Positions 1 to 64,000 of a stretch of 64,000 nucleotides of DNA are shown in pieces. The notes under the pieces are model-generated. The model was not told the origin of the DNA. It saw only the letters and a program-made list of their open reading frames with translations, and did no database searches. Each line of letters starts with the position of its first letter. Positions within the stretch are counted from its first letter, which is position 1. Both the position numbers and the translations under genes were made by a program. The stretch lies in contig NW_024704758.1 of the NCBI RefSeq assembly GCF_018977255.1, forward strand, positions 9,052,001-9,116,000. Direction: 5' to 3'. Source of the DNA: Callorhinchus milii (Eukaryota).

Positions 1-2884
1 TCATTGCACATTGCAACTCTTCTGGCAGTATAAATGCAGCACTGAGAACACCTCCACACCCTATTGTACCAAACCTGCACAAAGTATGGTTTTAGTTTTC
101 AGTGAAGTGCAAATAGTTTTCAAGTCACTTTTATATTTTATTTTGTACCTTTTATTGACCAAGCTTCAAACTTATCAACAGAACTCTGTTCTTAGTGGAG
201 TCATGTTTTATTTTCGTGATTATGCAGATTGTAAGGTAACGCACAAGGCAATGAAAGCCAACTGTGCTGGATTAATAATAATTGGTTGCATTTGATACAG
301 TGCCCTGTCATGTCAGATGCTACAAAATCGGAAAGTAAAGAGCCAAAACAACAAGCAGAAGCGTTTCTGCTTATTGCAGAGGCTCAAATATTACAATACT
401 TTAAGAGAGCAAATCCAATGGAAAACTTCCCCTTTTAGTAAACTACTACAAAAAGTTAGGATTAACATTAAGCATTTTTGATTTCTATTTCCATCAGTTT
501 GTTGACTGTATTTGCTTGGCGTACACCGGAGTGTTAATAATGACGGGGGGTGGGGCACTGGCTTAGAATGCGTGATTGAGCGTGACAGCATGAGGTGTTT
601 AATGATCATTAATAAACAGGTCCACTGTGTTGATTAATGCTGTCCAGAGAGAGCTCGACAACAACAGCAGCAACAACAACTTGCATTTATATAGCGCTCT
701 TCACTCCGGACGGCGTCTCGGAGCACTTAAGACACCCAGTTGATACTCACCTGGTTTAATTATTGGTTTTTAAACAGGATTCAGTCATTTAACTGTTATT
801 TTTAAATCTTTTCAAAGCTACAGTAGACAAATATTTTCACCTTTAAAATGATCACCAGACCTACACTGACGGTTACAGTGTAAAGGCTTAAACTAAGTTA
901 TTTCGCACCTCGTTAACTCTGCTATTCCACAGAATGTCTGTTCAGACTGTTACTGATCAATTTCAATGAATGAATAAGTGCTACATTTTAATGCTAGAAT
1001 TTGGTCACGTTAGACTGAACAGAGCAACTCACACTTTTTTTTTGCCACATGGATCCAATTAAACTGCTTCGCTAGAAAGACAGACAATATTTGTGAACTG
1101 AGAGAACATAAGGAAGGCAACAGCTCAAGTCTTGCCTGTTTTGACAACTTCTAAATAATTACAACTGATGTATGATGTATATCCATAGCACTGGTAAAAG
1201 GTACTATTTATACTCTTTAAACAAGCCTGCGAGTAGCACTTTTCAGAATGCATCTATCAGCAGACATTGCCCAAACTTGATCATCCATCAACTTCAATCA
1301 ATTCAATGGGGGAGAAAGGGGATTATGATGGACAAGCGAAATTCCACTGTAAATTAATTCCTGCAATGATTTTATTCCCGGCTCCCTTTTTTTGGTTTGC
1401 TGTTTATTTCTGTAACTTTGTTTTTTGCTGCCACATCTACTAAAATCAGCTTGAGTACAAATACTTGTAATGGATTTAGCTTTAAAAATGTATGATAAGA
1501 ACACCCACTGGAATGGTAAGTTATGTGGTCCTTTCAAGAACTGAAGATGTGTGCCCACAGCACAGCTTTTCAAGTCCTGGGAGACAAAAGGAGCATTGAA
1601 AGGCGTAACTTCTGAAAGATGATATCTTTGTGTTCCTTTTTTTAAGAAAAACAAAAAGAACTTGTCTACTTACAAATACCGGATAAGGATGAAATGAAAA
1701 AAAGAGTTGGCAGACTACTGCCGGGAATTGTGTCAAACTAATGATTTTACACTTGTGAGTTTGCCAACTCTAAACTGTCCTGTTTTTACAATGAAGTAAG
1801 TGGCTGCAGTCATTTAGTGACCATTCAATGTGAGCGCTGGGGGATCTGAGGCTTGTGTTGGTGAGCATGCTTTAAGGTTTTGTGTGAAAGTCGATCAGTG
1901 CTGAGCGACGAACAAACTTTTTTCTTTCNTTTTTTTTTGGCTTTCTTTAACTCGTTTCTTTTCAGTTTTTCAGCAATGGCGTTCCACTTATTAGCTTCGG
2001 CGTTTCACGTACAGGTTCTGAATTAGCTGTCTGTGTATACTTTGGACTTGATCCCATGCTACCCTGATTTCCTGTCTGGCCTTGGTTGCTGTGGTAACAA
2101 CGGGGATTGCATCTGAATGAAAGATTTCTTGCCTGGTGCCATATGTGGCTTTCTACCAGTAACTCACACTATTTATGACTTAAATGTGACATAATCTTGT
2201 ATTTCCATCTAATAAAGCTATGCTCTTCACATTTTACACTACAAGCTGCACAAAATTACATTGGAAGTTGGCAACAAGGCTATGTTTTGGTGAATCAGGT
2301 TAAATTCTTTTTAAGCCCAGCTAAACCGTTCTGACAGTTCCCAACATGAATTGTTTTTTTTGAAAGGCTGCTTCCCTGGAAAGCGTTTGATTTTTAAAGA
2401 TACCTATCACAAATGATGGCTTGTTTCACAAATATTTAGGAGAAATTTGCACAAAAGGGGCAAATTGCTCAAGGTAACATCTTTTTTGGTAAAGAAAACT
2501 CCTCTCTCTTGGGCTGAAAATGTAACACCAGAGACAAACTGTGCATTTTCTCTGAATAAAGTGTTCAGGACCAGCAACGTAATGACATTGAAGAAAAGGT
2601 GACTGTACAGGATATCCACTTATACCCAGTAACTAAAAGGCAGCAGTGCTCACTCACTGTTCACTATCAACATATTGGTTTCAATTTTACTACAGTAAAA
2701 GCTTATGACTGCTTTCCAAAATAGTAACCTTTCCAGGCAGGAATTCCAAGAAATGTTTTCAGTAATGCAAGGTTAAAAAAAAACAGTTGGCTGGGAGACA
2801 CAGCGAGAGAGAGAGACAGACAGAACGAAAACTTTACCAGAGACTTGGATGATGTTGTCTGTCCCGAGGAGCTCCCTGAAACTT

Positions 2885-3028
2885 TGCCGTGTGCAATTGG
2901 CTACCGAGTTTCGCCCACAAAATATACAGTCAATTCAGTATATTTAGAGTATATTCTGTGAAGCGCTTTGAGACATCTTGAAGATGCTATAAGATGCTAT
3001 ATTAAATGCAAGGATTATTATTATTATT
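2885..3028 (+). mobile_element. SINE 3' fragment
   Basis: gtgcaattggc...gtgaagcgctttgagac...aaatgcaaggattattatt. Confidence 0.75.
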
Positions 3029-4028
3029 AAATACATTTGCTTCACATCAAAATTTGCGTGGTGATTGGGAGGTGGAATTCAAGGGTATGGAGGTTCCATA
3101 AAATAGACTGATTTTTTAATTCAGTACATTGCTAGTAACTCCGCACATTATATTATGAGGCATTGCAGCAAATCGGCACACTTTCTGCCTGGATTGCTAG
3201 GATTTATGAGGCAGCAATCGGTTGTAGAATGTCATCAACATAGAAACTGTCCAAAAAAAGCATAAATGATAACCCAGCCACTAAATCGGTGATAGCCCAA
3301 TGTATCATTGTAGTACACCCGAGGTTATATTAATGGGTAGTGACACACTATACTGAGAGGAACCTGGTATCAATCCTACGAACGATGGTTCACTGGAACT
3401 ACTCCATTTATCTTTCATACACATCTATCGTCCTTTAATGCTTTTGTTCATGCAAGGAATTCAGGTGCAAGCTCGGGCATTGTAATAGAGGTTGAAAAGA
3501 TAACTGACTTGCCCTCGACAGAGATTCGGCGATAAAATGCGCTCTCTAATATGTTCTTATCTCACTCACCAGTGCACAAGTGTGAACATGTCCATTTACC
3601 ACAACAGCCTCTTCCAGTATCTTTGAATTTGGGCAGTTTGAGAAGCTGTGCAAGGGCGGTAGGAAGTGGGTTAAAACCAGGTTAAGAATAAATTTGTTTC
3701 CCCTAGGACCCAAAGAGCAGGCACATTGCCATTGTGTGCTGAACTATTGTACTGCCATATATCACTTCAACATGAGCGATGTGTGTGGTTTATTTTCATT
3801 CTCTTTGACTGCTCAGCTTGGTTATCTCTGTTGCATTCAAATTCCTGCAGGATTTAAAAAAATAGTTCCTACATTACACTACAAAGAATAATAAATACGT
3901 CAAAATGTGTTTTGAAGCAACGGACATTCTGGTTTTCAATCCATGAAGCACTTTCACCTTCTGACCCTGAAGAAGCCTTTGTACGTAGTGTTGCTTTGTG
4001 CCCCACTCCTAGCTACCCAGTATTTAAT

Positions 4029-4362
4029 ATAATAATCCTTGCATTTGATATAGCGTCTTATAACTGTAAAGTGAATTGACGGTATATTTTGTGGGCGAAA
4101 CGCAGCAACCAATTGCACACATCAGTGTCTCACAAACAGTCTTGGATTGAGTGATCAAATTATTATTTTACTTCTTTATTTTGAAGGGATTATTACCCAA
4201 GGCGATCTGTCAATCGACTAACAACCAGATTCCTACTTACTGCTACGTAAACAGAGGTGTATGGAGTAAGGAAACTTGCCTCAGGTTTCACCTTGCCCGG
4301 GAATCGAACTCGGATCCTCTCACTTGTGAAGTGAGCGCTCTAACCAATATGCTACAGGACTC
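4029..4362 (-). mobile_element. Related SINE subfamily copy (tRNA head with CAC in the anticodon position)
   Basis: Same tail and core; head gagtcctgtagcatattggttagagcgctcacttcacaagtgagaggatccgagttcgattccc. Confidence 0.8.
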
Positions 4363-6544
4363 GAAAATGCGTTGGAAAAAAGAGAAAAACGTTTAAGGAA
4401 AGTGAAATGGCTAAGCCACTTGGTACCATACTGACAGCATCTGTTATCAATGCAAACTTGTCCTAACAAAACTTAATTCCAAGGCCAGAAGTGACCTATG
4501 TTCCCATTCTGCCCAGTTACACGGTTGATGTGTGTTTAGGTGCTGAGCTCTGTTTGTAGTTTTCCTTGATGGCTGCAGATTCGCTTCCTGCTGCAAATTT
4601 TGATCTAAGGAATAATTTGTTGCCGCACAAACATGAAAAGGCTCCCAAATGGAAATAAACAAAAAATATGACATGTTAAAGAAAGCTATAAATAACAGCC
4701 GACTTCAAAGAAAGTTTCTGCTCTGAAATCCCAGCAGCCTTTGGCTAATAATTCAAAAATGGTTATTATTAAATCTTGATGACAACAACATGTCTGTTAT
4801 CTCTCAAAGTGATATTATCACCATAGAGATGAGCAGGACAGCATTTCACTGGGGTTGTGATGTGATGACATTGGGCTCCTGATCGTGTCTGTGCTTGAGA
4901 ACTGAATCTTCCTCAAAGTAAAATTAACATGAATTCCTCATTGCGAAGGATTGCAGGCCTCTAGGCATTGTTTGCTCTGCTCCAGCAGTTCATTTGGTCG
5001 CTTTCAAGTACCAAACCCACCTAGAAAATCTCTAACAGGGAGAGGATGATGGTCTTCATCAAGGTCACAAGGTTTGTTTTTATCAGCGATTAATCGTATT
5101 AATAGAAATTCTAATGTTCTGACCTCACTGGCTGGGTGGAATTCTTAGTTATTAACAAGCTAAACATTCCACGTGATGGATCCAAGTCCTTTTGACACCT
5201 TGCAGGAAACTATCTATTTAGATAGAAATCAGCTGAGGGTTGTGCACTGTCAGAAGTACAGTAATGTGTTTGGGGTTCAACTCGGGTTGGCTGCTATCTA
5301 CCACTGGTTTGCACTGACTCGGGTGGGGCTAAGGTGTGATGAGGGTGCTGCATTGGTGCATGAAGTGAGGACTTTCTTATGCTATCATTCGGCCTAATGA
5401 TAGGTGAAGCTCTTCATTGGCTGTCTGTGAGTACTTTATGCTGTCGCAAAGTGCAAATGTGTGTGGGGGCGGGGGAGAAAGAGATCTTCCCAATACTGAC
5501 ATTCCCAGGACCCCAACTGCTGAAGACACAAACATGATCCAAAATCTATAATACGTGTTGCAGGACAAACAACTGTCACCATCATTACCAACCCACCATG
5601 GCTTGGCATGGCTCAGTTACCTTATGAGGTTCGCAGTAAGAACATAGGAAAACTTGGATTAAGAGAAATCCATGAATCCTGGTCCTCCCACAGCTCAGAC
5701 ATGGTCCCCTTAATCATTGTCTTCCCATTTCTCTCCTAAATTCAAGATGCCTAGAGGGTAGCCAAGCCATCCGTAAGATTTATTCTAACTAAAATCAGAC
5801 TGGGAATCGAACAAAGAAAAACAAATGCGTAAGTATACAATAATCATGTAATGGTTTAATTGGGGATTCTAATCCGTTTTTATGTAAATGCTTAATGCCA
5901 TGGAATTTTTCTCCGCAGTGAATCACAAAATGCTATTTAATGCCATTAGGGAATACTTCATCACATCAGCTAGACATCACAAAGGCATGAAACATTAAAC
6001 TTCAGGGCACTGTCTGATTCGCTGGGCAATTATTTCTCAAAATACTTTGGTTTAAAAACCATTCAAATGAAAACTAGTTAATTGGCATTCTCAATTCAAA
6101 TTATTTTCCAAAGGAACTGCTGTGCTAGTTTACTGTAAAAAATTTTTTGCGGTGGATTCATGTTTTTAGTTTGCTGACAAATGTGGCTGATAAACGGGGT
6201 TTGTGGTGAGGTTTAACATAGGGTCATCATGTGTTTGGATGTGAGTCTGACCATTTGTTTGTGATGCTGGTTAACTGTTAAACTGTGGGAGAGCAGCCAC
6301 ATATTCCCCGTTGAATATGATGACCGCATCTGGGAAAACAATGCCTGCAATTCCTTTACCAATGGTCATTCCTACAAAAACGCATTCCGTGTCTGCAAAA
6401 GAAAAGTTGTATCATCACAGAGCACGCACAGAGCACTCCTCGATGAATTCTAAGATAATTAATGTAACTAAACATCAGTTGTTGAGTCAAATGACACGAG
6501 AAGAAAATGTCAAATATTTTGTTAAGGGGGACTCCCAAAGTAAT

Positions 6545-6720
6545 ATTAATAATCCTTACATTTGATATAGTGCCTTATCACGTCTTCAAGATGTCTTAAA
6601 GCGCCTTCAGAGAATATACTGTAAAGTGAATCGACTGTATATTTTGTGGGCGAAACGCAGCAGCCAATTGCGCACAGCAGCGTCCCACAACAGTCATGGA
6701 TTGAGTGACCAAATTATTAT
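6545..6720 (-). mobile_element. SINE 3' fragment (similar ones at ~8540-8636, 9330-9476, 24440-24625, 31447-31545, 35714-35823)
   Basis: Shared core and tail with the 14435 family. Confidence 0.78.
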
Positions 6721-9700
6721 TAGGTAGGGTTTGGGGAATGGAGAGGTAACCTATCCCTCCCATCTTAATAATCTGAAGCTTTGTGAACCCTGCAATGACT
6801 GGCAAATGGACTTTAACAGTCTCTTCCAGTCAGTCCTGTGTGTCCCAAGGAGAGGAACGTTTTCACAAATAGCTTTGCAGTAGGTTTTGTTTTCTTTCAT
6901 GTTGTTAGAATAATGTCCTTAAAGAGTAAATGTGCAACAACAAAAAAGGGAAAGTCTGATGATATAGGGGAAAAAAGAAACTGAAGCATTGGGTACAACA
7001 CAGCACTGCACCTTGGCAAGATATGTAACAAGAATATAATGGTATATTTTTTTGGCTGGTTTTGGTTCTTTCTTGAGAAAATCAGCTTGGCGTCAGTTAA
7101 TCACCATAATAACAACATAATAACAACATTTCAACTGAGTCAGAGGCTCAGCCCCACCACATACCTTGCCAAAAGAAAATAAACATTTAATTTTTTTTAA
7201 ATGTTGCACAAAACAAAATCCATTATCAATGGGCTAGTGAAATTTTACACGCCAAAATTTGCAGGATTTTGTTTCAGGAAATTATATTTTTGTAAATGCT
7301 ATCCAGAAAAACACTGATAATACAATTTTGTTTGTTTCTATATGTCTTTGGTGTTCAAGCCAAGTTGGCTAAAGAATCCGTTGAGAGGAAAACAGCAGAG
7401 CACATAAATGTCCTTTTTAAATTCCTGTCTTTAGTTTTGGTGCCTAAAGGAATGCTGATTTCCAGCCAGTTTGAGAATAAAACGAAAACGGTGAATGAGG
7501 TTGAGAGTTTTATTGGCCATTGGAAGGCAGAGTAAAACAATTAGCTTAAGCACAATGAGTATGAAGTATAAAAAGAGATAAGAGTCTCTCTTACTCCTAA
7601 TTACAGTGTACCAGGTAGAGCTGAGGGAATTCACAGAATTAGCACAGATGACGCTTGCAAAATGGCTATCTAACACAAGTGTTAAGTGTATTCCCCATGC
7701 TTAAGTGTATTCAAACCAGACTGAGCATTCCACACGTGCCTTGCCACCTCCACGCAGAAAATTCCCTGCATTTGGAATGGTGTACACAGTGTCTCTCTGG
7801 CGGGATGACCGAGATTAAGAGATGGATAGAAACCTTTGAGATAAGCGACTCAGTGAATCGGGATTAATAAAGACCGGGTTGAGTAAGAAAAGCGTACCAA
7901 AAGCTTCCTTGAAAGAAATGGGAGTATGAATACAGATGCAGGAGTCAAACTGCCTGTTATGATTTGTTAGTTTTTGAGATGCAAAAATATTCCACTGTAT
8001 TCTTGTTACTTATCTTGCCAAGATGCAGAGCTGTGTTGTACTACGGACTATACAGTGCTTCTGTTTCCTTTTTCTCTTTATGATAGGACTTTTCCTTTGT
8101 TGTTTTTGGAGGGGGAAAGAAGACAGGGAATTGAGATTATAGTACATCACCAAGTGTGGTATCTGCCGCCAGGAGAGTTTTGATGGGTAAATGCCCTCTC
8201 CTGTTAATCCTATCATTTTATGATCACTTGTTGCCTAGAATAGAGTAACAAGCATTGCAAAAACATTCTTATGGTCAGAAATGCAGATTTTTTCCTCATT
8301 CTGAAGGCACTTTAAATTTGTGTTTCATGTCAAATATTCAGTGGCTGTTACAAACTTGTCAAAATTCCAATAAATAAATTCCAACAATAAACACTCCTCT
8401 AATAATGAACACTACCAATTACAGCCCTCACTCGATCTTTGTGTATTACATGGACCAAAGTTGGGGAGATAAGAAAATCTAAGTACTGTAATTTGCTTTG
8501 CTTTGAAAACACAAATGTGCTCCAGAAAAGAGAACTGATTGACTGTATTTTTGCCCCAAAATATATTTCTGTGAAGCAATTTGAGACTTCTCAACGACGT
8601 AATAAGTCGCTATATCAAATGCAAGGATTATTATTAACAGCGGATAAGATAATAGTGGAGGCAACATGACTTTATGACGACGATAATAATCCACATCCAC
8701 TTAGTAACCATATTTTTTAAAAAACTTGACTTTCCGCCATAATCATGTCAGGAAGCAAATAGCAGATATGACAGGGAAACGGTGTCATGCATGACTTTCT
8801 AATAGCTGTTGGGAATGTGAAGAAAGGCAGGAGAAAGGAACCCATAACTCTGCTGCGATAGGATCAGTACATCAAACCCAGATCGTATCAGTTCGCCTAA
8901 CAGCAGCACAAAAGAACAATCTCCGCCAGCTCTCACCACACTCCTTTCCAACCCTCTGAAGCAAGTTTTCCTTCTGGAAACTAGGCTAGACTTAACCCTT
9001 TTAATAACCGATTGAAGCTATTTAGCTTTTGCTATCCAGAGGTAGAGTAAAACCTATTTAGTTGCAAAAAATAAACTGGAGCAAGGTGTTACAGTGTTTA
9101 GACCAGGAGGTTATTGTCATTTCTGCAACACTTCGAATTGACCTAATTGTAACAACAATGTTGTAAACATGTAATTGTCACAAAGTTGTTTATTTAACGT
9201 AACTGTAACAAATCGGTAAATGTGAGGTAATTTGTAAATAAACTATAATTGGAGAAAAATGAGAACAGGAATCTGCACAAAGTAAAACTTTGTTCCTAGT
9301 GTGAAATAAAGAACAGTGTAATTATAACAACAATCCTTGCATTTAATATAGCGCCTTATCAAGTCTTCGAGACATCTCAAAACGCTTCACAGAATATATT
9401 GTGAAGTGAATTGACTGTATATTTTGTGGCTGAAACACGGCAGTCTATAGCGCACAGCAGTGTCCCACACACAGTCTTAATTGGAACAAATCTGCTCATA
9501 GTTTAGGCTTTTGGATAACTACCAACTGATCATTCATCTGATTAACATTGTATAGGTGCCCGGCAAGTTTGCTTATAGAGTTTGTTGGTTAACAGGTTTG
9601 ATCTCCGGTCTCTGAGTTAGCTGATCTCAAACATGGTGGCCAGCTCCACAATTAGCGTCAGTGCTGCTGGGCTAGAAAGGGAAAAGCCAGAGTTCGCAAT

Positions 9701-12700
9701 CCCGACTCCCTGCTGAAAGGCTATGTGGATGTTGGTGAGGACAAAATCATGCTTAGCTGTGATTATAACCCCACAATTTACAGACATGAAAATTGCAGCT
9801 GTAAAACACAAGAACAACTGCCATAGCAGAACCTTGAATGAACAACCGCTGTGATACACTTGGATGGTGTACCTTTTCCATGATCTACTTATCAATTTCA
9901 TGGCAGCTTAACGTGACACGTTAATAGCTCGACTGCCTCGTGGTTGTTCAGGAATTCAATTTTCTCTGTGTATTGGCAGATTTTAAAGAGGCCACCTTTT
10001 TACAAAAGTGATTTTATAACTTTTCTTCATTTGTAAGAGATGTAGGCATCAGCCCAGCAAATCACTTTCAGTGACAGTGCAGTTCATACTCTTGCACAGC
10101 TATTGAGCCATGGTATTGAGGCTTCAGGCAATTACAAGCCCAGAAATCTGAGTGACGTGTACAACATCGACAACAACTTGCATTTATATAACGCTCTTCA
10201 TGCAGGATAGGGCCTCAGAGTAGATGGACCTCAGTGGTAATAAGTAAACACAGCGCACGTTACTTAACTCAACGATCATTCAAAATTGTTTCTGGGGTGA
10301 GACTTAATTTAAAAAAGAGGCTTCCTGTACTTGTGCTATATGTGAAGAGCTCTTTAATTGAAGAGACTATTAACATTCCCTCTAATAACGAACAAACTCA
10401 CGGTGGTTGGAAGTGAAAAGTCCATTAAATAATTTGTTGTAATTGAATTTAAATGACTCAACAAAAAAACTAATTCAAATTGAATGATAAACAGGAACTT
10501 AAACTTAAATAAACATTATTTATTTGTTCGAATATTAATCCTTGTGCGCCCTGTAAGATCCATTAAAAGAGATATGTTTTGACCTCAATACTCACAAGGC
10601 TGACAAGTTTATTACACATTTTTTTAAAAAAAAGATGATTTTATTGTAGTTTGAACAAAAGGTTTGGGTCCTCTGGTTGTAAATGCAGGATTACTCGACG
10701 AGGCAGTTTAGAATGGCCTAACTCAGGGGGTTGTGAATGGCTTTGAATGGTTGCTTGCTTACAAATCCATGCCCAAACCAAAGCGTGCGCCCACATTGAC
10801 TGCTGTCAAACTGCCATGCTTTGCTACCCTGCCAAAGATTCAGAACTATTTGATTCAATGATAGAGATAGTGACCATTTCTACAAAAGTAGGTGAGCTGA
10901 AGGGCTTTCTTCATCCAAACAAACCTCGTGACCTTCCAGAGCGTGATGCAGACCTAACTGTGTCAAATGTATCAGAAGCACAAACTGGTTTGGGCAGAAG
11001 TCTACACTATAACGTAGAGTCGGTTAGCACATGGTTTCTGTAAACGTGTTACCCAATTATATTGCGCAATAACTGGCTAATAGAACTGAGCTGTTTCCTT
11101 TTCTACATGCTTGTACCTCTATTCTCTTACGTAAAAACTTGAAACAAAATAAAGCAGTGGTAGCTTCTTGTTAAAATGCGATTTATTCTAACCAGTGTTT
11201 CCCCCTATCCAGACTGGTGCTGTAAGTAGAACAGTTTAAAGCTCAGCAAAATTAAATTCTGATAAGCAAAACCATTCAGTGAGTCCCCACCAGTTAATAA
11301 TTACCAGAGGTGTAATTTCCCTCTCACCCATCACCTCATTCACAGCCAATTTGTAACTGAATCCACCCAATACCACATTTCATTTAACCCTTTATCCCTC
11401 AAAGCAAGCCCAAAAGAAGTACCGATGCTTGCTTTTAAAACGATGGTTGCAGATGACTGAAACTTCTAGCCAGGAAAGGGTAAACCTACGTAAACGCTCT
11501 GAAACTATCTCATCTGCCCCACGTTTCCTTTGGAACGTTGTTTAAATATTATTGCAGTTATTGGTGTGCTTTTGGTCCCATTCATAAGCAGCGTTTGCAA
11601 CAGAATCGCGAGCTTGTTGACTTTGTATATGTGAAACTACTGTAACATAAATCATTGAAATAAGGAACACAAGTGTCACCTAGTTCCCAAAAGGAAAGAG
11701 ATGATCATTTGAGGACTGAAGCAACATGTCTGCATCACAAAGTAAACATAACAGGCTTCAAGCACTCCCTTTATCAAAAGAACATTTCCTTTGCGTGCTT
11801 ATTAGGATTTATAATAATAAACATGACAATCTTCAGACTATTCTTTGTAAACATGCTATTATGAAACAAAATATGGAATACTTTGAACTTGCAAATATTG
11901 AATACTTTCAAGAGGGTTTTGTTTTCAGTTAACAAGTGCTTTCCCAATTGTCGGTGAAAACTGTAGAGGAGATATTAAATTTTGTAAATGAGGTATTTCA
12001 TGATTCGAAAAACTGAAACCAAAAGAAAACTTGTAACACTCCCTTAATCTCCACCACAAATAAATGGAAATGTTTGACCTTGGAAATGGTTCATTCTTAA
12101 TAAATACAGTGTGCAGTCTAAGCAACTCAGATCTTTAAAAGCAATCCATGACCCAGAGGAGGTCAAACAACTTTGGATCAAATGCCTGTATTGTGATGTT
12201 TCGCCTTATGTTATCATTTTATAAGGAAGAAAATGTTATGGAATGCATTACTTATACTTTACTGCCTTGGTCTTTATAAAGGACATCTGGTCCTTGGAAC
12301 ACTGACACCCAAAGTATAAGGCTTCAATCCCCAAATCCCTTTAGCACTTAAAGTTCTTACTTTGCATGTTGCTGAAGAAACTCAAAGAAAATATTACTGC
12401 AGGGAGATGGCCTTCGTATCAATATAGACTAAGCCACTTAAGCCTTCCACAAGCTTGTTTCTTTAACCATGAGACAAGTCATTTTCTGCTCATCTCTCAG
12501 CAGACTGGTGGTCTTGGAAGAGGGGAGTTTGGCAAACAGCAACACTGGGTTTTATCAGTCGGAATGTCAACAGCTGATAGCAAACAAGTGTTGATAAAAC
12601 AGTTTGGGAAAAGACGGATTCTGCTTCCCCAAATGTGACACAAACACGAGCAGTGTCCTCTTTTGCTCTGGGGACAGCCTCTTTACAACACGGTAACGGT

Positions 12701-13018
12701 GACGAGAATGGATGCATCTGCTCGTTAAGATGTAAATTTGGGGCTTCTTCACTGCCTGATTATTCTTTACAGTAAAATTTGACTTTTTTTTAAAAAAAGA
12801 GACACGCGTGAAGAAATGCGCAACTCAAATGACTCGTCCCACGTAATAAAATGATTTCAAACCTCCAAAGGATTATAATCAAAAATTCTAAATTCTTTTA
12901 AGAGAGTTGTGTTTTCAGTTAACAATTGCTTTCCCGATCGTCAGTGAAAACTGCAAATGAGATATTATAATTATCACAAAAATGGACGAAAGAAGAAGGC
13001 ATGAGATTCTCTCCTTAC

Positions 13019-13311
13019 CATTGGCATTCTTGCCACAGATGAGATGCTCATAAGGCTGCAGTACTCCCCAGAGTTCAGCGTCATTGTTGATGCACATCTC
13101 TAGCGTTTCGCTTGAGAGCTCCAGCCGGCCTTCGTGCACAACTCCTCCTCCATCTGGGTTCTGGCCAGCGGCCACCCTGATCCCAATCTCTTCCAACAGA
13201 CTCTCCAGGCAGGCAGCGAGAGAGATTGCAGCATATTCATGGATGCGAACTGACACCCGAGTGTCTACCATCCATCTGAAGAAACGGCCAACCGAGAAGG
13301 TCAGGCCACAC
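13019..13311 (-). CDS. ABTB2: ABTB2 coding exon 2 (H2A-like histone-fold half); remaining exons lie left of the window
   Basis: Acceptor tttcag|G completes the Arg codon; [31 protein letters not shown]...[25 protein letters not shown]; donor G|GTAAGG. Confidence 0.93.
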
Positions 13312-14434
13312 CTGAAATATTAACAGCAGTTCTGTCACTCACATTGGTTACCAGTGCACACTAATGAACAAAATCAGGTCAACGTAAAGCAGGGATGTTA
13401 CAAGTTCCAGTTGGGAGTTTATATCACCAATCCCGACAGTCCTTTTCTGCCTTTCCTTTGGTTTAGATTGGGCTAATATTGGACACTATTTTAATATCTT
13501 AAGATTGGGATTTAGTGGGATGGTGAGCTCTCACACTTCTGTTCACCACTAGGATTAGATTGGAATCCAGTCTCTTCCGCTCTTTCATGTTAAAGCATAC
13601 TTTCTAAATATTATTGGTTTGGACAGTCTCACCTTAGTTTCCAGTAGGGGCAAGTTCAAGGGAAAAAGGCCTTAGTTTAGCATTGAATCAATGTTCTCAC
13701 TCAAAGCCACAGATAAAACTGGTTTCAGTAAACGGAAAATTCCCACAGGTGCATTAATTGTCACCCTTATTAGTTTGACCACAGCCCAGATTGTTGAAGC
13801 TAACTATAATCTTATTAATAATAATAATACCTTTCACTTGGTTTGGAGCTCGTCCCAAACCACTTCACGGGATATATTGTAAAGTGAAGTGACTGTGTGA
13901 CAATTTGAGTACAGCTTTGCTCCAAAGCTGTGTAATTACTCTGTACTTATGTGTGCCATGAGATTGCTCCATACCATCTCTGGCTCCCTGAGAAACCTGA
14001 AAAACATTTATTCCTCCGCTTGCTGAATGCAAACATTCACAAACCAAAAAGGAAGAAAGGATAATGAATATTGCATCAACATTGGTTGCCCATAAAAAGG
14101 AATAGGATTTGTACGGGTTGCCATTAATAAGAACCACATTCAATTAAGTGGGGGAAGAAATTGTATGAATTAAATTGTATGCAGCTGCTGGCTGTTTGAC
14201 TTTCCACTAGCACTTTTCCAATTGAAACTGAAAGATGAGCGAGCTGGAGGTGGTGGCACATTGCCATCGCTGGCACACTGCACACTGTGGCCCCTGGAAG
14301 GCTAACTGGTCGAGTGAGCATTGATCCTGAATGTCAACAACAACAACAACAATTTACACTTGTATAGTGCCCTTCACGTCAGAAAGATGTCCCAGGGCGC
14401 TGGACAATCAGAAGTTTTGGACCTAAGCTGGGAG

Positions 14435-14753
14435 TGGAGTCCTGCAGCTCAGTGGTTAGAGCACTCGCTTTGCAAGCGAGAGACCTGAGTTCAATTCCAG
14501 GCAGAGGGCGAAACCTTGGGCAAGTTTCCTTATTCCACACAGAACCTAATAATAATCCCTCCAAATCCAAAAACAATAATAAATTGGTCATTTTCAATCT
14601 ACGACTGTTTGTGGGACATTGCTGTGCGCAATTGGCTGCCGCGTTCGCCCACAAATATAGTCAATTCACTTTACAGTGTGTTCTGTGAAGCACTTTGGGA
14701 CGTCCCCCTGACGTGAAAAGCGCTATATCAAATGCAAGGATTATTATTATTAT
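14435..14753 (+). mobile_element. Full-length tRNA-derived SINE (Ala-TGC-like head, partial Deu-like core, L2-type tail ending (ATT)n)
   Basis: A/B boxes AGCTCAGTGG and GAGTTCAATTCC; core ctgtttgtgggacattgctgtgcgcaattggctgcc; tail gcgctatatcaaatgcaaggattattatt; very similar copies at 40845 and 49172. Confidence 0.88.
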
Positions 14754-15989
14754 TAGTTGGGGTCAGTAGGGGTGAAAGGCAGTGGGGGTGGGAGGATGGC
14801 TGAAGGCACGGTCGAATAAGAAGGTCTTACACGGGATATGAAGGAGGCAAGAGAGGCGGTGAGGTGGAGGGTTTGCGGGATAGAGTTCCAGTGTTTGGGG
14901 GCAGAGAGGCTAAAAAAACAGGCTAACTTATTCTGTGGACGCTTGACTTCAAATGCTGCAGCTCATTGCTTTACCAGACTCTTGAAGGAATTAAAGATTT
15001 TATTAGTGGAACCTCTATCTTCGACAGTTTCCGTTTTTTTTAAATAAAAGGAAATGTGTGAGTTAACTTCCAGAGTCACTGCTTTGAGCAGTGGTCTGTC
15101 TGATGGAGGGAGACTTGTGAGGTGCTACTTTTTTCACGTGTCTGGTTGAGATTGCTGGGACACTGACACATTGCATATGTGTAACTAAAAGCAGATGATC
15201 CGAGAATGTCCTGGCATAACAGCCCCCATGAGTACCTTCCAGCAGCGCCTGTGAATGAACAGTGATCAGGTGCAGGAACCCTGGTGGATGTTTTCCTACC
15301 ATAACCTATTGGGGGGTTGAATTATTGTGCTGTGCTGAGTTGAATTATTGCACCTTGGCTAACATAAGCCAGGTGCACAGTCCAGCTTCCTCTTCTCGGC
15401 TCTTAAAAGCCATCTGCCTACATGCTAGATGCATTTTACTCTCCTGTACAGTCTCCCTCACAGTTGCCTATCCTTTCAACGACTCAGGTTGCCTCTTTCA
15501 GAAAGGCGTGGGAATGCCGACTGTGTGAAGAGTCGCTCTATTCTGCGAACGTACATTGCACAACAAAAGCAATTACATTTGTATAGTGCCTTTCACGCTG
15601 GGAGGGTGTCCCAAGGCGCTGGAAAACACACACTTTTAGATTCATAGATTTTTATATATATACATATATAAATTTTTACACATCTACAACACCCCGCTTT
15701 TCCCTTTCTAACGGCAAAAGTGCTTTACATGGTCCTGACTCTCCCCAAGGCAATGTGTCTTGGGTCCCCCAAATGTCTTACTGAACGACTGTGACATTTG
15801 TCATCACTGAGCCCTCTCCAAAGTGAGATTTGCCGAATTAAGGAGAATTTTATGCATTTCTATTACAAATCTGGCCGCTACAGACAGGTGAGCCGGAATA
15901 ACATTGGTAACTCATAAGAGCTTACAAGAAAATGTTTCGAGTAAAAAATGACTCCACCGCAATTACTTCCATTTCATTTGATTGTTTTA

Positions 15990-16417
15990 TTATAATCCTT
16001 GCATTTGACTAACCACACTTTGAGACGTCTCAAAACGCTTCACAGAATATGCTGTAAAGTGAATTGACTGTATATTTTATGGGTGAAACACAGCAGCCAA
16101 TTGTGCACAGCAGTGTCCCACAAACAGTTGTGGATTGAGTGACCAATTTTTCTTTGGGGTGGGGGGAAGGAGGGAGAAGGGATTATTACCTCCAGAAAGC
16201 AATCCACCAACCGACTAACAACTGGGAGGCTGTCAGCACTGTTCGAACAAGTTACGAGGCAAAACCTAATTTTAAAACCACCTCCGTTATGTTTTGCCCA
16301 CAAAATACTCAATCAATTCACTTTACGATGTATTCGGTGAAGCGCTTTGAGACGTCGTGAAGACGTGATAAGCCGCTATATCAAATGCAAGGATTATCAA
16401 TATTATTATTATTATTA
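15990..16417. mobile_element. Head-to-head SINE pair next to the ABTB2 exon 1 donor
   Basis: Minus copy 15990-16260 and plus-strand tail 16290-16417. Confidence 0.8.
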
Positions 16418-16456
16418 AGTGCACATTTCCGAATAGGCGCATTACTGGGTAGATAC

Positions 16457-17049
16457 CTGGAGCTCTTGCTTTTCCTCAGCCTGTCCCCAGCGCTCATGCT
16501 GTACAGGGACAAGGCTTTCACAGAAGCAGAGATGCATCTTTCAGACAAGGACCAGGACAGGATGAGCCTCATGGCGCTCTGGATCTCGAACTTGGTGCAT
16601 TTGGAGTGCAGCACACTGAGCCTCTGAGCCTCCCTGGAAATCCTGACCAGGGCTCTCCTCAGCAAGAAAGACAGTCTTCTGACCGCTTCCTGTGTGAGGA
16701 GTTTCCCGGAGTCCCTGGGTCTCCCTTTCTTCAGGATCTTCCCCACGTCTTCGTCCGTCCACGGAAACTCCTCCAACTCGGGGAGCCGGGGGCATTTGGA
16801 GAGGATGTCATTGCCCTCCGGGTCCTCGGGTAGGACGGTGTTGACCGTGTCCCAGCTGTTGTTGCGGCTGTTCATGGAGCCCGACAGGTACCACCAGTTG
16901 CCCTTGTTGTGGGCTGACTGGAAAGCTTGGGAGTTGGACCGGGAGGAGGACAGACTGAGGGACCTGCACGAATCCCCGGCCCCACCATAACCCGAGTCCA
17001 GAGTCAGATCTTCCAGCGTCTTCAAGGTGGAATTGTACAATCCGGCCAT
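16457..17049 (-). CDS. ABTB2: ABTB2 coding exon 1 (N-terminus and H2B-like histone-fold half)
   Basis: [22 protein letters not shown]...[15 protein letters not shown]...[12 protein letters not shown] matches the vertebrate ABTB2 N-terminus; donor AG|GTATCT (phase 2) at 16457/16456. Confidence 0.93.
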
Positions 17050-17054
17050 TGTGC

Positions 17055-18150
17055 AGAGAGAGAGAGAGAGAGAGAGAGGGGGAGAGAGAGGGAGAGAGAA
17101 AGAGAACAGTTTGCAAACGTTTGCTCAACTCAAGCCAAGTCGCATCAGCTTTTGGAGGAGGCTCTTGTCCCCAAAAAGCCTTTTCTTCCCAGGAATCCAA
17201 AAAAAAAATAAGAGCAAAGCAAACGCTCTTGTGGTGTGTCCTCGAGTGTGTCCCAGCGCGTGCGTCAAGGGTTCCTTCCAAGAAACTGTTGAGGCTTTGC
17301 AATTCTGTTCCAATGGCTTTGTAAATCCTCTTCGCCTTTTAAAGAAGGGGGGAAAAAAAAGACACACACTCACACACACACACTCTCTCTCTCTCTCTCT
17401 TTTTTTTCCCTCCTTCCCTCTCTCCTGGGTTAGTTGTGTCCTTTTGCATCTGACCTGGCAGAGAAAATGGAAAGTTTAAGAACGAGTCTGCGATGGTTTC
17501 TTGAACTTCATTCGTTGCTGATGATCAGTGAGAAGGTCCTCCTCCTCCTCCTCCTCCTCCTCCTCCTCCTCCTTCTTCTTCTTCTTCTCCTTCTTCTTCT
17601 TCTTCTGCACGATTTGCTTGTGGTTGTCTTATTTGTGTGTGTGTGTGTGTGGTCCTCCTCCCTTAAAAGCTCACGTTTAAGAGGGTTGGGGTTGAGGATG
17701 GGGATGGGGATGGGATGTGTGGGGGGGAAAGAGGTCCAAACCCCAAACCCCCTCTCCCCACCTCCACCTCCACACACACACACACACACAGACACACACA
17801 CACACACACACAGAGTGAGAGAGAGAAAAAATCTTCTCGTGTCATCTGCAAATATCCTTTTTTTTTAAAAAAAAATCTACAGATTATTTTATATCATATA
17901 TACATATACACACATATATATATATATATATATGCAAAAAAAAAGTAATGTAAATACCCCCCACACACGGGGGGGAAAAAAAAAGGTGCAACTTGTCCCT
18001 TTGCACAGCTCAGCTCTTTTGAACAAACTTCTGTGCACAGTGGAGCAAATTCCCTTTTAAAGCCTCTTTTTATATATATATATATATAGAGAGAGATATA
18101 TATATATTATAACCACAACGCACAACACACACACACACACACACACGCGC
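17055..18150. repeat. Microsatellite-rich ABTB2 5' region: (GA)n, (CCT)n(CTT)n, (CA)n, (TA)n
   Basis: Visible at 17055-17100, 17538-17605, 17770-17811, 17900-17932 and 18070-18146. Confidence 0.9.
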
Positions 18151-18334
18151 GCTGTCGGGTCCCGATCCCTGTGCAGTGGCTCTGATGTCCAGTCGGGGTT
18201 TCGGACGCAGCTCTTCTCCAGCGCTCGGCTCCCGGTGCCGACAAACACCAATCGCCTGGAAAAAAAAAGTGACTGTCAGCCACTCCCACAGCGCTCTGGG
18301 CTCTGGGCTCCTCCTCTCCTCCTCCCTCCTCACC

Positions 18335-18495
18335 CCCGGGACTGTCCTGGTGTCTGTGTGTTGTATGTGCGCAGCTCTAACCCGGGACTGTCCTGGTGTC
18401 TGTGTGTTGTATGTGCGCAGCTCTAACCCGGGACTGTCCTGGTGTCTGTGTGTTGTATGTGCACAGCTCTAACCCGGGACTGTCCTGGTGTCTGT
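18335..18495. repeat. 46-bp tandem repeat, 3.5 copies, upstream of ABTB2
   Basis: cccgggactgtcctggtgtctgtgtgttgtatgtgcgcagctctaa at 18335, 18381, 18427 and 18473 (partial). Confidence 0.97.
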
Positions 18496-21400
18496 ACACA
18501 GTCCTAACTTACTTATTGTAAAAATTACGGCCAAGTAAGTATATATCTATTCACTGTACCCTTTCTGATGCAGTCATATTCTTGGTCAGTATTCAGTGCT
18601 GACTATGTAGCTGTGGTCACAATCCCTGGAGAACTTTGGTCCACGCGGAGCTAATACACTACATGTATATTCCTGACTCAAGAATGACATCTCACAGGAT
18701 CACAGATACAGATGGAGAGATGGACTGTATCAGTTTGAGTTTAGCAGTTTGGGATCCAGCTCTGAATTAAACAGCTACTTGTACGATGTCCACCTTTTAG
18801 TGTATACTTAGTTGGTTGTATTGCTGTGGAAGATCTTGGTGTTGTCCGCTTTCGGTATTTATATATGTTACCAGTTCCTTTGGGTGCGAAGTAAGCTTAA
18901 ATTACGCAACGTGACTGCAACACGTACCCATGGTTTTCTTGTACAGTATTTCCAATCAACGTGTGTGTTATCTATGAGAGTAATCAGTGCCTTGCAATAA
19001 TTTACATTGCTTTGCAAACGAGCACCAGCGTGAATTGATTCACCCCACGTTTTTATATATATATTTTTTAATTTGAATCAAAACAATTTTCAATCCACTC
19101 GTAAAAAGATCAGCTGATCTCACAGGATATTTATCGTTTGTTTCGAGAGAAAAAAAAGTAATTGCATGCATAAGGAAAGCAGCGATGTGTGTTTGATACA
19201 GAAACTCATATTTTTTTAATTAAAAACAAGAAAGCAGCCAGATACAGTATACAATCAAAATCTCCTCCAAAATGCTCGTGTTCGATGGGATCATTCGACT
19301 GAAATGACAGCCATCTAATGTAATTTGCAGTCCAGATCACGTCTAGCAGGTTTGTCGCAAAATATCATCGGCAAAAAGGACATGAAAAATCACCTCTCAG
19401 GAATCTCTGACAAAAGCTGCAGTTCAAACAGGATTGGGACACTTTGGTTTCTGGACGTGAAAGGCGCTATACAAATACAATCTTTTTGTTGTTGTTGTTG
19501 TTGTTTCGCTCATTGAATGTCATCTGAATGTACTGCCAGCAGGCACTGATATGAAACGACCTTGATCCTTTCCATGGGACATGTTAGTGATGTTTATCCC
19601 AGTCGCAGCAGCTCTCCAGCTGACACACAGACCCAACACGGCACATGGATTCCCAGGCAGAATATATGAATCCGAACTGCAGCAATGCACATTTATCAGG
19701 TCTCTTTAATCCATGGCGGAACTTGTCTGATCATTAATTACTCTGAGAGATGCACCGCTTAGATTTCTCCCTGTGACAAATCTTCATAGAAAGGATCACG
19801 GTTTCCGGATCTCTGTTGCGTTTTCTTTCATTCGAAATGTGGAGAGGTGACACATACTATTGCCACACCAGGCACTTAATCTGATTTAATAAGGACACAA
19901 CTGGTCTCCAAACACAAGAGGAAACAGAGGCAAGTCTCCTAGATTAATGCTTTGGAACAAGCACATGGGATTTATCCAGCATTAATAGCAGTTAGTTTTT
20001 TTCTCTCCCTTTTGAAAAACGTATTTCATAGTTTCAAGCAATAACCATTTGTTCACATGGACGGTAAGTCAGCGTTGAATGAATAGGGCGGCTTGATGGA
20101 GGGCCTTTTTTTCCTTTCTCCACTATATTGGCCATTAAATACGGGTAATATAATTTTTAGTACCAGTTGTAGTATTGTGGAATACCAATGCAGGAATTTA
20201 ATAATAGAATAGAAGTCCTATTGTGCACCAGAATGGGTCGACCTCCACACATACCTGAGAATAAGTCATTGATCAAATATTTACTTTCACTACTACATCT
20301 GCAGCCTGCTGTGTTTGTATCAGTCTTTATGTTGTAAAACAGTACTGTATATGACAAGTAATAAGGAATAGAAACAAACAAGAAAGGAAACTCGCATGGA
20401 TTTGAATCAGAAAAGTGGGCTCCCATAATGGCCCAGAAACTTTACTCCAATATTAACCAGCAAATAAAAATAGCACAAATGAATGTAAGTGCCTGTGGGG
20501 AAGGTAGGATTAGGGAGTGACTTCAGAAGGGTTGCTGAAACAGTGATAAGCAGTAAGGTTCTGTAGAGCAATGGGCAGTAACTAAGGAAAGAGGCCAATT
20601 CTTCTTTCACCCTCCGCCCCACTCCCCTGTGGAAATGTTCCACCTCTTCAAGGCCCCATAGTTTTGATGATTGCTTTTTTTTAAAAAAATGTCAATTTGG
20701 AGTAATTGATTGCGACGGTATTTTGGAATCCAGAACTCTGTTTAATGTATCCCTCCTGGAGATCGTTCTTGTTTAACTGTGAGTTTCTTCTGCAAAGCAG
20801 GAAAAAAAAATCCGACAACATGATGCTACCCATGTGGCAAAACAAAACATGCAAAGTCCCTGGCCTCAATTCTCCACCTCAACACATCTGCCGCAACAAA
20901 TAAAACCGTTCAAATGTGCCAAACGTGGAGCACCTGAGTACTGTCTGCCATTGATGACAAAACACTTTCTACAGTGGTGTACTTTACCATGTTTCCTTAA
21001 ATCATATAACTATTATGGGAAAAAGGTAGACACTTGGCTTTAGTTTTAATGCTATTTTAGGCTTGGAATGTGCCAACCACACTTGTAATGAGCTATTTAC
21101 GCTTTCTGCCACAATTAACTTGTATCACCTTTGCTACTTAGTGTGATGTTTGATTATCTTGTATTTGTTTTATTTTTCTCCAATGGAATCGACAATACAG
21201 AGGGTTCCAGTTCTATTGACCACGTTTACGAGGTGGCAGAAAATGTTGTGCTGAACTGCCACCTTGTGGACAAACCCACATTAATTCCTGAGCTGCTCTC
21301 TTTGCTTCAACGAGCAATCTGAACTGTTGAAATGAAATGTCTTCCAAGCAAGATTATCGGGTTTAGAAACAGAACCTTGCACAGAGGTGATCTTTACACA

Positions 21401-21554
21401 TGGACAAACCACAGTGAGATGGGCCGAATAGTCTTCTTCTGTGCTGTAAATATCTATGGTCTATAACATAAATCCAATATTAAATGGCAATTTAAAATAA
21501 AAGAACTTGATTGACAGTTGTCTTAAGGACTAACAAGGTCCAAGCCTTTGTGTC

Positions 21555-21870
21555 CATCGTGTGCTGATCTTGGTCAGGGCAGTGTATAAAGAGGGACTAG
21601 ATTGCCTCTGGGCTCAGGGAGTGTTAGAATCTGCCAGGTCACCTGGCCTTAATCATTACCAATAACGTCTGTTGGAAAATGTGGCTGCTAGAAGCTTGGT
21701 GAAAAGAGGATGGAGGAATGGGCTCAGTTCTGATGAGCTGCCGCTCAGTCGCATAGCCTACTGACATTCCTTACCTCGCTCAAGCATGAAGAATGGCAAC
21801 TTTGGTCTTTTGCCCGTGGAACCACAAGTGAATCAGCACCTCCAGGAGAGGAGGAGTAAATTGGAAGGAG
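21555..21870 (+). repeat. Old dispersed repeat, SINE-like; related pieces at ~9590-9780, 31935-32150, 60995-61110 and 62540-62700 (-)
   Basis: Shared degenerate motifs gagttagctgatctc, gcttggctgtgatg, atagcct.c.gaca.tc, tcagcacct.caggagagg. Confidence 0.55.
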
Positions 21871-24800
21871 AAAGCGAAGGAACGTAAGGGATGATAAAAG
21901 TTGAAATTGCAGCAGATGTAAGTTGGTTGCACATCAGAGTGTGCTAACTCTGCTGACAAGGCTGACAGACTTCCACAAGATCCTTTTGGCCATGCCTGGA
22001 CCTACTGTGTCTGCCTGAAAACTCTGTAATTGTGGCACCAACACTCCTGAAATAAATATCCACGGGAATAAATTCCACTTGGGTCTAGATTTCTGTCACA
22101 TTGAAAACATTCAGAATTTGGCAAATTCTTAATTTCAAAGTCATTTTTCCTCTAAGTTATTTTAAGAATTGTAGAAAAATGACTTCAAAATTGGGACTGA
22201 ATGCAACAAGTTGCCAGTTCCTAGATACTCTGGTAGAATTTCTACCCGCTGAAGTTTAGAGAAGACTAGTTACTGTTCCATTTCATTTCCTCCCATACGT
22301 AAACACGACACTTTGATCGGAGAATGAAATTAGCCAAGGATTGAAATGACCTACTTGGAATGGACGAAATATAAATAAACAAAGACAAATACATTAGCTG
22401 TCCTTTGGCTAATCTCAGTACCAGCTCTGTGCATGAGGCCTACTTTGTTCCTCTTAAGATCCTGTCACTGTGAATGTGATCATTGTAGCTTTGAGTTAAT
22501 TTGGATTTTTAAAAACAACAATTTTGCGAAGTTCTTCTCTGCGTCTGTGACATTCGTTCAGCTGCAAATCACAAGACTTAATTATGACCCATATTGTTTG
22601 TGTTGCTCAGAGAGAAAAAATACTTCCTGGATCACAACTCTATTGGTAAGTAAACCATCAAGCTTTTATTAACAGAGCCACCTCTGCCTTATTTCAGATA
22701 ATGATATTATGCTTTTTTTTAAGTTGACTTCCACTTGGAAAACAGATAATTTGACACTCCAACACAGTGTTGGGGGAATACTGCAAAGTCAGAGTTGTTG
22801 GCCTTCAGATGAAATGTTAAACCAAGGTCTTGTCTACCTGTTCAGGTGGATGTTAAAGATCCCATGGTATTAATGTCTGGGCAGATTAATACTGTAAATA
22901 GAACTGCTTTGAACAAACTTTCCTCTCCTTTCCCCCCCACCCCATCCACTTATACTTAACAAATGCATGATGTTAGACTAGAAACATCTCAAATAATTTA
23001 ATAATTATATGTACATTTGATACAATGCCTTATCATGCTGAAACCATCTCCGAGACCTTCACAAAATGAGGTATTAATTGCAATGACTCTTATAATGTAA
23101 CCAAACCATAGCAGTAAAATTGCACCAGAAAATTCTTGCAAACAATTAGATGAATGGCCAATTATTTTTGTGGATGAGGAAACAAAATTGGACTGGACAC
23201 CGGGAGAAGGCCTTGATTTTCTTTGAAATAGTGCCAGGAGATCTTTAAAGGCCACCAGAGTGGGCAAGTTTAATACTTTGTTTAATACCTTGCAAGCACT
23301 GGCTTATTCCACATTCTCTGCCCTACCTCCTCCACTATTGGCAGTCAGGCCTTCAACCTTTCTGCCCCCATCTTCTAGAACTCCATCTTGGAGCTTCTCC
23401 GCATTGCCCCCTTCCTTGCCTCAATCAAAGTCCACCTCAAGAACTTCCTTTTCGACCGTGTCTTCGGTCATCTTCCCTACTCCACCACCCCACCCCTGCC
23501 CTCCACCCCCCTCTGATCCCAACCCATCCATTGGGTGCCAAGCGCATATGGTCAAGCACCTCAAGTTCTGAATAAGCAATGCAATGTAATGGTAGCAATG
23601 TGCAGAAGTGCGAAACCGGAAACTGTAAGAGAGTTCCTGAAAATGCAATCCAATCCAATGATGAAAACAGACTTGCAGGTTATTCCTCAGCTGCACGTGA
23701 ACAGGAAAGATGATTCTGTGTAGGAGTCTTGTATTCAGAGTATACGTCTCCCCACCCCCCCCCCCCCTCCACCACCCACAATTCCTGATTATCCACTTGA
23801 TTTTTGTAAGCTTTTGAAATATATCCTACGTGATGGACTGGAGGTAGAGTAGGTGTTCTGGAAGGATGAGATCAAATAGGTCAAAGGGTCTATCTAATTC
23901 ATTCCAAACCAATCTTGTGACATGTCTGCATTCCAAGTAAGAGCTTGTAAGAAACTCTATCCATCACTTCAGTGAAATTCTTGTCAAGATCTACGACTGA
24001 GTATGATCTGTGTATAAATAGTCGAGAATAAGCAGAGACCTTTGGCAGGTCAGTGATATAGCAAAGGACACAGTCTCAAGTCTCGAGGAACAGCAAGGTC
24101 AATCAGATTTGTGGCACAGCGATTAGTTCTTGATATTTGCCCATTAGACTGAACAACCATTGATTCGTCTCAATTGCTAAGCAAGTGTGTATGGTAATGT
24201 TGACTGCTTGAAAACCCTTTTGAATTGAGATGCACATTATTGCTTTGCAAAGACTAAAAGTAAAGTTGATTCACAGGTGTTGATAATGTGGTGTGTGCGT
24301 GAAAATTACATGGCTGATAAAATGCGACTTTCTCAATTATTTTATAAGTAAGGGAGATAGATATTGAAATCCTGGGTTAGACCTTAGCAAGTCTGTTTCT
24401 AGTTAATAGGTACTAAGTAATAGCAATGACACCAGGCAACAATAATAATAATAATCCTTGCATTTGATATAGCGCCTTATCACATTGTTGAGACATCTTA
24501 AAGCGCTTCACAGAATGCACTGTAAAGTGGATTGACTGTATATTTTGTGGGCGAAACGCGACAGCCAATTCCATATAGCAGCATTCCACAAGCAGCCGTG
24601 GATTGATTGAACCAAATTATTATTTTTATTTCTTTTGCAATACAAAGTAAGAATTGCTCAGGTTTTATTGAGCGTCCTAATAGTTTCCTGCTTATTTCCC
24701 CTACGGTTTGACCTACTTATTTTTAATTTGAACAGTGGATCGAGTATCTTCACTTCGTCTCAGCATCAATTGTGGTTTTCAGAATTTTTTTTATCCATGA

Positions 24801-26805
24801 CAGGAATGCATACACATGCCTGCAGTCCTGTTCGACTAAAGATGAGATTCCAGCCCTCCCTGCGGTTTTTTTTTAACTGTGTGCTCTTCAGTGTAATTAA
24901 AAACATACTGCAAGTTGATTCTAATATGGTTCCATCGTGTAGTGCGGAAAATCAGGAATTGGTGGCAATATCTGCTGGCTTATTCCCTTCCCCTGATTTT
25001 TGAATACAAACAGGAGCACAGGATACAATAGCGTTCAGCTGGTGGATGTTGTCTGGGAAATGGTGAGTAGCTGCTGAGGGTATGGTGCTAATTGTCCATC
25101 TGAAAACCTATTTCTTTGTGTTTGCCAGCCAACAGGGTATGTGGGTGCAGAAACAGAGGAATGAGGAGTCTGTCCAAAACCCAAAGTACTGTGATACTGG
25201 GTGCAGCTGTTTTCTATTCAACTGATTTGAATTGCACCAAGAAACCATCATTCAGAGGAGACACAAATTCTGGGTGAACTGCTTACGAACTGATCTATTT
25301 TAGGCTCGAGAGTTCCTGTATTAACCCCCTGAGAGCAGATCAGCCTTTTGCGTGTATTCAGTGTAAAGTTTTGTTTTTTGTTTGTTAACTTGAATTGTAC
25401 TAAATTGTAACGACACATTAAAAGTATGGAATAATTTAATAACTGCAAGGCTAATTGTGTTCAAGTATGAATATGATACATTTAGAAGTTATGCATTTTT
25501 CTGACTTATATTAATGGTTTCATTTGTCCATGATATATTTTTTAAAAAGCAACCCGCAGACATTTAACCTGTCTGAGCGATATTTAAACGTCTGCAGTGG
25601 AATTTTGTCAGTAGACAGTTGATGGGAACCCCAGCTGTTGTAGAGGTAGTTACTAACAGCCTAAGATATCATGCCTATTTCTGGCAGAGATTGGCGCCTA
25701 CACATTAGCCCTTATTAGGGATACTACAATTGATCTTCAAAATTCTCTTTCTGAGACTCGTCCAGGCTATCACTGCATTAACATAAACACTACCCCTGGC
25801 GTACTGATGTCTACAAACGCAGCAGATAGAAATCCAGCGAAGTGGGTAAGTGCAGAAAAAGGAGTCAACAGTTTGATGATAACATTTTATTGATAGGGGC
25901 AACAAAAAGTTGATTTCTCTATTTATTTATATCCTTTAGATTACGAAAAATCCTTTATTCATTGGGTTGGCAGCTGGAGTACTAGTGCATGGGCTTCAGG
26001 TCTTTGGTAAAGTGGTGGTTTCACAGTGTTCTTTCACACGTGTGAAATAACAGGTTCAGAGCCGCTTAGTGTTTGCACAATTTAATAGGGCAGCTTTAGC
26101 TTCTATCAGGAGTCGCGTATGTGTGCGCTAACGAGAATCTCTAACTGGGGGACTGTAAGATACTGGCAACTCTTTCACCCTTGCTGAAACCTTAACAACT
26201 TATTCTGCCACAATTGAGCACTGAGGGGCATTGCTGTTGAGGAAAAACTGTTCATAAAACTAAATTGTACTGCTAAGAGCTTTACTGTTTATGGAAGGAA
26301 TTTAAAACGTTGTTTCTATAATTACCATCTCTGCTCCTATAACGGGGCCAGTATAAGATATTAATAAACCCTATTGATGTGACTTGAGATTTGATATTAA
26401 TTCGTTACTAGGGCAGATTGATAGTTCCAGTAGGACGATGGGAGTTTGTTGTGTTTGTCCAGTAGTATGTTAAACGTTTGAACCTAGCTGTGCTTAGCAA
26501 CTGCAATGTCATAACTATAAAGCTGTGCCTGAACTCACTACACTTTACTGTATGTCTGTCCTTCATTCAAAGTGCTTTGAGATGTCTTCCTGATATGAAA
26601 GGTGTTAGTGTGGGCCTTTTGACTATTGCAATGATTATTATTGTTGGTTGCTGCAAAAATTGAAAACACTAGTTGAAGTGGGTAAAGCTTACTTAACTCT
26701 ATCTCGTGTTTAGATCACTGGATTGCGGGAAAATAGATGTCTGAGGTTGATATATGCATCAGAGAACAAACATAGTGTGAAGAAAATCAAGAGAAGACCA
26801 CCACA

Positions 26806-29157
26806 ATGACAAATATGTTGGGAAGTTCAGAATCCTTCTGGTCCAGCGATGTCGTTCAGGATCCATCTGGTTCGAATGTCCCTCTGATCAGAACTGACAG
26901 GAACTATAGCTTCAATAAAAAGACAGCGCATCGAGTCTCATTCACTATCAGCATCCCGTACTGTGAACGCTTAGATGGTCATAATGAAGAAAAACTGGCC
27001 AAATATGAGAGCAGGATTTCTGAGCTAACTTTACCAGTCTCACACACTGTAAAAAAGCTGGTTTGGCACACCTTCCCTTTCCTTAATTGGTTTCTTGGGT
27101 ACAAAGTCAAAACATGGTTGTTGGGCGACCTACTTTCGGGACTTAGTGTGGGCCTTTTGACTATTCCTTTATCCCTTGCATATGGAGTTATTGCAGGGCA
27201 GCCATCTATTAACGGACTCTACACAAGTTTGATCTCTACAGTCTTATATTGCTTGCTTGGAACAACGCCACACATGTCCTATGGTGCATCTGCGTTTACT
27301 GCTTTGCTCATTGCCAAACATGTTGGCCACATTGAATCTGGGGAGCTTGTTTCAGACAGTGACTGTTCTCCAAAATGCTCAATGGAGTTGCATGTGGTTA
27401 CCCTCACCTGTGTCTCCGGAATTATTTTGATTTTAATGGGGATTTTTCGCCTCAGTTTCCTGCAGATGTACATCTCCAAGCCTGTCATAAATGGCTTCAA
27501 AGCTGGGACAGCTTTCAATTTAATAATCATCTTGCTGACTATATTACTTGGTATTGATGGTCCAATTCATCATGGCCCATTGGCATTTGTCTACACTCTC
27601 AAGGATATCATTGAAAACAATGAAATAAACATTGGCTCTCTCATTGCTGGTCTAGCCACATTAGCATTTCTGATCCCTTTGAAAATAATAAACTACAATT
27701 ACAGTAGACATCTCTTTCCCATAGAGTTTATTGTCATGGCTATTGCCATCGGGATGACACTCTGGTTGGATCTAGAGGACAACTATAATTTCAAGTTGAT
27801 AAACTACCAGCCATTTACTGCACCGCAGCTTGTTCTCCCTTCTCTCTCCTTAATATCCAGTGTTATTGCAGACGCTGTTTCCATTGCATTGGTGACTTTT
27901 GTAGTTAGCCTATCAATGGGAACTGAGATCTCCAAAAAGCACAATCATAGTTATCACCCACATCGCGAGACTCTGGTTTTAGGGTTTTGTGACCTGATCC
28001 TCTCGTTTCTGGGTGCTTTTGCAGTCTCTGGAGTTTGTGAGCAAACTGTGGTGCAAGAAAAAGCTTGGGGTCAAACCCAAGGCGCAGGCTTGGTAGCAGC
28101 AAGTCTTTGCCTTACTGCTCTGTTCTGTGGTCAAACCCTCCTTCCACTTGTGCCAAAAACTGTTCTCGGTGCTATTGTAATTGCAAATCTGGGTTGTTAC
28201 TTAGAGTTCTTCAGGAAGTACTGTTTTGCGTGTAGGAGGAACAGATACGATTTTCTGGCTGGAATTGTTACATTTGCAGCAGTGTGTTTGCTTGGGATCG
28301 ATATTGGTTTAGCAGTTGGCGTATTCTTTTCACTTTTGCTCACTCTCCACAGACTTCAAAGACCTTCTATTGCCATTTTGGGCCATATTCCCAACACAGA
28401 AACCTACACCGACTTGTCCTTCGAGAAGGCCGCCAAAGAGATATTGGGAATTAAAATTATAAAGACCTTCGATTCTGTTTATTACGGCAATGTTGATTTT
28501 TTTTTGGCGTGGCTGAAACGCAAAGTGAATAGTTCTCTTCTGCCTAGTGGGAATTCAAGAACTGAGAGTGCAACGTACAGTGAAGAAGATAAATATAATA
28601 TGTTATGGGAATCCACGCAATTCCTTGCATTGGATGAAAATGCGCTCAGGCAGATTAGTCGCACAGCACTGTATAGACATAGAAGATCCAAACATACTGC
28701 TAATGTGCATACTGTCATTTTGGATTGTGGATCAATTAGTTTTATAGATGATGCAGGGGCCAATGCTCTAATATGCTTGTTTGAGGAATACCAGTGTAAA
28801 GGGATTGACTTTGTCCTCGCCAGTTGTTCTAATGCAGTTTTAAATGGCTTAAGAGAATACGATTACTTTAAAACTACCAGACAAACCTTTACCTTCAACA
28901 GTGTCCATGACGCTGTTTTATACGTCTTGCAGCAAACCACAGAGCAAAGTCACACGCTGCAAGGATCTGAGTGTATTCTTGAGACAAATGGTGAAGACAT
29001 ACTAACTGAGTATGACACAGAAGATGAAATCAAAATTGACGTTAATTCCACAAATGGTGAAGTGTGGCAAAGGGAGAAGAACCAGAGGTACTCTGATCAG
29101 AGTTTGCCCTGGGTAGCTGGAAATCAGAGAATTATAGAATATGAGACAACTTTATAA
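26806..29157 (+). CDS. Intronless SLC26/SulP-family anion transporter-like protein, 783 aa, with STAS domain and C-terminal PDZ ligand
   Basis: Continuous ORF with GDLLSGLSVG, GLYTS, GTTPHMSYG, VQE..GQTQ.AG, LGIDIGL, STAS motif VILDCGSISFIDDAG, C-terminus ETTL; acceptor tgtttag at 26713; ATTAAA at 29325. Confidence 0.93.
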   Translation: MTNMLGSSESFWSSDVVQDPSGSNVPLIRTDRNYSFNKKTAHRVSFTISIPYCERLDGHNEEKLAKYESRISELTLPVSHTVKKLVWHTFPFLNWFLGYKVKTWLLGDLLSGLSVGLLTIPLSLAYGVIAGQPSINGLYTSLISTVLYCLLGTTPHMSYGASAFTALLIAKHVGHIESGELVSDSDCSPKCSMELHVVTLTCVSGIILILMGIFRLSFLQMYISKPVINGFKAGTAFNLIIILLTILLGIDGPIHHGPLAFVYTLKDIIENNEINIGSLIAGLATLAFLIPLKIINYNYSRHLFPIEFIVMAIAIGMTLWLDLEDNYNFKLINYQPFTAPQLVLPSLSLISSVIADAVSIALVTFVVSLSMGTEISKKHNHSYHPHRETLVLGFCDLILSFLGAFAVSGVCEQTVVQEKAWGQTQGAGLVAASLCLTALFCGQTLLPLVPKTVLGAIVIANLGCYLEFFRKYCFACRRNRYDFLAGIVTFAAVCLLGIDIGLAVGVFFSLLLTLHRLQRPSIAILGHIPNTETYTDLSFEKAAKEILGIKIIKTFDSVYYGNVDFFLAWLKRKVNSSLLPSGNSRTESATYSEEDKYNMLWESTQFLALDENALRQISRTALYRHRRSKHTANVHTVILDCGSISFIDDAGANALICLFEEYQCKGIDFVLASCSNAVLNGLREYDYFKTTRQTFTFNSVHDAVLYVLQQTTEQSHTLQGSECILETNGEDILTEYDTEDEIKIDVNSTNGEVWQREKNQRYSDQSLPWVAGNQRIIEYETTL

Positions 29158-30292
29158 TGAAAATATTTGTTTTGAACCATAACTGAAACTGGATTGATAC
29201 AGTAACCTAAATCAGCTGTTGTGTTTCTGCTGCAATATGCTGTTAAGTTTTTCTATTGCATTGTTTGTAATAATAGACAAAGAATTATAGGCTTTTCTGG
29301 AAAAACTATATTTGTAGTGTATACATTAAAAACTATTTTCTCTGTAGTCTTGTCACTGCAAAGTAACCAGATCTAGACAACACTGGAATAGGAAAGGAGA
29401 AAAGCAAAGCCACTAGTTGTTTGCAGACGTTCATACTTTGCATCTACTTTACTGACAACGTTCTGTTGTTACCAATTATTTTTGTTGAATTTTCTGCATC
29501 ATCGGCAACATTATCCGTAAGATATGGGAGTGATGAGGTGTGTACTGCCCTTGGAAATAGGCAGATTTGGACCTTGTCCAGCCATTCGTGCTCCAGAAGG
29601 TATGAAGCTTAGTTATTTATACATAGTCTGGAGATCAAGGACCACTAATCCCCTGCAATCTCCTGTGTTCCCGGTGGGAAAGAATTGGGCTCCAATTGTC
29701 ATCTCCAAAATCATTGCCACTAGTGCAAGGGTTTTATACATGTAATATATTTCCTGCTGCTACTCTGCCTTCATAAAATAATATGAATGCATCATTTACA
29801 TATTCTTCTTCTTCATTGTTTTCCATTTTTATCCGTGTAGGCCATCTTTACAAGTTCTTGCACATCTTAAACTCATTTACAATTTACAGAATTTACAACT
29901 TGCCAAGACTGTTCACTTATTTGTTTCAACCATCCAGTTGGTTTGCCTCAGAATTGGTACTGGTAATTTCCAATCAAGGAGAGTTTGATGTTAACTGGAA
30001 TTGTGTGTCAGCTGAGGTTCAGTGTTCATTTAACAATGATGGTAGTTCTGAGAAACTGAACATCGACTCCATTGACCTGAAAGTCCACTTCGTCTGATGA
30101 CTATTTTGTGTTAAAATTAAAGATGGCACAGAATTGTGGAAACAATTTCAATTCAGTCTCAATTTGAATTTTTTGTTTTTTAAAAAAAAAGAAAATTGGC
30201 TTCCAAATTAAGAATTTTTCACAATTCTACACAGACCTGAATTTTTATGACAAGTCGGACTTAACAGGCTCAAGGTATGTGGAATTTCAGGC

Positions 30293-30713
30293 CTTCGCTT
30301 GACTCATTGGTACTCTTGCCTCCGAGTCAGAATGTTGTGGGTTCAAATCCCAGTTGGGACTTGAACTCACATAGTCTAAGATAACACTCCAATGCAGTGC
30401 TGGGGGGTATTGCATTGTTGGAGGTGCTGTCCTTCAGATGAGACGTTAAACCGAGGTGGATCTTAAAGAACCCATGGCACTATTTGAAAAGAGAAGGGAA
30501 TTTCTCTCTTACGGTGTCCTGGCCAACAATCCCCCTTAATAAAATTGGTCACTCACTCCACGGTTGTTTGTGGGATTATTGCTGTGCACAATTCTGCTGC
30601 CACATTTACCTGCAAATACACAGTCACTCCACTTCACAGTAAATCCTGTGAAAAGCTTTGAGACATCCTTCCGACGTGATAAGGCGCTATACCAAATGCA
30701 AGGATTATTATTA
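30293..30713 (+). mobile_element. Deu-domain SINE (SacSINE1/AmnSINE1-like), near full length
   Basis: tRNA-like head, then ggaggtgctgtccttcagatgagacgttaaaccgagg...cccatggcactatttgaa core and L2-type tail. Confidence 0.8.
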
Positions 30714-33700
30714 TAGTTCTAAAAACCTGATCCCTGTAATGGAAGCTTCTCTTTGATGTAAAACAACATGTTTTGTTGCACAATTACAATGCGACTGATC
30801 ACAATAATGTTGAAAGTGTTTTAAATGCAGGAAACGTGCATTAGAATGGTTAAAAATAAAATTGTCCACAAATTGTTACAAATGAAATGGAGCAAAATGC
30901 ATCAAATTCACCGGTCACATATTTAGCTAACAAAAATTATCCAATCTATCTGCAAAATGCTTTACAATGTGCAAATAATTCCAATGGGAGAGGCAACATC
31001 TGGATCCTGTCATTGATTTTTGGAGTAAAGCGCATACAACTGCTTCATTTTTACACTTGGGAAATAAACAGAAAATTAGTGACTGCTCTTTAATCTCACA
31101 TGGCTCTATCATTGAATGTAGCGTGATAATGAAATTGAGCAAATGGGCAGAATTCATTATGGCAGTCCTTTGGCCATTTTTTGGTTCAGCACCACAGCGC
31201 AACACAGTCTCACATACTTCCAGGTGGTAATTCACCTCACTTGGGTTTTTGTTAAAATAATTTTTATGCAGTGAAACTCCACTGGCCCAAGAATGAGCTC
31301 TTGGACAGACACGTGGTTCACATTCACCTCAGTAGGAATTTCACATTATACAAAATTGTTACCATAACTTTTGAATTGAATGTTTCACAGGCCTGCAAGA
31401 CTTCTTAATAGATCAATACTTATAATAAGATATGAATGTAAAAAGTAATAATTCTTGCATTTGATATAGCGCTTTTCACGTCTTCTGGACGTCTCAAAGC
31501 GCTTCACAGAATAGACTATAAAGTGAATTTACTGTATATTTTTGGGAGAAAGATATGAATTTATCATTCACAGGTATACCAAGCATTCTAGAATTAACTT
31601 AGAACATGTCTCACTGCTGAGGCTGTAAAGTACAATACATTCCAGCCATGTGCTACCGTAGATTATCGTGATTTACCTGTGTGTGTCTTCTGATCAGAGC
31701 CATACAAAGCACATGGAAACCTGGCTCTGATTCTGGGCCATTCTGAGAAAAATAGAAGATTATAATATTGTGCTACTGCACTCTCCAAACAATAAACATC
31801 ATTATCCCCACCTCTGCATTTTTGTTAATAATTGGTAACAAGTGTCTGCTTGCAGCTCTTTTCTTGCATATTCCTGACTGTTCAGTGGGTCAAAGGGTCG
31901 TGCTACTTAGAGAATTTGAAGACTTCAGTCAGATTGGATCTCTGGTCTGTGGTGAGTTAATTGATCTCACGGGACACGAGTGGGTGGGTTACAAATTAGC
32001 TTGTGTTTTCCGATGCCCGAGATGTGAGCATAATGAGCGAGGAATTTTGCTTCTGACTCTTATCCAAAGAGCCCTTTCAAGAAAAGGCATGTTGGTGTCA
32101 AGCAATAAGAATATCAGGCTTGGCTGTGATGGCCTCCACCCCCACTGACCATCTTCACACAGTCACACAGTCACACAGAGATAGATCACACAGAGACAGA
32201 TCTCTGTCCAGATGGCATATACGGTTTGCTACTTGGCGAGATGCAAAAAGAGAATCATTGCTACCTGTAGGGATACGCACCAACCTAGGTTTTATAATAA
32301 TAATAATAATAAAGTTGTCATCTTCAAGACAGGAAAGGCAGGTGGTGTGGCAGGGAAGACACGCCATTGTGAAAATACAATGTAAAATGCAACAAAAGAA
32401 AATTACATTTTTTGCACATGTCTTTTTTTAAATAAAAAGTGTATTTGGTGAAATGGGAACGATTCCTAAGCAGTAGCTGAAACTCCGAAACTTTCTCCAG
32501 CTACGTTAACCCCTTCTCCTCCACCCACCAATAAAAAAATATAAAAATGATTGAAGGTGAAACCAGCTTTCAATGAGCAATTCTATTTTACATCTAATCT
32601 TCAGTGTGCGCGTGAAGCCAGAGCCATTCCTTTGGTACACCCACGGTTACACATAATTCTGGTGCAGTAAAGCAAACCGAGATTGTAGTTTGATTCCTTT
32701 CAATCTGTGAAATCTCTCGAATCCTTCCTGTGCTTTAACTGTTGGGTTGAGCCTGACTTTTAACTGGAACCACAATCAAACTCAAAAGCAATTCAGCATT
32801 AATTTTGGCTCCCATACTTAATGCTGGCATAAAACGCCCCTATTGAGTTCCATGCCTATTAAAGTATTAAATAATCAAAGCGCAGGAGTGCACAAGTTGA
32901 TGTATTTAACTACTGTACTCGAATTGCATAATAATCTGTAGATCATTGCTCTACAATTTATTCGTTCGAGAGGCAACCCTTCCTTGTTCTGGAAAATGCA
33001 GTCTGCCATTGCCAGTAAATATTGTACCAATGAAAAAACAAACGTATCTAAGAATTTCCCTTCACGTCGAGGGAAAATCATGATGCATCAAATTTTCAGT
33101 TTATTTCACAATTCCTGTACATGAATAGGGTTGAATTTAGAATAGAGACATCTGGCGGACATTAAAGCCACAAAGACAGAGTTTTACTATCCGAGTTCGA
33201 TGGAGTCGAAATCCCATCGATGGGGATTGTTACAAATGCCCATCTTTTCGCTGCTGCTTTAGAATGGGAAACTGCAGTAAATGGAGTAACAGAGAACAAA
33301 TGAATACAAATAGCCTTCTGCATCACCGTTACTTTTCATCCGTCACTGATATTGTCATGTATTTTGCTAAGGACCTTGTTGATGTACCACCCCTCCCCCA
33401 ATTGATAAGTTCATTACATGTCGTTGGAAAAACCAACACACACATTTTCAGACCAGCCAAACACAGTTATGCCATTGAAACATAACTTTTAATCCAGAGA
33501 CCGTTAATTTTATGTGAAATCTTACCATCACAGACAACAATCCCCCATATAAAACTGGTCATTCGGTGCACAAGTTCTTTGCTCGGTTCACTTGACAGAC
33601 AGACCGACCGACCGACCGACCAGCAAGGTACATTTCATAGCAAAAATCCTGTGAAGCACTTTGGGGGACGTTTCAATGACGCGATAAAGCACCTCAGTAC

Positions 33701-35368
33701 ATCAAACGCACGTGGATGATTATTTCTATCGCAATTACTAAGGCGATCGCCTCCAAAAAAAAAAGCCAAATGAATAAGCCGGTCAAGAAAATTGAAGGGT
33801 CATCCAATATCTATCGTGTTCCTTCTGGGAGCCTTGTTAATTTACGGGATAACTACCCGCATCCCGCAGACGCAGGGCATTCCAGAGACCTGGCAAACTG
33901 GTGTGTTTGCAGTGAGAATAGCATGACCAGTGAGTAAATATTTTCCCAGTCGTGGACTGCTGTTCCTGATCACAGAGTTCTTCAGCTGCACTCTCTGTCC
34001 AGAACAAATTGTCCCTGCTCCAATATACGCCAGAGCTTCAGACTGCAAACCACTGCAATCCAAAAAACAAAACCCAAGGGGACTTGGTCAAATAAGGACT
34101 GGGTGCAACTGAAGGAAACACCAGAGCTAATGATGTGTGTGTGTGGCATAATCAATAAAGATGCACCATCAACAACTTGACATTTCCTGGGGAAAGAAAG
34201 TAAAGCTGGATATGTCAGCAACGTGCAAACCCTGCAGTTTTCAATGAACTTGGACGTCATTTGCATTTGAATCACAGACTTTTGTGACATTGGGAGGGGA
34301 GGTTTTGTTGTCCTGCAACCAGAGCCCTGGGATAAGTCTGCTGCTGGGTTTTAAAAGCAGTGAAGTGTTCAATGATTTACTCCCACTGTTACAATACTCC
34401 ACGAGTTCAGCACACAAACGACTCTCACTTTAAACGTGAAAGGGTCGAGTTGGGTGAGTGCTGATCCATTCCTCTTTCAGGTTAATCGTTTTAGCGTTGG
34501 TTAAAAATAATAATGATTAATAATAATAACAATAATTGCAGCCCTACAAACAATACCTGCAATAGCACTGGCTTTCCTGATCCACACTGATCGTTTGCAA
34601 CTCGAATAAGGAAATAACACGTCGAATTAGATTGGTTTAACTAAGATGTTTAAAATAAAGAATTGTCCTTTGTGCACTAAATGACATGGCAAGGAGTATC
34701 TTAAAACACAGATTTATATAAATAAAACAATGATTCAAGTGCTGGTATTTAATAATAAATAATCCTTGCATTTGATAGAGGCACAATAAGTTATTATTAG
34801 AAGCAGAAAGTGGCTGTCAATTCACAAGCCTCTGATTTACTGCCAATACCTTGTAACAGCTTTAAATCTTGTAAGTGGATCCAGGCTTGGGTATTACGAA
34901 ATTATCTGCGTGTCATTTTTCCAAATGTCTTTATTTCAAATTTATCGCAATCAAACTCTTTATTCCCCCTTAGGAACAGAGGCGAGATTCGGATTTATTT
35001 GATCTATTTGGAATATATGCTCGTTGGGTTGTGCACCTTCTCCCCCTCCCGATAGAACAACAACAGATTACATTTGTATTGCGCCATTCACGTCGGGACA
35101 TAGTCAAGGATCCGCACCCGAGCTGGTGGTTGGGATCAGGAGGGGTGGAGGGCAAGGAGATTAGGGGTAGGAGGGGTGACCGAAAGCACGGTCGAAGAAG
35201 AGGGTCTTGAGACCGGTCTTGAAGGAGGCAAGGAACTTTTAATCATTTAAAACTCACTCCTGTTACCCAATGCATATGAGTTCTTTTTAACATACAAATG
35301 GTCATTCAGTTGACTGCAAAAACTGAAGCTTATTGTGATCTGTTTCTGCTTGTGCTTTTAGACCAAGA

Positions 35369-35546
35369 ATGCTGCCTTCCTACGTACCTCAGTCCATTTC
35401 AGATGGCTTTGCTGAGGATTGCTGGGAGTGGGACATTAATGCAAAGTCACCAGCAGCGCAACTTTCTCCTTGTCGGAGAGCAGTTTACTTTCACATCGAC
35501 CCTGTCTTAAAAAGTGTAGGTACAGCAGGAGTGAGAGGAACAAAAG
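35369..35546 (+). CDS. SPSB3-like SPRY/SOCS-box protein, coding exon 1
   Basis: WEWD...FH...GTAGVRGTK resembles SPSB3 WVWD...FH...GTAAIRGTK; acceptor ttttag at 35361; donor G|GTGGTT. Confidence 0.82.
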
Positions 35547-36742
35547 GTGGTTATTCCTTAAAACTTTCATTGTGTTCATTTTCTTGCGAGATATTCTAGT
35601 ATCATCTGTGACAAATTGAGACGCTTCGTAATATATCACATCATGTTCTAGAATGTGAAAGGACACTAAGATATCCACTGCACCATTCACTTCTCCAGTT
35701 GATGTATTTTCTATAATAAATAATAATCCTTGCATTTGATATTGCACCTTATCACGTCTTCGAGACGTCTCAAAGCGCTTCACAGGACACCCTGTAAAGT
35801 GAATTGACTGTATATTTTGTGGGTGATTTTAGAGATTTTATTTAATGAATCTAGCATTGTCCTTGGGTAACATTTGACCCGTTCTGGTATTAAGTGCAAT
35901 TCACTGACAAGTTTTATGATCTATGCCTCTTTGCTGTGGTTTCGGATTACTTTATCCAATATTCTCACCAGCCCTGCCGTCCAATGATTCACATCCATTC
36001 TTCTGATCAAATCATTTTGCAGCTCACTACAGATATTATTGCAGCAGGGTTCCTTAGCCGCTATACTTTACTGTGTCCTGTGAAGCGCTTCAAGGCATCC
36101 TCTTGATGTGAAAGATGCTGTAACAAATGCAAGGATTATTATTATCAACATTATTATATATCCATTGCTTCTACCCTTACTGCACTAATCATCTCCAGAT
36201 TATGCTTCATCGGTTCTTTCTAATCATGTTTTCTCACCAACTTTTTCCTAACCGTTTTGTCTCGCCTCCCACTTTAGTCATGTTCGTGGTAACTCTCCTT
36301 GCTCTGATCTGTGGCAGCTTCAAGGCAGGAATCATCGGCAGTAGTTGGGAATCGTTAAGACCTGATGATCCATTTTCATTTGGTCAAATCAGACTTGATG
36401 CACACAAACATATACCTTCAACTGGGTTGGAGGATTCATAACAAATGCTTTGACAACAGCTTAAATACAAATTTGGAGGCTGATTTGCAAAAAAAAAGTT
36501 AAATTTGGCTGCTATTTTGCAGTCGTGGCCCCTTCTTTAGCATCTGTTTATTTAGGGGATTCTCGTGACCCAGTTAATGAACTCAGTACTGAATAGTGCA
36601 GTTCTCATAGTGTTCAAGCACAGAGATGTATCCTAACTGTAGCTCTGTTGTAACGGAAATGCCAATAATTGTGGCCTTTTAACATTGTTGTACAGATGTA
36701 AGGAAACACACTCTTATATTCACAGTTGTTCTGTTTCTGTAG

Positions 36743-36874
36743 GTTTCAACCACGGGGAGCACTACTGGGAAATTGAGTTTCTGGAACCTCCCTATGGCAC
36801 CTCTGTGATGGTGGGGGCTGGAACAAGACGAGCACTTCTGCATACTGGCAATTATCAATTTATAAATATGCTCG
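36743..36874 (+). CDS. SPSB3-like coding exon 2 (SPRY)
   Basis: GEHYWEIEFLEPPYGTSVMVGAGT; ctgtag acceptor, G|GTAAGT donor, phase 1/1. Confidence 0.88.
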
Positions 36875-37611
36875 GTAAGTCACTTTTAATATAATCGAGA
36901 AGAATTTTGCATGGGTCTGTCTTACATTGTGTGGTATATAACTTGGTCTTGTGGGTGCCAGACTAGTTGAGGTTAGCATATTTGCAAAGAACGTTCTTGC
37001 CTCGGATCGTGATCAATTTTGCTTTAGAATTTCATCAAAACCCCTTTTTTGATTTAATTGCGCCCAATGTGCCCTGAGATGCATCCTTTACTGTTCTGGG
37101 GTTTTGTGTGCATTACCCGTCAGCACACAGTAACCAGATGTCAGCACAAATTTCTGCATTCCACATTCATGTTCTACAGTTCACAGTAGTGTTCCTCATA
37201 GTCAAGAGGATCTATAACAGATCACACCACGCTTTAGTGTCTTATTCAATTTTGTTTCTATGTGGGGTCGTGCTTTGCATCCCAAGAGAGTTACAGAGCT
37301 CTGATTTTAAAATAAATCTGCAAAATACAGCTTCCCCACATTGACAGACTTGGAAACTGCTGTCTGAGGAATATCCTTTCTTACAGGGTGCATTTTTATA
37401 GCAGTGTCAGTAATTTCTTCTGGTGTTGGTGGGGCCAAGATGGTACTGCATCTCACTCACAGATGCAGTTAAGGGACTCATTGTGTTCCAGTTATTATTA
37501 GGTAATGGAGATTATTATTTTGAGCCGTCGGTGTGAGATAGATACCCAAAGTCCAAAAACAGGAAACAATGAGCTAAATTAAAAGGTTATTTCCTTCCTT
37601 CCTTCCCACAG

Positions 37612-37802
37612 GAATGGATTCTGAAAGCTGGGGTTTATCTTACAAAGGTACAATTTGGCATGACGGGCAGAGCAGGCAGTATACTGAACCGTTCTATGAG
37701 CAAGCCACAATCATAGGAATCAACTTGAACCTGTACACTGGCACAATGACCTTTTACAGGAATGGACAGAATTTGGGGGTGGCATTTTCTGGCCTCAATA
37801 AG
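37612..37802 (+). CDS. SPSB3-like coding exon 3 (SPRY)
   Basis: DSESWGLSYKG...IIGINLNLYTGTMTFYRNGQNLGVAF; ccacag acceptor, AAG|GTAACC donor. Confidence 0.9.
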
Positions 37803-38602
37803 GTAACCCATGCTGATTGCCAATTTTGTGCACTTATTGTCTTGTGGGATGCAGCGATAAATACAGAGTGCTCCATTTATATCAAACAGAAAGCATGAAT
37901 GCATTTAAGAAGAAACTTAATGCACACATGAGGGAGAAAGGATCAGAGGGGTATTATGATATAATAACTATAGTATAATAATATACGCATTTGATATCTT
38001 CCTGGAATGAAGGATGTAATAATAACCCTTACATTTGGTATAATGCCTTTCACATCAGGAGGATGTCCCAAAACATTTAACAGGTTTTAATTTACTGTAA
38101 AGTGTAGTGATTGTGCATTTTGTAGGTAAACCTAGAAATATTCAGAATAGTTTCATTCAACAGGCAACAATGGTGGATGGTGTGGGAAATGTGAAATAAT
38201 AGTAATAGTTGTGTTAACAGTAGGACCTCTGATGTGGATAAGAGTAGAGTAAAATTTACTCTGCATTTGACCATGCTTAATGCTTTCTCTGAGTGCAAAG
38301 AGATGAAAAGGTGTTAATTTTCTAGCACTGGTCAGTGACCCAACATTCACAAAAGAATAAGGATAGTAATACAATACATTCATCTGGGTTGAAAATAAGA
38401 TGGCTAGAAAGTTAAGTTGCCAGCACAAACACCCATCCATTATCTATAATTAGGCTATATGATCAAATAAAACATAGCCAATACTGAGATACTTTGATGA
38501 GTGGGATAGTTTTATCTTTTGACTGCAGATTATAATGCAGGTATTTTAATGACCAGGATTTAGCCTATCATTAACAGTAGTTTCCTATTGAATCTTCCCC
38601 AG

Positions 38603-38797
38603 GTTGGAGCATCCCTGTATCCCATTGCCAGTTCAACAGCAGCCGAGACAGAACTTCAGCTTGGGGTCAGGGGATGCCGCTTCCACTCACTACAGGAATG
38701 GTGTTTGTACACAGTCCTGCAGAACCTCAGGGACAAAAATCACATAAACGCTCTACCACTCCCCGAGCTAATTAAAGGACTACTCAAGGAATTCTGA
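38603..38797 (+). CDS. SPSB3-like coding exon 4 (SOCS box), total about 231 aa
   Basis: LYPIASSTAA then SOCS box SLQEWC...LPLPELIKGLL, stop TGA; ccccag acceptor, phase 0. Confidence 0.88.
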   Translation, partial: VGASLYPIASSTAAETELQLGVRGCRFHSLQEWCLYTVLQNLRDKNHINALPLPELIKGLLKEF

Positions 38798-40844
38798 AAC
38801 AGGCAGAAGAGAAAGTGATGCGCCAAGTAATTATAATACTACAGGATTGAATTGGCACAATCATGGTGCTATTGTTCCATAAAGATGTTAATGAAGTCTA
38901 CTTTAGTATTTCCATGACAATGTGGCATGGTTTCAGGATGGTGTTGTGGCCTGTATAAAACAAACTAAGATGATTGTCTTTGTACTTGGACTAAGCCCAG
39001 AAATTCAGAGAAGAATTCAGAATTTGGAGAGATTTGATTAATAACTGAACAAAGCTGTTCATTACTAGAACTGATGACACTGATGCTTTGAGGTGCATCC
39101 AAAGCCAAGTTACAATTGCTCAGAGCAGTGTTAGTCACTAATTGTCTCTTTGAGGGGCACAATTCTAAGCAGCGTATTGCTCAAGGACCACACTGAGCAG
39201 TGCTCTAACAGCCTGTTCCCCAGTTCCTCAGTCGGAACTGATTTTAATCATCCCACCACATGCTAAGAAAACTACAAGTCCTATAGGATTAATGGATCAC
39301 TTTTTAACTTACCATAAGGAGGTTGGGATCAAGCTTGCCTCTTAATAGAATGTTGCTTACTTTCTCTTTGTGGCAAAGAATAAGAGGGAACAGTATTATA
39401 TCCAGCTTTGGCAAAGTGTTACAAGCAGGATATGAATATGCCCAGACAAACATGGGCTGACAGGCGTGCCAATGTGAAGAGGATGGATTCCCAGACTGAA
39501 TTTGTGTCCTACCAGTGTACAGTGTGCTGAAATGTATAGGACATCATGTTCTTAACATTTCAAAATATTTGAGGATAGCTAAAGGAAAATTCGAGGCTGC
39601 AAGTACAGAGCCTAAGAATTTCACCTGAGGTTAGATGTTCTGATTAACCCGTTGAATCATGAAATTGCCATGAACAGAGACCACAGAAATAACTAGAGAG
39701 TTAAACTCAGTGAAGTTGAGCAGTGCTTTCATCACGTCCAGGCTTGACTATGCTAAAGTGTTGTTTGCTCAATTCTTCCCTTCACAAGTTGCAGACCTCT
39801 CTTGCACCACTCTCCGAGCCCCTCTGACTTGCTTCTGCCTTTTCCTCATTCGAGGCCCATCTCAAGACGTGTGTTGAGTATTGGAGACGGCCCTGATGTG
39901 AAGGACACCATATGAATGTAAATTGCATTGTTACAGTAATTAACTGTTATAGGCCTTAGCTTGGCTCAGTTGGTGGTCAGCAAGGTTGTGTGTTCAAGCA
40001 CCAAGCCTTGAACTTTAAGGTCCAAACTAACCTGGTAAACAATTATTGAAATATTATGAATTGCGAAGAACTAAATACTTTGACCAAAAATATGTGAGTA
40101 AATTCCAGCGATTGCAGTATCTGTGATCTGCAAATGGGAAGGAAAAAGATGTTTTCAGTTTGAGTGAACGAGGGATGCCAACTCTTGGAAGGTTGGCACA
40201 TTGAGATTGTAGCACCGTGCAAAACCAGATGTGTGAGAATGCTGTACAATACATATGGAATGGGTTAGTTTTTCTTAACTGGTATCTTGAAGGGGAAATC
40301 ATAATGTTTGTATGATACAATACGTGCAATGTTAAGTGTCTGCATCTCTGTCTCATCCCCACCACAGCCTAAATTCCCATCCATACCTTTGCCAATTCCA
40401 ATCGTGATTTCTCTAAAACTCTGCTTGCCGACTTTCCTAGCTAAATCTTCCACAAGATCCATATTACCTCGAACTCCTTTCCTACACCAGGCACCTTAAG
40501 CCCTTGACCTCCATCCTCACCAGGCTCCACTGGCTCCCCATTGCCCGGCAGATAAGACTTCAAAATACTTTTTTTTACTTTTGCGTGCCTCCACCACCTT
40601 GCATTTTTAAGTTCCTGCAGCCCTAATCTCTCACCCACTTCCTCCACTCTGCTAATTGGAGCCTGCATTACAGGCTAAAACCCTACCTCTTCGATGTGCC
40701 TTCAGCCAACTTCCCTTCTACCATCCTGCTTGGATCCTGACCGTGAAATGCTTTGAGGCATTTTACTATGTGAAAGGTGCTATATAAGTGCAAGTCGTTG
40801 TAGCATCTGCGAAAACAGATTTTTGTCACATACTGCTATATTTA

Positions 40845-41168
40845 TAATAATAATAATAATAATCCTTGCATTTGATATAGCGCTTTTCACGTCGGGAGGA
40901 CGTCCCAAAGTGCTTCACAGAACACACTGTAAAGTGAATTGACTGTATATTTGTGGGCGAACGCGGCAGCCAATTGCGCACAGCAATGTCCCACAAACAG
41001 TCATGGATTGAAAATGACCAATTTATTATTGTTTTGTTTTGGAGGGATTATTATTAGGCTCTGTGTGGAGTAAGGAAACTTGCCCAAGGTTTCGCCCTCT
41101 GCCTGGAATTGAACTCAGGTCTCTCACTTGCAAAGCGAGTGCTCTAACCACTGAGCTACAGGACTCCA
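40845..41168 (-). mobile_element. Full-length copy of the same SINE
   Basis: Reverse complement nearly identical to 14435-14753. Confidence 0.88.
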
Positions 41169-41959
41169 TTTGTACAAGTATTCCAATAAAATGAGTGCTA
41201 TGCTAGTATTCAATGTTACAGTGTGAATTTCCTGGCACTTTAAAGTGATATTTCAGGTGGGAGAATAATGAGCTGCTTCCCTCACCTTGTGCACCCTATA
41301 AAGAAAACATTACCGAATGTAATTTGAACGCTGTAGTCATTGCGTTAGAACTAGTCTTAACAGGGGTAACGTACGTCAAGTGTTTGCAAGAGTGGAACCT
41401 GTCTGTACCTCTCAGTACATTTAAAAACACAAAATCTAAACAATAAAACTCATTCAATGTCTGTCTCTGTAGGTTTGGTCATTATAACAGGACATTGCCG
41501 TTTTAGGGGAGAATGCGAACGTTCTGACGGAACGTGTTTTAGAGAGCGCTTTCCGGGACACACAGTTTCAATCAATTTACTTAACGCAACCCACGGCTGC
41601 CTCGCGGGGGTCGCCGTGCAGATTGGCCGCCCCGCAAAACACAGTCAGTTCACTTTACGGTGCATCCTGCCTGGAACACGAGGATAATTATTATTATTAT
41701 TACTAATAATGACTATTATTTTTATTAACCAATGTGTGTGTGTGTGGGGGGTGTGTGGGGGGGTGTTGTGTGGGGGAGGGGGAGCGGGGGTGGGCGGTTT
41801 GCGAGCCATTCGCAGCTTCAAACCCGAGGAGGAGCGACGTTTATTGAGGGTGAAAGGCGGGTAATGGGTCTGACAGAGCGGCCCGAGGGGCTGAATGGCC
41901 TCCTCCCGCTCCCGGCGCGGTTGGGCCTTCGGGCTCGTCGCCACCTGCGGGCCGGCGAC

Positions 41960-42048
41960 CACTGCGCATGCTCCGAGGGCGGGTCCCGTGGTCTTCCGCC
42001 GGAAGTGAGCGACAGGAAGCGGAAGTGGCGGGGGCGGGCGGCCCGGCC
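41960..42048 (+). promoter_or_regulatory. PTPMT1 CpG-island promoter with NRF1-like, GC-box and tandem ETS/GABP sites
   Basis: TGCGCATGCTC at 41963, GGGCGG at 41977, CCGGAAGTG at 41999, AGGAAGCGGAAGTG just upstream of the ATG; typical of nuclear-encoded mitochondrial genes. Confidence 0.7.
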
Positions 42049-42195
42049 ATGGCGGGGGTCCTCGCTCGCGTCGTCTTCTACCCGACTCTCCTGTACAATG
42101 TTCTCATGTCCAAGTTGTACGGCCGCCACTGGTACGACCGGATCGACGAGACGGTGATTCTGGGCGCTCTGCCCTTCCGCTCCCTCACCCAGGAG
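42049..42195 (+). CDS. PTPMT1: PTPMT1 coding exon 1
   Basis: [17 protein letters not shown]...[22 protein letters not shown]; Kozak gccATGG; donor GAG|GTAAGG. Confidence 0.92.
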
Positions 42196-42220
42196 GTAAG
42201 GAGCGAAGCTGAGCGTCTCC

Positions 42221-43112
42221 CCGACCCCCCCCACACACACACACACACACTCCACACACAGGTCACTCCCCCCCCCCCACACACACCCAGGTCACCCCCC
42301 CACACACACACTCACACTCCCCTCCCCCCCCCACACACACACACAGTCACTCCCCACACACACACACACAGGTCACTCCCCCCCCCCACACACACACACA
42401 CAGGTCACTCCCCACACACACACACAGGTCACTCCCCCACACACACACACTCCCACACACAGGTCACTCCCCCCCCTCCCCCCCCCACACACACACACAC
42501 AGGTCACTCCCCCACACACACACACACAGGTCACTCCCCCCCCCCCCCCACCACACACACACACACACACAGGTCACTCCCCACACACACACACAGGTCA
42601 CTCCCCACACACACACACTCCCCACACAGGTCACTCCCCACACACACACCCAGGTCACTCCCCCCCCCCACACACACACACTCCCCCACACACTCACACA
42701 CACCCAGGTCACTCCCCCCCCCCACACACACCACCCCACACACTCACACACACACAGGTCACTCTCCCCCCCACACACACACACACACACAGGTCACCCT
42801 CCCGACACACACACACACACACTCCCCCCCCACACACACACTCTCCCCCCCCACACACACACACCCAGGTCACCCCCCCACACACACCCTCACACTCCCT
42901 CCCCCCCCACACTCACACAGGTCACTCTTCTCCCCCCCACACACACCCAGTCACCCCCCACACACACCTCACACCCTCCCCCCCACACACTCACACAGGT
43001 CACTCTTCCCCCCCCCCACACACACAGGTCACTCCCCCCTCACACTCCTCCCCCCCCCACACACCACTCCCCCCCCCACACACACTCAACACACACAGGT
43101 CACTCTCCCCCT
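42221..43112. repeat. C-rich degenerate minisatellite (CACACACAGGTCACTCCCCC)n
   Basis: About 20 copies of CAGGTCAC separated by CA and poly-C runs. Confidence 0.95.
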
Positions 43113-43560
43113 CGAATAGCACCTGATCTTGACAATCAGCTTTTGGAATTTAGACAAAGTGGATATTTCTAAAGCAAGTGAAGAAGAGTTGATTGGAGAA
43201 GTTTGTTTAATTTTATAACTTTAAAAGACCCTCCAGAAAACTCTAATTGAAATATTAGCCACAGTAAACCCATCGGCTTTGTGATTTTATGGTAGTTGCA
43301 GAGTTTTCAAGGCAATTTGTGAAAACCTGTCTTAATAATTATGATGATAGAAGCAATCACCTGGACTTGATTCAAAGCAGTTGCTGCTTTTGCTTTCCAT
43401 GTGCACCACCAGCTGTGGGGAAGGAGTCCCATTAGACTCCCAGCAGCAGTATGTACATGTCTATCGTTTTATGGAATCTGATCTTCTCTGAATAAAAAGG
43501 TTTTCTAGGGTTTCACATCACTGCTAATTAATGTTAATTCCTGTCCTGCTTTGCTTTCAG

Positions 43561-43704
43561 CTGCACCTTTGGAGTCCAGAGAAGGCCTGCGATTATATTG
43601 CTTCTATCCGACCTCACATCATTGTTCACCGTGGCCAATTTAAAGTTTTGAATCATTACTATGAAGAACTGTGTTTACTGGATTCTTGCAGAAGCACACC
43701 ATAG
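43561..43704 (+). CDS. PTPMT1: PTPMT1 last coding exon (internal exons not found)
   Basis: LHLWSPEKACDYIASIRPHIIVHRGQFKVL resembles human VHKWSPEEAVRAIAKIRSYIHIRPGQLDVL; acceptor ctttcag; stop TAG. Confidence 0.88.
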   Translation: MHLWSPEKACDYIASIRPHIIVHRGQFKVLNHYYEELCLLDSCRSTP

Positions 43705-46186
43705 ACCAAACCGAGAAGCTTTAAGCGGTGATGTCCTTAACATTAACATTGCTGGGCATGATTTCACTGCTTATACTATCCAGTTGGAACTGGATTGAAT
43801 CCTACATTTTCAGCACTAACTTTTGGCACTGATCAATTTGTTCCCTCTTTTTGTATGTTTCTAAATTCCTTATTGTCCATCGATGGCAAGAATGGTTTTA
43901 AAGTTGGTTTTATTTGGAAATTGGACCATTTTGAACTTTTAGTTTGTTGAACTGTTTTCGCTGTTCATGAAGATAAGTTGGCAAAGCCACATTTAACATT
44001 TCAAAGTGTTTTATTTATGTAATTTTGTTAAAATCTCAATTTGTGGGGATTTAGCACTGAAACAAATTGCATTGTTTGCTTATTGTATTGTTCACTTTGG
44101 TAAGACAACACAATTTTAACTGTATACAACTCTTGAGAAATTCGACCTGGATATAAATTTACTCTCTAGCATTATAGAGTGACCAGAATTTGGCAAATTC
44201 AAATTCATACAGCCTTCATTTTCAGGCTCATTATCTGTAAGTTCTTTTAAGAACTGCAGAAAACCTGCATAGAGTTGAAGTTAAGATGGGCACACTGCAC
44301 ATGAAATGTTGCATAAATAGGGTCAATGTGCTTCCATTAGATGTCACTGCGGCACTGTCGATGCTGAACTGCAGAATAAGAAACATCTAGCGTCATTGAA
44401 AGGTATTGCCCATTTTTTCAGATCGTTAATTGAATTGATTTGGCACTTCCACCAACTAGAAAATAGCTCGTCCAGTTTTAAAACTACTTTATGCTGTTGC
44501 AGATGCGTGAAGCACTTTGAGACACTCTCGCTGTGAAAATTGGTATATAAATGTTGTTGTTGACTCAGGTGTTGAAGACTATTGGCGTAATGAAGAACAC
44601 ATGTTTGTAAAAAAAAGTTAAATGTTTTAACATTAATATAAATAAACATAATTGGAAATTTGCATTTGCAGAGCAACTTATTAGTTTAATGAAGCTTGGC
44701 TTTTATCAGTCTGTACCTACTTTATTCATTCTAAGCATGTATAAGTAGCAGCAATTTTGAAAGCGCTTTGACATCTGTCACCTCAGTAAATATTTAGGAG
44801 GATGCTTTGAAACATTTAACCACTCACTTTATTTCAAATATTTATGCACAATGTTATCGAAACTCAATTAACTAAGAGAGAGTTAGTTTATCTTGCGTTA
44901 CTGGGTAATGAGATAAGGTAGTGATTTAATTCCTTCAAAACCGATCTCAGCAAACAGTTAAAACGACAGACTTCAAATATTCATCATTTCAATTTGTAGC
45001 CCTTTCATTTGTGCAAGTTTTGAGCAGCCACCTAAGACATGACCCATAGGGATTTTCAGTAAAGATAGATTTTTAGAAAGCAAGTGATAACCACAGCAGT
45101 TTTCATTGTATAAGCAGCCTGGCTAGCTACATAATGCAGTAAAAGCTCATACCGTCAGAAAATACACTATCCACACTTTACAGAAAAATCCTGTGAAGTG
45201 CTTTGAGATGTTTTGACCTGATAATACGCATAAAGCAAGGATTATTATTGTCAAACTTATTATCGTAGAGTAAGGGATCATCGTGCGGGTCTCGGCTCTT
45301 AAAAAGGGATGTGTGCCACTTATTTTTTTCGTTTGCATTTCTTCTTTCCCATACAATATAGCTAGTGTATAATTAAAATATATTTGTCAGTAGAAAATTA
45401 AATATAGCAAACAATATATACTTAAACCTTTGAATCATTACGGTACTATTTCACCACGAAAGAAATATTTCACACTACATTTAAAATGAAGATCTTTTCA
45501 AAAGCACAATGTAACTTGCTGGAAAAAAAAATTCAATTCCGTAAACAGTGAAACACTGTCTTTCTTTGACAAACTGTATATATAGGGGGGGCTCTAAATT
45601 TCATGTTATGCCAAGGCTACTTTCAGCAAATATCTCAATGAAATCAGGTCCAAACAATTAAGTATTGTAACAACAAATTTGTTATGAAGAGGACTTGTAG
45701 GACAGAACGCAAAAAAGTTTATCAGCTTAATGCTGTAAAAGTAAAGTTACATAGAATGTACTGTAAGACCACCGTTCAGAGAAGTACTCAGGTCTATTTC
45801 CTAGTTCTGCACAATCTCAAACAGATTAAGTGAAATGGTTTGGTAGCTAATATTTATTAAATGAATAAGGCAAATCAAAACAAAACAATAGAGCCTGGTT
45901 GATCGATTCTGATCTCTTTTCAAAAGCAATTTTCCTACAGCCGGTGAACAGAATATCAAGTAGCTTTGGTTCACTAATTCTTGTATTGGTCTGTGGTATA
46001 AAGCAAATGTCTGACCACTATCGATGCTTGGAAAAATAAGATAATACAATTATGGTGAGATACTGATTTAAACTGCCACATCTGACTTACAATTTTTCAA
46101 CAATGCAATACTGTCCCACAACTTGTCAAAACATAATTCTATTCGGATTATTATTTTACTTTAATTTCATTTCCATTAGTTAAGGG

Positions 46187-47069
46187 TCAAGCCAAGACAA
46201 ACTGCCAATTTGTCAACAGTATCTCAAATCCACTTATCACTGAAACCNNNNNNNNNNNNNNNNNNNNNNNNNACAGACGTGGCGGGATTCAGCTTTAATG
46301 TATTGGCATCCCCCTTTTTACACTTGTCTCTGAATACATAGATACAGCCGTTGCAGCTTGCAATCTTCCAGAGGGAGGGAACTCGGCTCCAAACCTCTGG
46401 GAAGCGCAGTCTCGTGAAGCTGTCAAGCAGTGGATTGTAACACACCAAAGAGTCGCCCTCGGCCACGATAAAGATCAAATCCTTGTGAATGGCTGCGTGC
46501 ATTCGCCCAGCAAAGGGAAGGAGGTACGACTTCAAGTGGCATGCCCTCGATCGCGTGTCAAAGCACTGGATGAGACGGGACGGTTTTGTAAAGAAATCCA
46601 GGTCATTCTCCTCTCCGCCCAGAAGATAGATTGTTCCGTTAAGGTTGACACCTGCGGCAGATGAAACCGCTGTGTCAAGTTGATTGGTTTCCACCCACAC
46701 GTTATCATGCACTTGGTAGTACATGATAGCACTGGAGAGCGTATCCTGAAGGGTTTTGCCGCCCAGTGAGTAAATGGCATCCTCACTTGGCACAGAAACC
46801 AGTGTGTGCTGAAGGCGATCTCTTGGCAGGGATGCGCACTGTTCCCAGTCCATCGTCTCCATATTACACTTCCACATGCGGCGCGGGATGGGGCCTCCCA
46901 CCACGTACAGGTCGCTGCCGTGCTTACATGCTGCCGTGATCTGCTGCCGAAGTCTGTTCTGCCCGCTGACACTGATTGTGTCGTCGTCGCAGTGCAGGGA
47001 TACTGCCAGAGAGTGTGTCCGTGTGTCTTCCTTCCCGATCAGATAGATATGAACAATTTCACTGATCTC
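46187..47069 (-). CDS. KBTBD4: KBTBD4 last coding exon (Kelch domain), interrupted by a 25-N gap
   Basis: EISEIVHIYLIGKE...GGPIPRRMWKCN...LPRDRLQHTLVSVP...; after the gap VSVISGFEILLTNWQFVLA* matches the KBTBD4 C-terminus LLTNLQFVLA. Confidence 0.95.
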
Positions 47070-47682
47070 CTGTTTGAAACAAAGATTGCGATATGGATCA
47101 GTACAATTAGCTGTTTAATTAGCATCTTCTTTCGACTCAGAACTTGAGAAGCAGATTCTGTTATTTATAGCCTTTCTTTTTCAGACAGAATGACTTGTTT
47201 ATGTTTTATAACAAAAGTGAAAGAATTAATTGATTTTTTGTTTCTTGTTGACAGCACCAGTATATCTGAGAGGCTGGAACAAAATGTCCCATCAGTAATT
47301 GGTGAACCAGGACAAAAGCTACTGCCTCCTCTGGGCAACAAAAGCCATGTTTATATAACCAGCTTTGATCCGACTTTTTCAAGATGGGATCGTGGCTGCT
47401 GATGTAAAGGTAACTGAGATGCGAAGAGGAATGTCCCAGTCTTCAACATCTTACGTGAACTATCTGCAATTTTACCAATACCTTTGATAGTTGGATTTAA
47501 ACAGTAAACCCTGCATATAACAATTTTAATTTGTTGCTCATATTTCACCATAAACTTCCTAAACAATTATGGAAATTTATATGGATTTTTGAACCCTGTG
47601 TGGATCATCTTTTTGATAACTTTGCACCGGTCCGTCTGAAGCATCCATTTTACATTCATTGACAAACTTTAAAGGTCAGAAC

Positions 47683-47789
47683 CTTTAGGCTGGATGTCAG
47701 GGTCTCAGAGAGTCCTGCTCGCTCTTCCTTGTTGTGTTCTATCCAAGCTTCTATGGCTTTTGCTGGCTTCTGAGAACTAGGAACACCAT
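47683..47789 (-). CDS. KBTBD4: KBTBD4 middle coding exon
   Basis: DGVPSSQKPAKAIEAWIEHNKEERAGLSETLTSSLK; tag acceptor, AAG|GT donor; frame consistent. Confidence 0.92.
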
Positions 47790-48003
47790 CTAGAGTATTT
47801 TGAAAGAAAAAGGTTATTCAGTTTCCTTGCAGTAATTTGACAGAAATGTAGTCATTCTAACTCAACTTAAGCCCAATGTAGTTTCTATTGGAGAAAGCTG
47901 CAGGTCTTATCCCCAAATTACCTGTATGCTCTATAACCTTTTGAGGCTCCCTCAAATGTTCCAGTTGGATTGCAAGTAAAAGCGCAACAAAAAAATCTAG
48001 TAC

Positions 48004-48607
48004 CTTTGATGATGTCTGTGAGGAGTCTCAAAGGCAGTTCCAGGAAATCTTCAGTCTGGTGAACCTGCGATAGGTGCGTCTTTGCACATTGCTTTGCTGC
48101 TGTGTAGAGCTTCTGATCGCTGTGCTGATCTGCTAACCACATGACCTGCAAACATGTCCTGACGTCTACTGTCCGAGCTAGGAAACGAGAACACTCCTCA
48201 AAGAGTGATGTCAACTGGTACATGTCTGCCACCTCGTACATCTCCTGAAGGTCCTCTACCCTCAGCTTTACAGTACCCCGATAAATATAATCCACTAGGA
48301 GCTGAAAGACACTGGCATTCACATCTTTGAGTTCTATAAACTGATTACGAGCTTCCTTTAAGTTTGAGGTGAACATGGACCGAAAGAAACAGCTCTGAGC
48401 AGAAAGCACCAGCCGATGGAGCTGGAAATCTTTGCCTTCTACAGAGATAACGACATCTGCAAATTGTCTGTCCTCAAGGCACAGATCCATAATGCTTCGC
48501 GCAACTCGTGCAGAATGTAACTTATCCGTGAAGGTGTAGCTCACAAAGTAACTTTCATCTGTAGGACCAGCGATGGTTGCACCTCCTGCATCTCCACTTG
48601 GCTCCAT
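48004..48607 (-). CDS. KBTBD4: KBTBD4 BTB/BACK exon containing the start codon
   Basis: DESYFVSYTFTD...FADVVISVEGKDFQLHRLVLSAQSCFFRSMFTSNLKEA; acceptor ccatag at 48630, donor G|GTA at 48004. Confidence 0.95.
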
Positions 48608-49089
48608 ATTACAAACGAAGATCGAAAACCTATGGAAAGAGTGTTCTCTTCAGAACATTGTCATTTAGTTACTACAAGTGTAATTTGTTTCTACACAAAA
48701 TAGTGATCCCTGTCACTATTCCTGATCCATATATCACATATGTTGTGACATCATCCATAGTTATCCATTGACTGAAAAGCCTGCCAACATTCACTGTTCA
48801 TTAGATCTGAATGTAACTGCTTAATGTTGAACGATACATTATTAATCAAAAAATATTGCACCCCGAAACAGATCTGAGGTGAAATGCTCAATGTTTTATT
48901 CGTGGTGGTCGGTGACAAAAGCTCCTTTGGGGAAGCGAGCAAAGGTACAGGAGTGGACGCCAGGGCACTGGAGTAAAATAGTTCAAGTCAAGGAAGAGGA
49001 GGCTGCTGCCCTGGAAACGGCTGAGATGCGAAGGGCCAGAAAACAGGGATCCTGGTTACTGCTCAGGGTGTGTGTGGCTGGTGGACAAC

Positions 49090-49525
49090 AATAATAATAA
49101 TAATTCTCGCATTTGATTTGAGCGCTTTATCACATCGTTGAGACATCTCGAAGCGGCACCACAGAACATATTCCAGTCAGAGGGCGAAACCTTGGGCAAG
49201 TTTCCTTACTCCACACAGAGCCTAATAATAATCCCTCCAAAACAAAAAACAATAATAAATTGGTCATTTTCAATCTACGACTGTTTGTGGGACATTGCTG
49301 TGCGCAATTGGCTGCCGCGTTCGCCCACAAAAAATACAGTCAATTCACTTTACAGTGTGTTCTGTGAAGCGCTTTGGGACGTCCTCCCGACGTGAAAAGC
49401 GCTATATCAAATGCAAGGATTATTATATTGTAGTGGAGTGACCGCGTATTTGGTGGCCGAAGCCGATTGCGCGCATCCGCAGCAGCGTCCCACAAGCGAC
49501 GAGTGGCGGATTGAGCGGCCGAATC
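49090..49525. mobile_element. Cluster of three SINE pieces in alternating orientation (-, +, -) in the first KBTBD4 intron
   Basis: Tail 49090-49170 (-), 5'-truncated copy 49172-49425 (+), GC-shifted core 49429-49525 (-). Confidence 0.8.
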
Positions 49526-50262
49526 CGTCACACGCACTCCCGCCCGCGCACAGAGATGCTGCATTCCAGCCTTTGGCCTGTCCGAGCCGGGGCGGGCGGG
49601 TGGGTGGGGGGTGGGGGTGGGTGGGGGGGGGGGGGTGTGGCGGGTGGTGGGTGGGGGGGGGAAAGAAGAATAGAAAGCGAGACCTGCCACGGGAGACGAT
49701 CAATACAGGAAGAGTACGGTCAAACCTTTTTACTCTTACGCTTTCGTGACGGGGGCCATCTACGTGTAAGGAACAGACATGTTCAATAAAATGGGTTTTG
49801 CAGTCATGACTGTAAACGTAGTGACTATTTTTTTTGGGGGGGGTGGGGGGGGGGGTGTTGTGGGTGATGTGGGGGTGGGGGGGGGGGAGGGGGGAGAAGG
49901 GGGTACAGATTTTGCACAAAGCAAGGCCAGGCCCCACAAGCAATGCCAAGAGGTGAAAATAATCAAGTGGTGGAGGGGACACACACACACATACACACAC
50001 ACACACACGTGGAAAGGAGAGTGAGAGAGAGTGAGAGGAGAGAAAAAAAAACGAGGAGAGAAAGAGAGCGAGGCCTCGGCTTCAGGGCGGGGTCGGAGAA
50101 GGAGGAGATACCACACCCTCTCCTCCCTCTTTTGATCTCCATTTAAATTCCTCGCGTTTATTGTCAGCCGCGTCTAAAAAAAAACCACACACACACACAC
50201 ACGAACGCATAACACGAACCCTCCCCCACACACACACACACACTCCCTCCCTCCCTCCTCAC

Positions 50263-50529
50263 CTCACGCAAAGGACCGGGGGCCTGAGCTGAGCTGAGCT
50301 GAGGATCCGAAGGTTTCCTCCCGTCCCGAGAAAGCCGAGGTCTCTGTGCGTGTGTGTGTCTGTGTGTGTGTGTCTGACTGACTGTGACTGACTGACGGCT
50401 CGAGGGGAGGGGAGGGGGGGGGAGGGGGGGAAGGTATACCCGGGGACACCAGGCGCCTCCTCGCGCGGAGCCTATTGTCGGACGGACCCACCTCCTCCCC
50501 TCCCGCTCCTGGTTTCCGGTTCCGTTGCC
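50263..50529. promoter_or_regulatory. Bidirectional CpG-island promoter KBTBD4/NDUFS3 with probable non-coding KBTBD4 exon 1
   Basis: CpG-rich; TTCCGGTTCCG ETS sites and YY1-like ATGGCGGC at the NDUFS3 start; minus-strand donor GAG|GTGAGG at 50263 (inferred). Confidence 0.65.
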
Positions 50530-50593
50530 ATGGCGGCCAGTCTGCTCAGCCTCGCTCGGGCCGGCATTCGCAGCAGCCTCAGGAGGAGTCTGG
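50530..50593 (+). CDS. NDUFS3: NDUFS3 exon 1 (mitochondrial targeting peptide)
   Basis: gccATGG; MAASLLSLARAGIRSSLRRSL is Arg/Ser/Ala-rich with no acidic residues; donor G|GTGAGG. Confidence 0.85.
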
Positions 50594-50814
50594 GTGAGGG
50601 GCGGCGGCGGCGGCGGCGACCAACACCCCCCTCCCCTTCCCCCCCCCCCCCCCCCTCTCCTCACCACACACCTGTCAGACCCCACCCCGCCCCCCCACCA
50701 AGACCCTAAACCCCGCGAGCCGCCGTTTGACCTTCGCGGTGCGGATACGCCTCCCCCCCCACTTCACCTCCTGCAGCCACAACAACAACAACCACCACCG
50801 TGACCAGACTGGGG

Positions 50815-51145
50815 GTTGGGGGGGGGGGGTGACACTGCCTTACCGGAGGCTTCCTCCTTGGTGGGGGGGGGGAGTGTGGGGAGGAGGGGGGGGGGAGTGT
50901 GGGGGGAGTGTGGGGAGGAGGGGGGGAGTGTGGGGAGGAGGGGGGGGGGAGTGTGGGGAGGAGGGGTGGGGGGAGTGGGGGGGGAGTGTGGGGAGGAGGG
51001 GGGGGGAGGAGTGGGGGGGGAGTGTGGGAGGAGGGGGGGGGAGGAGTGGGGGGGGAGTGTGGGGAGGAGGGGGTGGGAGGAGTGGGGGGGAGTGTGGGGA
51101 GGAGGGGGGGGGGAGTGTGGGGGGAGGAGGGGTGTGTGTGTGTGA
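50815..51145. repeat. G-rich minisatellite (GGGGGGAGTGTGGGGAGGAGG)n in NDUFS3 intron 1
   Basis: Direct inspection; many G-runs. Confidence 0.92.
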
Positions 51146-51399
51146 GGCTAAGGCTTAAACTGAGGCTTTCCTCCCCTTCCCCCCCCCCCACCACTAGACG
51201 TTAAAACATTTCCCAACCGCACCATTGGGGGGGAAAAGAGAAGGGAGTTTCTCCTGGTGTTCCCCCGATCAGCTCCGGATCACTTCGTTGTTCACTTCTT
51301 GGCGTTTTGTCAGGAACCCAGCCGGCCGGGTGTCTTGTTCGACCCTCAACGGTCTTTTCTCTCCCCCCACCCCCCCCCCCCCCCCACGTCCAAGCCACC

Positions 51400-52045
51400 A
51401 CCCGCCCTGCCTTCCCTCCCCTCCGTAACATCGCCCGACTCCGCCACTACATCACCCCTCAGCGCTTCATCACCTCCAGGCTCGACCTCGCAAACGCCCT
51501 GCTTGTCGGCCTTCCCAACTCCTCCCTCCACAGGCTGCAGATCATCCAGAACTCTGCAGCCCGTGTCCTCTCCCGCACCAAACTCCGTGACCCCACCTCC
51601 CCCACTCTCGCCCGACTCCATTGGCTCCCTGTCCTTCAGAGGATCCAGTTCAAGATCCTGGTCCTCACCTACAAAGCCCTCCATGGCCTCGCCCCACCCT
51701 ATCTCTGCGACCTCCTAACCCCCCTACCAACCCGCCCATTTTCTCCGGTCAGCTTGCTCCACGTCCCCCGACCCACCCGCCCCACCATTGGCGGGAGAGC
51801 CTTCAGCCACTCTGCCCCCAACCTCTGGAATTCCATCCGCCAATCACTCCAACTTGCCGCCTCCTTCAAGTCCCACCTCAAAACCCTCCTCTTTGACCAT
51901 GCCATTGGCCACCCCCCCCCTTCCCCTCCCTTCTTCCCCCCCCCCCCCGACCTTAGCTCGGGTCTGAAATGCTGTAAACTGTACGGCGCCCTGGGACGTC
52001 CTCCCAACATGAAAGGCGCTATGCAAATGTAATCGTGTTGTTGTT
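51400..52045 (+). mobile_element. L2-clade LINE 3' fragment (ORF2 C-terminus plus tail) in NDUFS3 intron 1
   Basis: ITSRLDLANALL.GLP...LQIIQNSAARVL...LHWLPV..RIQFKILVLTYKALHGLAPPYL; tail gaaaggcgctatgcaaatgtaa. Confidence 0.92.
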
Positions 52046-52220
52046 TGTGGGACTTCTGCCTTTTTGTGCAAAATCTGTACCCCCAAAAATGTCAGTTTAG
52101 AGTAATTACCGTAAAATGCTTTAAAATGTGTTGACATAAATGTTTTACAATGATTATTTCTTACATAAATGCTCTGTACAATCGAGTGAAAGGTTTGACA
52201 ACATTCTTTCTATTTTCTAG

Positions 52221-52283
52221 CCGCTTGTCGCAACCCTCTATTGTCACAGACAAGGTCTGAAGGAAGCGCAACTGAAACCAAAC
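52221..52283 (+). CDS. NDUFS3: NDUFS3 exon 2
   Basis: ttctag acceptor, C|GTAAGT donor, 63 bp phase 1/1, open frame ACRNPLLSQTRSEGSATETK. Confidence 0.8.
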
Positions 52284-52713
52284 GTAAGTAAAAAGCCAAT
52301 CAAGACATTATTGATCTGGATGTTTAATAACATGGACGACCTTTTGTATCACTGTCTTTGGGAACCATCTGAAAAAGCACTTTTTAGAGAATATGGTGGT
52401 TCTGGCATCTGCATGTGAAAGAGTGACCAACGTCTGAGGAGGTGCCGTAATGAGTGTGACAATGTCAGTCTTCTGAGGAACAAGCTTGCTACTATTGAAT
52501 GTGGAAGTGTTATTCTTCTGGAGTATGGAAGCTCCACAAGAATAATGGCCAAGGCACATCATTGGGAGTAGCGTTGAGATTTTGCGAGGTCTTAATGTTA
52601 GACTTGAAAAGTGAAATGTTTTACGCCTTTTAAAAGAGTGCAGGTCAGTCAAAAGCGAGAATCAATTCAATAAGGAATTTGTGATGAGAAAAAATTACTT
52701 GTTTATCTTGCAG

Positions 52714-52811
52714 CTACCGTTCGACCAAGTGATGAATTACTGAACCACCAGCTGAGTGCATTTGGTGAATATGTTGCTGAAATTCTTCCTAAATACGTGC
52801 AGCAGGTGCAG
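52714..52811 (+). CDS. NDUFS3: NDUFS3 exon 3
   Basis: PTVRP...[21 protein letters not shown]; canonical splice sites. Confidence 0.95.
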
Positions 52812-52968
52812 GTAAGACCATCAGTGTTTCACTGGCCCCTAGTCAGGTATCAAAGAAAAATCGACCCTCTTTGATTTCGAACAAACCATGTCCCATTAAA
52901 TGTACTGAACTGTCTTAATTGTCCAGTCTCACGTACATAAATACTTTTGCCTTGTCTTTGTTGAACAG

Positions 52969-53118
52969 GTAACTTGTTTTAATGAGTTGGAGGTAATGAT
53001 CCATCCGGAGGGCATAATTCCGGTGCTAACATTTCTGCGGGATCACACCAATGCTCAATTCCAATCACTTATTGACCTGACTGCAGTGGATATCCCTGCT
53101 CGGCAGAATAGATTTGAG
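52969..53118 (+). CDS. NDUFS3: NDUFS3 exon 4
   Basis: [50 protein letters not shown]. Confidence 0.96.
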
Positions 53119-53942
53119 GTGAGAGCGAAACCCTCCTGGGATTGTTTCATAACATTTTATAAATCTTTGAATAATATTTTTATTTACAATAAAATACAAA
53201 CAGAATTAAAGGCAAACATACGAACAGAGTGATTTAGACTTTTTATTCACAAGCTTCTTATGTGCAGGTATCAACATAAATTTGCTATAAATTTTGATGG
53301 CAACCAATTCTCACTATTATCTAAACACTACTGAGTTAAAGTGCGGGATGGATAATGGATGGACCTTATTTAAGAGGAGGATGGGTTTGGACGTTGGAGG
53401 GGGAGAGGGTGTGGGAACCAGTGCCTGGGGGAGTGGGGGGGAGAGGTCGCTGTGGAGACACCCCCACACTGGAATCTTATGTTACAAGGTGTATCAGAAC
53501 CACTGTTGTATTTTAAAAAACTACTAAAATTACGCGATTAAGTGAACTTTCAAAGTAAAATTTAGCAATTATTACAAAGAATGTTTCTTCATGTGCATTC
53601 TTCAACATTCTGTTTTAGTGGAGGAATGTTCTTTATGATGAAATGTTAAATTGCAACCATTTCAGATTCATAAAAGGTTTTATCCTGCACTATATTCCAA
53701 CCATAATGACAGTAGAAGGAGAACAATCAAACCATCTTGCCCTGGGGTGGGGGACTGACTTTTCCACACACATTTGCAGTCCATACAGCTGACAAAATTT
53801 ATAAGTCACATGTACTAAACTGGATTGTTATATTAAAATAAATCATGAACTCAACTGCTGTTTCACAACTCAGTTCTGAAATGCACAATCTGCCGCTGTT
53901 ATCGTTTGGATTCCATTTCAGAAATTGTTTTCCTTCCAACAG

Positions 53943-54068
53943 CTTGTATACAATTTGTTGTCGCTGCCTTTTAACTCCCGCATCCGGCTGAAGACGTACA
54001 CTGATGAGCTGACCCCGGTAGATTCTACAGTCTCAGTGTTTGAGGCTTCAAATTGGTATGAGCGAGAG
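53943..54068 (+). CDS. NDUFS3: NDUFS3 exon 5
   Basis: [25 protein letters not shown]...NWYERE. Confidence 0.96.
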
Positions 54069-54191
54069 GTGAGATGAAACAATTGGATGAAAGGTGGCTA
54101 CTTTTTAAAAAAAAAAATGACCCTTAATGGTAATTGGTCAGTTCCAAGCGATTTGCACGTGAAAGAAGCTGGTTACTGCCCCTCAGGTTAA

Positions 54192-54401
<210 letters not shown>

Positions 54402-54925
54402 TAATTCTCCTGAATTCCATTGGTTTATTGATTGTGGACTTCTTTCTCATTGTATTTATGGAGGGTTGGGGTATTCTGAGCCAGAATCCTTGTAATGGAT
54501 TTACGAGGAAAATAGTTTAAAGCAATTGTAAATAAATTTGTCATTGAGCGTAATATAATAATCCTTGCATTTGATTATAGTGCCTTATCACATTGTTGAG
54601 ACGTCTCTAAAGCGCTTCACATAATAAGCTGTATGACTGTGTATTTTCTGGAACTCTCTCCCTTAATCCCTCCACTTTGCCCCCTCCCTCCCCACTTTCA
54701 AATCCCACCTAAAGACCTTTTTGATCGTGCTTACAGTCACCTCCCCTCTCCCCCAGGCTCGGTGTCAGATTCCGCCACTGTCAAGCGCACCAGGACTCTT
54801 CCCATGTAAAGGGCACTATATAAATGCAAGTTGTTGCTGTTGAAACGCGGCAGCCAATTGCGCACAACACCACATTAATGCAATGCAAGCAATGCCATGC
54901 TTTTGTCTGTGTTCCTTTCCTCTAG

Positions 54926-55093
54926 GTCCGTTATGATGATGAGTTGAAGCGTGTAGTTGCTGAGCCTGTTGAACTTTCCCAGGAATTCCGTAAGTTTGAC
55001 CTTAACAGCCCATGGGAGGCATTCCCAGCGCACCGGGAGCCACCTGAGCTACCAAAACTTGAGGGAGGAGAGAAAAAACCTGAGACAAAATGA
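54926..55093 (+). CDS. NDUFS3: NDUFS3 exon 7 (stop); total 262 aa
   Basis: [34 protein letters not shown]...TGA; AATAAA at 55199. Confidence 0.96.
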
Positions 55094-57275
55094 AGCAAGA
55101 CAGCCAAAGTTTGGGAACGTTCTTGCCTGATGTTACTTTTTAACGTGGATCTACCTGTATTCTGTAATACCTTAATGGTTCATGCGTTATTTAATGTAAA
55201 TAAATACTGATATTCAGCCAATGATCCTGTTGCCGGACTCATTCGTGTTAATGGAAACAATACTGCCACATGTGTTGCATGTGATGTTTCTAATCCGGGA
55301 TTGGTAGCATGGAGTGTTCATGTGTTGCAATCTGCTCTGAAACCTCTGCGTTCTCTCCGTACTCAGTTTTACCTGAAACCTAGTTACATTAACGTCTTTC
55401 TTTAAATAAATTACTAAAGTAGTCAAAGGCCTGTGAAAACTACTGTTTAGAGGGGATTGTACTGTCTATATGTATTAGATTATGTACATTGTAAATTTCA
55501 ATGGACTTTTGACAACAGTTGGATCCTGAGATTACCTCTCAGTACGAGTCATTGTGTCTAGGCTTGAAAATACAAGACATTGCTGCTGTTCATTGCATTT
55601 TTATTCTGTGTGTTGACTAGGAGTGAGCGTTAAAGTATTGAAATGATGAAAATATGAGGCATTGCATTTGCATTCTGCGTGCCGCATTTGATAGCAGTGT
55701 CGGAGTGATATAAGTGAAATATACAATTCTAGTGCAGACTTTTATTAGGAAACGTTAAGGCCGTCAAACAAAGTGGAAAACGTCATAATTGCCTTTTACT
55801 TTTGTTTAGGAATGCACTTAACTTACATTCCTCTGTAGAAGTATAAAGAAAGATGGAAACTTTGTAAACTCAATTCCTTACTATATTTTAAAACGTTTTC
55901 AAATTCCCAATCCAAAATGTGACTGTTGCACTCAATTTGATTGAAAGTATCCACACTGTAGGTTGTAAGGGTTGCATTGAGACTGAATAGTTTTCAATGA
56001 GAGTAGTAATCTTCCTCATACCAGAACGGACTGATTCAATAATAGAAGCATTTCTACTGGAGCTGTCTGAGATTGGGGTTGTGGTGTTTCGTTATCCGAC
56101 TGAGTAGCTAATGCTGACCCTGAATAACCAAAGCAGAAACCATTTCTATTTCCCGGTGTTGATGTGCGCATTTTATATTTGGAACAATTTGTCACTACAA
56201 TTTACACTATGACCACCAGAGGGTAACCTTGTGCCAGTTCTGATTCGTATGAATGATGAGGTTAGCAAAAGCTTAAATTAGCCATAAAGAATAATTCTTA
56301 TGCAGCAATCCTGTCTGACTTGAGCAATTGTTTGTAATCCCCCCCATGAAAGAACGTATACATGGAGTTATTAAAGTATTTGCGACATTGCTGGAAAAGA
56401 ATTTCAGAGGGTGCTGCTGACAATCAGCAGCAAATCCACTGTGACGTCGGTCAGAGAGAAGTTTCTGACTAAAATGGCGATTTCACTACATTGAACGTCA
56501 ATTCAAACTATAGAAATTTAACAAAGTAGGTATGACCTCACAGTGTCACTAAAAAAGACCAACAATCTTACTGCTGACGTTGATATATTCGGGAATGGGA
56601 TATGGAAATTTGTAACTATAAAGTAAATTTTTACTGTGAAAGTTAGTCCCGAGAGAGAGATTAAAAAAAACTGTTTTTGTCAATAGTCATCAACTGCATT
56701 AAGAGCAAATTCAAGCAAATCCAATTTGCCTATTGGGAGGCAGAATGCTTTTACAACAACTTACAAAAATTGATCTTCCAATGAACAGGACAAAATGTTA
56801 CAATGGTTGAATCAGAAAGCAGTCTTATCTCCTAATCTGCAGTCGCTAGGATAGTTAGTAAAATGATGTATTTTTCTACTTATTACTTCCTCTTAACAGT
56901 TTTTTGTTAGCTCTCTCTTTTTGGGACTAGCTTTCACAGTAAAAGTAGTACACTTTATGGTCACAAATGTTCATATCCCATCCACATTGCAGAACATTCC
57001 CACGAAAGTAGGAAGATGGTGGTTTTTTTCAGTGACACTGAGAATAACCTGCTTGAGTTGCGGTTTTATTTCTGAAACCCGATTCTTAGAATACTTTGAC
57101 TAGTGTGCACTATCGTTGGGAGATTTGAGGAAATGCTGGTTTGTTTAGCTTGGCTGGGAACAGTTCTATGCAAATTTCAAAGAATGAGGAAAAACCTGAG
57201 TTAAAAATGGAGGCGGATAAAACGATAGTAGAGTTATCACTGCCAACTTGCATTTAAAAGGCGCTCTTTACGCTT

Positions 57276-57917
57276 TGTAATAAATGTAAAGAATGAGCCC
57301 TGTACCATGCAATCAAAGTTGCCAGACAATAAGTAGAGTGCGGATATTTTATTGGATTGTTTATTCTTAATGTTACTACCATCCTTTTAACTAATACATT
57401 CAACATATACACTATTAATTCTGAACTCACACTCTCGCGAACAGCACCTTGACCTGGTGCCACAACACGTGATCAACAGTCTCACCTCCTGGTGATGGCG
57501 GACTGACACCACAGTTTGGAACCGAGCGCAATTGGATCCCAACTCTGTCCTTTACCCGGCACCGGTATAACCCTCAGCCCCCGAAATGGCGTTAGGGATG
57601 TATCCATTCTCATAGTCTGGACAACAGCGGCAGGCTGAAGATTCTTGATTTCCACCGTGAGAGGTGTTACCCAACTGTTGCGTCGAATTACTCTTTTTTC
57701 CCTTATCTTTATGCCCCTTTACCGCCTTTGGATATTGACCAGATATTCCCCTGTTGATCCTGTTATCTGGTGTGAAATTTTTTTTGCTCAGTATTCCTAC
57801 TCTAGTTAACCTACTTATTCTAAACAATACCCTTTTGTGTATCATTCTTTTCCTTATCTCAACTAAAAGAGTGGTTCTCAAACATCCCGTTCTTTCTTAA
57901 AGCATCTGATGTAAACA
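57276..57917 (-). mobile_element. Possible solo LTR
   Basis: TG...CA termini, locally CpG-containing, AATAAA about 60-70 nt before the terminal TTACA on the minus strand; no target-site duplication seen. Confidence 0.35.
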
Positions 57918-58011
57918 CCTCCTCCATTCAGCCCTAATCTCCCTTCTGTCTCGTGACCCATTGGACCTTGAAGAATCAAGAAATGTCTCAGTTGATGTAT
58001 TTGTGATCACA

Positions 58012-58290
58012 TCCTTCAGAGGATCCAGTTCAAGATCCTGGTCCTCACATACAAAGCCCTCCATGGCCTCGCCTCACCCTACCTCTGCGACCTCCTAACC
58101 CCCTATCAACCCGCCCGTTCCCTCCGCTCAGCCGGCTCTGGCCTGCTCCACGTCCCCTGACCCACCAGCCCCACCATTGGCGGAATTCCATCACTCATTC
58201 AGTCACTCCGCCTCACCCCCTCCTTAGCTCGGGACTGAAATGCTGTACTCTGTCCACGCCTTGGGGCGTCCTCCCGACATGAAAGGCGCT
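58012..58290 (+). mobile_element. L2 LINE 3' fragment
   Basis: Near-identical to 51630-51800, followed by the same tail. Confidence 0.88.
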
Positions 58291-60295
58291 ATACAAATGT
58301 AATCTTGTTATTTAACTGAGTGCGTCTCCTGTTTATTGTCCTCCCCACTCTACCATGTTTGAAGCAACTGGTGCTGGCCTGTCCGTCTTCACGTTCTGCT
58401 GACCTAGCCAGTCTCTACAGCCTTGTGATCACATACTGATTCTAACTTTATTAAGACCTAGGTTTACATGATGTATGTTTGTATGTCTGTTCTATCCTTT
58501 CAGACTACTGGACTCAAATCTAAACCAACTAACCATATTTAATAAACAACGTAGGAGTGTGTGAATAATAAAACATCTTAAGAAACTGTACACTACTAAT
58601 AACCATACTTAAAGAAAGCAAACATCCACTACTTTTTACAACTGTCTTGCTATAACAACAACAAAATAACATTTGCCTTTCACATCAGGAGGTTATCCTA
58701 AGGTGCTGGACAATCAATGTTTTGGACCCGAGCTGGGGCTCGGGATCGGGGGGTTGCAGGGCAGGGGGGAAGAGGGGTGTTATGAGATGGGTCTTGAAGG
58801 AGGCAAGGGACGGGTGAAATCTCAAAAGTCCAATTAGATTTATAATAATCCTTGCATTTGATTTGAGATAGCGCAAATATTAGTAAACACTAATTGGATT
58901 TGCGTTGCATAACCCTCAAATCTCCCTGCTACCCAAACTCTTTCATAGCACCAGAAATCCAGTGTGAGTAACACAAAGTGGTCCTCAACCTCCAAATGTT
59001 ACCACTATTGGATGACAACCTGGTGCAACAAGATAATATAGTGGCCAGTTCCCAGAATGATCTTGAAGAACACTGATGCTAGTTTCTCCCCATGGCACAG
59101 CTGACCTATGTTTTTGCTCAAAGTTCCCCCAAATTGTGACTTGAGAAGCCGCAAACTTCAGTACCCAGGGGGTAGTGGGAAGTGTGCTGCATTTCCGTAT
59201 CCACAGGACACTGTCAAAGGCATCCATTCATTTAGAGTAACTCAAATGTCATCTAAATACCATGGGTGGGGGGGTTCAAGTCCTGGTATGAATAAAGGTG
59301 ACCACTAGCTTTCACATGTCATCGATGAGAGAGCAATTGAGTTTTTGACAACCTTTAATCCTAATTTCAGATCTACCAGAGAACCAGTACATCCCAAACA
59401 AACACGGTTGAAAGTACTCCTTTACAAGGAAGTAATCTCACCAAAATGATTTAAAGCAGGGCTGTAAAAAGTGTGATTCCTGCAACACATGGTGTTGTAT
59501 GCTGTATGAATAGATGACTTAATATTTGTACTGTGTGTAGGTGGATAAGTGCTAACATGAGTGGTAACCAGTGAGTGGCAAGCGGTTGCAGAGAGGGTGA
59601 AGATCTGGGCTGGCTGAGGGGGAAGTATGTCTACCACTGATAGAAGAGTCATCTCTACTCAGGTCCTTGATAAAGTATACAGGGCCGAGTGCCAAAAAAA
59701 ACCCTGAAATTGTTTGGCTACAAGAAACAGGGCTCCAACTAAAGCATTTGTCCTAAGGGAGTTTATGAGCGATCCTTAACCTACGATACAAACATTACAA
59801 CTTTAGATAGAGGCTATCGCATGGCTGTGAATGTCAACCCTTAGAGTGATAAGCATCTCATACCACTTTATACTGCTGAGAGATGAAAATACCTCAGCAT
59901 TGCTCCGCTCATGACCTTTCTTTGTCTTCCGTGTTTATTCATTATGTAACTGGAGGTGTTCAATTACACAGAGACTCAACCAGGTTTGCAATAGTAATTT
60001 TCAGCTGAAGGACAAGAGAGATACAACCACTCCTGTTCAGGTAAAATTTTCCTTAGATTAATTTACATAAATACGCAGATACTTTTGTGAGCTCAAAGAG
60101 GGTGTGGTTGGTACCTAATACATAAAATCAGTAAAAGCTGAGAGGTGTTGCTCTTTGTGTTGATTTACACTCCTTGCTAGGTTGTGCAGAGTTGATTTGT
60201 TCTGGACGTTATTCAGTCGTGAGTGAGTAGATTTTTATTTATATATATATATATAGAAATGTGCCGTGCGTTATCTTTCTGAATCTGTAGAGGTT

Positions 60296-60700
60296 GCCAG
60301 GTTGGATCAGTTGGTATGACTCTCGCCTCCAAATCAGAAGGTTGTGGGTTCAAACTACACATTGGGACTTTGAGCTTGTGGTTTAAAGTTGACACTCCAG
60401 TGCAGTGCTGCATTATTGGAGGTTCTGTGCTTCAGTTGAGATATTAAACCAAGGTCCCGTCTTCCCGTTCAGAATGTACATTAAAGATCTCATTGGCACT
60501 ATTTGAAAAAAGAAAAGGGAGTGCTGCCAAATAAATTCACCCCAAATCCACTTGGTTATTCACTTCATGGTTGTTTTGGGGCACATTCCGATGTGAGAAT
60601 TGCCTGCTGCAGTCAAATACAGCCACTCGACTCTACATCAAATCCTGTGAAGCATTTTCAGACAATCTGCTATATAAGACATAAGGGTTATTTATCGTTA
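60296..60700 (+). mobile_element. Deu-domain SINE, diverged copy (partial copies also at ~22750-22870 and ~62349-62515)
   Basis: Same head and core as 30293-30713. Confidence 0.75.
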
Positions 60701-61274
60701 TATTAGGAATGTAATGAAAGTATTGAATTAAAGCAATAAAAGTTCTCTAAAGTTTGTTTCTTTTGAATCTTCAACCTTCTGCTTCTGAAGGTGGCAACTC
60801 ATGCAGTGTGGCTCGAAATTTCACTTAGTCTTAGCCTGTAAGACTATTTTGTTTTAAGAATTATTAGCAGGCAAAATTAAACTCAGCCTCAATTTGGAAG
60901 CTGAGTTCTTCATAAGAACTGTGGAAAATCAATTACCCAAGTTAAGATTGAGTTTAAGAATTTTCCCTTTGGTTCGGCCATGAGCCATGCTGTCAACATT
61001 GGCTCCCTGGTCTATTCTGAGTTAGCCAAGGTGGCCTTGGGTGCACTACAATTAGCTTCAGTCCCTTGGCTAAGGAAGGAACTATCAACTGAGGTTCCTA
61101 CGCCTCATATTCAGCACCTCTTCATGAAAGTACTGATGGGAATTTGNTTTTTGCTTTGTTAACTTCATTGCACAAATGTGGAAAACGTTTACCAAATCAT
61201 GCATTTTACAAATAAACTTAAGGTATAGAATTGTGTCATCAGAACAGTTTCTTCAAACCCTAACGCGGCGTTGT

Positions 61275-61710
61275 GACAGTGACACCTCTCCAGTTCTGGC
61301 CCAGACTCCACTGGCTCCTCATCCCCAAACGGACCGACTTCAAGATCCTCACACTCGTGTTCAAATCCCTTCACTCTCTGGTACCTCCCGACCTCTCCGA
61401 CCTGCTCACTCCCCAATCTACCACCCGGCAGCTCCGCTCGACTGGCACCGGCCTCCTGCTTTACCTTCGCACCCTCCACCCCACCATTGTGCTTTCAGCC
61501 ACTACGCCCCGAAACTCTGGAAAACTCTCTCTCAACCCCTCCGCCTTGCCCCCTCTCTTCCCTTTTTCAAGTCCCGCCTGACCGTGCTTACGGCCACCTC
61601 CTCTCCCCCACACCAACCTCCCCCCCCCGCCCCTCCCAGACTCTGCCACTGCTCTGAGACAATGCCCTGCATGGAGGGCGTAATATAAGTGCAAATTGTT
61701 GTTGTTGTTG
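61275..61710 (+). mobile_element. L2 LINE 3' fragment (others at ~23325-23570, 40495-40800, 54655-54843, and minus-strand 14760-14910, 35055-35235)
   Basis: RLHWLLIPKRTDFKILTLVFKSLHSLVPPDLSDLL; (TTG)n tail. Confidence 0.85.
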
Positions 61711-62030
61711 CAAGGACTCAACATTTCTGTTGCGACGGGAGAACTTCAGCCATTGCGGAACACAGCACGTGTTTTGCATCGGCGGTTTATTTTCCATTAT
61801 TGTTCCATTTTAAGAACTATGCTTCTGCTGTAATGTAAAATGCCTCCCTGAACCAGTTAATAAAATATGTGAGGTTGCTTGTCTGGCTGACCTCTCGTAT
61901 TGGCCTGAGTCCTGATTTCCCTCTCCCCCTCTTCCCCCTCATATTAAACACGACTGGAATTCATTGTGCAGCTCCTCCATTGAAAAAAATAGTGGATTGG
62001 AAATAAACCTAGTCCACATTTTACAGCACG

Positions 62031-62145
62031 ATGTTGGACTCGTATGACTACAGCAGTTGTGGACCTGGACTCATTCTGTACAGCCCCTTGAGTTGGCCAA
62101 TGCTCTATGAACAGCTGGATTGGCCCAATCCTGAAGATTACGGAG
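62031..62145 (+). CDS. ELF5: ELF5 first coding exon
   Basis: ttacag|cacgATG; MLDS...PLSW resembles ELF5 MLDS...PLMSW; donor G|GTACT in phase with the next exon. Confidence 0.75.
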
Positions 62146-63115
62146 GTACTATTTCTTTGTATTTTTATGGTGGTTACAAGTTTACCTATCATAGATGTAG
62201 TTTATCTGGGTTAAAAATGGCTTCTACGGGAGAAGTAGATGCTGGAGATTATATCAGATTCTCAACGACTGTAGTTTATGTTTTTCATTGAAGAGCTGAA
62301 GGGAAATGGGCTGGAAGCAACACTCAGGAAAAAGTTCTTGTTATGTCAGCTGGGTTTAGTTGGTAGCGCTCTCGGCTCTCAGTCAGAAGGTTGTGGGGTA
62401 AAACCACATGTAGGGACCTTGAACCCACAGTTTAGGCTGACAGCGTTGTTGGAGCACCACCATTAAAGTGAGGTGCTGGTCTGCTTATTCAGGTGGATAC
62501 TAAATATCCCACGGCACCTCGTCTCTCTTATTTTTTCCCCTCTCTTAAAGGTGCTGAATCATCCTGGAGGCATCGACTGCTCTCCAATGACTCATAATCA
62601 TTCCTTTATGGCTAACCCAGGCAGTGAGTGTAGGCAGTGAGTGCAGGCAGGCTATTTGAGCTACTTGACTGCGGATGCCATCACAGGTCTCATTGTTATC
62701 AATACAGACTTTCTTGCCAGTGCATTGAGGTGATGTAGGACATAAGAAAGGAGAAGTGTGGTTTTGGCAGGAGTGACAGTATATATCTAAAAGCATTATA
62801 AGCAATGCAAACATACAGCATTCCAAGCATTTTATTTAAAACGGATTAACTGTGAGTATGCTGTAAGATGAATAGCTATGGGAATGCTCTAAGCCAAGAT
62901 AGTTTGCCTACAGAATACACAGCCACTTTATGGTATTCTCTTTTGAAGCATCCTCCCAACGTGAAAGATTCTGTAATCAAAAACAAGGATTCTTTATTTG
63001 TTAAGTTGTTGTGTTCAAAGATTAGTTAGATGTGGAAAACACTTGGGGATTTTGATAGAAGATGTTTGTTGTATGATCCTGACGTGCGTTGATATAAGAT
63101 GAATTTTGTTTTCAG

Positions 63116-63349
63116 TTTCCAACCCATCCTGGACCTCGATTCTTCCTGAGGAATGGAGCAACAGACATGTTTGGGAGTGGCTGCAGTTCTGCTGTGATCA
63201 GCATAAACTGGATGCAAACTGCATCCCTTTTGCCCAGTTCAATGTCAACGGCAGACAGCTGTGCAGCATGACTCAATCTCAGTTCATCTCTGCAGCTGGA
63301 ATTTATGGAGAAATCCTTTACAATTCCCTGCACCAATCGCAAAGCAAAG
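63116..63349 (+). CDS. ELF5: ELF5 Pointed/SAM-domain exon
   Basis: [34 protein letters not shown] matches ELF5 [23 protein letters not shown]; canonical splice sites. Confidence 0.9.
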
Positions 63350-63896
63350 GTAATGGTTTTATTTGATGACTTTGGCGACTCCACCAGATGAAATGTTTGT
63401 TTGGGAGGGAAAAGAAAGGTATTAAATGGGAAGAAGCAAACTAGGCATTTCTGACAATCATAATGCAATAAAGGATTCACAGGGAAATGCTGATAGCTCA
63501 ATGGGTAAATGCATAAGATCATACCCCGACTCGCCAACAAGCTCCCTCAGTCAGTGTCAGCCTAGGTTATCATTTCATATCGTCACGTGGAGCTTAAACC
63601 CACAACGTTTTGACCCAGGGACAACATGATCCCAGCCAGGCCAAACTCTCACAGATACTTGAATTGTTATAGACCTATGCCACTGAAACCTTCAGATCAG
63701 GAAGCTGTGGACTAATAGTATTGGTGTGTCAGACACCTCTGATCTCAGAACGGGATCCCTCTGGGCACATGAAATTCTGCAATAATGTTGAAAATGAGCT
63801 CATTTGTTTGTGGGTCACTGCATCCATAAAACATTTAGAGCCAACAGTCTTAATTAAGACCGTAGATTAAAATGGTTTCTTTGCTTCATTCAGCAG

Positions 63897-63947
63897 ATCT
63901 CCCTCTGGTGTGCGACCCTGTTGACAAAGAACTTCATATCGATGAAA
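63897..63947 (+). CDS. ELF5: ELF5 short linker exon (51 bp; alternative start 63894); ETS-domain exons lie beyond the window
   Basis: cattcagcag acceptor, A|GTAAGT donor, phase 1/1, open frame DLPLVCDPVDKELHIDE. Confidence 0.65.
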
Positions 63948-64000
63948 GTAAGTAAACAAGTCAAGCACTCGACTGAAATGTTTGCATTCTGGACATAAAT

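Follow-up and report, generated by a model that had tools for sequence, protein, structure and literature searches.

An SLC26-like gene of the elephant shark with a glutamate in the anion-binding pocket: a candidate subtype so far known only from cartilaginous fishes

Comparison with described systems and gene structure

Prestin (SLC26A5) is the protein after which databases call the Callorhinchus milii gene 'prestin-like', and the two proteins have the same fold (Foldseek TM 0.82, VIA Z ~50) at ~32% identity. The mutants S398E and S396E have been made in prestin, and the C. milii protein naturally has Glu at the same S398 position. In contrast to prestin, it also carries the changes Q97L, F137S, S396V and R399Q, has a single coding exon and ends in a PDZ-type tail; it is no prestin orthologue, as C. 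milii has its own many-exon prestin at G000:C5:62.6 Mb. SLC26A1, A2 and A12 have two coding exons, whereas the other slc26 genes have ~20 exons. With these three proteins the C. milii protein has in common a CxxxC loop, a few-exon gene and a STAS 'LDC', and it is weakly their sister in the best trees; it differs in its locus and in the absence of their common coding intron (after Q191 in the SLC26A2 of the same species), where both the ORF and a transcript contig are unbroken. SLC26A2 residues A441, K442, Q125 and F165 correspond to Glu, Gln, Leu and Ser in the C. milii protein. According to a published report, slc26a12 is absent from cartilaginous fishes (PMC11145369). SLC26A8 (TAT1) also has a divergent pocket, with QEK in TM10, and shows that an SLC26 protein can activate CFTR and play a structural part (PMC6813192); however, it is encoded by a many-exon gene, has no Glu at this seat and is 29% identical. 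UraA (SLC23/NAT) and yeast Vsb1 use a pocket carboxylate for non-anion substrates. E290 of UraA lies at the same position as the C. milii Glu, although UraA is remote (13-14% identity, Z ~29) and the acids of Vsb1 are at TM1 and TM3, and the likeness to both would be convergent.

Within the 64-kb window, which is the whole stretch of DNA that was analysed and in which all features given here lie on the + strand, the ORF (26806..29157) encodes 783 residues without stops. As evident from the Pfam matches, both above the cut-offs, the Sulfate_transp membrane domain (PF00916, residues 105-488, 27118..28269, E 1e-65) precedes a STAS domain with a short intervening sequence (PF01740, residues 542-703, 28429..28914, E 3e-11), which is the SLC26/SulP arrangement. 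The AF2 model, built on a 146-row alignment (pLDDT 91, pTM 0.87), revealed the SLC26 fold, a 14-helix core and gate with TM3 and TM10 half-helices that begin at residues 163 and 411, respectively. Foldseek TM values were ~0.8 to prestin, A2 and A6, and Z-scores were 44-53 to most animal SLC26 structures; the ESM Atlas matches were SLC26 clusters only, and the best PDB sequence matches were prestins. The acidic tail (residues 713-783, 28942..29154) contains 16 Asp/Glu vs 5 Lys/Arg and has ETTL as its last residues, which we take to be a class I PDZ-type motif. The intact ORF, STAS domain, acidic tail and ETTL end proposed from the letters alone were thus all recovered. The PDZ-type end, [RK][IV]IEYE[TS]xL, was found in 26/26 orthologous sequences, yet only 8/71 columns of the tail were invariant. 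Near the N-terminus, the sequence RVSF (residues 43-46, 26932..26943; RVS[FY] in 25/26 orthologous sequences) resembles the PP1-docking RVxF motif; alternatively, it may be a structural N-terminal strand, as it aligns with the N-terminal strand of pendrin.

The gene was found to be transcribed and spliced. Matching contigs came from four runs (X1, X2, X3 and X5) that are presumed RNA ('RNA?'), none being on record as RNA, and that were analysed as contigs. The X1 contig (3701 nt) aligned to 26713-30384 with 0 gaps and was unbroken through the CDS. Before the joint, contig 3 of run X1 has 29 letters that matched the 3' end of an upstream non-coding exon (25816..25845), after which the donor GTAAGT follows. 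The joint, 25844->26713 (cut +1) in one contig of one run, delimits an 868-nt GT..AG intron in the 5'UTR (25846..26713). According to the spliced contig, a single exon (26714..30384), pieces of which were matched by the X2, X3 and X5 contigs, contains the complete CDS together with 92 nt of 5'UTR before it and no less than 1.2 kb of 3'UTR after it. The sequence-only reading of a single-exon gene therefore holds for the coding region, on the evidence of ORF and contig, but not for the gene, which has the 5'UTR intron. A loose contig end at 25376 had no match anywhere in the window.

The gene lies on C17, beside an ABTB2-like gene. Eight other SLC26 loci in the genome, on C1, C5 (three), C12, C13, C19 and C27, all have at least two exons, as does an additional locus on C20. 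By its motif we take the C20 locus to be A11-like, and its identification as SLC26A8 was rejected on this basis.

The anion-binding pocket

The pocket had first been aligned by hand, and this alignment was confirmed by a gap-free alignment of TM8-TM10 to both prestin and SLC26A2. Leu122 (27169..27171) stands at the TM1 Gln (Q97 in prestin, Q125 in SLC26A2) and Ser162 (27289..27291) at the TM3 Phe (prestin F137). The start of TM10 reads V410-C411-E412-Q413 (28033..28044), where prestin has S396-L397-S398-R399 and SLC26A2 has A439-L440-A441-K442, which makes V410, E412 and Q413 the equivalents of prestin S396, S398 and R399. In place of the canonical exchanger pocket, with Gln in TM1, Phe in TM3 and a small residue followed by Arg/Lys in TM10, we found Leu, Ser, Glu and Gln in 26/26 orthologous sequences; Val410 was likewise present in 26/26, and C411 was replaced by Trp in 21/26.

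We compared these positions with 149 animal SLC26 representatives, 55 distant matches and 120 further proteins. Glu was found at the Glu412 position in none of these 324 SLC26/SulP proteins (0/149, 0/55 and 0/120). The TM1 position was Gln in 133/149 animal representatives and Leu in 4/149, as well as in 28/55 distant matches; Ser occupied the TM3 Phe position in 2/149, and SLC26A9 has Val at the TM10 Arg position. The pocket is rewired as had been claimed, and the Glu is unique among the sets examined, but neither Leu at the TM1 Gln nor the loss of the TM10 Arg is unique. We also found a new basic residue in the gate helix TM5, Lys232 (27499..27501), which is Lys or Arg in 26/26 orthologous sequences and in 0/149 other animal SLC26 proteins and is a possible partner of Glu412. 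E388, N461 and L462 are kept. The reported replacement of NQEL by HRET (27961..27972) was present in the alignment and retains the Glu, but its Arg387 is particular to C. milii, as other species have HQET (10/11 aligned orthologues).

Conservation and origin of the gene

Orthologues were found in 21 shark and ray species, at 64-73% identity and all automatically named 'prestin-like'; none were found outside cartilaginous fishes. The 26 orthologous sequences, on which our conservation counts are based, showed the pocket changes to be ancient, with fixation placed before the chimaera-shark split. The divergence was similar to that of SLC26A2 (72/65/67% vs 70/69/67%). Within the species, 7/10 coding differences among the aligned C. 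milii contigs were silent, compared with 23% expected (P 0.002; P 0.019 against an expectation of one third). Together with the full-length orthologues of 21 species, this excess of silent differences supports the earlier view of an old gene kept open by selection. The stem branch carried 2.0 changes per site vs 0.37 between chimaera and shark. Upon comparison with SLC26A2 in the same 10 species, invariant positions amounted to 110/178 vs 133/178 in the membrane core, 63/127 vs 87/127 in the gate domain and 7/12 vs 11/12 at the TM3 start, while the STAS domains were equally constrained (65/135 vs 63/129). The pocket-lining positions were invariant at 7/9, against a background of 44% (P ~0.04).

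The best explanation of the sequences is an ancient SLC26 paralogue, a separate subtype so far known only from cartilaginous fishes. The trees, which exclude A7 and A11 and from which the C20 locus was omitted for low coverage, rejected grouping with prestin (AU p 0.0037, rounded 0.004) and with A5+A6 (p 0.027), as well as nesting singly within A1, A2 and A12 (AU p 3e-5, 8e-5 and 7e-4). Identity as prestin was thus dismissed, the multi-exon prestin locus also arguing against it, and the candidate new subtype put forward previously was upheld, in that the gene is no plain orthologue of prestin, A1, A2 or A12. In the best 22-row tree it was sister to A1/A2/A12 at 65/36 (unstarred), and at 68/87 with two invertebrate rows included.

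At about even odds, the gene derives from an ancient lineage, sister to the two-exon A1/A2/A12 genes, that lost its one coding intron by cDNA conversion or retroposition. In particular, the TM3-TM4 loop contains C187-x-x-x-C191 (27364..27378; 26/26 orthologous sequences) at a spacing identical to that in A1, A2 and A12. This feature, defined in this analysis from alignments as lying 13 residues before the TM4 Gly, was found in 108/112 full-length A2-type matches, in the C. milii A1 and A2, in A12 and in human A2, and in 1/149 representatives, an A12. The 22-row tree and 6/50 diagnostic columns in common with A1/A2/A12 point the same way, whereas the unstarred support and the rejected nesting inside A1, A2 or A12 do not; the latter implies either that the gene is older than their split and was lost in bony vertebrates, or a long-branch artefact. 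A short TM3-TM4 loop was rejected as a further trait in common with A2, since it is 29 residues in the C. milii A2 but 39-43 in other chondrichthyan A2 proteins.

The sequence-only reading had proposed an old retrocopy of a many-exon gene. Its age was borne out; retroposition was not established, and A1/A2/A12 had been omitted from that proposal. The coding region does lack parental introns and lies at a separate locus, as in a retrogene, but because the two-exon A1/A2/A12 genes have the CxxxC loop in common with it, the loss of one intron explains the single coding exon equally well. A retrocopy of a gene with many exons is less likely; its parent would above all have been a rapidly evolving gene of the SLC26A8 type that has since disappeared. 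Joining with A8 was not rejected (AU p 0.28, one A8 row), QEK in TM10 is among the 5/67 columns in common with A8, and no separate A8 locus was found in G000 by a search that gives a lower bound. However, this joining was absent from the free trees, which place the gene outside the starred A3-A9 group, and the A-runs inspected included no telling poly-A relic, although age would erase such relics. Descent from A10 or a deeper line (p 0.15) is less likely again.

The gene of sharks, rays and chimaeras is an apparently undescribed extra member of the anion-transporter family; it would add one more vertebrate SLC26 subfamily to A1-A12. Annotations of 21 sharks and rays wrongly present it as prestin, and reports of 'prestin' expression in sharks should be re-examined with this gene in mind. 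The main text of PMC11979771 makes no mention of SLC26 or prestin. The 'prestin' row in the kidney table of PMC9396271 names prestin isoform X1, not prestin-like, with 0 matches in 4 supplements. Three 'prestin' places, in two transcripts, in the 10/20 searched supplementary files of PMC5568229 are 64-67% identical to teleost proteins and therefore do not represent this gene.

Candidate functions of the gene product

We favor, at a probability of about 0.4, an anion-blind STAS/PDZ scaffold or regulator. By analogy with prestin mutants, the Glu412 carboxylate would occupy the space between the helix dipoles of TM3 and TM10 and, in the manner of a bound anion, keep the site folded while excluding Cl-, HCO3- and SO4(2-). 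Anion exchange would thereby be lost and, with Gln for Arg399, the protein would not be a prestin-type motor either; its STAS domain and invariant PDZ-type tail would serve to hold a partner, for example CFTR, or to activate it, as SLC26A8 does in sperm.

Published data on prestin are consistent with the fixed carboxylate acting as an anion mimic, as had been suggested. Prestin S398E keeps its NLC but is insensitive to salicylate (PMC8755724), and chloride binding to it was absent or reduced in MD (bioRxiv 2024.01.29.577264). In transport-competent chicken prestin, divalent transport is blocked when MTSES on S404C introduces a negative charge at the equivalent position, and R405C does not transport (PMC3988826); prestin R399Q abolishes NLC. 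Since chloride binding is blocked in S398E and charge movement is lost in R399Q, classical anion exchange is predicted to be lost. Activation of CFTR through SLC26 STAS and PDZ elements has been reviewed (PMC6813192). The pocket residues invariant in 26/26 orthologues with a Glu absent from 324 other proteins, the membrane domain more relaxed than that of SLC26A2 beside an equally constrained STAS domain, and the PDZ-type end invariant in an otherwise drifting tail all argue for a scaffold. In contrast, the membrane core is still 62% invariant, the retention of 7/9 pocket-lining positions fits a working site, and many transporting SLC26 proteins bear STAS and PDZ motifs.

It is less likely that the protein is a functional elevator transporter that has acquired another substrate. 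Glu412 would then bind a solute that is neutral, zwitterionic or cationic, the change from Phe to Ser would have made the pocket wider, and transport might be coupled to H+. Such a carrier, peculiar to cartilaginous fishes and hidden as 'prestin-like', would have re-invented the UraA-type Glu for a neutral or zwitterionic solute. Organic osmolytes of these fishes are natural candidate solutes, and TMAO, betaine or a similar compound would account for about a third of the chance given to this carrier. Substrate change stays a candidate because Glu412 sits at the position of the substrate-ligand Glu of UraA; prestin S398 superposes on the uracil-binding E290 (PMC3988826). Vsb1, a yeast SLC26/SulP protein without the TM10 Arg, carries cationic amino acids and requires carboxylates in its pocket, at TM1 and at the N-terminus of TM3 (PMC13160679), although these acids are at other positions. 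Five pocket changes became fixed as a set and have persisted since chimaeras and sharks diverged, and a long stem branch is what the rapid rise of a new function would produce. However, the membrane domain, including the TM3 start, is more relaxed than in SLC26A2, and there was no substrate clue, as literature on a missing TMAO carrier gave nothing relevant among the matches listed. The gene, a natural carrier of the S398E-type change that the prestin field engineered for the role of the bound anion, is well suited to testing whether a fixed carboxylate makes a non-transporting regulator or a carrier of another solute, and both outcomes would be relevant to salt, osmolyte or sperm physiology in chondrichthyans.

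More doubtful than a new substrate is continued anion exchange or channel activity whose selectivity or pH gating has changed; Glu412 would then be protonated or paired, possibly with the invariant basic residue 232. Single pocket changes need not abolish transport, which also speaks against a scaffold, since SLC26A2 Q125L retains 40-70% of its transport and SLC26A9 is conductive despite having no TM10 Arg, which some A8 proteins also lack; the retained E388, N461 and L462 fit as well. On the other hand, four pocket determinants were lost at once, and in prestins a negative charge at the Glu412 position prevents anions from being bound and transported. A motor or voltage sensor that works without anions, for example in electroreceptors or hair cells, is improbable: S398E prestin does keep its NLC without anions and prestins are the best PDB sequence matches, but R399Q abolishes NLC, both charges are reported to be required for voltage dependence, and grouping with prestin was rejected. 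Finally, a decaying processed pseudogene or chance ORF, to which the single coding exon and an identity of only ~31% to any other SLC26 might have pointed, is refuted by the conservation, with full-length orthologues in 21 species that diverge at about the rate of SLC26A2; the excess of silent coding differences and the spliced contig also argue against it.

A chondrichthyan SLC26 subtype

The ORF at 26806-29157 (forward strand, 783 codons) encodes a Sulfate_transp domain (residues 105-488, E 1e-65) and a STAS domain (residues 542-703), and by its fold and domains the protein is a member of the SLC26 family. We found the gene to be genuine and old, an SLC26 subtype of chondrichthyans whose pocket is plugged by an acidic residue in a way unique among the sets compared. 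Transcript support came from four putative RNA runs of the 12 listed, aligned over 18500-37000. In run X1, a single 3701-nt contig was gap-free over 26713-30384 and reached an upstream exon across an 868-nt GT..AG skip (one contig, one study); pieces of the coding sequence were found in runs X2, X3 and X5, and the 3'UTR was also present in X2 and X3. The coding region is therefore one exon, but the gene has an intron in its 5'UTR, the 3' end of which lies 92 nt upstream of the start codon. The sequence-only reading of an intronless gene thus held for the coding region but not for the 5'UTR of the X1 transcript.

Besides the window's protein, the homologue search returned ten clusters at 64-72% identity, all from sharks or rays and all named "prestin-like", and 55 distant matches at 21-32%, making 66 proteins in all. 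A profile search (E<=1e-60) revealed the same 11 clusters and nothing further among 8000 candidates, and in a 50%-identity library the score of 1442 bits for its own cluster was followed by 493 (a 1296-aa nematode protein, in four matched stretches) and 407. No orthologue was seen outside the cartilaginous fishes among annotated proteins, a search that unannotated genes would escape. The ortholog set comprised 26 full-length proteins (one from the window, 23 from named records covering 21 species, and two without a name), after exclusion of two partial sequences, a fragment of 52 aa and a shortened version of the window's protein. Identities to the Heptranchias, Scyliorhinus and Pristis orthologues were 72, 65 and 67%, compared with 70, 69 and 67% for SLC26A2. 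Seven of ten coding differences in the aligned contigs were silent versus 23% expected (P 0.002; P 0.019 if one third is expected), and a single contig with a depth of 8 carried all three replacements. Purifying selection clearly acts on the gene, as judged from this count of silent differences rather than dN/dS; together with the SLC26A2-like divergence and the 26 full-length orthologues, the count bears out the earlier view that selection kept the frame open. No description of the gene was found among the top entries of full-text literature searches, and passages of two family surveys of A1, A2 and A12 (PMC11145369, PMC12357937) make no mention of it.

Architecture of the binding pocket

The AF2 model, computed from 146 sequences (pLDDT 91, pTM 0.87), matched SLC26 structures with a TM of about 0.8 and a Z of about 50; TM3 begins at residue 163 and TM10 at 411, and TM8-TM10 aligned without gaps with the prestin and SLC26A2 chains. 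The prestin anion site is reported to consist of Q97, F101, F137, L397, S398 and R399 (bioRxiv 2021.08.06.455374). The respective counterparts are L122, Y126 (F in 25/26 orthologues), S162, C411 (W in 21/26), E412 and Q413, and V410 corresponds to S396. As L122, S162, V410, E412 and Q413 were invariant in all 26 orthologues, the rewiring proposed from manual alignment was upheld. Glu at 412 occurred in none of 149 other animal SLC26 library representatives (one Asp, one gap), 55 distant matches and 120 A2-type proteins, and Gln at 413 was likewise absent from all three sets, whereas Leu at 122 was less special (4/149 and 28/55). SLC26A9 has Val in place of the TM10 Arg, so loss of this Arg is not special to the protein. 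In SLC26A2, Q125 is reported to hold K442 (PMC11059360); by comparison, both counterparts have been lost together here. A new basic residue at 232 in TM5 was present in 26/26 orthologues versus 0/149 others.

Clade-specific membrane-domain charges were also observed at E374, H386, D396 and K471 (27925-27993 and 28216), each in 11/11 orthologues and at most 4% of the 149. One unnamed representative, P0149, has Asp at the S398-equivalent position and retains the Arg. The TM3-TM4 loop (27292-27420) was short (43 versus a median of 58 residues), and its N-glycosylation sequon, present in 126/147 other SLC26 proteins, was absent in the window's copy; orthologue sequons lay at 176 in 9/26 and at 186 in 3/26.

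Functional readings

By its pocket, the protein is not a canonical anion exchanger, and it is not prestin. Prestin S398E is reported to keep charge movement and ignore salicylate (PMC8755724), and simulations of S396E and S398E gave absent or reduced chloride binding (bioRxiv 2024.01.29.577264). In chicken prestin, which is transport-competent, divalent transport is blocked when MTSES modifies the equivalent cysteine, and R405C abolishes transport; in rat prestin, R399Q largely or fully abolishes NLC (PMC3988826). By analogy with these mutants, classical anion exchange has probably been lost and a prestin-type motor role is unlikely; as counterpoints, SLC26A2 Q125L is reported to retain 40-70% of sulfate transport (PMC11059360), and papers disagree on the effect of R399E (PMC8755724 versus PMC3988826).

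In ten matched species, invariant columns made up 62% of the membrane core versus 75% in SLC26A2, 50 versus 69% of the gate and 7/12 versus 11/12 of the TM3 start, while the STAS domain was equal (48 versus 49%). The C-terminal [RK][IV]IEYE[TS]xL was found in 26/26 orthologues, in a tail with just 8 of 71 columns invariant. SLC26 proteins, including A8, are reported to activate CFTR via STAS and PDZ scaffolds (PMC6813192). The relaxed core and gate, the STAS domain at the SLC26A2 level, the fixed tail end and the CFTR precedent argue for a scaffold or regulator, to which we assign a probability of roughly 40%.

A carrier of a new substrate is rather unlikely, although prestin S398 is reported to superpose on the substrate-binding Glu E290 of UraA (PMC3988826), and yeast Vsb1 (SLC26/SulP), with pocket carboxylates and without the TM10 Arg, to carry cationic amino acids (PMC13160679). 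Also in its favor, seven of nine pocket positions were invariant versus a 44% background (P 0.04), and the Phe-to-Ser change would free pocket space. Altered anion transport, toward which the Q125L result leans, appears improbable. A voltage sensor is highly improbable: anion binding has been proposed to fold the TM3 and TM10 ends, with voltage sensing needing a negative charge plus R399 (PMC10699807).

Origin and genomic setting

In a 43-row LG+C20 tree, the clade had support of 100/100 and fell outside the starred A3-A9 group; its stem measured 2.0 changes per site, compared with a chimaera-to-Heptranchias distance of 0.37. In AU tests on 22 of these rows (nine tests, p values uncorrected, all affected by long branches), joining was rejected with A5 (p 0.004), A5+A6 (0.027), A9 (0.021), this genome's A1 (3e-5) and A2 (8e-5), and A12 (7e-4); the values near 0.02 for A9 and A5+A6 are weak because of the nine uncorrected tests. 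The gene was thus not placed as a plain orthologue of A5, A1, A2 or A12, the check set by the sequence-only reading. The A3-A9 group (0.20), A10 (0.15) and A8 (0.28) were unrejected, and the free tree paired the clade with A1/A2/A12 at a support of only 65/36. One character favors this link: a CxxxC loop, set 13 residues ahead of the TM4 glycine, was found in 26/26 orthologues, 108/112 A2-type proteins, A12, human A2 and this genome's A1, and at that place in only one of the 149 representatives (the A12). The other diagnostic columns discriminate little (matches of 6/50 for A1/2/12, 3/21 for A5, 5/67 for A8 and 5/119 for A10).

In A1/A2/A12 the coding sequence is reported to be split between two exons, against about twenty exons in other slc26 genes, with one old intron common to all (PMC12357937). 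This intron is absent here, and therefore the structure can be accounted for equally well by the loss of one intron or by retroposition from a many-exon gene; of the proposed old retrocopy, the age and single coding exon stand, and retroposition is not required. The gene may instead be an orphan retrocopy of A8, as no separate many-exon A8 locus was seen in this assembly with an axolotl SLC26A8 query in a lower-bound search. SLC26A7 did not turn up either, in searches aimed at other members of the family.

Many-exon prestin, A6, A4, A3, A9, A10 and A11-like genes and two-exon A1 and A2 all lie on other contigs; labels follow named tree neighbors, except A1, A3 and A11, which are presumed. One of these other SLC26 genes matches a protein recorded as Callorhinchus milii sulfate transporter at 100% identity over the 493 residues compared, which identifies the host as this holocephalan. 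The genome's own SLC26A2 (L027, G000:C13:4171500-4176000) has a TM3-TM4 loop of 29 residues versus 39-58 in the other 107 A2-type proteins counted. Within the window, SPRY-domain exons (PF00622) at 35339-37895 (+), which we take to be SPSB3-like, lie between the SLC26 gene and a gene presumed PTPMT1-like. The neighbors over 41968-55093 and 63103-63366 are presumably PTPMT1-like, KBTBD4-like (BTB/BACK/Kelch domains), NDUFS3-like and ELF5/EHF-like (a SAM_PNT exon). Exons at 12918-17049 (-), which we take to be the first of an ABTB2-like gene, are oriented head-to-head relative to the SLC26 gene; in human, catalase lies between ABTB2 and ELF5, and in passing none of its exons was noticed in the window. 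A tandem repeat with a 46-bp unit, in 3.5 copies that are 99% alike, is located at 18335-18495, just upstream of the presumed ABTB2-like gene start.
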